In this document: positions 1-36,955 of the stretch, piece after piece
Layout of the letters: each line of letters starts with the position of its first letter
Numbering within the stretch: position 1 is the stretch's first letter
From: a virus
Taxonomy: Duplodnaviria > Caudoviricetes
Strand: one strand, 5' to 3'
DNA: 36,955 nt
Virus record (IMG/VR): IMGVR_UViG_3300049173_000026
Location: 1-36,955 of that record
Notes under the pieces: generated by a model
What the model saw: the letters and a program-made list of their open reading frames with translations, nothing else
Databases searched by the model: none
What the model was told of the DNA's origin: nothing
Translations under genes and position numbers: made by a program

Positions 1-99
1 CCGGTCTCGTCGGGGTTGGTGCAGATGAAACGGGCACCGTCGTTGATGAGCCGGACCGCCTTGGTCATGGCCTCGAAGGAGTAGGTGCGGGTCTCGCCC
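1..99 (-). pseudogene. Part of a host HAD-IIA (NagD-like) hydrolase gene, cut off from its 5' half by prophage integration
   Basis: Minus strand reads [33 protein letters not shown], typical of NagD/HAD-IIA (TNPD motif). Upstream of GET the frame becomes NYVLVVW and hits an in-frame TAA at 123-125. Confidence 0.8.
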
Positions 100-135
100 C
101 ACACGACCAAAACATAGTTCGATTACCCTGGTCGC
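75..135. other. Prophage attachment junction (attL/attR hybrid), crossover near 97-101
   Basis: Host-like coding ends abruptly at about 99, the sequence turns AT-richer (ACCAAAACATAGTTCGATTA), and a serine integrase starts at 159. Confidence 0.7.
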
Positions 136-158
136 CGAACTGGAGCGAGAGAGTCCAC

Positions 159-1673
159 ATGGGAATAGTAGTTGGCGGCTACGCGCGCATTAGCGACGTA
201 GGGGAACTCGGCGACGGCCGAGACGGTGAGGAAGGCGTCACCCGCCAGAAAGAGGACGTGCACGATCTCGTCCGGGTCCGCGACCTGACCTTGCACCGCA
301 TGTACGTCGACAACGACCTCTCCGCTTACAAGCGCAGGGTGACCCGGCCAGACTTTCGAGAGCTGGTGAACGACCTGGAGACGGCTGTCATCTCGGGTGT
401 AGCGGCCTACAACATCGACCGCATCACCAGGCAGCCGCGCGAGCTGGAGCAGCTCATCGACATCTACGCGACGGCCCGCCGTCCGATGGTGTTCGCCACG
501 ACGGCCGGTGACTACGACCTGTCCACCGACGATGGCCGGTTCAATGCCCGGCTGTACGTGATGATCGCGAACAAGTTCTCGGCGGACGCGGCACGCCGAG
601 TGGCCCGGCAGAAGAAGGCCGAGGCGATGCAGGGGAAGCCGCACAGGGGTCAGCGGCCCTTCGGCTGGCAGAGCGGCGGGGAGAAGACCGAACCGTTCGA
701 GGCCGAGCTGATCCGAAAGGCTCAGCGGGACATCCTGAACGGCAAGCTCTTGTCCGAGGTGCACGCCGAGTGGGCCCAACTGGGCATCACCAGTCCGCAG
801 ACTCCCGCCGGCAAGCCGATGTCCTTCTCCAGCGTCGAGTACATCGTGACGAACCCCCGGCTGTGCGGTTACCGGGCCTACGTGCCCCAGCAGGAGCGCG
901 AGAGGCGCGGCCGGGTCGACCTCGCCGAGTTCCTGCTCGAACGGACCGACGGAACGCCGATCGTCGGCTCGTGGGAGCCGATCTGCACCCCGGATGAGTG
1001 GCGGGCCGTGCGGGACGTACTGAAGGCCCGGAAGACGGAGGGCCGGGGCCGCAAGAAGGGCTCGACGGTCACGAAGCGGATGCTGACGAGCATCGCGCGA
1101 TGCGGCGAGTGCGGCCGGGGAATGTTCTCGGCGATCTACACGCGGGGCACCGTGAGCTACGAGAAGTACGGGTACTTCTACCTGTGCCGGAAGCCCGAGG
1201 GCGGATGCGGTTCGGTGTCCCGATCAGGACCGCCGGTCGAGGAACACGTCGAGCGCGTGCTCCTGGCGCACCTGGCGAACCTGTCGAAGGACTCTCGGCC
1301 GGGCCAAGCGCAGGACGACCCGGAGCTGATCAAGGCACGGCGGGATCTCGCGCAGGTCGAAGCGGACATGGCGGAAGCTCGGCAGCTCCGCGAGGCGGGC
1401 GAGTTCCCCCTCGGCGAGTTCGTGCGGGAGATCAAGCGCCTCGAAGGCAAGCGCGACGAGCTGTCGGTGAAGGTGGCCGGACTGAACGCCATGGGGCCGC
1501 AGACGGGCGCCTCGGCCGCCGAGCGGATCATCCGCGAATGGGAGACGTACACGGCCCCGATGAAGCGCGCCGTGATTCAGCGGTTCATCGAGGCCGTGGT
1601 GATCAGGAAGCAGCCGCGAGGCGGTAAGCACGCCTTCCGTCCGGACTTGATCGAAATCTTCTGGAAGAAGTGA
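159..1673 (+). CDS. int: Large serine integrase
   Basis: N-terminal YARIS catalytic motif, DNDLSAY and DRITR motifs, recombinase domain, zinc ribbon (CGECG...YLC...C) and coiled coil; 504 aa. Confidence 0.97.
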   Translation: MGIVVGGYARISDVGELGDGRDGEEGVTRQKEDVHDLVRVRDLTLHRMYVDNDLSAYKRRVTRPDFRELVNDLETAVISGVAAYNIDRITRQPRELEQLIDIYATARRPMVFATTAGDYDLSTDDGRFNARLYVMIANKFSADAARRVARQKKAEAMQGKPHRGQRPFGWQSGGEKTEPFEAELIRKAQRDILNGKLLSEVHAEWAQLGITSPQTPAGKPMSFSSVEYIVTNPRLCGYRAYVPQQERERRGRVDLAEFLLERTDGTPIVGSWEPICTPDEWRAVRDVLKARKTEGRGRKKGSTVTKRMLTSIARCGECGRGMFSAIYTRGTVSYEKYGYFYLCRKPEGGCGSVSRSGPPVEEHVERVLLAHLANLSKDSRPGQAQDDPELIKARRDLAQVEADMAEARQLREAGEFPLGEFVREIKRLEGKRDELSVKVAGLNAMGPQTGASAAERIIREWETYTAPMKRAVIQRFIEAVVIRKQPRGGKHAFRPDLIEIFWKK

Positions 1674-1685
1674 GCGAGGGGTGCG

Positions 1686-1793
1686 TCAGTCGTCGGCTTC
1701 GAGCCTGAACCGCTGACGCACCCACTCGATGTCTTCGGGCTTTGGTGCGGGCGCCTTCGCGAGTTCACGGGCGATCCACTCCTCGGTCGTCAC
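1686..1793 (-). CDS. Small protein (35 aa), candidate recombination directionality factor
   Basis: GTG overlaps the thyX stop (GTGA). Reads VTTEEWIARELAKAPAPKPEDIEWVRQRF and is convergent with int. Confidence 0.55.
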   Translation of the reverse strand: MTTEEWIARELAKAPAPKPEDIEWVRQRFRLEADD

Positions 1794-2515
1794 GGGGCGA
1801 CTCGCCCGTTCGCCTCGAAGGCGGTGTGGGTGACCGGCATCAGCTCGGCGAAGATCCGCTCGGCCTTCTCGGCGCACATCTCGATCTCGCGCTGAGGGTG
1901 GGAGACGAAGGCGGCGTCCTCGCGGTGGGTGCGGAGGCTGAGGAAGTTCATCAGGCCGCGAGGGTTCATGGTGACGTACATCGAGCTGTAGATGCCGACC
2001 GGCAGGGCTGCGCGGGCGATCTCGCGGGCGACGCCGGCAGACAGCATTCGCTCGTACGCCTCGTAGGCGGCCTCGTAGGCGGCGAGGAGAGAGACATCCA
2101 CGATGGCGAGCTGTTCGGCCGTGCCAGGCTCGAAGCGGTAGGCGCCCGCCTTGCCCACCTGGACGAGGTTGCGCTCGGCGGCCGGGATGTAGAAGGAGGG
2201 CCGAAGCTCGCGGTAGCGGGCAGACTCCTCGTTGTACGAGGCGATGCGGTGGCGCTGCCACTCGCGGAAGACGAAGATCGGAGCCTCGACGAACAGGGTC
2301 AGGCTGCCGTGTTCGAAGGGGCTGCCGTGCCGCTCGCGCATGAGGTAGCCGATCAGGCCCGCGTCGCGGTCCGTGTCCTCGCCGGGCTTGCCGAGGAAGG
2401 ACTTGTGGGTCTGGCCGACCGTGGAGACGCGGGCGGCTCGCACGACGGCCTTGTCCGAGACGTTGTGGTCGACGAGCTGCACGGTCATGTCGGAGCGGAG
2501 GTTGAGGGGGGTCAC
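1790..2515 (-). CDS. thyX: FAD-dependent thymidylate synthase ThyX
   Basis: RHRIASYNEESARY ThyX motif, HGSPFEH, AREIARAALP. GTG start at 2515 follows AAGGA. Confidence 0.96.
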   Translation of the reverse strand: MTPLNLRSDMTVQLVDHNVSDKAVVRAARVSTVGQTHKSFLGKPGEDTDRDAGLIGYLMRERHGSPFEHGSLTLFVEAPIFVFREWQRHRIASYNEESARYRELRPSFYIPAAERNLVQVGKAGAYRFEPGTAEQLAIVDVSLLAAYEAAYEAYERMLSAGVAREIARAALPVGIYSSMYVTMNPRGLMNFLSLRTHREDAAFVSHPQREIEMCAEKAERIFAELMPVTHTAFEANGRVAP

Positions 2516-2544
2516 GGCAGTTTCCTTCGGTCTCATGTTTACAG

Positions 2545-2787
2545 TCAGGCGGCGTAGTTGGCGGTGTGCTCCTCGTAGGAGCGGCGGGACTGCTTGGTCA
2601 GGTGCCACATGCCGAACTCGCACTCATAGGCGCGGTTCTCGCGGTTGATGGGGCCGCGCCCCCGGATCGTTTGGGCCTGTCGGTCGCGCTTGGCCTGGGC
2701 CCGGCCGAGGGCCTTCTCGGCGGAGCGCTTGTCGGGGAAGGCGCGCTTGTCGGAGCAGTCGCAGGTGTGGAAGTCGACGGTCTTCAT
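2545..2787 (-). CDS. Hypothetical protein, possible Zn-binding (C/H motifs)
   Basis: AAGGAG RBS; CDC...KRAF...RAYECEFGMWHLT. Confidence 0.8.
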   Translation of the reverse strand: MKTVDFHTCDCSDKRAFPDKRSAEKALGRAQAKRDRQAQTIRGRGPINRENRAYECEFGMWHLTKQSRRSYEEHTANYAA

Positions 2788-2808
2788 GGGGGTTCTCCTT
2801 CGGGCTGG

Positions 2809-3060
2809 TTACGGACGGGGCTTTGCGACCAGGCCCTTGCGTTGGGCCATGCGCATGTAGGTGAGGACGGTCTGACGCTGGACTTCGAGGTAGTCGGCGA
2901 GGTGACGGGCCGGGTTGAGTACGCCGTCGACCTCGGCCTGTACGTAGTGGGTGGCGAGGCGGACGAGGAAGGCGTCGGTGACGTGGTATCCCTCGCGGAG
3001 GGCTCGCAGCTCGGCGATCTCGGCTTCGGTCATCTTCGGGGCGCGGAGTGCGTCGGTCAT
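2809..3060 (-). CDS. Small HTH DNA-binding protein
   Basis: C-terminal PARHLADYLEVQRQTVLTYMRMAQRKGL is HTH-like. Confidence 0.7.
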   Translation of the reverse strand: MTDALRAPKMTEAEIAELRALREGYHVTDAFLVRLATHYVQAEVDGVLNPARHLADYLEVQRQTVLTYMRMAQRKGLVAKPRP

Positions 3061-3079
3061 GGCGGTATCCGTTCTGGGT

Positions 3080-3511
3080 TCACTTCGCCCGGAACTTGCC
3101 GCACGGGCAGGTGGGGAGTTGGCAAGCGCCTCGACCGGCGCTCGCTGCGGAGTGGGTAAAGGGTGCGTGGCCGCATTCGGGGTGGAAGCAGTAGCCCTTC
3201 CACCCCTTCTTGCCGTCCACGTTGGCCAACATCACTCCGGGGCTGTGGAGTTGGACGAGGCGGCCTGTGCCTCCGAACGCCATCTTCGAGGCGAAGGTCT
3301 TGATCTCCGCTTCGCTGCCGAACGGGCCGAAGTTCAGGCCGCGGTGACCGTCCGCCCATGTGTGGACGAGGGCGATCAGGTCGCGCATTTGGAGGATCGA
3401 GGCGATCTCCTTGATCAGGGCTTTCGCCATCTGGTCGGCGCTCTCGAAGGTGGGGTCCTCCAGGAGCGCCTTGACCGCCTCGACCTCTTCCTTCCGGGGG
3501 GTCAGTCGCAT
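3080..3511 (-). CDS. Hypothetical protein with C-terminal Cys/His cluster
   Basis: Phage-like codon use; CFHPECGH...H...C...CPC. Confidence 0.8.
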   Translation of the reverse strand: MRLTPRKEEVEAVKALLEDPTFESADQMAKALIKEIASILQMRDLIALVHTWADGHRGLNFGPFGSEAEIKTFASKMAFGGTGRLVQLHSPGVMLANVDGKKGWKGYCFHPECGHAPFTHSAASAGRGACQLPTCPCGKFRAK

Positions 3512-3540
3512 GGATCAACCTTAACACCCCGGTCTCATCT

Positions 3541-4107
3541 TTACATCGTGAGCGGGATGAGCTGCATCACACGGTCGTGAAGCTGGGCCACGGGCCCGTC
3601 GTTGCGGATCACGTCGTCGAACAGGTACCCGGCGAGGGCGTTCTCGCTGACGTGGTCCGCCTCGCGGATGAGCGTCTGGCCGGGGCGCTCGATGGCGATG
3701 ACCAGGCCGCCACGGTCGCGGATCGCTTCCGCCTCGTTGGGGAAGCGCACGTCGGTGATGACGGTCGGGGTGTCCCAGGACTCGAAGTCGCGGAACAGGG
3801 CGTCCACCCAGACGTTCTCGCCGAGGACGGCTCGGCCGCCCTCCGTGCCGAGCCGCTGGGAGTAGCCCCGCACGACCGGGTACATCTCCTTCACGTCCTC
3901 CCAGCCGTAGGTGTCGACCTCGTACCGCAGGGTGGTGGTCCCCTCGGCGTACTGGGGCTCGATCAGTACCGGGTCGAGGGCGTACAGCACCTCGCGCACC
4001 TTGTCGGCGAAGGCTCGGCGGGTCCAGCCGAGGTCGAGGAGGGCCTGTGCGGCGGTGTCCTTGCCCGAGCGCGCCGCGCCGGCAAGTCCGATCAGGGGGG
4101 CGGTCAT
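3541..4107 (-). CDS. Deoxynucleoside monophosphate kinase
   Basis: IGLAGAARSGKDT P-loop, AFAD, QRLGTE, ITDVRFPNE, HVSE motifs. Confidence 0.92.
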   Translation of the reverse strand: MTAPLIGLAGAARSGKDTAAQALLDLGWTRRAFADKVREVLYALDPVLIEPQYAEGTTTLRYEVDTYGWEDVKEMYPVVRGYSQRLGTEGGRAVLGENVWVDALFRDFESWDTPTVITDVRFPNEAEAIRDRGGLVIAIERPGQTLIREADHVSENALAGYLFDDVIRNDGPVAQLHDRVMQLIPLTM

Positions 4108-4131
4108 CTGTCTGTCTCTCTTTCGGTCGGG

Positions 4132-4488
4132 TCAGCCTTCGCGGCTGTCGAGGAGTCGGCACAGGCCGGGGGCGGTGACGCGGCCCTCGCAAACGTCGCA
4201 GTCGCAGTCGTGCAGGCAAGTGCCGCAGGTGGACTCGTCGCAGTAAGGGTCAGGCCCGTGCCAGTTGTGGGAGGGGTCGGGGTCCGGGCAACCCCAGGCT
4301 TCACAGCTCCGGTCCTTGGCCCACGTCGGGTAAACGATGTGCTCGCGGCGGCTGAGGAATCCGTGAACGAGCGGGCGGCCAGGGCAGTTGAAGCGGGAGC
4401 GGTCGGCGGTGTCCTGGCCTGTGAAGGCCGCCCGGCATCGGGTGCACTGAAGGCGGCCTTCGGGGCGCTTGCGCAGGTGGTGCTTCAC
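4132..4488 (-). CDS. Cys-rich hypothetical protein
   Basis: ATG overlaps the upstream stop; several CxxC pairs. Confidence 0.65.
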   Translation of the reverse strand: MKHHLRKRPEGRLQCTRCRAAFTGQDTADRSRFNCPGRPLVHGFLSRREHIVYPTWAKDRSCEAWGCPDPDPSHNWHGPDPYCDESTCGTCLHDCDCDVCEGRVTAPGLCRLLDSREG

Positions 4489-5231
4489 TCAGCAGCCGGG
4501 GCGCCGAACGCGGGGACGGGAGCGCCAAGTGTCCACGTCGGCTTGGACTTCGGGGCGGCGTCCTCGATGGCGGTTGCGAAGGACCACTCGCCTTCCATGA
4601 GGCTGCGGCGCATCTGAAGCTCGGCGTGGCGGCCCTGGAGTTCGCGGAGCATCCGGTCGACCTCCCGGTACTCGTCGCGGAGCTTGGCCGTGCGCTTGGC
4701 GCGCAGCTCGCGGGCGAGCGCGGCGGCCTTCGCGTGGACGAGGGCGGCGTCCTCCTGGTGGACGTTGACGAGGGCCTGGATCAGCTCGCGCGTCTTGTCG
4801 CGGGTGCCCCTCGGCGCCGGGTAGTCGTCGATGCCGCCCTCCCTGCGGCGCACGGAGAAGTTCCAGTCCATCTCGCGCTTCGTGTAGACGTGCACCCCTT
4901 CGGCCAGGGTCGACCCCCAGACTTCGAGGTCGCCCTCGCAGTCGGCGTAGTGGGCCCGGCCGTACCCGACATAGAAGCCGGACGGGAGGAACTCCCACGC
5001 GTTCTCGTTGGCTCCGTTCGTGTGCCAGGTGACGAGCGGCTCGTCGTACTTCGGCGTGATCCGGACCGTCCCGCGGATTCGGGGACCGGTCACCCGGTAG
5101 GCGGTCACCCACGGCCGGTCGGTGGTCGCCCACGGCTTGTCGTTGGGCTCCTCGGCCAGGCGCTCGAAGTAGACGGTCCCGAAGGACAGGCCGACGTGCC
5201 CGGCGTACTCGAAGGTCGCGTTCTCGTTCAT
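4485..5231 (-). CDS. Hypothetical protein
   Basis: Start MNENATF after a GAGAG RBS; C-terminal coiled coil. Confidence 0.8.
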   Translation of the reverse strand: MNENATFEYAGHVGLSFGTVYFERLAEEPNDKPWATTDRPWVTAYRVTGPRIRGTVRITPKYDEPLVTWHTNGANENAWEFLPSGFYVGYGRAHYADCEGDLEVWGSTLAEGVHVYTKREMDWNFSVRRREGGIDDYPAPRGTRDKTRELIQALVNVHQEDAALVHAKAAALARELRAKRTAKLRDEYREVDRMLRELQGRHAELQMRRSLMEGEWSFATAIEDAAPKSKPTWTLGAPVPAFGAPAAE

Positions 5232-5255
5232 GGTGTCTCTGCTCTCTCGCGAGGG

Positions 5256-5294
5256 GGCCGCCCCTGCCCTCTCCCTGTATGGGAAGGGGCGGCC
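5256..5294 (-). repeat. Conserved stem-loop, copy 1 (loop AUACAGGGAGA)
   Basis: GGCCGCCCC/GGGGCGGCC stem enclosing CTCTCCCTGT on +. Confidence 0.9.
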
Positions 5295-5320
5295 GTGATG
5301 GTGGGTCGTGCGGGGGGTGG

Positions 5321-5647
5321 TCAGTCGCCGTAGCACTGCGAGACGGGGATGCCCTCGCCTCGGGCGTGGCGGATGCAGTTCTCGGCGCACTCGGTGAAGA
5401 ACGCGAGGGCCTTCTCGGCGCCCTCGGCCGCGGTGCCGGCGGATTCGTAGCGGGAGTTCTGCATGCGGAGCAGGTCGTCGCCGAACATCAGGTAGAGACC
5501 CTCGCCGCTCCAGTAGATCCGGCCTCCGCCTCGCCAGTTGTTCGAGTTCAGCTCGTGGAAGACCGCGTCTCCGGTGATGCCGCGCTCGATGCGGACTCGG
5601 ACCGTGGCGCCGTCCGAGAGGGTCATGCGGTCGGTGTAAGGCTTCAT
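5321..5647 (-). CDS. Hypothetical protein
   Basis: Start MKPYTDR after GAGGAA. Confidence 0.8.
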   Translation of the reverse strand: MKPYTDRMTLSDGATVRVRIERGITGDAVFHELNSNNWRGGGRIYWSGEGLYLMFGDDLLRMQNSRYESAGTAAEGAEKALAFFTECAENCIRHARGEGIPVSQCYGD

Positions 5648-5669
5648 GTCGGGTTCCTCTCTGGGGTGA

Positions 5670-6251
5670 TCAGGCGGCCTGAACGGCGTTGCGGGCGGCG
5701 TAGAAGTCGAGGGCCTCGCGGGCCTGGGAGCGGGCATAGGTGCGGCCGTAGAAGCCGAAGCAAGAGTCGACGTGCTCCCACGTCTGCATGTGCTCGTCCT
5801 CGTCGTCGTCGCGGGTCCAGTCGGCGCGCTCCTCGACCACGAACCCCCACACGTCGCCCGAGGCCCACGCCTCGTACTCCTCCATCTCGGCTTCGATGTA
5901 GCCCTCGGTCAGGAGTCCGGCATCGAGTGCGACCGCCTCTTCGCCGGTCATGTACCAGAGGGAGCGGGGGCCGCCGGTCGGGGAGGACTCCAGCACGATT
6001 CCGCCGTGGAAGATCGAGACGTAGCGGGTGAAGGTGTCGATGCCCGTCCAGCGGTTCCACTTCAGGCGCTCCCACATCTCGGCGAGCGGGCCGCCGTCCA
6101 TGTCGACGGGGTGGTACTGCCCGCCGTGGGTGTCGATGGTGATGACGTGTGCGAGCGTCTCCGCGTCGTGGCGGGGGTTCTCGGCGTGCTCGTCGTGGAC
6201 CAGGCGCACGCGGAAGCGGCCGTCTTCAGTGGTGGCGAGAACGTCGGACAT
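5670..6251 (-). CDS. Hypothetical acidic protein
   Basis: Start MSDVLAT after AAGGAG; GDVWGFVVE...DSCFGFYG motif. Confidence 0.85.
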   Translation of the reverse strand: MSDVLATTEDGRFRVRLVHDEHAENPRHDAETLAHVITIDTHGGQYHPVDMDGGPLAEMWERLKWNRWTGIDTFTRYVSIFHGGIVLESSPTGGPRSLWYMTGEEAVALDAGLLTEGYIEAEMEEYEAWASGDVWGFVVEERADWTRDDDEDEHMQTWEHVDSCFGFYGRTYARSQAREALDFYAARNAVQAA

Positions 6252-6277
6252 GTGAGTCTCCTTCGAGGCGTCGGGGT

Positions 6278-6314
6278 GGGCCGCCCCGGCTCTCCCTGTG
6301 TGCAGGGGCGGCCC
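6278..6314 (-). repeat. Conserved stem-loop, copy 2
   Basis: GGGCCGCCCC/GGGGCGGCCC stem, loop ACACAGGGAGA on -. Confidence 0.9.
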
Positions 6315-6327
6315 GTGAGTGGGTGGG

Positions 6328-6744
6328 TCAGGCAGCGAGGGCCGCGACGGCGGCGCGAGCGTCCTTGTCCCAGTCGGGGAGGGCGAGGCCGAGTTCGATG
6401 TAGCGGGCGGCGCGGGCCTGGGCGCGGCTGGGTCCAGAGAACTTGCAGCCCTTGTGACGGCGCGGCGGGGCAGGATTCTTGCCCGTGCGCTCTCGCATGT
6501 GGCTGGGGTAGGGCTCGATGTCGACGGCGCACAGGCGGCAGTGCAGGGCCCATCGGTGCTCACTGCCGGGGTAGCCCTGGTGGACGCCCGCGCATCGGGT
6601 GCGGGTGCAGCCTTCCGGCTCGTCGACCGGAGTAGCCCGGAGGGCGTAGCCGAGTTCGAGCACGCGCGGCCAGACGGCGGCGAGGGAGTCTCGGTTGCGC
6701 TTGTTGTCGGGCAGGAAGGAGGAGAGGGACGGTCCGGCGGTCAT
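6328..6744 (-). CDS. Hypothetical protein with Cys/His motifs
   Basis: AAGGA RBS; fills the gap in the operon. Confidence 0.7.
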   Translation of the reverse strand: MTAGPSLSSFLPDNKRNRDSLAAVWPRVLELGYALRATPVDEPEGCTRTRCAGVHQGYPGSEHRWALHCRLCAVDIEPYPSHMRERTGKNPAPPRRHKGCKFSGPSRAQARAARYIELGLALPDWDKDARAAVAALAA

Positions 6745-6774
6745 GTGTCCTTGCCTTTCGGGGAGTTGGGGAGG

Positions 6775-6999
6775 TCAGTTGCCGTTGGCGCGGTCGAGGG
6801 CCTTGTCGGCATACGCGGTGAGGATTCGGCGGGCGATCTCGTGCTGTCGGTACTCGCCCGCCATGCGGGCGAGCGTCTGGCCGTAGGCGCCGAGGTAGCC
6901 GAGGTACGGGCCGAACTCCAAGGTCACGGCGTACTTCATGTCGGCGTCGATCTGCGCCTTCTCCTCGGTCAGGTCGATGTGGTCGCGGAGGTTCTTCAT
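6775..6999 (-). CDS. Hypothetical protein
   Basis: Start MKNLRDH after AAGAGG. Confidence 0.75.
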   Translation of the reverse strand: MKNLRDHIDLTEEKAQIDADMKYAVTLEFGPYLGYLGAYGQTLARMAGEYRQHEIARRILTAYADKALDRANGN

Positions 7000-7010
7000 G
7001 TCGGCCTCTT

Positions 7011-7343
7011 TCAGGCGGAGTTGGGGAAGTGGAAGCCCACGCGGGCCGCGTCGAGGAGGTCGTCGACCGCTTCGAGGAAGGAGCGCAGCGAGTCGTGCTC
7101 GCTCCAGGAGCCGGGCTCGTCTTCGAGGTAGGCGTCGAGGGCCTCGCGTGCCCACTCGACGCTGACGGCGGGGTCGGCGACGATCACGAGCGTGCCGGCG
7201 ACGTTGACCGCCCATACGTCGGAGCCATCGAGGTCGATGTCTCGGGGGTCGAGTTCGTGGGGCTGCTTGCCGTCGCACTGGAAGAGGCCATCCGGCCGGA
7301 GGCCGAAGCGGGCGCCGCATTCACCGCAGCGGATCGAGTCCAT
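7011..7343 (-). CDS. Hypothetical protein, N-terminal CxxC
   Basis: AAAGG RBS; CGEC...C...H. Confidence 0.75.
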   Translation of the reverse strand: MDSIRCGECGARFGLRPDGLFQCDGKQPHELDPRDIDLDGSDVWAVNVAGTLVIVADPAVSVEWAREALDAYLEDEPGSWSEHDSLRSFLEAVDDLLDAARVGFHFPNSA

Positions 7344-7365
7344 CGGGGTTGTAGCCTTTCGGTAG

Positions 7366-7402
7366 GGCCGCCCCTCCCCTCTCCCTGTGGGGAGAGGCGG
7401 CC
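7366..7402 (-). repeat. Conserved stem-loop, copy 3
   Basis: GGCCGCC/GGCGGCC outer stem, inner CUCCCC/GGGGAG stem, loop ACAGGGAGA. Confidence 0.88.
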
Positions 7403-7418
7403 TCTTGCGCGGGGGGGG

Positions 7419-7706
7419 TCAGTCCTTCGAGACGCTCGCGAGGATCTCCAACAGCTCGCCTACGGCCGCGTACTCGCTCGGGCTGACGTAGCGCCACTCC
7501 TCCTCGGGGAGCATCTCGACCGGCAGGGCGTAGACGAGCCGGGCCGCCGTCTGGGCGAGGTTCAGCAGGGTGTACGACTCCTGGGTGCCGGGGTCGTGGC
7601 CCTCCCGTCCCTTCTCGACCTCTCGGGCGATCGCGAGGACTTCGCGGGCGGATTCCTTGATCCGGTCGAGACCGATCGACTCGGGCTGTTCGATGGTGGG
7701 GAACAT
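7419..7706 (-). CDS. Hypothetical protein
   Basis: AGAGG RBS; high-GC3 codon pattern. Confidence 0.75.
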   Translation of the reverse strand: MFPTIEQPESIGLDRIKESAREVLAIAREVEKGREGHDPGTQESYTLLNLAQTAARLVYALPVEMLPEEEWRYVSPSEYAAVGELLEILASVSKD

Positions 7707-7730
7707 GTCTGCCTCTCTGGGCTGATCGGG

Positions 7731-7767
7731 GGCCGCCCCCCGCTCTCCCTGTGTGCAAGGGGCGGCC
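7731..7767 (-). repeat. Conserved stem-loop, copy 4
   Basis: GGCCGCCCC/GGGGCGGCC stem, loop ACACAGGGAGA. Confidence 0.9.
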
Positions 7768-7779
7768 GGTGAAGGTGTG

Positions 7780-8511
7780 TCAGGCGCTCAGCGCGCGGCG
7801 TCGCTGAGCGACGCGGGTCTGGCCGAGGTCGGCACGGTTGGCCGCCTCCCGTCCCGCGTCGAGGCCGCTTCCGCGACGACGCGCGGAGCCCTTAGGCGTG
7901 ACAGCGTTCGGGTAGGCCGCCGCGAAGCGGGCCTCGACCACGGCCTTGCGGTCCGCGAGGACCAGCTCTGTGGAACGGCCGGAAGCGGCTGCCGGGGCTT
8001 CCTGCTGGGCGCGGGCCTCGATCTCCCGGAGACGCTCGTCGATGCGGACGATGAACCCTCCGGCCCACGCCTTCCGGTAGGTGACCAGGCTTTCCCCACG
8101 CGCGGGGCGGCCCTGGCGCATGCCGTTGAACATCTGGAGCAGGAGCGAGGTGAACAGCAACTCCACCCGGTCGAGGTCGGACTCGTACCCGAAGATGTGG
8201 ACCTCGGTCCGGCCTCGACCAACGCGCCTCTTGATGCTCGTGCAGTGGAGAGCGTCGGCCACGTAGCCGAGGAGGTACAGGCGGTCGGTGGTGTAGCTGC
8301 CCTCGACGGTGATCACGCGGTCGCCAGGCCGGTCGGCGTTCGGGTCGGTGGCGGCGAGCATCGCGCGCTCGATCCCGTACTTCGCCATCAGCTCGGCGGC
8401 CTTGCCGAAGTACACCTCGGCCTCTTCCGGCGTGGTGGCCGAGTCCTCCGCCTTCGCGAGGAGAGCGCGGATCTTGGCGAGCTTGCCGTCTTCAGGCATG
8501 GGGGTAGCCAT
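7780..8511 (-). CDS. DUF2786-domain protein
   Basis: KLAKIRALLAKAE...EEAE...KAAELMAKYGI is the DUF2786 signature. Start MATPMPE after GAAAGG. Confidence 0.85.
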   Translation of the reverse strand: MATPMPEDGKLAKIRALLAKAEDSATTPEEAEVYFGKAAELMAKYGIERAMLAATDPNADRPGDRVITVEGSYTTDRLYLLGYVADALHCTSIKRRVGRGRTEVHIFGYESDLDRVELLFTSLLLQMFNGMRQGRPARGESLVTYRKAWAGGFIVRIDERLREIEARAQQEAPAAASGRSTELVLADRKAVVEARFAAAYPNAVTPKGSARRRGSGLDAGREAANRADLGQTRVAQRRRALSA

Positions 8512-8532
8512 GTCGGAACCTTTCGGGGGTTC

Positions 8533-8639
8533 GATGCGGGCTGGCATCGTCAGAGGGGAGGTACCGCCTCCCACTGACGCCCTCCCGTTGCGCCCGTACC
8601 GGGGGCGCAAGGGACTACAGGGCGTTTCGCCTTTGCATC
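8533..8639 (-). ncRNA. Type II hammerhead ribozyme (HHR-A)
   Basis: Minus strand: GGC-GAAAC-GCCC[hairpin]GGGC-GUC-AG(U)GGGAGG-CGGUA-CCUCCCCU-CUGACGA-U-GCC. All core nucleotides and three helices are present. Predicted cut between 8576 and 8575. Confidence 0.88.
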
Positions 8640-8647
8640 CGGTGAGG

Positions 8648-8893
8648 TCAGGCGGCGAGCAGCTCCCAGCCGTCGAGGATGTGGCCGATGGCCGCCCCGT
8701 CGATGTGGGCCTTCGCTGCCGCCTCGCGCTCCTCGTACGTCGGCAGGTCGAAGTTCATGACCACCTGCTCGCGGGGGCTGACCTCGAAGGGCTCGAAGAA
8801 CCCTGCGATCACCACGTCACCGATCCGGAGGAGGAGAGAGATTGCGCCGCAGTCGGGGGCGAAGAAGGCGATCTGGTCGTCGGGCTTGATCAT
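8648..8893 (-). CDS. Hypothetical protein (81 aa)
   Basis: ORF fills the space between stem-loop copy 5 and HHR-A. Confidence 0.7.
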   Translation of the reverse strand: MIKPDDQIAFFAPDCGAISLLLRIGDVVIAGFFEPFEVSPREQVVMNFDLPTYEEREAAAKAHIDGAAIGHILDGWELLAA

Positions 8894-8918
8894 GATGTGG
8901 CTCGCTTTCGTGAAGGGT

Positions 8919-8953
8919 GGGCCTCCCCGCTCTCCCTGTGTGCAGGGAGGCCC
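8919..8953 (-). repeat. Conserved stem-loop, copy 5
   Basis: GGGCCTCCC/GGGAGGCCC stem with a compensatory change, loop ACACAGGGAGA. Confidence 0.9.
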
Positions 8954-8966
8954 GAGGGGTGAGGGG

Positions 8967-9428
8967 TCAGACGGTCGCGGCGCGCATGGCGTCGCGTACG
9001 GCGGTGAGTGCGGTCTTCAGCTCGGCGAACTTCCCCGCGTTCTTCTCGGCGCGGTCCCGCTCCCAGACCCAGATGTCGCGGTACACCTCGTCGTCGGAGT
9101 CGCCTTCCAGGAGCTTTCGGGCCCGGTCGTTCTCGACCAGCTCGTACGCCTCGCGGCGGACCACCGCTCCCAGGAGCGCTTCCCAGTGGGTTGCGATCAG
9201 CTCGGCGTCGTCCATGAACCGCCACGAGACGGCGTGGTGCAGTCCGGCCGCGTGATCGGCTCGCTGGTGGTACTCCTTGGCCATGTGCGCCAGGCCCTTG
9301 TTCTCGTACTTGCGGGCCATGAGCCGGAACTCTTGGCGGTCGTAGCTGAGGGCGAGGCAGTAGTGCGCGCTGTGCGAGAGCAGGGTGCCGGCGGCAGCCT
9401 TCACCGCGGATTCGACCTGGGGGTCCAT
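8967..9428 (-). CDS. Hypothetical helical protein (153 aa)
   Basis: GAGGA RBS; high-GC3 codon pattern. Confidence 0.8.
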   Translation of the reverse strand: MDPQVESAVKAAAGTLLSHSAHYCLALSYDRQEFRLMARKYENKGLAHMAKEYHQRADHAAGLHHAVSWRFMDDAELIATHWEALLGAVVRREAYELVENDRARKLLEGDSDDEVYRDIWVWERDRAEKNAGKFAELKTALTAVRDAMRAATV

Positions 9429-9457
9429 GTGTCCTCACGTTCGTGTGCTGGGGGTCG

Positions 9458-9529
9458 ACGCTGGCTGGCATCGTCAGAGGGGAGGTACCGCCTCCCGCTG
9501 ACGCCCCGAGGGGCGTTTCGCCTTTGCGT
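9458..9529 (-). ncRNA. Type II hammerhead ribozyme (HHR-B)
   Basis: Minus strand: ACGC-AAA-GGC-GAAAC-GCCC-CUCG-GGGC-GUC-AG(C)GGGAGG-CGGUA-CCUCCCCU-CUGACGA-U-GCC-AGCCA-GCGU. Predicted cut between 9500 and 9499. Confidence 0.9.
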
Positions 9530-9587
9530 GTTGGGGGCCGCCCCTCCCCGAGAGGGGGAGGTCAGGGAGGGACGGCAGTACAGGGGG

Positions 9588-9905
9588 TTAGCGCCGGTAG
9601 ACGGGGATCGGGGTGTCGGGGTCGCCTTCCCAGGTGATCCACTCGTCGTAGAAGCCGATGCGGATCTGAGTCCGGCCCTCGCGGGTCTCTCTGATCAGGA
9701 CCCGGCCGACTCGCCAACCGTCAGACCGGTAACGCGAGGGCTTGGCGGCCAGGCCGATGATCTGGTCACCGCCCTTGATCTCGCGGGCCGGGACCGGCTC
9801 GGACATCACGGCGCACTGGTGGCTCGGCGAACGGTGGACCTCGAAGTCGCGGTAGACCGGGCGGGGAACCTTGCGCATCTCGGGGATGCCGATGTCCTCA
9901 CGCAC
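9588..9905 (-). CDS. Hypothetical protein (start uncertain: 9905 GTG or 9878 ATG)
   Basis: Overlaps the upstream stop; plausible beta-rich small protein. Confidence 0.6.
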   Translation of the reverse strand: MREDIGIPEMRKVPRPVYRDFEVHRSPSHQCAVMSEPVPAREIKGGDQIIGLAAKPSRYRSDGWRVGRVLIRETREGRTQIRIGFYDEWITWEGDPDTPIPVYRR

Positions 9906-10710
9906 CGGCCACCGCCAAGGCGAGCTGGCCGGGGATCTCGTTGCGCATGAAGGCGCGACCGAGGTCGAGGAAGTGCTCGTCGCGGGCCTCGTCGTACGCC
10001 TCGCGCACCTCGTTCCAGGACGCATGACCGTCCTCGTCGCGGTACTCCAGGTCGTACAGGGCCTCGGCCCCCAGCTCGACGATGGACTTGTGGTCGGCCT
10101 CGGTGTCGTACGGGAAGTGCATCTTCACGTCGTCGAGGGCCTCTTCGAGGTTCTTCTCGAACACCTCGCGGCGCTGCTGGTCGTAGTCGTCCTCGTCGAG
10201 GAACGGGTACTCGTGCTCGATGTGCTCGACCAGGGCGACGGCCGTACGGAACGCTGCGGTGTAGGTGCGGGTTCCGTGGCAGTCTCCGGTGCAGTCCTGC
10301 CCGTAGCAGATATCCACGAGCGGGTCGCAGTTCGGGGCACACTCCTGCCCATGGGTGCCGGCGCAGTCCTCGGGGCATCCGCCCTCGTAGACCTGGACGA
10401 AGAGTTGCGCCACGTCCCAGGCGGAGGACCCACCGCCGCACTCGTAGACCTGCTCGTCGGACACCTCCGTGTCCGTGCGCCCCTCGTCGGCGGCGCAGAT
10501 GATCAGATCACGGGCGACCTCGAAGTTCGACTTGTGGCCGATCCATCCGGTTCGGTCGTCGTGCCAGGTGAACAGCTCGACGTGCGTCGACTCGTCTTCC
10601 GTGCCGTACGTTCCCGTTTTCCAGGAGGGCCAGGAGCGGTAAGCGTCGTCGAGGTATGCCGCGTACTTGGCGAGCACTTCCTCGGAAGGGGCGGGGTAGT
10701 CGGAGTACAT
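9898..10710 (-). CDS. Hypothetical acidic protein with Cys-rich insert
   Basis: Start MYSDYPA after GAGGA; YPFLDEDDY motif. Confidence 0.82.
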   Translation of the reverse strand: MYSDYPAPSEEVLAKYAAYLDDAYRSWPSWKTGTYGTEDESTHVELFTWHDDRTGWIGHKSNFEVARDLIICAADEGRTDTEVSDEQVYECGGGSSAWDVAQLFVQVYEGGCPEDCAGTHGQECAPNCDPLVDICYGQDCTGDCHGTRTYTAAFRTAVALVEHIEHEYPFLDEDDYDQQRREVFEKNLEEALDDVKMHFPYDTEADHKSIVELGAEALYDLEYRDEDGHASWNEVREAYDEARDEHFLDLGRAFMRNEIPGQLALAVAGA

Positions 10711-10732
10711 GTGTCCTCGCATTCGAGAGAGG

Positions 10733-10771
10733 GGCCGCCCCTGCCCTCTCCCTGTGTGGGAAGGGGCGGCC
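10733..10771 (-). repeat. Conserved stem-loop, copy 6
   Basis: GGCCGCCCC/GGGGCGGCC stem, loop ACACAGGGAGA; nearly identical to copy 1. Confidence 0.9.
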
Positions 10772-10793
10772 GGGTCAATGTTTACACCGGGGC

Positions 10794-11195
10794 CTAGTAG
10801 TCGACGGTCTCGACGAAACCGGCGTCCTCACGGTCGGCGAGCTGCGCTTCCAGCTCCGCGATCCGCTGACGCGCCTTGTCGTAGGCGTACGACACCTCGT
10901 CCAGTCGGGTCCGCAGGTGGAAGGCGATGGACAGCAGGTCGAACCGCTGCACGTCGGGCTTCGAGAGGTTGACCGGCCGGGCCTGCTTCGGGGCCTCCAT
11001 CTGGGCGATCACCTGGGGGGTGATGAAGACGAACCCCCCGCAGTAGGAGCACCGCTCCTCGGCGTCCCGCTCGGACACCTCCGCCTCGTAGAAGGCGAAG
11101 TCGATGCACTGGTAGCACCTGAAGTCGCCGTCCGACTTCTTGACCCCGACCCGTTTGCCGTACTCGCGGTCGGCGTCGCTGAACACGTACTCCAT
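10794..11195 (-). CDS. Hypothetical protein, CxxC...CxxC zinc finger plus coiled coil
   Basis: CYQC...CSYC; AAGG RBS; first gene of the leftward arm. Confidence 0.78.
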   Translation of the reverse strand: MEYVFSDADREYGKRVGVKKSDGDFRCYQCIDFAFYEAEVSERDAEERCSYCGGFVFITPQVIAQMEAPKQARPVNLSKPDVQRFDLLSIAFHLRTRLDEVSYAYDKARQRIAELEAQLADREDAGFVETVDY

Positions 11196-11220
11196 GTGAC
11201 CTTACCCTTCGAGCTTGGCT

Positions 11221-11289
11221 GGTCTCAAGTTTACACCAGCCGCTTTGTTTCGCCGAACCGGGCTGGTTCGGCGTGGTCTCAACTTTACC
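11221..11289 (-). promoter_or_regulatory. Two copies of an asymmetric operator/stoperator-like motif (GTAAASWTGAGACC)
   Basis: GGTCTCAAGTTTACA at 11221-11235 and GGTCTCAACTTTACC at 11275-11289. Further copies at 2529, 3531, 10772 (degenerate) and 16880. Confidence 0.7.
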
Positions 11290-11402
11290 ACACTCTCGGA
11301 GTGGAGTTTCGCGTTTGGCCTGGTCAGCGGTAGGCACTCCCATTGTCCTACCGCCCGGACCGTTGGCCGGTCGCTTCCCTCCCGAACCTTGCGGCCCGTT
11401 CG

Positions 11403-11541
11403 GTGGTGTGGTCACACCTTAACACGTTTCCCGGTCCGTTCCGCAACCCCCTTGCGTGAACTGCGGTTTCCCGGTCCTGCGTGCCATTCCGTCCGTCCCG
11501 TTGCCGGGCCGTTCGTCGTGGTGTGGTCACACCTTAACACG
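11403..11541 (-). promoter_or_regulatory. Tandem leftward early promoters with an overlapping palindromic operator
   Basis: 24-bp direct repeat GTGGTGTGGTCACACCTTAACACG at 11403-11426 and 11518-11541. On - it reads TGtTAAGGT (extended -10-like) overlapping the GGTGTG-N2-CACACC palindrome. Confidence 0.65.
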
Positions 11542-11915
11542 ACCGACCGACCGCACCACAACCCCCCGTTTCTCGCCGCTCCCTGGGGTGCCGCAGTCCC
11601 TAGCCTCTATACGCGCGTGCGCACCTGCCCGCTCTGGCCTGGTGTGCGCTGTGTGCGCTGCCTGGCCCTGCCCTGTGCCCTTGTGTGCTCTCTGCCCTGT
11701 GTGTGCGCTGCTGTGCACTGACGTGCCTATGCGAACCGACATACACTCGATGCACGCATGTGGGCAAGTGTGTCCGTTTGTGCCCCTAGACGGCCGGCCT
11801 GGTGCTTCAATGTCCGATTCACACCCAAACGGCCGGCCTGGTCGACGTGCGTCCGATTCGACCAGCCATGGGCGGAGGGGTGGGGGTATGACCCCGGCTC
11901 GGCGTCTTTCCCGGC

Positions 11916-11926
11916 CGCCACGTCTT
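11916..11926. other. Probable cos site (11-nt cohesive end CGCCACGTCTT)
   Basis: Lies in the long non-coding gap between the divergent arms and resembles the 11-nt 3' overhangs I recall for R4-like Streptomyces phages. Confidence 0.65.
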
Positions 11927-12064
11927 AGCAGCTCGGATTCTGCCACGGTTCCAGGGTCGACGTGATCGCTAGCGCGCACCCCGCAGCGCCGCGCGTTTCC
12001 ACAGGTCAGCGGCGGTAGAGACGTTCTGCAGGGCATCCGCCGGCACTGCACAAGAATGGGCGCC

Positions 12065-12337
12065 TCACGTGCCGTCACTGCCGCGAGCCAGCGCTTGCAG
12101 GTACCCCACGGCGAACGCGTTTGGGTCGTCAGCGTCGCTCGCTTGCGCCAGGGCGAAGAGGAGTCGCTTGTTCATGTCCAGCAAGGCGAGGGCGCCCGTC
12201 ACCTCGCCGTTGCCTCCCCAGTCCCCCTTCCTCCTCTCCCAGTGGTTCAGGGCCTCCAGCGCCCCGTTTGGCCCGAGATACAGCGTGAGCAGCTCGACTG
12301 CGATCGCAAGAGGCTGGGGCTCGTCCGGGGCGTCCAT
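12065..12337 (-). CDS. Hypothetical protein
   Basis: MDAPDEPQ... plausible helical ORF; weak RBS. Confidence 0.45.
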   Translation of the reverse strand: MDAPDEPQPLAIAVELLTLYLGPNGALEALNHWERRKGDWGGNGEVTGALALLDMNKRLLFALAQASDADDPNAFAVGYLQALARGSDGT

Positions 12338-12761
12338 GTCTCGACCGTAACGGGGGGGTGGTGCGTCGCGCTCGCTGAGCGAAGTACGTCTTCGCGTCTT
12401 CATGAAGGGGCGGCCGACAGGCCGCCACAGCCGCTCGCCGCCTTCACGCTGTCCGCCCTCCGGGCGGCATCACTCCTTCGCCGCTGCACTTCTCCGCCGT
12501 CGCCCTTCGGGCGCCGCCGAAGTGTGACCGAGGTCACGTACGTTCGTCTTTCCGGAATCAAGATCAACTAGCGACTTATAAGTGTAAGTACGTAAGTCGC
12601 AAGGCTCGCAAGGCTTGAGCCCCTGGCGGGGCTCGCCTGCATGAAGACGCCTTGCGTAATTCGCGCGTTCGCGAATTGCAGGCTTGGCCCCGCAGGGGCC
12701 ACCTGATGAAGACGAAGTACGTACGCACGTATTCACGTACTTCGCTCGCGAGGGGGTCTTC

Positions 12762-13271
12762 TTGGAGATCCTCGAACTCTGCGCCGGTTACGGCGGGCTG
12801 GGTATGGCTGTAGCTCCCCTGGTCAGCGGTCGCGTGGCGTACGTCGCCGAGACCGCGCCAGGCCCGAGTGCAGTCCTCGCCGAAAGGTATCCGGACGCTC
12901 CGAACCTCGGCGACATCCGCGAAATCGACTGGACCGAGCTTGTCGGCCTGGTCGAAGTAATCACCGCAGGCTTCCCCTGCCAGGACATCTCGATTGCGGG
13001 GAACCGGGTTGGAATTCGAGGCTCTCGTTCTGGAGTCTGGGTCAATGTCGTTGACGCAATTCGCGTCATACGACCGAAGCTCGTCTTCTTGGAAAACGTC
13101 TCGAACATCCGGACGCGCGGGCTCGAAGTCGTCCTCGCTGACCTGGCCGAGATCGGGTACAGCGCGCGATGGGTGTGCGTACGAGCTACCGCAGCTCAAG
13201 CCCCTCACCTCCGTGACCGCTGGTTCTGTATCGCGACCCCTGAAGACGCCGACCGCGAACTTGGGCACTAA
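12762..13271 (+). CDS. C5 cytosine DNA methyltransferase, N-terminal/catalytic part (motifs I-VIII)
   Basis: ELCAGYGG (I), GDI, AGFPCQDIS (IV), LENV (VI), PHLRDRWF (VIII). TTG start after GAGGGGG. Confidence 0.9.
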   Translation: MEILELCAGYGGLGMAVAPLVSGRVAYVAETAPGPSAVLAERYPDAPNLGDIREIDWTELVGLVEVITAGFPCQDISIAGNRVGIRGSRSGVWVNVVDAIRVIRPKLVFLENVSNIRTRGLEVVLADLAEIGYSARWVCVRATAAQAPHLRDRWFCIATPEDADRELGH

Positions 13272-13683
13272 CGGCGGCGCCCGTCACCCTGACGAACGTC
13301 GAGCTGGTGGTCACGGCCCCACGCTCGACGACGAGGCGTGCTACCTCCTCCCCTACTCGGACGCGATCCGGGAAGGCCGCGAGCCGGAAGCCGCGGTGGA
13401 CGGGCCGCAGTCTCCCGCGCACTGGTGGGGCGAGTACCTCCCCGCCATCCGGCAGTGGGAGGAAGTGACCGGCCGCGCCGCTCCCCCGCCTACCGAGCCG
13501 GGCCGCAAGGGCGGACCCCGTGTAACCGTCGAGTGGGTTGAGTGGCTCATGGGCCTCCCCCTCGGCCACGTGACCGGCGTCCCCGGCCTGACGCGCGGAC
13601 AACAGCTCCAGATCCTCGGTAACGGCGTCGTCGTGCAGCAGGCGACGACCGCGTACGCGGCACTCCTCGACCTGGGGGTCTGA
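13045..13683 (+). CDS. C5 DNA methyltransferase, C-terminal part (motifs IX-X), overlapping frame
   Basis: EWLMGLPLGHVT (IX) and QLQILGNGVV (X). ATG at 13045 with GGAG upstream. Confidence 0.8.
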   Translation: MSLTQFASYDRSSSSWKTSRTSGRAGSKSSSLTWPRSGTARDGCAYELPQLKPLTSVTAGSVSRPLKTPTANLGTNGGARHPDERRAGGHGPTLDDEACYLLPYSDAIREGREPEAAVDGPQSPAHWWGEYLPAIRQWEEVTGRAAPPPTEPGRKGGPRVTVEWVEWLMGLPLGHVTGVPGLTRGQQLQILGNGVVVQQATTAYAALLDLGV

Positions 13684-13997
13684 TGCCGAACTGGGCTTCA
13701 TCCGACCGGCGCGAGAGGTTGCCGGCGGATTGGCCGAAGATCCGACTTCGCGTCCTTCGCAGGGACGGGAACCGCTGCACGGCCCGCGATCAGTACGGGC
13801 AGCGCTGCGAGGAACCGGCCACGGACGTAGATCACATCGTGCCTGGTGATGACCATCGAGAGACCAACCTACGAGCACTCTGCGGGTTTCATCACCAGGC
13901 CAAGTCCTCTCGCGAGGGAGCCCTCGCACTCGCCGCACGGCGGCGCCGGATCGACAAGCGCTTCAAGCGGACGGAGGCCCATCCGGGGCTTCTCTAA
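13683..13997 (+). CDS. HNH endonuclease (packaging-associated)
   Basis: VLRRDGNRC...C...DVDHIVP...NLRALCGFHHQAKS; upstream of the terminase genes. Confidence 0.93.
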   Translation: MPNWASSDRRERLPADWPKIRLRVLRRDGNRCTARDQYGQRCEEPATDVDHIVPGDDHRETNLRALCGFHHQAKSSREGALALAARRRRIDKRFKRTEAHPGLL

Positions 13998-14007
13998 GGA
14001 GGTGGCC

Positions 14008-14232
14008 GTGTTCACTGCCGCATGGGTCGGATGGATCGCCGCCTTCTGCGTAATCGAGGGCGTGGCCCTCTACCGGCGCCAGCCCGGCGACACCCTGTCC
14101 GAGCACGTCTGGAAGTGGTTCCACACCGCGAAGGACACCGTGCCGGACCGGACAACCCGGCTGCGGCGCTTCGTCCTAGTCGCGTTCCTGGCCTGGCTCT
14201 CCGCCCACTTCCTGACGGGCGGGACGTTCTGA
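14008..14232 (+). CDS. Small membrane protein
   Basis: AAGGAGGT RBS; two hydrophobic segments; GDTLSEHVWKWF. Confidence 0.8.
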   Translation: MFTAAWVGWIAAFCVIEGVALYRRQPGDTLSEHVWKWFHTAKDTVPDRTTRLRRFVLVAFLAWLSAHFLTGGTF

Positions 14233-14412
14233 TTCCCCCGCACCTGTAGTGCTCTCATCGCCCTCGCTATCCGACTTGAGGGCGGACAGCATCTCGCGCA
14301 CCGCGCGGATGAGTTCGGGAAGTTGCTTGATGAGCTGAACGAGCAACGTTACGACCAGGCTCAGCAGACCGAAGACCGCAAGGACGGTCAAGGTAAGGGA
14401 ATTCCAGTCCAC
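14176..14412 (-). CDS. Small single-pass membrane protein on the opposite strand (moron-like)
   Basis: N-terminal TM segment LTLTVLAVFGLLSLVVTLLVQLI followed by an amphipathic helix; lower GC. Confidence 0.5.
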   Translation of the reverse strand: MDWNSLTLTVLAVFGLLSLVVTLLVQLIKQLPELIRAVREMLSALKSDSEGDESTTGAGESERPARQEVGGEPGQERD

Positions 14413-14763
14413 TTGCTTCAGTGCCTTCCAGTTCTAAGAGGGTCGAACTGGAAGCGGGCAGCCTCAGTTCGACCACCGACTTCGTGGTTCGTGAACTGAG
14501 AGACTGCCGACGCACGCAATCATCCTCGGGCGGTGCCAACGCCTGGGTTGAGCTGTTCCTCCATCTCAGCAGCAGAGGCGGCTCGTTCCGCCCCTCACTT
14601 GGGTGCTACCTGCCGGGGCCAGATGCCCCCTGCGTCACGGGGTCACGGCCACACTGACAAGCACCCGACGGGCCAAGGCCCGAGATAGTCACCCCGAGTG
14701 CAGGGCGCTGAAGCTGACGATACACAACTCACAGCAAGATCATGCGGGTTGGAGGTGTGGCTC

Positions 14764-15192
14764 ATGCCCGGCCCCGTGCCCAACCGTGAAGCCGACCTGG
14801 CCCGCCCACGCGAACGCAAGGGCAGCGATGTCCAGTCGGTGACGCGTGGCCTCGCCCGGCCTACGAAGGTCCCGAACGGCGACCGCTCCTGGCATCCGAT
14901 CGCGAAGCGCCTGTGGGACTCCCTGAAGGAGTCCGGCCAAGCCGACTTCTACCAGGCGTCCGACTGGGCCCTCGCGTACTCCCTCTGCGAAGACCTCTCC
15001 TTCTACAAGAAGTCGGGGAAGCGGTCGGGTCAGATGCTCCAGACCATCTACAGCGCCTTCGAGCGACTCCTCGTCGCCGAGGGCGACCGGCGCCGTGTGC
15101 GCATCGAACTGCATGAGCCCGAGCCCGAGGAGCAGTCCGCGGCCGTGCTCGCCATTGCCGACTATAAGAAGGATCTCGGACTCGCCGAGTGA
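14764..15192 (+). CDS. terS: Terminase small subunit
   Basis: MPGPVP start, WHPIAKRLWDSLKESGQ, EGDRRRVRIEL; GGAGG RBS; precedes terL. Confidence 0.88.
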   Translation: MPGPVPNREADLARPRERKGSDVQSVTRGLARPTKVPNGDRSWHPIAKRLWDSLKESGQADFYQASDWALAYSLCEDLSFYKKSGKRSGQMLQTIYSAFERLLVAEGDRRRVRIELHEPEPEEQSAAVLAIADYKKDLGLAE

Positions 15193-15225
15193 GTCCCTCC
15201 CTGTCGGCCCGAACGCCGAGGGGAG

Positions 15226-16876
15226 GTGAGTCCCATTCCAGCCCTCACCGCAGAAGAGATCGACGCCCTCGAACCCTCCTTCCTCGGCCCCACCTGGCTC
15301 CGCGAGCCTGACGGCTCCTGGAAGCTCCCCGAGCACACGCTCGGGTGGCAGATCGCCGGATGGTGCGCCGAGTACCTGAAGGCCGAGGACAGCGGGCCCT
15401 GGCGCTTCACGCGCGAGCAGCTCCGCTTCGTCTTGTGGTGGTACGCGGTCGACGACACCGGCCGCTTCATCTACCGCAAGGGAGTCCTTCAGCGCCTCAA
15501 GGGCTGGGGATTACGGCAAGGACCCGCTTCTCGCCGTGATCAGCCTCGTCGAGTTCGTCGGCCCGAGCCGCTTCTCGCACTGGGGCCCTGACGGGCAGCC
15601 GGTCGGCGTGCCCCACCCGCAGGCGTGGGTGCAGATCGCGGCCGTCTCGCGCGACCAGACCCGCAACACCATGACCCTGATGCCGAGCCTCATGAGCGAC
15701 AAGCTCATCGAGACGTACGGCATCAAGGCGGGCGCCGAGCTGATCCGTGCGAACGGCGGCCGGCAGCGGCTCGAAGCGGTCACTAGCTCGTTCCGCGCCC
15801 TCGAAGGCGGCCGAGTCACCTTCACCGTGCTGAACGAGACGCACCACTGGGTGACCGGCAACAACGGCGACCGCATGTACGAGACGATCGACGGTAACGC
15901 GACGAAGAAGGACTCGCGTTATCTGGCGATCACGAACGCGTACCTGCCCGGCGAAGACTCCGTGGCCGAGAAGATGCGCGAGGCATTCGAGAAGATCCTC
16001 GAAGGCCGCGCGGCCGACATCGGCTTCATGTACGACTCGATCGAGGCGCACCCCGCAACACCCCTGACGCCCGAGGCGATTCGCATCGTCCTGCCGAAGA
16101 TCCGGGGTGACGCGGTCTGGCTGCGCGTCGAGACGATCCTTCAGTCGATCCTCGACACGACGATCGCGCCGAGCCGCTCGCGGCGTATGTGGCTGAACCA
16201 GATCGTTGCGAGCGAGGACGCCCTCTTCGGCCCGGCCGAGTGGGACGTTCTCAGGGACGACGACAAGCAACTCCAGCCCGGCGACGAGATCACGATCGGG
16301 TTTGATGGCGGCCTCCGCGACGACAGCACTGCCCTGGTTGCCGTGCGCGTCAAGGACATGTGCGCCTTCGTGCTCGGCCTGTGGGAGAAGCCGGACGGCC
16401 CGGCCGGTAAGGACTGGGAAGTGCCCCGCGCACAGGTCGACTCGGCCGTACACGACGCCTTCCGTCTGTTCGAGGTGCAGGGCATGTACGCGGACGTGGC
16501 GCTCTGGGAGTCCTACATCTCCGAGTGGTCCGAGCTGTACGGCGAGGGCCTGGCCGTGAAGGCGCCCGGCAAGGACGCGATCGGCTGGGACATGCGCACC
16601 AGCCTGAAGGCGTCGACCCTCGCGAACGAGCGCCTCATGCGCTCGATCTTCGACCGCAAGCTCGCCCACGACGGCGACCGCAAGCTCCGCCGGCACGTGC
16701 TGAACGCGCGGCGCCGAACGAACAACTACGGCGTGAGCTTCGGCAAGGAAGGCCGCGAGTCGCCCAAGAAGGTCGACGCGTACGCGGCTCTCATGCTCGC
16801 GCACGAGGCCCTGTTCGACCTCCGCGCCCGAGGCAAGAAGGTCCGCAAGCGGACCGGCCGAGGGTTCTTCCTGTAG
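15226..16876 (+). CDS. terL: Terminase large subunit, split across two frames by a 7-nt insert at 15508-15514 (candidate translational bypass)
   Basis: Frame 1 runs to RLKGWG and frame 2 continues GKDPLLAVIS. Contains Walker B LNETHHW, nuclease GFDG and KVDAYAA. Confidence 0.9.
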
Positions 16877-16879
16877 CGC

Positions 16880-16894
16880 TGTAAACATGAGACC
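16880..16894 (+). promoter_or_regulatory. Stoperator-like motif TGTAAACATGAGACC
   Basis: Exact reverse complement of 2529-2543; intergenic between terL and portal. Confidence 0.7.
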
Positions 16895-16909
16895 CAAGGG
16901 TGGTGAACC

Positions 16910-18331
16910 ATGGCCGAACCCACGCCCGCCTCACTGGCGGTGCAGCTCCTCGCCATCCTTGGCCGGGACAAAGACCGGCTGACCCGGATCGACAACTATC
17001 TCCACGGCAGGCATGACGACCCGTACATGCCCGCCATGGCTGACGACGAGTACCGGCTTCTCGCGAAGCGGGCGGTGTCGAACTGGACGCCGCTCCTGGT
17101 GAACACCCCGGCGCAGGCTCTCTACGTGGACGGCTACCGGTCGGGCGACGAGGACTCGACGGGCTCGGCGACCAACCAGGCGTCCCCCCAGTGGGAGCAC
17201 TGGCAGCGGTCCCGCCTCGACGCCCGGCAGTCGGCCGTCTACAAGGGCGCGCTGACGTACGGGCACTCGTTCACGCTGACCGAGCGCGTCAAGGGTGTAG
17301 TCCTGACGAAGGGCCTGTCCGCGCTGCGGACGGCCGCCCTGTACGAGGACCCCGCGAACGACGACACCCCGTATGCGGCGCTGACCGTGACGGCCTGGCC
17401 CTCGGGCGAGTCCGCCGGCACCGCCCGCATGTGGGACGGCCGCTTCGAGCACGCGGTCACCTTCAAGGCACTCGACGACGCCGAGGGCGTCCGCGTGGGC
17501 AAGGGCAAGCGCCACGGTGCGAGCGAATGCCCCGTGACCCGCTTCGCTGCGTCGGTCGACCTGGAAGGCCGCACGGTCGGCGTGGTCGAGCCGATGATCC
17601 CGTTGCAGAACCGGATCAACCAGACGATCTTCGACCTCTTGCTCGCGCAGTCGTACGGCAGCACGAAGGTCAGGACCGTGACGGGCATGGCCCCGCCGGT
17701 CCAGCGCGACCCGGAGACGGGCGAGGTCGTCTACGACGAGCAGGGCAACCCGATCCCCCTGCCGATCAACCACAACGCCAAGCGCTTCCTTTTCGCCGAG
17801 GACCCGGACGTTCGTTTCGGGTCGCTGGACGAGACTCCGCTCGGCGGGTTCATCGACTCGATCGACATGAGCATCCGGCACCTCAGCGCCGTTGCGCAGG
17901 TGCCCCCGCATCACCTACTTGGACAGATCGCCAACCTCTCGGCCGAAGCCTTGCAGGCCGCCGAGACGGCGCTCAGCCGCAAGATTCAGGAGTTCCGTAC
18001 GGCATTCGGAGAAGCCTGGGAGAGGGTCTTCCGTTTGGCCGCCGAGCTGGAAGGCGCGGGCGGCGAGGACGACTTCAAGGGCGAAGTGATCTGGCGCGAC
18101 ATGGAACAGCGCTCGTTGGCGCAGGCCGCTGACGCACTGGGCAAGCTGCGCGAGCAGCTCGGCATCCCGGCGAAGGGCTTGTGGAAGCGCGTCCCGAACG
18201 TCACGCAAACCGAGCTGGACGAGTGGGACGAACTCGCCGAGGACGAAGACTCGGTGGGTCAGCTCGCTTCCGCTCTCACGCGCGCTACGCCTGAACCGGT
18301 CACCGCGGATTCCGTCGCGGCGGCGGCATGA
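16910..18331 (+). CDS. Portal protein (SPP1 gp6-like)
   Basis: Position, size 473 aa, NLSAEAL motif. Confidence 0.92.
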   Translation: MAEPTPASLAVQLLAILGRDKDRLTRIDNYLHGRHDDPYMPAMADDEYRLLAKRAVSNWTPLLVNTPAQALYVDGYRSGDEDSTGSATNQASPQWEHWQRSRLDARQSAVYKGALTYGHSFTLTERVKGVVLTKGLSALRTAALYEDPANDDTPYAALTVTAWPSGESAGTARMWDGRFEHAVTFKALDDAEGVRVGKGKRHGASECPVTRFAASVDLEGRTVGVVEPMIPLQNRINQTIFDLLLAQSYGSTKVRTVTGMAPPVQRDPETGEVVYDEQGNPIPLPINHNAKRFLFAEDPDVRFGSLDETPLGGFIDSIDMSIRHLSAVAQVPPHHLLGQIANLSAEALQAAETALSRKIQEFRTAFGEAWERVFRLAAELEGAGGEDDFKGEVIWRDMEQRSLAQAADALGKLREQLGIPAKGLWKRVPNVTQTELDEWDELAEDEDSVGQLASALTRATPEPVTADSVAAAA

Positions 18332-19485
18332 GCAAGGCGACGAGGCAGGCCGAGACCGATGAAGTCTCGGCCGCCTTCCACGTCGCACTGACGCAGATCG
18401 GCGCACAGACCACAGCTGAGGCCCTCGCCTTGTGGGCGGATGTGCCGGTCGAGCGGCGTGCGGCTACCGCTGGCGCCTGGCTCCGTAAGGCAATCACGCT
18501 CGTCATGGGCAGACGCCGACAGTCCCGCGATCTGGCCCGCGCCTACTACCGGCTCGCCCGAGCACTTCAGACGGGCCGGACCGTCGCGGACCCGTACCAC
18601 CCTGAACCGTCGTACGTGACTCTGGCCGACCTGCGGCGCGAGTTCGCGGAACTGGCGGGCACCTACACGCCGCCTTCAGAGCAGGGGGGCGAGGCCGCGA
18701 CCGTCGCTAACGGGGAAGCCTCGCCCGCCCGACCCGCCGAGGACAACGCAGAGGAGACGCCGGGCCAGGCGCCCGGTAGTACCCCTGGGGACGACCTCGA
18801 CGACGAAGAAATTCTCGAGGTCGCCGGCACCAACGACGACGGCCAGGACGAGGACGAGGACCAGGACGACGACGAGGACTGGGAACGGATTCTCGTCGAG
18901 GAGCTGGAAGGGCTTCGCGAGGAAGAGGAGCGCGTCGAGCGCCTGGCCGAAGAGGAACTTCGGATCTCGCTGGAAGCCCTCGGTACCGCGAACCTCGACC
19001 GGCGCATGTCCCTCGAAGACGCCGACCCTGACGAGTCTCACCGGCAAGCAGGCGCACAGCAGGCCGCAGCCGCCTCGCGCATCGCGATGAACGGCGGCCG
19101 GTCATCGAACTGGACGCACATGACCCGCGACCGGCGGGCCCTGGGCTACGTGCGTCTTTCGCGCACGGGCACCCCGTGCGGCTGGTGCGCCATGTTGATC
19201 AGCCGGGGGCCGGTCTACAAGAGCCGCGAGTCCGCCACGTTCAACGACGGCGACCGCTATCACGACAACTGCCACTGCTACGCGATGCCGGTCTGGAGCC
19301 GGGATCAGTACCAGTCGAGCGAACTGACCGCGCTCTCGCGGCAGTACGAGGCCCTGTGGCCAGAGGTCACGAAGGGCCATTCCGGCAAGGCCGCGGTGAG
19401 CGTCTGGCGCCGGTTCATCCGCAAGAAGCAGAGAGCCGCAGCCCTGGAGGCGCGGCAGTCCACTGACACGACCCCGGAGGCGTGA
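18328..19485 (+). CDS. Head morphogenesis / capsid maturation protein (L5 gp15/MuF-like)
   Basis: CGWCAMLISRG...YHDNCHC motif; lies between portal and scaffold. Confidence 0.8.
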   Translation: MSKATRQAETDEVSAAFHVALTQIGAQTTAEALALWADVPVERRAATAGAWLRKAITLVMGRRRQSRDLARAYYRLARALQTGRTVADPYHPEPSYVTLADLRREFAELAGTYTPPSEQGGEAATVANGEASPARPAEDNAEETPGQAPGSTPGDDLDDEEILEVAGTNDDGQDEDEDQDDDEDWERILVEELEGLREEEERVERLAEEELRISLEALGTANLDRRMSLEDADPDESHRQAGAQQAAAASRIAMNGGRSSNWTHMTRDRRALGYVRLSRTGTPCGWCAMLISRGPVYKSRESATFNDGDRYHDNCHCYAMPVWSRDQYQSSELTALSRQYEALWPEVTKGHSGKAAVSVWRRFIRKKQRAAALEARQSTDTTPEA

Positions 19486-19486
19486 A

Positions 19487-20017
19487 GTGCCCGAAGAGAA
19501 GCCCGAGGACAAGAGCGGCGAGAACCCGCCCGGCGAGACTCCGCCCGAGCAGAAGCCGGACGACGAGCAGAAGCCGGACGACAAGGCTGGTGCCGGCGGC
19601 GAGTCCACCAACGAGGAAGACCAGCTTCCTCCGTGGGCCCGCAAGGAGCTGGCCAAGGTCCGCAACGAGGCGGCCGGTTACCGCACTCGACTGCGAGACG
19701 CCGAGACGAAGCTCTCTGGGGCCAAGAGCCCGGAGGAGTTCGAGGCCGCCCTCGCCGACGTGAAGCAGAAGAACGCGGATCTGGAGCACTCGCTCGTCGT
19801 CGCGTCCGTGGCCCGGAAGTACGACCTTCCCGAGGAGCTGGCCGGGCGCCTGCGCGGCACCACTCCCGAGGAGCTGGAAGCCGACGCGAAGGCCCTTCAG
19901 GCACTCGTCACCCCTGCCGCTCCTCCCGCCCTGGGAGGCGGCCTCACGCCGTCCGACGACGAGGACGACGGCGAGATGGACCCGCGCAAGCTCGCGCGGC
20001 GTTCACGGCGCTTCTAG
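19487..20017 (+). CDS. Capsid scaffolding protein
   Basis: Acidic N-terminus, EAAGYRTRLR, RLRGTTPEELEADAKAL. Confidence 0.88.
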   Translation: MPEEKPEDKSGENPPGETPPEQKPDDEQKPDDKAGAGGESTNEEDQLPPWARKELAKVRNEAAGYRTRLRDAETKLSGAKSPEEFEAALADVKQKNADLEHSLVVASVARKYDLPEELAGRLRGTTPEELEADAKALQALVTPAAPPALGGGLTPSDDEDDGEMDPRKLARRSRRF

Positions 20018-20041
20018 CGCCCCCGATGACCCCCCTTACTC

Positions 20042-20074
20042 AACCCCCGTGCTGACTCGGCCGGGGGTTTCTTC
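20042..20074 (+). terminator. Stem-loop with T-rich tail before the capsid gene
   Basis: AACCCCCG/CGGGGGTT followed by TCTT. Confidence 0.5.
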
Positions 20075-20094
20075 ATGCCCCCGGAGGTAGCACC

Positions 20095-21156
20095 TTGCCC
20101 ACCCCTCAGCATCAGGTCGTTAAGCCGCAGAAGCTCGTCAACGCCGCAGTCGGCATGCTGGAGCAGGAACTCGTCATCCCGAACCTGTTCCAGAAGCAGG
20201 GCGTTGACCAGTTCAAGGGCGCCGAGAACGACACGATCTCGATGAAGGTGGAGGGAATCCTCCCGTTCCACGACTACGGGTGGAGGAACGACCGAACCTC
20301 GCCGATCGTCTTCGACGAGTACAGCGAGCGGACCATCGCTGTCACCTTCGGCGGGAACGTCTACTCGGCCGTCAAGCTCACCGACGAGCAGAACGACTTC
20401 GACATCGACAACTGGTCGAAGCTCCTGCGTCCGCAGTCCAAGGCGGTCGCTCGCGGTCTCCAGCGCCGGGCCGTCAACCTTCTGACCGGCCAGGCGTACA
20501 ACGCCGTCATCGGCAACACGGCCGCGAACCTGCGCGGCGCGCTGATCGAGGCCCGCCGGGTCCTGAACGCCTTCCACGCGCCGAAGGAGGGCCGTTACCT
20601 TCTGGTCGGCACGGAGTTCGAGTCGGCGCTCCTGAACGACGACAAGCTCAACCTCGCGCAGAACGTCGGCGACAGCGAGGCCGAGACCGCGCTCCGCACC
20701 GCCACCATCGGTGAGCGCTTCGGCTTCCGCATCGTCGTCGACCAGACCATCCCTGCGGATGCCGCGTACGCCTTCGCGTCCTCGGCGTTCATCTTCCTGT
20801 CCGGTGCGCCGAGCGTCCCGCAGTCCGTTCCCTACGGCGCGACCACCTCGTTCGAGTCCATCGCCCTGCGGTGGGTCCGCGACTACGACCCGCTCTACAT
20901 GCAGGACCGCTCGGTCGTGAACACCTACGCGGGCTTCCGCTCCGTGACCGATGTCCTGGTCGGCTGGGACGCGGTCAACGAGAAGGAGATCGTCTCGACC
21001 GGCGAGCACTTCGTCCGGGGCATCAAGCTCACCCTCGACGGCGCGTCCAACTACCCGGCGGCCTCGTCCGAGCTGGCCACGATCACCGGCGTCTCGGACG
21101 CGAAGGTGTGGACCCCGACCGGCATGAAGGCTGAGACCGACCCGGCCAACGCCTGA
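20095..21156 (+). CDS. Major capsid protein
   Basis: Follows scaffold; GGAGG RBS; 353 aa; P22-coat-like features (GDTI-like NDTI, GRYLLVG). Confidence 0.9.
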   Translation: MPTPQHQVVKPQKLVNAAVGMLEQELVIPNLFQKQGVDQFKGAENDTISMKVEGILPFHDYGWRNDRTSPIVFDEYSERTIAVTFGGNVYSAVKLTDEQNDFDIDNWSKLLRPQSKAVARGLQRRAVNLLTGQAYNAVIGNTAANLRGALIEARRVLNAFHAPKEGRYLLVGTEFESALLNDDKLNLAQNVGDSEAETALRTATIGERFGFRIVVDQTIPADAAYAFASSAFIFLSGAPSVPQSVPYGATTSFESIALRWVRDYDPLYMQDRSVVNTYAGFRSVTDVLVGWDAVNEKEIVSTGEHFVRGIKLTLDGASNYPAASSELATITGVSDAKVWTPTGMKAETDPANA

Positions 21157-21232
21157 TCGTGAACGGGGGGCCGCGTGACCTGGGGCAGACCGGGAGCGCG
21201 GCCCCCCGGCCGTTCGGAAAGGAGGTCGGGGC

Positions 21233-21694
21233 TTGGCTTACGCAACCCTCGACGAGCTGAAGGGCCGCCTCGACTGGGACCTCGACCCCGACGAGCTGCG
21301 CATCGCAGCCGGGGCGTTGGAAGACGCGTCCGACATGGCCGCCACCTACGGCCGCGAGTGGCCCGAGGAGTCGGCGCCGCGCCTTGTGCGCACGCTGGTG
21401 CTGAAGTCAGCAGCGCGGTACCTACGCAACCCCAACGGCTACACGCAGAGCCGGGCCGGGGACGAGACGCTCGCATGGTCGGACGCCCACGGCCGTGACG
21501 CCGGGACCGTCTACTTCACCCGCGAGGAGATCCGGCTCCTGGAGGAACTCGCCGGGCGCAAGCGCGGCATCTCCAGCGTGGCCGTCTCGTCGTGGGGCAC
21601 GAAGCTCCCCCATCGTGATGCCGGCGGACACGTGCCGGTGGACTACGGCGGCGACACCTTCCCCCTCTTCGGTGACGCGGTGAGCCCCTGGTGA
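21233..21694 (+). CDS. Head-to-tail adaptor
   Basis: AYATLDEL, RYLRNPNG motifs. Confidence 0.85.
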   Translation: MAYATLDELKGRLDWDLDPDELRIAAGALEDASDMAATYGREWPEESAPRLVRTLVLKSAARYLRNPNGYTQSRAGDETLAWSDAHGRDAGTVYFTREEIRLLEELAGRKRGISSVAVSSWGTKLPHRDAGGHVPVDYGGDTFPLFGDAVSPW

Positions 21695-22026
21695 GCGTTC
21701 AGCGCAGGCGCGGCCAGACGGCCCGCGTATGGCGGACCAAGGAAGTCATCGACAACCGGGGCAACACGGTGATCACCGTGGACGAGGACAGCCCCGTCAC
21801 GGTCAAGGCCGCCTTCATCCCCCAGCGAAGCGGCAAGGCCGAGGTCCCCGGCCAACAGCAGATCAACGTGACGCGGATGATCGTGGACGCCCATGTCGAG
21901 GGCGTCACCCTGTGGTCCCGCGTCGAGTACCAGGGCCGCATGTGGGACATCGTGACGCCGCCCGCTTACCACCACGGCGAGCGCCGCACGCGGCACTGGT
22001 CGATCGACATCCGGGAGCGGCCCTGA
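21691..22026 (+). CDS. Head-to-tail stopper
   Basis: Synteny; DNRGN and WDIVTPP motifs. Confidence 0.8.
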   Translation: MSVQRRRGQTARVWRTKEVIDNRGNTVITVDEDSPVTVKAAFIPQRSGKAEVPGQQQINVTRMIVDAHVEGVTLWSRVEYQGRMWDIVTPPAYHHGERRTRHWSIDIRERP

Positions 22027-22409
22027 TGGCAGAGATCTACAACCGGAAGGGGAGGCGACAGCTTGAGAAGCTCGTCGCTCTCCTGCCCGGCGTTCAGGAC
22101 TCGATCGACGAGGCCCGCTTCGAGGTGGCCGCGCGAGCCGAGGCCCTGCTTCTCCAGCACCGCCAAGAGGGGCACGCGTCGATCGACGTTGAGGACGGCG
22201 ACGTGGACAAGTACGTGATCCTCGACGACGAGCGCGGCAAGCAGGCCGCCTTGTCCATCGAGTACGGCCGCGCCGAATCCGTGGTTGTGCGCAAGCGCAA
22301 GGATGGCTCGACCTACCTCGACGTAATGCCGGCATCCGATGGCCTGTTCATCCTGGCCCGCGCGGCGAACCTGCCCAAGAAGCGGAAGGGCAAGGTGCAC
22401 CTCGACTGA
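22026..22409 (+). CDS. Neck/tail-completion protein (DUF5403-like)
   Basis: ATG overlaps the upstream stop; AALSIEYG motif. Confidence 0.75.
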   Translation: MAEIYNRKGRRQLEKLVALLPGVQDSIDEARFEVAARAEALLLQHRQEGHASIDVEDGDVDKYVILDDERGKQAALSIEYGRAESVVVRKRKDGSTYLDVMPASDGLFILARAANLPKKRKGKVHLD

Positions 22410-22903
22410 TGGCAGGACTCCCCGACCACATCAAGGCCATGGCGGAGCTGTCGCCTGTCGAGGATCTCCTTCTCGCGGTGCTGCGCGAGGGCCTGCCCGG
22501 CGTCCGGGTGAAGTCCCTCGTTGACGCACACGAGACGTTCCCTCTCGTCCTGGTCCGACGCGACCCGACATGGGGTGAGTGGCAGGGCGACACCCGCTTC
22601 ACGGACGCGGCCCGCATCGTCGTCAACACGTTCGCGCCGGACCCCAACGGGGACGAAGACGCGGCCGTTCTCGGCGAGGCCGTCCGCGTCGTCATGCGGA
22701 ACGCCTGGTTGAACCAGAAGGTCTATCCCCGCCTTGGCCACATCATCCGCGTGGATCTGAACTCCGCGCCGAGACGGGCCACGGACTGGGCGACCGCGAC
22801 GGGCCCCGTCCAGTACGCCGACCTCCCTACGGGGATCTGGCGTTACGAGTCGATCTACGACGTGCAGATCCGCAAGCCGCGGACTCGCCCCTACACCCCC
22901 TAA
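22409..22903 (+). CDS. Tail terminator
   Basis: Synteny directly before the major tail protein; LPTGIWRYE. Confidence 0.8.
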   Translation: MAGLPDHIKAMAELSPVEDLLLAVLREGLPGVRVKSLVDAHETFPLVLVRRDPTWGEWQGDTRFTDAARIVVNTFAPDPNGDEDAAVLGEAVRVVMRNAWLNQKVYPRLGHIIRVDLNSAPRRATDWATATGPVQYADLPTGIWRYESIYDVQIRKPRTRPYTP

Positions 22904-22980
22904 CAGTTCCCTTCACGCAAGGCCCGGACCCCATCGCGGGGTGCCGGGCCTTCGTCGTGCGCGAGTAAGGATGCAGCCTC

Positions 22981-23721
22981 TTGGCGATCAACGATGACGC
23001 GACTCTTGTCGTCGGCTCCGGTAACTACCTGACGGCCCCGGTCGGCACCGCCATGCCGGCGGATCTCCTGACGCCCACTTCCCCGTGGCAGAACGTCGGG
23101 CACACGTCCCTTGAGGACATCTTCGGCATCACGTCCGAGGGCGGCGAGGCGACCACGATCGGGTCGCTTCAGAACAAGTCCCTGCGCACGAAGTACAGCG
23201 CGCGGACCGAGACCATGACCTTCACGCTTCAGCAGTTCGACACTGCCGCGCTGAAGCTCTACTTCGGTGCGAACGCGCCGATCCTGCCGGACGGTTCGGT
23301 CGGTGTCCCCACGGACCCGGAGCCGACTCAGGCGGGGTTCCTGGCGGTCTTCGTGGACGGCGAGAACCACTTCGCCTTCTACGCCCCCCGCGCGGAGATC
23401 TACCGCGCTGACGACATGGCGATCTCGGACACCGAGTCTCTCGCCGGTCTGCCGCTCGGCGTGAAGCCGATGGCCTACGGCTCGAACGTCTGGACCTACG
23501 CCATCACGCCTCTCGGCGGAACCCTGGCGACCGGCGCATCCGCCGGCAGCCCCGGCGCCTTCAGTCCGGACGGCGCTGTCGCCCCGGCGAACCTGGCCGG
23601 TCTGGCTGGTGTCATCGCCACTCCGACGAGCGCGTGGACCACCGGTCAGCACGTCGTCCTCGGCGACGGCTCGAAGGCGTACTGGAACGGCACTGCCTGG
23701 GTGGCTGGCCAGGCCGCCTGA
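22981..23721 (+). CDS. Major tail protein
   Basis: YLTAPVGT, WQNVGHTS, LQQFD...LKLYFG motifs. Confidence 0.9.
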   Translation: MAINDDATLVVGSGNYLTAPVGTAMPADLLTPTSPWQNVGHTSLEDIFGITSEGGEATTIGSLQNKSLRTKYSARTETMTFTLQQFDTAALKLYFGANAPILPDGSVGVPTDPEPTQAGFLAVFVDGENHFAFYAPRAEIYRADDMAISDTESLAGLPLGVKPMAYGSNVWTYAITPLGGTLATGASAGSPGAFSPDGAVAPANLAGLAGVIATPTSAWTTGQHVVLGDGSKAYWNGTAWVAGQAA

Positions 23722-23826
23722 TAGCTCCCGGCGCGGGTGTGTTGCGGACCCGCCCGCGCCGGGCTCACCCCTCTCTCTCAGGTCCGCAGCCCTTCCCTGT
23801 TCTTCTCACTGGAGGTCCGCAACCCC

Positions 23827-24165
23827 ATGGCTTCTTACTCCCTCGACGACATCCGCGCCGCCGCTGAGCGCAAGTACGGCTCGACCGACATCACCCTCGG
23901 CGAGGACACTGTCCGTCTCCTCAACCCGCTGCGCCTGCCGAAGGCTCGCCGTGACGCGCTCCTGTCCCTTCAGGAGCAGATGAGCGCCGACGACGCCGAC
24001 CAGGCCGCGCTTCTGTCCGACGCGATTCGCACGATCGCCGAGTCCGAGAAGGCCGCCGAGAAGCTCCTCGAAGCCGTGGGCGGTGACCTCGCGGTCCTCG
24101 CCGAGATCTTCGGCCACTACGGCGAGAGCACCCAGGCGGGGGAAGCCTCGGCCTCGCAGGACTGA
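23827..24165 (+). CDS. Tail assembly chaperone (short form)
   Basis: GGAGG RBS; LLNPLRL motif; ends after the slippery GGGGGAA. Confidence 0.88.
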   Translation: MASYSLDDIRAAAERKYGSTDITLGEDTVRLLNPLRLPKARRDALLSLQEQMSADDADQAALLSDAIRTIAESEKAAEKLLEAVGGDLAVLAEIFGHYGESTQAGEASASQD

Positions 24166-24545
24166 TCGACGAGTACGGAGAGGGCATTTACCCGGACCTG
24201 CTTTTCCATTTCGGCATCAACCTCGCCGACGTGATAGCGGGCCGGGGCCCTTCCCCTGCACTCGTCCTTCTCCTCGTACAGAGGCTTCCCGACACCTCCC
24301 TTACGGTCGCCCTCGCGTCCGGCGGCCGTGACCATTTCGGCTGGGGTCAGGACCGGCACATGTCGGCCGACCTCTTCGACGCGATCAACCAGAACACCCG
24401 CGCAACTGGCCAGTGGGGCAAGGGCAAAGCGCCGAAGATCCCCGCCTATCCGAGGCCGCAGGCGAAGAAGGCCGAGAAGAAGAAGAACAAGGCCATTAAG
24501 CCGCGCTCGGTCGCGGAGATTTACAAGCACTTCCAGCGGAGGTAA
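23827..24545 (+). CDS. Tail assembly chaperone, -1 frameshift extended form
   Basis: G GGG GAA at 24138-24144; the -1 frame is open to 24545. Confidence 0.82.
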
Positions 24546-24549
24546 CTGG

Positions 24550-27500
24550 GTGTCGGACGCGAACATAGTCGGCCGGATCGCGGTCAAGGTCATGCCGGAC
24601 ACGTCCGGCTTCAAGGAAGACCTGAAGAAGAAGCTCGAAAAGATCGAGAACGATCTCGCGCTTACGATCCGCACGAAGGCCGACGCAGCCGGCGCCCGCA
24701 AGGACGTTCTCGAAATCGTCCGCTCGATCAACGCGGACAACAAGAAGACGGACTCCCGCAAGATCCGCTTCTACACGAAGCTCGACCTCAACGGCATGGC
24801 CAGCGAGGTCAAGCGGGCGGCCCGCGAGTACCAGGCCCGTGCGAGTCAGCACAAGATCGTGTTCAACGCGACCGGCCGTCAGCTCGTGCAGGCAGCCCGC
24901 CAGGCCAGCCAGGACGCACAGAGCGAGCTGTCGGACCTGCACGTCGGCGTGAACCTCGACTCGCAAGGCTCGGTCATGGCTGCGGTCGCCAAGGTCCGCG
25001 CCGCGATCGAGGCCCTCGGCGAGACCGATGTCGAGATCGGCATCAACACCGACGACCTGAACGCGGCCGTCGACATGTTCGAGGAGCGCCTCGACGAGAT
25101 CCGGCACATCACGCTGCGGGTCGACAAGGACTCGCAGTCCTCCGTGCAGGCCGCCATCAACCAGATCGACCGCGAGCTTTCCAACCTCCGCGCCGTCGAG
25201 ATCAAGGTCAAGCTCGACCGGGAATCCCTCGAATCCGAGCGCAAGAAGCTGCAACAGCTCCTCCGCCTGGAGCTGAAGTTCGACCCGCGCTCCACGAATT
25301 CCGTGAAGGCCGCTATCGCGCGGATCGACGCGGAACTCGCGAAGTTCAAGGAGATCGACCTCTCGGTCAAGATGGACGAGAAGTCGCTCCAGAAGGCACG
25401 AGCCCGCCTCGAAAAGCATCTGACCCTTGACCTTCAGGTCGACAAGAAGTCGATGTCCTCCGTCGAGGGCGCCCTGAAGCAGATCGAAGACCAGCTCGCC
25501 GAACTGGGCCGGGAAGAGATCAAGGTCAAGATGGACAAGCGGTCTCTCCTGACCGCTCAGGCCGACATGAAGGCCATCCTCAACGCCGAGATTCAGGCGA
25601 AGGTCACCGCGGATCGCGGGGCCGCGCAGAAGGCGCGCGACGAGATTCAGGCGCAGATGGACGCGATCCGCGTCCGGCCGAAGCTCGACGAGCAGATGGT
25701 CGCGCAGACGAAGCGGCAGCTCGAAGCCTCCTTCGAGCAGATGCGGGAGCTGAAGGCGAAGATCACGCCCGAGCTGGACGCGATGGAGAAGCGCAAGGTC
25801 GAGCGGGACATCGAAGACCTTCAGGAGAAGATCGACGGCCTCAAGGCGACGATCGAGCCCGAGGTCTCCCGAGGCGGCATCCTCGCGACGATCGCTCACA
25901 TGGCGGTCCTCTCGCGGGACCGGATCGTCGAGCTGGTCCCGCGCGTGAAGGTCTCGGCCGCCGCAACGGCTGTAGCCATGCTGCAAGCCCTCTCGGGCGC
26001 CCGCGTCCTGGGCGACATGTTCGAGCGCCTCGGCAACATGATCAAGAACCTCGACCGGTCGGCGCCGATCATCGGCACCCTGGCCACCGCGATAGCGGGC
26101 TTGTCGTCCTGGGGCATCGCGGCTGCGAGCAACCTCTTCACGATGTCCGCCTCGCTCGCGCAGATCGGGGCAACCTCCCTCGCCCTGCCGGGAATTCTCG
26201 GCGGAATGGCGATCGGCCTTGGCGTCACGGTCGCGGCCCTCAAGGACTTCAACAAGGTTCTGCCCGAGGTCAAGGGTAAGTTCTCTGAGCTTCAGAACTT
26301 GATCAGCGAGAACTTCTGGGCCAAGGCCAAGGCGCCGATCCGGGACCTGATCGACAGTCTCTTGCCCGAGCTGACGGCCGGGTTCGGGAAGACCTCCACG
26401 CAGCTCGGTTCGTTCTTCGGCGGATTCGCCACCGCCATTCAGTCCAGTCTCGCCCCCGCGCTGGGCGGCATGTTCGACGACCTCTCGAAGTCGATCGAGA
26501 TCGCCACGGGTGGAACTGACACCTGGGCGAACATGATCAAGATCCTGGGCGAGGTCGGCGCGGGCTACCTTCCCCAGCTCGCGCAGTGGTTCGTGAACGT
26601 CTCCGAGAAGGCGAACGCCTGGCTCAACAAGAAGGGTGAGTCCGGCCTCCGCGAAGAGATCGACCAGGGCATCCAAGCCCTGAAGGATCTCGGCGGGATC
26701 TTGTACGAGGTGGGCGGCATCTTCGCCGGCATCTCCCGCGCAGCCTCCGAGGCTGGCGGTTCCACGCTCGGGATGATCCGCCAGACCCTCGCCGGGGTTC
26801 ACGAGGCCGTCGACAGCAGTGGCGTACAGGCCAAGCTCGTCGGGCTGTTCACCGCCGCGCATGACGCGATGTCCAACATGGCGTCCACTGGCGGCGCCGA
26901 AGTGAAGGCGTTCTTCAGTGAGTTCGCCACACAACTGACGGTCCTTCTGCCGCAGGTCGGCACGATCCTCGGCACGGCGGTCGGCGCCATCGCTGCCGCA
27001 CTGAACCAGCCCGAGGTGTTCGTCGGCCTCTACAGCCTCTTCGACGGCGTACAGGCCGCAGTGGAAGCCCTCGCCCCCGCGATGGCCCCGCTGGGCCAGG
27101 CCCTCGGCGCGGCTCTGTCCCTGGTCGGCTCGTTCCTGACGATGCTCGGCCCGCTGGTCGCGGCCGTCCTGACGCCCCTCTCCGAGGCGTTCACGATGCT
27201 CGCCCCGGCGATCGAGCCCCTGATCGGTCTCCTCGGCGAGGCCCTGGGCGGCGTCGTCGCCGCGCTGGCTCCGCTGATCATGGCGGTTGTCACGGCGCTC
27301 GTTCCGCTGATCGAGGCTCTCGTCGCGGGCCTGGCCCCGATTATCCCGATCATCGTCGAGACCCTGGCCATGATGTCGGCTGCACTTCAGCCGGTTATCG
27401 AAATTCTGATGCAGATCCTCACGGCTGCGATTCTTCCGCTGATCCCCGTGATTCAGTCACTCGCCGCCGAATTCCTGCCGAAGATCGGGGAAGCGTTCAG

Positions 27501-29325
27501 CGCTGTCATGGAAGCGGTTCAGCCGCTCCTTCAGGCGCTCCTCGCGATCGTCGATTTCCTGATGCCGATACTGGCGCCCGCTATCGAGTTCATCGCGGGC
27601 CTCTTCCTCGACTCGCTCGTCATGGCGATTCAGGGTGTGGCTGATGTCCTCACCGGCCTGAAGGACATCTTCGTCGGTGTCTGGGACTTCATCGTCGGCT
27701 ACTTCAAGACGATCGTCGGTGTATTCGTCGGCCTGATCACGGGCGACTGGGGCATGGCCCTCGACGGCCTGAAGCAGATGTGGAGCGGCGTAAAGACGTT
27801 CCTCTCCGGGCTCTGGGACACCATCAAGGGTCTGTTCATGGTCTTCATGAACATCGGCATTCTCGGTGCCGGAAAGAAGATCCTGACCGCGATCAAGGGC
27901 CTCTGGGATAACTCCTGGGGCGCCATCAGGACCGCAGCAATAAACGTGTGGAACGCGACGAAGGCCAATTTCGACACGTTCATGGCGAACCTGAAGGCTG
28001 CCCCTGGCGCGGCCCTGCAAGCCATCATCAAGTTCTTCGGTGAGACTTGGGCGAAGATCAAGTCCGAGGCGGGTACCGCCTGGGAAGCGGTCAAGACGGT
28101 CTTCTCTCAGAAGATCAAGGACTGCGTCAACTTCGTCAAGGATCTCCCAGGGAACGTCAAGCAGATCTTCGGCGACGCCAAGTCTCTGCTTGTCGATGCA
28201 GGCAAGAAGATCATCACTGGCCTGATCGACGGTCTGAAGTCGATGTTCGGCTCGGTCAAGAGCACCCTCGGCGACCTGACGAGCAAGCTGACCGACTGGA
28301 AGGGCCCGGCTCCGAAGGACGCCAAGCTCCTCTATAACGCCGGTCGGCTGATCATTTCGGGTCTGATCAAGGGTCTGGAATCTCAGTACGCCAACGTCAA
28401 GAAGTCGCTTAACGAGCTGACTGCGAAGATCCCGAAGAACGCCTCGAAGGGTCTGAAGGACCGGATCAACAAGGACCGGGCTCAGCTTCTCAAGCTGGCC
28501 GCTCAGTGGGAGGCCGGGGCAAAGAAGCTCAAGGCGGCTCAGGAAAAGCTCGACAAGCTGCGCGAGCAGATGAGCGATTACGCGAAGCAGGTTGCGGATC
28601 GGGTCATCGACACGGGCGACGTGACGAAGGTCAAGGAGGCCACCTTCAGCGGCATCTCGGATGCGCTGAAGAACGCGGTCGAGGAGGCCAAGCGCTTCGC
28701 GGCCGTACTGGCGAAGCTCAAGAAGCTCGGCCTGAACCAGACCACCTTCGATCAAATCGCCATGGCCGGACCGGAGGCCGGACTCGCCGCAGCCGAGGCA
28801 ATCGCCAACGCGGGCGCGTCCGGCGTGTCTGAGATCAACGACCTCCAGAAGGAGCTGGAGAAGTACGCCAAGAGCGCCGGGTCCACCGCCTCGCACTACA
28901 TGTACGACGCGGGAGTTCAGGCGGCCGAGGGTCTCGTCAAGGGCCTCGAAGCGCAGCAGGACAAGATCGAAGCGCAGATGCTCAAGATCGCCGACGCGAT
29001 GGTCAACGCCATCAAGAAGGCCCTCGACATCCACAGCCCTTCGCGACTGTTCCGCAAGCTCGGCTCGTTTGTCGGCAAGGGCTTTGGCCTGGGCGTCGAG
29101 GACGAGCGGGCCCGCGTCGAGCGTGCAACCAACGCGCTCGCGTCGAGCGCCACTTCGGGGGCGTCCCGCGAGGTCACGGCCGCTGTCTCTGGCGGCCTCT
29201 CGGCGGCTGGCTCGGGCCAGGCCGTGACGAAGGTTCTCAACTACTACGCAGGCTCCGGAAGCTCCCTCTCGTCCGAGGAGGAGCTGTTCGCGGCTGCCTC
29301 GCGGGCAAGGATGGTCGGCTGGTGA
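24550..29325 (+). CDS. Tape measure protein
   Basis: About 1590 aa; VGRIAVKVMPDTSGF start; periodic aromatic repeats; DIHSPSR motif. Confidence 0.95.
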   Translation: MSDANIVGRIAVKVMPDTSGFKEDLKKKLEKIENDLALTIRTKADAAGARKDVLEIVRSINADNKKTDSRKIRFYTKLDLNGMASEVKRAAREYQARASQHKIVFNATGRQLVQAARQASQDAQSELSDLHVGVNLDSQGSVMAAVAKVRAAIEALGETDVEIGINTDDLNAAVDMFEERLDEIRHITLRVDKDSQSSVQAAINQIDRELSNLRAVEIKVKLDRESLESERKKLQQLLRLELKFDPRSTNSVKAAIARIDAELAKFKEIDLSVKMDEKSLQKARARLEKHLTLDLQVDKKSMSSVEGALKQIEDQLAELGREEIKVKMDKRSLLTAQADMKAILNAEIQAKVTADRGAAQKARDEIQAQMDAIRVRPKLDEQMVAQTKRQLEASFEQMRELKAKITPELDAMEKRKVERDIEDLQEKIDGLKATIEPEVSRGGILATIAHMAVLSRDRIVELVPRVKVSAAATAVAMLQALSGARVLGDMFERLGNMIKNLDRSAPIIGTLATAIAGLSSWGIAAASNLFTMSASLAQIGATSLALPGILGGMAIGLGVTVAALKDFNKVLPEVKGKFSELQNLISENFWAKAKAPIRDLIDSLLPELTAGFGKTSTQLGSFFGGFATAIQSSLAPALGGMFDDLSKSIEIATGGTDTWANMIKILGEVGAGYLPQLAQWFVNVSEKANAWLNKKGESGLREEIDQGIQALKDLGGILYEVGGIFAGISRAASEAGGSTLGMIRQTLAGVHEAVDSSGVQAKLVGLFTAAHDAMSNMASTGGAEVKAFFSEFATQLTVLLPQVGTILGTAVGAIAAALNQPEVFVGLYSLFDGVQAAVEALAPAMAPLGQALGAALSLVGSFLTMLGPLVAAVLTPLSEAFTMLAPAIEPLIGLLGEALGGVVAALAPLIMAVVTALVPLIEALVAGLAPIIPIIVETLAMMSAALQPVIEILMQILTAAILPLIPVIQSLAAEFLPKIGEAFSAVMEAVQPLLQALLAIVDFLMPILAPAIEFIAGLFLDSLVMAIQGVADVLTGLKDIFVGVWDFIVGYFKTIVGVFVGLITGDWGMALDGLKQMWSGVKTFLSGLWDTIKGLFMVFMNIGILGAGKKILTAIKGLWDNSWGAIRTAAINVWNATKANFDTFMANLKAAPGAALQAIIKFFGETWAKIKSEAGTAWEAVKTVFSQKIKDCVNFVKDLPGNVKQIFGDAKSLLVDAGKKIITGLIDGLKSMFGSVKSTLGDLTSKLTDWKGPAPKDAKLLYNAGRLIISGLIKGLESQYANVKKSLNELTAKIPKNASKGLKDRINKDRAQLLKLAAQWEAGAKKLKAAQEKLDKLREQMSDYAKQVADRVIDTGDVTKVKEATFSGISDALKNAVEEAKRFAAVLAKLKKLGLNQTTFDQIAMAGPEAGLAAAEAIANAGASGVSEINDLQKELEKYAKSAGSTASHYMYDAGVQAAEGLVKGLEAQQDKIEAQMLKIADAMVNAIKKALDIHSPSRLFRKLGSFVGKGFGLGVEDERARVERATNALASSATSGASREVTAAVSGGLSAAGSGQAVTKVLNYYAGSGSSLSSEEELFAAASRARMVGW

Positions 29326-30170
29326 AGTTGGAACTGAGTTCGGCCTCGGACAGGCTCAGCCTGGACGGGTTCGAGACGGATGGGCTGGGGTTTCAGGCCC
29401 TCGCCGGGGCAACCGGCCTGGGCCTGCCCCAGCTCTCCGTTCAGTGGCTCGAAGGCGCAGGGGACGGCGCCGCCTACCGTGGGCGGCGCGTCCTCCCCCG
29501 CGACATCGACATACCCCTCGACATCGTGGGACGGGACAGGGCGCACCTGTCCGGGCTGGTGACTCGCCTCGCGCGGGTCCTGGCGGACGAGAGCGGTCTC
29601 ACGCTGACGTACATCGACAGCGGGGGCGTGCGCTGGTCTACCTCGGTCGCCTGGATCGGTGGCGGCGAGATGGACGCCGGCACCAGCGCGCGGGACGTGC
29701 AGACCGTCATCACGCTGCGGGCGCCGAGCCCGTACTTCCTCGCCGAGTCCCCGCAGACGGTTCCGCTCGGCGGGGCCTCGGCGGGCGCGTTCCTGTCGTC
29801 CATGTCGTCCATGCCGCTCGCCTCGTCACAGGCGATCGGCGCCGTACAGCTCTCCAACGAGGGCGACGTGAACGCCTTCCCTGTATGGGAGGTGACCGGG
29901 CCGGGCGACAACTTCAAGGCGATCAGCGCGACCGGCAAAACTCTGCACTGGACGGGGACGCTCACGGCCGGACAGAAGCTGATCGTCGACATGGGGGCGG
30001 GCACGGTCAAGGACGGCACCGGAGCGAACCGGTACGCGTCGCTGGCTGCCGCCCCGCACTTCTGGTCGGTCCCGCCCGGCGTCTCGACGGCAACGGCCTC
30101 ACTCCTCAACACCACGTCCGCTTCAAAGGTCGTGTGCTCCTGGCGGCCTCGTAAGTGGGTGGTGATCTAG
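29322..30170 (+). CDS. Distal tail protein / minor tail protein
   Basis: Follows the tape measure gene; NEGDVNAFPVWEVTGP. Confidence 0.85.
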   Translation: MKLELSSASDRLSLDGFETDGLGFQALAGATGLGLPQLSVQWLEGAGDGAAYRGRRVLPRDIDIPLDIVGRDRAHLSGLVTRLARVLADESGLTLTYIDSGGVRWSTSVAWIGGGEMDAGTSARDVQTVITLRAPSPYFLAESPQTVPLGGASAGAFLSSMSSMPLASSQAIGAVQLSNEGDVNAFPVWEVTGPGDNFKAISATGKTLHWTGTLTAGQKLIVDMGAGTVKDGTGANRYASLAAAPHFWSVPPGVSTATASLLNTTSASKVVCSWRPRKWVVI

Positions 30171-32629
30171 TGAGACAAGACGATCTCCTCGTCGAGGTAC
30201 GCGACAAGACCCTGACGCGCGTCGGCGCCATCCCTGCGGATCTCCTGACGATGGACGCCGAGGACGTACACAACAACGTCGGTACCTGGAAGCTCCAGAT
30301 CAACGCGGAGCATCCGCTCGCCGCCGTCTTGTCCACGCCGGGCGCGGGCATCATCGTCACCGGCCCTACGGATGTCCTCTTCTCGGGGCCGGTGACGAAG
30401 ACGGAGAACGCCGTCACCGCGACCGACCCTCTCGGCACGCTGACCGTCGAGGGCGTGGACGACACGATCATCCTGGCGGACATGCTCGCCTGGCCGGACC
30501 CGGCCAACGGGGACGCCGCCACCCAGAGCCGTGCCTACGACGACCGGACCGACACGGCCGAGTCGCTCATGCACTACTACGTCAACGCGAACTGCGGCCC
30601 CGGAGCCCCGACCAACCGGCGCCGAGCCGGGCTCATCATGGGCACGAACGGCCTGCGCGGCTCGATCGTCAGCAAGTCCCCCCGCTTCCAGCAGCTCGGC
30701 GAGCTGTGCAAGGAACTGGCCGACCCGAACGGCCTCGGCTTCCGCATCGTCCAGCGAGGCTCGAACCTCGTCTTCGAGACGTACGCGGTAGCCGACCGCA
30801 CAGCGGAGGCCCGGCTCGGCGTCGTGAACAACACGCTCGCGGGCCAGCGGGTGTCGGTGTCGACGCCGGCAAAAACTCGAGTAATCGTCGGCGGCGATGG
30901 AGACGGCTCGAATCGCCTCTTCGTCCCTGTCGACAACGCCGACTCGATCGCGGCCGAGACGGACTGGGGCCGCCGGATCGAGACGTTCATCGACGAGCGG
31001 TCCTCGACCGACACGGCCGAGCTGACGCAGAAGGGCACGGAGGCCCTCGCCGATGGCGGCACGACCGTCAAGGCAGCGCAGGCCGTACCGATGGAAGACA
31101 GCGCGCTCGACTTCGGCGTGGACTGGTTCCTCGGCGACAAGGTGTCCGTGATCGTGGGCGGCTCCGAGATGGCGGCCGTCGTCACGAGCATGGTCCTGAA
31201 GGTCGACTCGGACGGCTACCGGCTCGGCGCCACCCTGGGCGACCCGACGCCGCTTTCCCCTGACGCGTCGGCGGCTGCCGCGCAGAAGGATTTGGAGTCG
31301 CGCGTCTCGTCGCTGGAGCGCACGGCCGAGGCCACCCCGCCCGGCCCCCGCGTCATCGAGCCGGGCGGGATTACGCAGGCCACGCCGCCCACGGCTTACC
31401 CGCAGGGCGAGACGACTGAGTTCTACCTGAGCGCCACTGCCGCCACTTCGGGCGGCTGGGACTTCGGCGGCAAGTGGGGGTACGTCACTACCCGCGTGTG
31501 GTCCGGCGGCGACGCTACGCAGACATGGCGCCGCGTCCACTCGAACACGACGGCCCATGAGATGTGGGTCCGCGGTGGCAATACGAGCGGCTGGTCGCCC
31601 TGGCGGCAGGTCGGCTTCGATCACCTGTTGACGGCCTCCGCCGTCACTCAGTCGACAGCCGTCTCGTCCTACCCGGAGGGGACCTCGACTGTCTACATCA
31701 CCGACACCGAGGCGACTTCGGGTGGCTGGGAGTTCGGTGGCAAGTGGGGAATCCTCGCCACGCGCCGAGTAGGCGTCAACGCCTCGCAGACGTGGCAACG
31801 GGTTGGCGGCAGTGACACGACTCCCGAGACGTGGACGCGCGCCGGCAACAGCTCGGGCTGGGGTTCTTGGCGGCAGGTCGGTTTCGACGCGCAGTTGAAC
31901 CCCGCGAGCTTCACCCAAAGCTCACTACCGGGCGCGTACCCCTACGGCGTGTCCACGATGACGATGAACGAGACGCAGGCCGCTGCCGGCGGGTGGGCCT
32001 TCGGCAACGGAGGCAAGTACGGCACCGTGCGCACGGTCCATCCCGTGGGCAGTACCTACGCTCACCAGACGTGGCTACGGCTCAGCCCGACCACAGTCGA
32101 GGAGTGGACGCGTACAGGCAACGACGCCGCAGGTTGGACGGCTTGGCGGACCTCGGCCTTCAACGAGAAAGCCGCGAAGGGCGTCCTCGCCATGCAGACG
32201 CTCGCCACCTCGTCGTACATCGGCGACACGGCGACCGTGGTCTACACGCAGCAATTCACGGCCGAGGCAGGCCGTTGCTACAAGGCCGTACTCAGGATCG
32301 CGGCCATCGACACAGACGGCACGGGCGATAACGCCAGCCTCCGCTACGCGAAGCAGGGCGCCTATACCTGCGTCCGCTGGGCTGCCGGATCGACGGTCTC
32401 CACTACAAGCACGCTCGTCGGCGACGCATTCAGCACGACCTTCGACGACGACTCGAACACGGCGACCGGCCTAGACATCAACTGCTACATCAACAACCCC
32501 CCGGCCGGTCTGATCACGGTCGGCGTCACGCTCAGCACTCGCCGAGCCGCCGCGACTTACGGCATGGTCCGCTTCCTGCCGGGCTCCCTGTCGCAGTTGG
32601 TCATTGAGGACGCGGGCGCGGCCATCTAA
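30170..32629 (+). CDS. Minor tail protein (ReqiPepy6 Gp37-like hub) with a repeated C-terminal extension
   Basis: N-terminal hub with WGRRIETFID and FGVDWFLGDKV; three internal repeats of about 87 aa. Confidence 0.8.
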   Translation: MRQDDLLVEVRDKTLTRVGAIPADLLTMDAEDVHNNVGTWKLQINAEHPLAAVLSTPGAGIIVTGPTDVLFSGPVTKTENAVTATDPLGTLTVEGVDDTIILADMLAWPDPANGDAATQSRAYDDRTDTAESLMHYYVNANCGPGAPTNRRRAGLIMGTNGLRGSIVSKSPRFQQLGELCKELADPNGLGFRIVQRGSNLVFETYAVADRTAEARLGVVNNTLAGQRVSVSTPAKTRVIVGGDGDGSNRLFVPVDNADSIAAETDWGRRIETFIDERSSTDTAELTQKGTEALADGGTTVKAAQAVPMEDSALDFGVDWFLGDKVSVIVGGSEMAAVVTSMVLKVDSDGYRLGATLGDPTPLSPDASAAAAQKDLESRVSSLERTAEATPPGPRVIEPGGITQATPPTAYPQGETTEFYLSATAATSGGWDFGGKWGYVTTRVWSGGDATQTWRRVHSNTTAHEMWVRGGNTSGWSPWRQVGFDHLLTASAVTQSTAVSSYPEGTSTVYITDTEATSGGWEFGGKWGILATRRVGVNASQTWQRVGGSDTTPETWTRAGNSSGWGSWRQVGFDAQLNPASFTQSSLPGAYPYGVSTMTMNETQAAAGGWAFGNGGKYGTVRTVHPVGSTYAHQTWLRLSPTTVEEWTRTGNDAAGWTAWRTSAFNEKAAKGVLAMQTLATSSYIGDTATVVYTQQFTAEAGRCYKAVLRIAAIDTDGTGDNASLRYAKQGAYTCVRWAAGSTVSTTSTLVGDAFSTTFDDDSNTATGLDINCYINNPPAGLITVGVTLSTRRAAATYGMVRFLPGSLSQLVIEDAGAAI

Positions 32630-32641
32630 GGAGTTCCCCCT

Positions 32642-33952
32642 TTGGCTATCACCTCCTACCCCTTTGACGCCCAGGTCGTCACCGAGACGCAGTACAGCCA
32701 GATGTTCCGCGAGTTCCAGGACTCGGGCGTCGTCGCTTCCTTCGGCTCGTCCTCGGGCTTCCAGGTCACCGCCGGCACCGGCATGAACCTCAACGTGTCG
32801 GCGGGCCTGGCCTTCCTGCGGGGCTTCATGGCGCAGTCCACCGCGACCGAGGTCGTCGCGATCCCGGCCGCGAGCACGTCCGTCCGCGTCGACCGTGTGA
32901 TCCTGCGCCTCGACCCGTCCCTGAACAGCATCGTCCTGGCGGTGAAGCAGGGCACCGCAGGCTCGACGACTCCCCCGGCCCTGACCCAGACCGACACGGG
33001 CATCTTCGAGCTTGGGCTCGCGTCCATCACGGTCAACGCGAATGTCACCTCGATCGCGGCCGGGGACATCGTCCGCATCCGCCCGTTCGTGGGACACCGC
33101 GTCGGCGCGTGGAACACCAGCACCCGCCCGACTTCTCCGCGCTTCGGGATGCTCGGCTACAACGCCGACACGAGCCGGTGGGAGTTCTGGAACGACACGG
33201 CGTGGACGCCGCTCATCTCGAATGTGGACTGGGCCAACCTGTCCGGCAAGCCTGCGACGTTCCCGCCGTCCGTGCACACGCACACGTGGTCACAGATCAC
33301 CGACGCGCCCACGTCCCTGCCCCCGGCCGCCCACACTCACGACTGGTCGCAGGTCACGAACAAGCCGACGAGTTATGCCCCGAGCGCGCACGGCCACGCC
33401 TGGTCGGAGCTGACCGGCGTCCCCGCGACGTTCGCTCCGTCGTCCCACTCTCACACGTGGTCGAGCGTCACCTCGAAGCCGACCACGTTTCCGCCGTCGT
33501 CCCACTCCCACTCGTCCTACCTGGAGTCCGGGGACACGATCGCCTGGGCCAACGGCACGAAGCGCGTCCACGCCGACTCTGTGTCCGGCTCCGGGACGTA
33601 CTACGCGGTGTGGGTGCAGGGTGACGGGACCTTCGCTCGCAACACCTCGTCCCGCCGCTTCAAGCAGAACATCAGGGACATCGACATCGACCCCGATGCA
33701 GTTCTGTCCCTGCGTCCCCGCATCTACGACCGGCGCCCGAAGGAAGAGGGCGGCGACTACCTGCGGGACGAGTTCGGCCTGATCGCCGAAGAGGTCGCGG
33801 AGACGCTTCCCGAGATCGTCACCTACGACGAAGAGGGACGCATCGACGCCCTGCGCTACGACCTTCTCGGGGTCGCTCTCCTGCCCGTCGTGCAGGCGCA
33901 GGCCGACCGCATCGAGCGTCTGGAGCGCCTCGTCGAGGAGCTGACCCGATGA
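32642..33952 (+). CDS. Tail fiber with C-terminal intramolecular chaperone (peptidase S74-like)
   Basis: AITSYPFD start, HxH repeats (PSVHTHTW), SSRRFKQNI...GLIAEEV...coiled coil. Confidence 0.87.
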   Translation: MAITSYPFDAQVVTETQYSQMFREFQDSGVVASFGSSSGFQVTAGTGMNLNVSAGLAFLRGFMAQSTATEVVAIPAASTSVRVDRVILRLDPSLNSIVLAVKQGTAGSTTPPALTQTDTGIFELGLASITVNANVTSIAAGDIVRIRPFVGHRVGAWNTSTRPTSPRFGMLGYNADTSRWEFWNDTAWTPLISNVDWANLSGKPATFPPSVHTHTWSQITDAPTSLPPAAHTHDWSQVTNKPTSYAPSAHGHAWSELTGVPATFAPSSHSHTWSSVTSKPTTFPPSSHSHSSYLESGDTIAWANGTKRVHADSVSGSGTYYAVWVQGDGTFARNTSSRRFKQNIRDIDIDPDAVLSLRPRIYDRRPKEEGGDYLRDEFGLIAEEVAETLPEIVTYDEEGRIDALRYDLLGVALLPVVQAQADRIERLERLVEELTR

Positions 33953-34302
33953 CTTTTGACCCCTCCGTTCAGGTCGCCATGATCTCTACCGGCGGAGTGG
34001 TCACCGCGGCCTTGGTCGGCGTCCTCGTCGAGCTGGTGAGACGACAGGGGACAGCCCTTAACGAAGTGCGCGAGCACACGCAAGAGGCCCGTGATCAAGT
34101 CTCCAACACCCACAGCACGAACCTGCGAGACGACCTGGACCGCGTGATCTCGGGACTCGATCTCGTCCTCGCGGGACAGGCCGAGCACAGCCGGGACATC
34201 CGCGAACTGCGCGCCGAGCTGTCCCACGAACGCGTCGAGCGCCTGGCCGTCTCCGAGCGTCTCGACACCCACATCACTTCCGCTGTCCTGCGAGACAGCT
34301 GA
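33949..34302 (+). CDS. Membrane protein (DUF2746-like), lysis region
   Basis: N-terminal TM; QVSNTHSTNLRDDLD motif. Confidence 0.8.
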   Translation: MTFDPSVQVAMISTGGVVTAALVGVLVELVRRQGTALNEVREHTQEARDQVSNTHSTNLRDDLDRVISGLDLVLAGQAEHSRDIRELRAELSHERVERLAVSERLDTHITSAVLRDS

Positions 34303-34366
34303 CCCGATTACGTCCCCTGCGGCCCCGCCTGGTGCGGGGCCTTCGTCATGCCCGGAGGTATGTCCC

Positions 34367-35188
34367 GTGTCTGTCTCGATCGTCAGCCGTAAGTCCTGGG
34401 GCGCGAAGCCCTGGAACGGTGACCCTGCCGAGGTCCCGCTGTCCAAGCGCACCGAGTTCTTCGTCCACTATCACGGCGGTGTCCCCGCCCACTCGACCGG
34501 CGTTGCTGTCCCGCGCGAGGTCGAGAAGATCCACGTCGGGCAGGGCTGGGCCGGGACTGGCTACAACTTCATGGTCGACCAGAACGGGACCATCTACGAG
34601 GGCCGAGGGTGGGGCCTTCAGGGCGCCCACTGTCCCGATCACAACGTCTCCGGGTTCGGCGTGTACGTGGCCATCGGCGGCGACCAGAAGCCCTCGGACA
34701 AGGCGCTCGCCTCGGTGCGTGCGCTGTACGACGAGGCGTGCAAGCGGACCGGCCGGGCCCTGGCCAAGCGGGGACACAAGGACGGCTTCGCGACCGCCTG
34801 CCCCGGCGTCCACCTGTACCAGTGGGTGAAGGACGGCATGCCCGCCCCGAAGGCGGCCGAGCCCGAGAAGCCGAAGCCGCCGGCATCGAAGCCCGCTCCG
34901 AAGCCTGCCCCGAAGCCTGTCTCGAAGCCTGTCTCGAAGATCGTCGCCCTGTCCCCCAAGGTGAAGCCTGGCGCCCGGCACGCCCAGGTGAAGGAGCTTC
35001 AGCAGCTCCTCGTGAAGGCGGGGTACGGCCCGATCGCGGGGGCGTACACCACCCTGTACGGCCCGGAGACTCAGCGCGCCGTCGCCCGCTTCCACGACCG
35101 CAACCCGAAGTACCGCAGCGGCCTCCACGACCCGAAGATCGGGCCGCAGGGCTTCATCGCCCTTCAGAAGCAGGCGGGGCGCCGGTGA
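34367..35188 (+). CDS. Endolysin: N-acetylmuramoyl-L-alanine amidase with peptidoglycan-binding domain
   Basis: SRKSWGA, VHY, GYNF, YEGRGW, GAH, GHKD...TACPG; Pro/Lys linker; YGPETQRAV. Confidence 0.93.
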   Translation: MSVSIVSRKSWGAKPWNGDPAEVPLSKRTEFFVHYHGGVPAHSTGVAVPREVEKIHVGQGWAGTGYNFMVDQNGTIYEGRGWGLQGAHCPDHNVSGFGVYVAIGGDQKPSDKALASVRALYDEACKRTGRALAKRGHKDGFATACPGVHLYQWVKDGMPAPKAAEPEKPKPPASKPAPKPAPKPVSKPVSKIVALSPKVKPGARHAQVKELQQLLVKAGYGPIAGAYTTLYGPETQRAVARFHDRNPKYRSGLHDPKIGPQGFIALQKQAGRR

Positions 35189-35385
35189 GCAAGCATCGCA
35201 AGCCCGCAGCCGTCTTCCTGTCCGTCCTGCCTGTTCGCTACCGCTCGCGCGTCGGGGCCGTCTTCGCGGCCCTGGGCGTCCTGGTGAGCGTCGCCGCCAT
35301 CGTCTACGCCGACAAGCCCGAGGTCGCCCTGATCGTTCAGGTGGCGACCTCTCTGGGCCTGGTCGAGCGGCCCGGCGACGAGTAG
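35185..35385 (+). CDS. Probable holin
   Basis: GTG overlaps the lysin stop; 66 aa with hydrophobic segments. Confidence 0.65.
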   Translation: MSKHRKPAAVFLSVLPVRYRSRVGAVFAALGVLVSVAAIVYADKPEVALIVQVATSLGLVERPGDE

Positions 35386-35389
35386 CACT

Positions 35390-35433
35390 GCGCCCCCCTG
35401 TCAGCCCTCACGGGTCGGCAGGGGGGCGCTTTT
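35390..35433. terminator. Terminator between the convergent late operon and the leftward module
   Basis: GCGCCCCCCTG/CAGGGGGGCGC stem followed by TTTT. Confidence 0.85.
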
Positions 35434-35440
35434 CTGCGTC

Positions 35441-35773
35441 TCAGGACTGGGCGGCCTTCTTGGCGGCCTCGATCTGTTCGAGGGTTCGGACCGGCGTCTT
35501 ACCCCGCCTGCGGGAGGTCGTCCTCGCCGGGGCCTTCTTCTCGGCCTTCGCTGCCGGCGCCTTCCTCTGGGCCGGGGGCTTGTCTTCGCTCGGGACGGAC
35601 TCGGGGGCGCCCTCGGGGGTCAGGTCGAAGACGGCGAGCACGGGGGCCGCGTCCTCGTGGCACAGGTCGCGAGTTACGGTCTCGTCCCCATCGGGCGTGA
35701 GGCTGTAGCGAGTTGCGGGCTTGTCCTTGTCCTTGCAGATGTCACATACGCGCACGGTGATCGTTACGTCCAT
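35441..35773 (-). CDS. Hypothetical protein, possibly Lsr2-like, with basic tail
   Basis: CDIC...RDLCHEDA N-terminal domain; Lys/Arg/Ala-rich C-terminus; GGAGAG RBS. Confidence 0.7.
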   Translation of the reverse strand: MDVTITVRVCDICKDKDKPATRYSLTPDGDETVTRDLCHEDAAPVLAVFDLTPEGAPESVPSEDKPPAQRKAPAAKAEKKAPARTTSRRRGKTPVRTLEQIEAAKKAAQS

Positions 35774-35847
35774 CTCTCCGCTTCCTCGCCCATGGGGGAC
35801 TCTCGCTGTTGAGATTGTCCCCCACGGACGGGTGCGGGTTGTAATTG

Positions 35848-36549
35848 TCAGGCAGTGGCTTCGTTGAGCCTGGAGAGGTAGCGGCTACCGGTACGGCGGT
35901 CGCGCCCCATGGCCTTCGCGAGGTTCGGGCCGTTGACCTCGCGACCCTGGGCGATCAGGGTCTTCGCGGCCTCCTTGATCTCGTCGAGGCTGGGGGCCGG
36001 GCGGCCGGGGCGACGCTTTTCGCGGGCCTTGGCCACCTCGTCGACCGGCGGCTCGGTTCCGTCGAGGGTCGGCTGAACGGGCTCGGTGGTCTGGTCCTGG
36101 TGCTCGTCGTGCTCCTGGTCCTCGACGACCACCGCGGATTCCGCCGGCACCGGCTTGGCAGCACGGATGACCATGTGGGCGACGTGCCCGGCAACGATCG
36201 CGGGGACGGCGGAGACGGCGGCGACCAGCTCCTTCGACGAGACCATGTATCCGGCCGAGATCCAGTGGGCGACGATCTGACCAGCGAGGGTCATCCCCAG
36301 GGCGCCCACGGCGCCAGCGATGGCGCTTCCACGGCCCTTCTCGCCCTTGGCGCGGCTCTCGGTGAACCAGACCGCGACGACGGCGTACACGGACATGCAG
36401 ACCGGCATACCGGCGGCGACCCACTCGTTCCATCCGGCCGTACGGGCGAGCTGGTACTCGCCAGGGGCCGACATCGCGAGGGCGACGGCGAGCACCAGGC
36501 CGCCGACGATGTAGGCGTAGCGGGGCATGCGAGGCAGGGGGGAAGACAT
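35848..36549 (-). CDS. SpdA/DUF2637-like membrane protein with C-terminal HTH
   Basis: Four TM segments (SAPGEYQLARTAGW...AVSAVPAIVAGH) and C-terminal GPNLAKAMGRDRRTGSRYL. Confidence 0.72.
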   Translation of the reverse strand: MSSPLPRMPRYAYIVGGLVLAVALAMSAPGEYQLARTAGWNEWVAAGMPVCMSVYAVVAVWFTESRAKGEKGRGSAIAGAVGALGMTLAGQIVAHWISAGYMVSSKELVAAVSAVPAIVAGHVAHMVIRAAKPVPAESAVVVEDQEHDEHQDQTTEPVQPTLDGTEPPVDEVAKAREKRRPGRPAPSLDEIKEAAKTLIAQGREVNGPNLAKAMGRDRRTGSRYLSRLNEATA

Positions 36550-36594
36550 GGCTGTGCCTTTCGAGGTGGTGCGAGTGAAGGAAGGCGGGGGGGG

Positions 36595-36954
36595 TTACAG
36601 GCCGTGGGCCGCGCGGGCGGCGCGGAAGGCGGCGAGGCCCTGGGGCGCGAGGGGGCCGGACGCGTCGAGAGCGGGGGCTTCCGGGGTCTCGGCGATCTCG
36701 CCCGTCATGCAGTCGATCTCGAAGTACGGGGCGGCGCCGAGGGCGCACTCGGTGCAGATGCCCGTCTCCTGACCGGCGGGCAGCACGTTGCCGCAGCCCT
36801 CCGCGCAGTCGGCGTACTGCTTCCACTGCCGCTTGCGCTCGGGGCGCTTGCGGTCGAGACGGTCAGCGACCAGACGCGCGGCGCTGTAGACCTTCGCGGG
36901 AAGGCCCTGCGTCACGGCGTCGGTGATCTCGGCGATGGTGGCGCCACGGTCGAG
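36595..36954 (-). CDS. C-terminal part of a protein running off the window, possibly a replication/HTH protein with a CxxC..CxxC tail
   Basis: The frame is open to the window edge: LDRGATIAEITDAVTQGLPAKVYSAARLVADRL...CAEGC...CTEC. Confidence 0.6.
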   Translation of the reverse strand, partial: LDRGATIAEITDAVTQGLPAKVYSAARLVADRLDRKRPERKRQWKQYADCAEGCGNVLPAGQETGICTECALGAAPYFEIDCMTGEIAETPEAPALDASGPLAPQGLAAFRAARAAHGL

Positions 36955-36955
36955 C

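What the first reader, a model, noticed from the sequence alone, without database searches (positions are those of the whole stretch)
5256..10771. Six covarying stem-loops with an invariant ACAGGGAGA loop, each 23-27 nt before an early start codon
Seen: copies at 5256-5294, 6278-6314, 7366-7402, 7731-7767, 8919-8953 and 10733-10771. The outer GC stem (GGCCGCCCC, changed to GGCCTCCC with a compensatory partner) and the inner stem (CCC/GGG versus GC/GC) vary while pairing is kept, and the loop ACAGGGAGA is invariant. Distances to the next start codon are 25, 27, 23, 25, 26 and 23 nt, and there are no U tails. Inference: a sequence-specific protein-binding RNA element (boxB-like antitermination, or a GGA-loop translational regulator), a processing or stabilising signal, or a DNA repeat that lets small genes be shuffled as cassettes. 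Together with the ribozymes it suggests a post-transcriptional control layer over the whole early arm.
Basis: partly seen in the sequence, partly recalled or inferred. Interest (0 to 1): 0.85.

Follow-up and report, generated by a model that had tools for sequence, protein, structure and literature searches.

The report
Lineage-coded RNA hairpins between phage genes
A Streptomyces prophage puts the same stem-loop, with a loop sequence fixed for its lineage, between six of its early genes, at positions where related phages carry self-cutting ribozymes or tRNA-like folds, so it likely marks sites where an as yet unidentified protein splits the long early message.

Summary
Confirmed. The window is a Streptomyces Arquatrovirinae-like (cluster BD) prophage. 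Six 12-14-bp GC hairpins sit between early-arm genes, 22-26 nt before start codons, without U tails; Rfam has no match. I found 71 copies in 14 related prophage records. Stems covary and stay specific to their gene slot, yet the loop 8-mer ACAGGGAG is fixed in 13 records and reads ACAGGGAA in all 7 copies of the 14th. Sister prophages carry same-slot hairpins with other repeated loops (GTTGGAGG, TCGGAAG, TACGAGG). Eight isolated BD phages instead fill these slots with hammerheads (8-12 each) or tRNA-like folds (7-9 each); one gene family is preceded by each of the three. Best reading (0.42): a protein-read mRNA punctuation mark that is cut or made into a transcript boundary. Rival (0.25): protein-controlled U-less terminators. 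Translational control is weakened because a hammerhead sometimes separates the hairpin from the next gene. No binding protein, antisense partner or RNA data were found. The scan noted the tRNA-like family, and a similar hairpin set, earlier on other DNA.

The parts
10733..10771 (-). Hairpin copy after the first early gene, before the 270-aa PHROG 4313 gene (9898-10710); 11-nt loop
8919..8953 (-). Hairpin copy before the 81-aa gene (8648-8893); stem with a compensated G-C to U-A change
7731..7767 (-). Hairpin copy between the DUF2786 gene and the 95-aa gene (7419-7706)
7366..7402 (-). Hairpin copy with the 9-nt loop, before the 110-aa zinc-ribbon gene (7011-7343)
6278..6314 (-). Hairpin copy before the 193-aa gene (5670-6251), whose Yosif homologue is preceded by a tRNA-like fold
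5256..5294 (-). Hairpin copy before the 248-aa gene (4485-5231); 98% identical to the 10733 copy, probably a recent conversion (inference)
9459..9523 (-). Type II hammerhead ribozyme before the 153-aa gene
   Evidence: Rfam RF02276, 37 bits, at gathering threshold
8535..8632 (-). Second type II hammerhead with an extended stem, before the DUF2786 gene
   Evidence: RF02276, 28.5 bits, E 0.031, below gathering threshold
9537..9576 (-). GC hairpin of a different family (C-rich loop) directly 5' of the hammerhead; also in G403, G406, G407 and sister prophages
10775..10786 (-). Operator-like TGTAAACATTGA motif a few nt 5' of the first hairpin; stoperator-like by analogy (inferred), same arrangement in relatives
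10794..11195 (-). First early gene, 133 aa, Cys-rich N-terminal domain plus coiled coil; present in the 14 hairpin-bearing records; unproven candidate binder
11416..11539 (-). Two tandem TGTTAAGGT extended -10-like boxes (11531-11539, 11416-11424), read by eye as the early promoters
   Evidence: sequence; the sigma-70 consensus scan found no promoter

Best explanation
The six hairpins are a family of RNA stem-loops between cistrons of the phage's early arm, and their lineage-specific loop is likely read by a sequence-specific protein, probably phage-encoded, that would cut the long early message or fix a transcript boundary there, the job that hammerhead ribozymes, and likely tRNA-like folds, do at the same gene junctions in related phages. 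Shown: position, fold, covariation, loop fixation, the genome-wide loop switch and slot-sharing. Inferred: that the element acts as RNA, that a protein binds the loop, that this protein is phage-encoded, and that the outcome is cleavage or end formation giving gene-sized mRNAs.
For: (1) 71 copies in 14 records; 65 of 71 give an ungapped register with 95.9% paired versus 69.7% in shuffles; second pair from the loop is CG 37, GC 26, TA 2. G-U 40 versus A-C 8 on the transcript strand. (2) Arms plus flanks are slot-specific (similarity 0.712 same slot in another phage, 0.566 same phage other slot, 0.571 neither), yet the loop is fixed across all slots, and G411 has ACAGGGAA in 7 of 7 hairpins and ACAGGGAG in none. 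Bulk conversion of repeats does not give this pattern; selection by a trans-acting partner does. (3) Sister prophages hold same-slot hairpins with their own repeated loops: GTTGGAGG (3 in G156, 2 each in G353a and L421), TCGGAAG (2 each in L417 and G353b), TACGAGG (2 in L415). (4) In 8 of 9 isolated phages examined, the early-arm gaps hold only tRNA-like folds (Yosif 9, phiHau3 7, Zemlya 7, Vanseggelen 7) or only hammerheads (TrvxScott 11, Celia 10, Paedore 12, R4 8); mycobacteriophage Alma had none. The window has 6 hairpins plus 2 hammerheads. The PHROG 4313 gene family is preceded by a tRNA-like fold in 4 phages, a hammerhead in Celia, Paedore, R4, G404 and G001, and this hairpin in the window, G405 and G410. 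(5) Tandem hammerheads in native polycistronic regions of other bacteria cleave in vitro (PMC3088659, passages).
Against: No nuclease or RNA-binding protein was identified: Pfam gave no such family for the early genes (one ORF, 4485-5231, was scanned in the wrong frame), and fold searches of the 138-aa and 133-aa proteins gave nothing clear. In 4 of 71 copies, and in several sister prophages, the hairpin sits directly 5' of a hammerhead, which is redundant if both cut. Some sister prophages have few elements of any kind (L414 no hammerhead, G173 one), so cutting is not needed at every junction. Some sister hairpins share the outer stem with short unconserved loops. One copy has the loop inverted (G404) and one has two loop changes (G405). 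The loop switch is a single event (1 of 14 records), and G411 shows some internal homogenisation (0.608 versus 0.559). The tool's pair count on a sequence-only alignment supported only the inner stem (68% paired overall, 71 of 500 shuffles as high). The function of the tRNA-like folds is itself inferred.
Confidence: 0.42

Rival explanations
1. The hairpins are U-less terminators or attenuators, and a phage protein that binds the loop controls read-through (checkpoints behind the first gene, as in N-type antitermination).
For: GC stems of -28 to -36 kcal/mol, 12-26 nt after stop codons. Structured 3' ends lacking U tracts are a large class in Streptomyces Term-seq, 353 versus 182 U-rich (PMC8269248, passages). 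U-less terminators were reported in the phiC31 early region (Ingham 1995; title seen only in a reference list). The first hairpin follows the first gene and an operator-like motif. Hairpin-then-hammerhead order (4 of 71, never the reverse) fits a checkpoint followed by a cut. Phage-specific loops recall boxB and N (PMC8632103, passages).
Against: Mycobacterial RNA polymerase needs a U tract (PMC3993855, title and passages). Loops of 9-11 nt are long for terminators (own knowledge). nut sites lie near the promoter, whereas here there is none in the leader and six between genes. Relatives fill the same slots with ribozymes, which do not stop transcription. No arginine-rich N-like protein was identified.
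Confidence: 0.25
2. They are plain stabilising or Rho-trimming hairpins read by host enzymes only (3' barrier, RNase III or RNase P substrate); the loop is kept by descent, folding needs or a loosely specific host factor.
For: Sister prophages have the same outer stem with unconserved loops. All loop families are purine-rich with a GGA or GAG core. Stems mostly start with G and 35 of 57 end in an NCC tail, as RNase P substrates do (the rule is own knowledge).
Against: Eight loop positions are fixed in 64 copies from 13 records while arm positions vary (identity 0.46-0.97), and all 7 G411 loops changed together. C-rich tails are matched by equally C-rich 5' flanks. The element was seen only in this prophage group.
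Confidence: 0.14
3. The loop is an operator for a CsrA-like or coat-like translational regulator of the downstream gene.
For: Near-constant spacing to the start codon; the core ACAGGGA resembles the CsrA ACANGGA motif (recalled, not from a call).
Against: PF02599 in 0 of 2 host genomes; the stem does not overlap the ribosome-binding site; a hammerhead can separate hairpin and gene; several hairpins track the upstream gene as much as the downstream one.
Confidence: 0.1
4. They are DNA repeats that serve mainly as recombination joints for shuffling early-gene cassettes, like PeSLs of T4-type phages.
For: Neighbours vary at hairpin junctions (22 upstream/downstream combinations among 71 copies, some unassigned); two window copies are 98% identical; one inverted loop shows DNA-level rearrangement.
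Against: Recombination needs neither compensated stems, a strand-biased G-U pattern nor a fixed loop. No promoter lies in the element. None of the 5 joints seen in 4 DNA runs joins two hairpins (contigs drop rare variants). Shuffling may still be a side effect.
Confidence: 0.07

Closest known systems
Intercistronic processing signals of phage early operons: tandem type II hammerheads (PMC3088659) and RNase III hairpins of T7, SP82 and SPO1 early mRNA (recalled)
   Same: Structured elements repeated between small early genes of one long transcript, shortly before ribosome-binding sites; here they share slots with hammerheads.
   Different: A simple 12-14-bp hairpin with no ribozyme core and shorter than typical RNase III sites; the fixed part is the loop, and it changes by lineage. 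Cleavage is not shown.
Lambdoid nut boxB hairpin with N protein (PMC8632103)
   Same: Phage-specific purine-rich loop on a stem in the early transcript.
   Different: 3-7 copies between genes rather than one near the promoter; 9-11-nt loop; no boxA tested; no N-like protein found.
U-less terminators of the phiC31 early region (Ingham 1995, citation only) and HS-U-lack 3' ends of Streptomyces (PMC8269248)
   Same: GC-rich intergenic hairpin without U tail in an actinophage early region.
   Different: Invariant loop under lineage-specific selection; only 22-26 nt to the next start, so no room for a following promoter.
PeSL promoter-stem-loop cassettes of T4-like phages (PMC4122927)
   Same: Repeated stem-loops at junctions of a hypervariable small-gene region.
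   Different: No sigma-70 promoter inside the unit, no U tail, conserved loop.
CsrA/RsmA GGA-loop sites
   Same: ACAGGGA core in a hairpin loop (consensus recalled).
   Different: No CsrA found in two hosts; the site does not cover the ribosome-binding site.

Membership tests
Any Rfam family | Covariance-model match | tested here: not met
   No match over the hairpins at E up to 10 in window 1-17000; only the hammerheads match
Hammerhead ribozyme | CUGANGA and GAAA core on a three-way junction | tested here: not met
   Single stem-loop; true hammerheads lie separately at 8535-8632 and 9459-9523
Canonical intrinsic terminator | U tract after the stem | tested here: not met
   At most 3 T in 8 nt in 57 of 57 copies; not called by the scan
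U-less (I-shaped) terminator | Strong GC hairpin after a stop codon, fewer than 3 U | tested here: met
   52 of 57 have fewer than 3 T
U-less (I-shaped) terminator | Transcript release at the site | not testable with these tools
   No RNA holder listed
nut/boxB antitermination | Single promoter-proximal site upstream of the first terminator | tested here: not met
   All six copies lie after the first gene, none in the leader
nut/boxB antitermination | Cognate arginine-rich-motif protein | tested here: inconclusive
   The Arg-rich 138-aa protein also occurs in five elements without the hairpin; no fold match
CsrA/RsmA site | CsrA homologue in host or phage | tested here: not met
   PF02599 in 0 of 2 host genomes holding such prophages; no hit among 27 phage proteins
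CsrA/RsmA site | GGA in a hairpin loop | tested here: met
   Sequence
PeSL | Promoter within the repeated unit | tested here: not met
   No sigma-70 consensus promoter in 1700-12000; an operator or -10-like motif precedes only 1 of 6 copies
RNase III or RNase P processing site | Cleavage by the host enzyme | not testable with these tools
   Needs end mapping in mutants or in vitro cleavage
tRNA-like punctuation element | T-loop hairpin stacked on an acceptor-like stem | tested here: not met
   No such element in the window's early arm (only an in-gene T-loop-like match); present in four isolated phages

The most novel reading that the evidence does not exclude
Temperate Streptomyces phages use a lineage-specific RNA code: each lineage encodes its own small loop-reading endoribonuclease or adaptor that co-evolves with a repeated hairpin tag and splits the early message into gene-sized units, as a third interchangeable solution beside self-cleaving ribozymes and tRNA mimics.
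Probability: 0.3. Interest if true: 0.85.

Novelty: new variant of a known kind. Interest (0 to 1): 0.62.

Why it matters
The biological role of bacterial and phage hammerheads is largely open. A phage subfamily in which ribozymes, tRNA mimics and a protein-read hairpin occupy the same gene junctions makes that role testable by swapping parts in culturable phages (R4, phiHau3) and Streptomyces lysogens. If the loop is read by a lineage-specific phage protein, the natural variants (ACAGGGAG, ACAGGGAA, GTTGGAGG, TCGGAAG, TACGAGG) would be orthogonal RNA tag and protein pairs, useful for operon engineering in Streptomyces.

Tried and rejected
Rfam: no family for the hairpin or the tRNA-like folds. 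blastn of one copy against 50,697 phage records: one chance hit. Genome-contig scan (6 of 64 parts; 123 loci): only L117-L120 and L145 were true copies. Pattern search of 401 Streptomyces-genus genomes: 4 matched; three are prophages, and the single G283 hit lies in a chromosomal context and is within chance (the reversed control pattern hit 16 genomes). Loop-only viral scan (45 of 64 parts) and metagenome scan (29 of 64 parts): no multi-copy locus outside this group. The ACAGGGAA variant was multi-copy only in G411 among 26 loci. Antisense or kissing partner (lead from e1-6466954): no conserved complement in 8 records; the match at the terminase junction (15196-15204) is not conserved. Binder candidates: the 153-aa and 110-aa genes were not found in G002, which has 4 hairpins; the 138-aa gene occurs without hairpins; no G411 early protein showed an outstanding excess of changes, the first gene being highest in the arm at 3 of 28. 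Atlas gave only weak CapR/DUF723 leads for the 138-aa protein and none for the 153-aa protein. Fold searches gave no clear match. No RNA holder listed. DNA runs showed no hairpin-to-hairpin joint. A self-pseudoknot with the C-rich 3' flank was rejected on geometry (reasoning only). The shared CAGGGAGA between this loop and the 5' strand of tRNA-like folds is probably coincidence, since there it is a covarying stem. No covariance model was built. Literature searches found no description of this element; subscription papers, including Ingham 1995, could not be read, and no supplements were consulted.
Full report
Setting. The window is a 73%-complete virus record. Its portal protein is about 75% identical to those of Streptomyces cluster BD phages such as Zemlya and Lika. 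It carries a serine integrase, ThyX, a dNMP kinase and a leftward run of small unknown genes at 1790-11195, then packaging and tail genes. This is the early arm of an Arquatrovirinae-like temperate phage. Two extended -10-like boxes at 11416-11539 are read by eye as its promoters; the consensus scan found none.

Observation. The 9-mer occurs six times, all on the transcript strand, against 0.28 expected. Each copy is the loop of a 12-14-bp GC stem, -27.7 to -35.6 kcal/mol, 12-26 nt after a stop and 22-26 nt before an ATG, with no U tract. Rfam finds only two type II hammerheads in the arm, one at and one below threshold.

Conservation. Pattern scans and protein-led searches gave 13 further prophage records with the element: 71 copies in 14 records, 3-7 each. 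Because these scans start from the loop, I also listed all strong hairpins in 12 arms without regard to loop: of 86 on the transcript strand, 55 had ACAGGGAG, 1 had the loop inverted, and 30 were others, 4 of them a separate C-rich-loop family. In 65 of 71 copies an ungapped register gives 95.9% paired cells versus 69.7% after shuffling partners; this control ignores relatedness. The tool's count on a sequence-only MAFFT alignment of 53 copies was weak for the outer stem (68% paired, 71 of 500 shuffles as high) and clear only for the inner stem, CG 26 versus GC 22. G-U pairs outnumber A-C mismatches 40 to 8 on the transcript strand, so that strand is the one that folds; RNA is the simplest reading, single-stranded DNA is not excluded.

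The loop behaves like a recognition code. Arms and flanks resemble the same slot in other phages (0.712) more than other slots in the same phage (0.566), so the copies are not homogenised in bulk. Yet eight loop bases are fixed in all 64 copies of 13 records, and record G411 has ACAGGGAA in 7 of 7 hairpins, while its zinc-ribbon-gene slot still best matches that slot in other phages. Sister prophages without ACAGGGAG have same-slot hairpins with their own repeated loops: GTTGGAGG, with the same split between a 9-nt loop before the zinc-ribbon gene and a longer loop elsewhere, TCGGAAG and TACGAGG; some have unconserved loops. I infer selection by a sequence-specific partner that differs between lineages, most simply a phage protein. 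A host factor that differs between host species is possible.

What relatives put in the same slots. In nine isolated phages, early-arm gaps held only tRNA-like folds (four phages, 7-9 each), only hammerheads (four phages, 8-12 each) or nothing (Alma) (my patterns may miss variants). The window has six hairpins and two hammerheads. The PHROG 4313 gene family is preceded by a tRNA-like fold in four phages, by a hammerhead in five records and by this hairpin in three; the 193-aa gene has a tRNA-like fold in Yosif and the hairpin here. Hammerheads cut RNA, and tandem ones in native polycistronic regions were shown to cleave (PMC3088659, passages). An earlier scan note (e1-5777758) read the tRNA-like folds as punctuation for host tRNA-trimming enzymes; I confirmed their presence, not their function. 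Slot-sharing is the main argument that the hairpin also creates a boundary in the message.

Against simple equivalence. In 4 of 71 copies the hairpin lies 21-38 nt 5' of a hammerhead and never 3' of one; sisters show the same order. There the hairpin ends up on the upstream fragment, so it cannot control translation of the next gene, and a second cut would be redundant. This favours an action on elongation or on the upstream 3' end, and keeps regulated U-less termination as the main rival. Structured U-poor 3' ends are common in Streptomyces (PMC8269248, passages), but mycobacterial RNA polymerase needs a U tract (PMC3993855, passages), and six terminators in 5.5 kb would need efficient read-through.

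The partner was not found. CsrA was found in 0 of 2 hosts. Among arm genes, the 133-aa first gene and the 138-aa Arg/Cys/His-rich gene were found in all hairpin-bearing records. The 138-aa gene has no match in isolated phages but occurs in five other elements lacking the hairpin. Models of both proteins (pLDDT 73 and 84) gave no informative fold match. No conserved antisense partner exists in 8 records. No RNA run was listed.

Comparison and verdict. It works most like the processing signals between early genes of phage operons, with a boxB-like lineage-specific loop; it fails membership tests for hammerhead, canonical terminator, nut site, CsrA site, PeSL and every Rfam family. Nine literature searches found no description; T7, SP82 and SPO1 RNase III sites and the CsrA consensus are recalled, and Ingham 1995 was seen only as a citation. 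Verdict: a real, undescribed structured element, new variant of a known kind. Protein-read punctuation 0.42, controlled termination 0.25, host-only hairpin 0.14, translational operator 0.10, recombination joint 0.07. Interest 0.62.

Noticed in passing
L037 (Yosif), L039 (phiHau3), L040 (Zemlya), L270 (Vanseggelen), L429 early arms: 7-9 unannotated tRNA-like folds per phage (acceptor-like stem, GG-containing bulge, T-loop hairpin, AC tail), no Rfam match; candidate RNase P/Z punctuation marks.
   Followed up: partly
L038 (TrvxScott), L271 (Celia), L272 (Paedore), L273 (R4), L465 (G130): 8-12 type II hammerhead-like elements per early arm, unannotated; several annotated genes overlap them and probably have wrong start codons.
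   Followed up: partly
L413 / G411 early arm: All 7 hairpins carry ACAGGGAA in short loops; the first-gene product has a Cys-to-His change at an otherwise nearly invariant position.
   Followed up: yes
L464 (G156), L462 (G353), L421, L414, L415, L417, L420, L423: Parallel hairpin families with loops GTTGGAGG, TCGGAAG, TACGAGG and GGTGAAG in the same slots.
   Followed up: partly
L253:3717-3777 (G404): A copy whose loop is exactly inverted between the stem arms; L417 has a similar inverted-looking loop before its 95-aa-family gene.
   Followed up: partly
window 11235, 10786, 3545, 3526, 2543 (minus strand): Oriented TGTAAAC(A/T)TG-like motif in intergenic positions, conserved in the group and replaced by other motifs in sister prophages; stoperator-like or -10-like.
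   Followed up: partly
window 9537-9576: GC hairpin with a C-rich loop shared with sister prophages, travelling with the upstream cassette.
   Followed up: partly
window 6328-6744: Highly conserved Arg/Cys/His-rich 138-aa protein, weak CapR/DUF723 leads, also in unrelated Streptomyces elements; distant matches often lie near contig ends.
   Followed up: partly
window 15226-15591 and 15536-16876: The terminase large subunit matches are split over two frames, suggesting a frameshift or sequence error.
   Followed up: no
window 12684-13271 and 13683-13997: DNA methyltransferase-like ORF of 195 aa (possibly partial) and an HNH endonuclease between the early promoters and the packaging genes.
   Followed up: no
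window 1-122: The record begins with DNA that looks like host sequence beside the integrase (attachment junction), so it is probably a prophage fragment lacking the replication module.
   Followed up: no

Follow-up and report, generated by a model that had tools for sequence, protein, structure and literature searches.

In this study, we report that the large terminase subunit gene (terL) of a temperate, Streptomyces-type phage from soil is split by GGA-TTA-C-GGC, and that the break falls in the Walker A loop, where it separates Gly95 from Lys96. The gene lies in a window of 36,955 nucleotides, which is the whole stretch of DNA that was analysed. On balance, the comparison of sequences leads us to read this 7-nt insert as a conserved coding gap that is most likely hopped by ribosomes and that is likely a throttle on full-length TerL, set off by any slow codon in the A site, with coupling to bldA as a possible extra. 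The phenomenon is already published, as far as the available part of PMC10732093 goes, and this terL adds one more case, with an unusual GGA/GGC pair of codons. There are very few examples of natural programmed translational bypassing, and the phage terminase case had rested on three genes. The data on the family outweigh the single locus: gap lengths in all frames and the rule followed by sense-led inserts argue for hopping.

The 5′ part of terL (15226..15510, + strand) starts with a GTG at 15226, comprises 95 codons ending in RLKGWG, and matches PHROG 9, terminase large subunit (E 3.9e-18). The 3′ part (15518..16876, +) has 452 codons from the Walker A Lys96 (AAG at 15518) and matches the same family (E 3.4e-59). 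Between them lies the coding gap TTACGGC (15511..15517, +), with TTA (15511-15513) as first codon and GGC (15515-15517) as last triplet and predicted landing site; from the translation, the predicted take-off codon is the GGA of Gly95 (15508..15510, +). The sequence at 15499-15526, AAG GGC TGG GGA TTA C GGC AAG GAC CCG, is exactly that given by the first-pass annotation, which was also right that the take-off and landing codons differ: GGA and GGC both encode Gly, and the landing would form 2 of 3 pairs only. With its 7 nt, the gap breaks the frame. As the same annotation had claimed, a UUA decoded normally leads to the TGA stop at 15589..15591 (+), since the TTA shares the frame of the ORF that begins at GTG 15226; this stop lies 26 codons on and ends a 121-aa product. 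A decoy GGA that fully matches the take-off codon is found at 15520..15522 (+), at +12, and would return the ribosome to the dead 0 frame.

The position of the break is supported by homology and structure. A family profile of 99 homologues places KGWGKD on the Walker A motif of HK97 TerL (RKNGKT); with single sequences as queries, searches of PDB and Pfam did not recover TerL. The AlphaFold model of an intact relative (L005, 96% identical, pLDDT 95) has a strand at 85-89, a loop and a helix from Lys96, and matches solved terminases. Moreover, gap-free Streptomyces phages align over 94 nt to a 101-nt query, exactly 7 nt fewer, in 60/60 listed (best 60 of 403 matches; cultured phage records).

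The insert is conserved, and both halves of terL are under purifying selection. An identical insert is present in a prophage of Streptomyces sp. AC558_RSS880 (L004), which differs from the window phage at 18 other positions within 2 kb and is 95-99% identical to the window across five long stretches. Over the 452 codons 3′ of the gap, the two differ by 14 synonymous and 0 non-synonymous changes (2e-9 if neutral). The insert is also present in two soil runs, X3 (contig depth 16.7) and X4 (depth 32.4), in contigs without gaps; one low-depth X3 contig that lacks it carries 14 other differences and is a relative. Run X1, from which this DNA may itself derive, was left out of the count. An assembly error, or an insert unique to this genome, had been named beforehand as what would speak against the bypass; both are contradicted by the prophage copy and by the X3 and X4 contigs. 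Since the insert recurs unchanged in an independent Streptomyces prophage, with only synonymous changes downstream, it is neither an assembly error nor the mark of a pseudogene. Among carriers in general, dN/dS of the terL 3′ part is 0.03-0.19 in 18/18 pairs, chosen by hand, and the portal gene is intact in 20/21 GTDB carriers. One carrier, L049, whose terL is broken at another point as well and which lacks an intact portal, looks like a decaying prophage.

The window is a fragment of a temperate phage, in which integrase, terS, portal, head, tail and lysis genes are intact. The integrase gene (159..1673, +; PHROG 95, E 1.7e-71) is adjoined by a ThyX thymidylate synthase gene (1790-2623, −). 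Upstream of terL are an HNH endonuclease of packaging type that is not linked to the insert (13683..13997, +; PHROG 333) and the terminase small subunit (14764..15192, +; Pfam PF25673, E 5.9e-45); downstream, the portal gene (16910..18331, +) begins an intact head-tail-lysis operon. No tRNA genes were found in the 36,955-nt window. A DNA methyltransferase is encoded in two overlapping frames (12684-13271 and 12994-13683), each matching a different PHROG, and is likely a two-subunit enzyme. The tail assembly chaperone pair (23737-24165 and 24231-24545) has the usual programmed frameshift layout. Finally, soil run X4 holds a 33-nt match to terL 15875-15907 between repeat-like ends; these presumably resemble CRISPR repeats, and the match is possibly a spacer against the window phage.

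To place this gap in its family, searches without a first-codon requirement were combined with three phages. Of the resulting 199 terL loci, the site could be read in 187 (not in 12), and these yield 142 distinct contexts. An insert is carried by 68 of these 142, which is no frequency because one search had asked for inserts only; among GTDB Streptomyces terL loci, the share of carriers is 19/42. The 68 contexts hold 44 distinct inserts that span 4-16 nt, in all three frames. Their first codons are TTA (33), TGA (16), TAG (9), TAA (3), AGA, AGG and CCA (2 each) and GAT (1), so that the recurrence of TTA at this site, for which the first-pass annotation had advised aligning relatives, holds for 33/68 carrier contexts. 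TTA or a stop leads 39/44 distinct inserts against a background of 1.9%, with p-values that are overstated because the inserts are kin. The take-off codon GGA of the window is found in 2/68 contexts. A 10-nt TTA gap is present in four cultured phages (phiHau3, BroPlease, GreenWeasel and Triumph); a stop-led gap was seen in no cultured phage among the 40 matches listed. The distant carrier L127 is 86% identical to Streptomyces phage Attoomi, and one S. albospinus genome has two prophages (L025 and L027) with differing stop-led 9-nt gaps (TGA and TAA). The lone exception to the slow-codon rule is L181, whose 11-nt insert in Walker A begins with GAT, a common codon, ahead of six consecutive T, possibly a slippage signal; this locus was omitted as doubtful from the site-2, tree, folding and selection counts, and was later judged genuine and included in the 68 contexts.

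Carriers are spread across the terL tree, with 17 state changes in 129 genes and at least 15 in 103 close genes (FastTree only; 12 partial contexts omitted), and TTA and stops interchange between close relatives. A second gap site lies before Walker B: a Ser-TTA-...-TCC/GCC gap of 7 or 10 nt in 15 contexts, all TTA-led (L002, L003, L016, L018-L020, L022, L030, L037, L051, L052, L225, L403, L404 and L416). L022 and L052 have the site-2 gap only; GreenWeasel has it and BroPlease does not. Other surveys added nothing: a TTA-specific scan of viral sequences gave mostly noise, with 8 terL matches that all duplicate the first-codon-free search; a scan of 6 of 64 parts of the metagenomes gave 1 terL among 119 matches listed, a duplicate; and in a phylum sample of 401 genomes only the centre genome matched. 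Stop-led terL gaps were not found in the openly accessible literature that was searched.

From these data we put forward, tentatively, that actinophage terminases bear widespread and exchangeable minimal bypass elements of 4-16 nt at two sites. Their only rule would be a take-off codon, a slow codon and a landing with 2 of 3 pairs, and their trigger would be swapped among TTA, stops and rare Arg/Pro codons, tuning packaging to host states such as the supply of bldA tRNA, release factor or rare tRNAs. If true, these elements would form the largest collection of natural bypassing in bacteria, and their variants a mutational series made by nature for studying the mechanism. In practice, carrier genes get annotated as a hypothetical protein and a truncated terminase.

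The mechanism is very probably a ribosomal hop, and the 7-nt bypass suggested by the first reading is well supported by comparison: gap lengths vary, landing triplets keep their pairs and in-frame lengths follow a rule. In-frame lengths occur in 0/18 sense-led and 15/26 stop-led distinct inserts (Fisher 5e-5), which makes each gap a dead end for any ribosome that does not skip it. The landing triplet makes 3 pairs with the take-off tRNA in 52/68 contexts and 2 pairs in 16/68, and never fewer than 2. One rule fits every gap length: a stall at a slow A-site codon, release, a forward slide and re-pairing on the triplet before Lys. In the window phage, the stall would occur when peptidyl-tRNA-Gly sits on GGA and the A site holds UUA; the peptidyl-tRNA would detach and the ribosome slide 7 nt, to re-pair on GGC with 2 of 3 pairs and restart at AAG, giving GWG-K. 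Ribosomes that read UUA, or that slide on to the GGA at +12, would end at 15589. Because of the imperfect GGC landing and the perfect GGA at +12 in the dead frame, the hop in this phage is probably inefficient. In standard decoding, GGA and GGC do not share a tRNA. MnmG was absent from 4/4 actinobacterial host genomes (G001-G004), in which MnmE was below the cut-off; as a lead only, missing MnmG/MnmE might leave tRNA-Gly(UCC) unmodified and ease the GGC landing, an effect for which our literature search found no support among the papers listed.

We also looked for stimulators of the hop, comparing 31 carriers with 72 non-carriers (103 close genes). A Shine-Dalgarno-like AAGGG within the Lys-Gly codons (15499..15503, +), located 4 nt upstream of take-off and 11 nt upstream of landing, could drive the ribosome forward; it is also present in non-carriers. 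A possible 5′ hairpin encompassing the take-off codon (15483..15512, +) is not above shuffles (z -0.54 and 0.02), and finds no support as a stimulator, folding being no stronger in carriers (-9.5 vs -10.5 kcal/mol in non-carriers). A possible 3′ hairpin from the UUA (15511..15539, +) is not above chance (z -0.20) and is likewise unsupported, the control in which insert and downstream sequence are swapped being null (23/67); despite this, L030, L225 and L016 have stems of 10-12 bp. Upstream AAGGGAG, a GGT take-off and downstream CTT are Fisher-enriched in carriers and unsupported by independent pairs. The Lys codon is AAG in 30/31 carriers and 70/72 non-carriers. A Leu CTT at -7 (20/31 carriers vs 14/72 non-carriers; pairs median p 0.03) is the sole signal of six traits tried.

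What the hop is for is less certain than the hop itself. We lean towards a general throttle as the main purpose of the terL gap. The simplest function shared by all carriers would be to keep TerL low, the UUA possibly adding sensitivity to growth phase. The alternative, which we consider rather unlikely, is that the hop was selected as a bldA sensor, TerL being made when charged tRNA-Leu(UAA) is scarce, during vegetative growth, and switched off when it accumulates. This is the model of Smith 2013, as given in the accessible part of PMC10732093, and it is also the view of the first-pass annotation, which inferred that scarcity of bldA tRNA is a precondition of packaging. It draws support from the TTA that leads 13/19 Streptomyces site-1 gaps and 15/15 site-2 gaps, the latter favouring a UUA-specific role, and from the two identified non-Streptomyces hosts (Actinoplanes and Nocardioides), which have TAG. 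Moreover, the TTA at 15511-15513 is the sole in-frame TTA found, with 0 in 9,821 codons of 33 hand-picked phage genes. We take bldA to be present in the host genomes. However, a stop stands instead of TTA in 6/19 Streptomyces carriers, which weakens a pure bldA-sensor reading: a TTA gap exists at site 2 in 2/6 of these genes, but 4/6 are without any TTA gap, and close relatives have TGA or TAA instead. In any case, no codon is rarer than TTA in these GC-rich phages, where AGA, AGG and CCA also take its place. Packaging also comes late, which we reason is a poor point for a lysis-lysogeny decision. In the part of PMC10732093 that was available, there is no comparison with a bldA mutant, the full-length product of phiHau3 g6/g7 was seen in S. 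coelicolor, in cultures of 2-3 days, and the authors themselves regard regulation as not proven. For the terL gap, bldA control is unproven and would not be the whole story. The window and L029 offer natural TTA/stop pairs in genes ~95% identical, which makes bldA control directly testable.

It is more doubtful that the gap is a tolerated scar or a shield against homing endonucleases, spread by recombination, with the hop merely rescuing the gene, as proposed for T4 gene 60 with MobA (cf. PMC5050341, in its available part). Distant relatives have inteins 2 codons before the site (KG|SGK, P0128), 1 codon after it (GK|S, P0230 and P0254) and 7 codons after site 2, and the number of state changes among close genes is consistent with spread. 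Furthermore, the 45 nt upstream of the insert are 0.96-0.98 identical to those of carriers L037 and L410 and 0.82-0.87 to those of the nearest non-carriers; they look as if exchanged together with the insert. Against this, no nuclease within 3 kb upstream tracks with carriers (HNH in 28/28 carriers vs 56/57 non-carriers), Walker A inteins were seen only in relatives of ~35-46% identity with a different motif, and silent changes would be a cheaper shield. Overall, TerL-family inteins (P0121-P0137, P0230, P0254 and others) were observed to sit at four positions, two of them in Walker A and the others at Gln142/Thr143 and in Walker B.

As for the decoding route, a +1 frameshift at GGA-UUA would yield a full-length TerL with two extra residues (GWG-YG-K), and we judge it very improbable. 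A gap of 7 nt does correspond to the +1 frame, which is open from 15512, but tRNA-Gly forms a single pair with the +1 triplet GAU, and gaps of 5, 8 and 11 nt (+2), as well as stop-led gaps of 6, 9 and 12 nt, require other events. Frameshifting or readthrough would call for a separate event at every gap length, and the residues thus added would lengthen a loop whose [KR]G-x-GK spacing is fixed in 87/95 diverse intact homologues, that is, in 87/87 detectable motifs, the remaining 8 being without one. In addition, a +1-frame stop within the phiHau3 gap did not lower recoding, according to the available text of PMC10732093. Variable lengths in all frames and sense-led gaps that are never in frame thus favour hopping over +1 frameshifting.

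We give hardly any credence to removal of the 7 nt from the RNA, or to rare DNA revertants, as the source of TerL. The absence of a GGN landing in 9/67 gaps could point that way, but these nine still make 2 of 3 pairs. Gap ends and structure are not conserved, which speaks against RNA removal. No RNA dataset with this sequence was present among the matches listed. Revertants are opposed by the gap being kept in the consensus genomes of cultured phages and by the lack of a same-strain deletion form in the soil-run contigs, which drop rare variants. A pseudogene, an assembly error or separate translation of two halves from the GTG at 15536 would account for the broken frame and that start codon, yet is negligible given the independent identical copy, the purifying selection and the intact operon, and given that Lys96 would be missing from both halves and GTG 15536 has no clear Shine-Dalgarno sequence.

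The ribosomal hop proposed here has its closest counterpart in phiHau3. The first-pass annotation had pointed to a UUA-containing insert of about 10 nt in the terL of this phage, correctly so: the available part of PMC10732093 describes UUA gaps in 3/100 genes, namely phiHau3 (two of 10 nt), StrepC.1 (one) and a S. catenulae prophage (7 nt). In E. coli, recoding was seen there only once UAA had replaced UUA, and the junction determined by mass spectrometry was GWG-N(K)DP. The window terL belongs to the same protein family as that of phiHau3, with 77% DNA identity, and shares with it a junction directly after KGWG and UUA as first codon. It differs in its single gap, its decoy GGA at +12 and its GGA/GGC pair, instead of GGC/GGU in phiHau3 and GGC/AGC in S. 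catenulae. The S. catenulae prophage (L013) also has a 7-nt gap, according to the same partial source, and its landing likewise makes 2 of 3 pairs. While the set published in that part of PMC10732093 is all UUA, the 68 contexts surveyed here, with gaps of 4-16 nt, include some led by a stop, AGA, AGG or CCA.

T4 gene 60 and its homologues resemble the window terL by a Gly take-off, a slow A-site codon (a stop, replaced in three homologues by a rare codon) and a truncated non-bypass product (bioRxiv 10.1101/2022.08.31.505936 and PMC5009743, in the parts available). In the window, the gap is 7 nt rather than 50, a hairpin is unsupported and the landing is not on a codon of the same tRNA, by comparison with what these partial sources describe. 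A linked homing endonuclease, unlike in T4, was not found within 3 kb upstream of window-type terL genes. Finally, the byps of Magnusiomyces mitochondria, as far as their description was available, share short inserts after the take-off codon, an unused A-site codon and tolerance of an imperfect landing; the terL gaps differ from them in that the ribosome is bacterial and only one gene is concerned, at one or two fixed sites.
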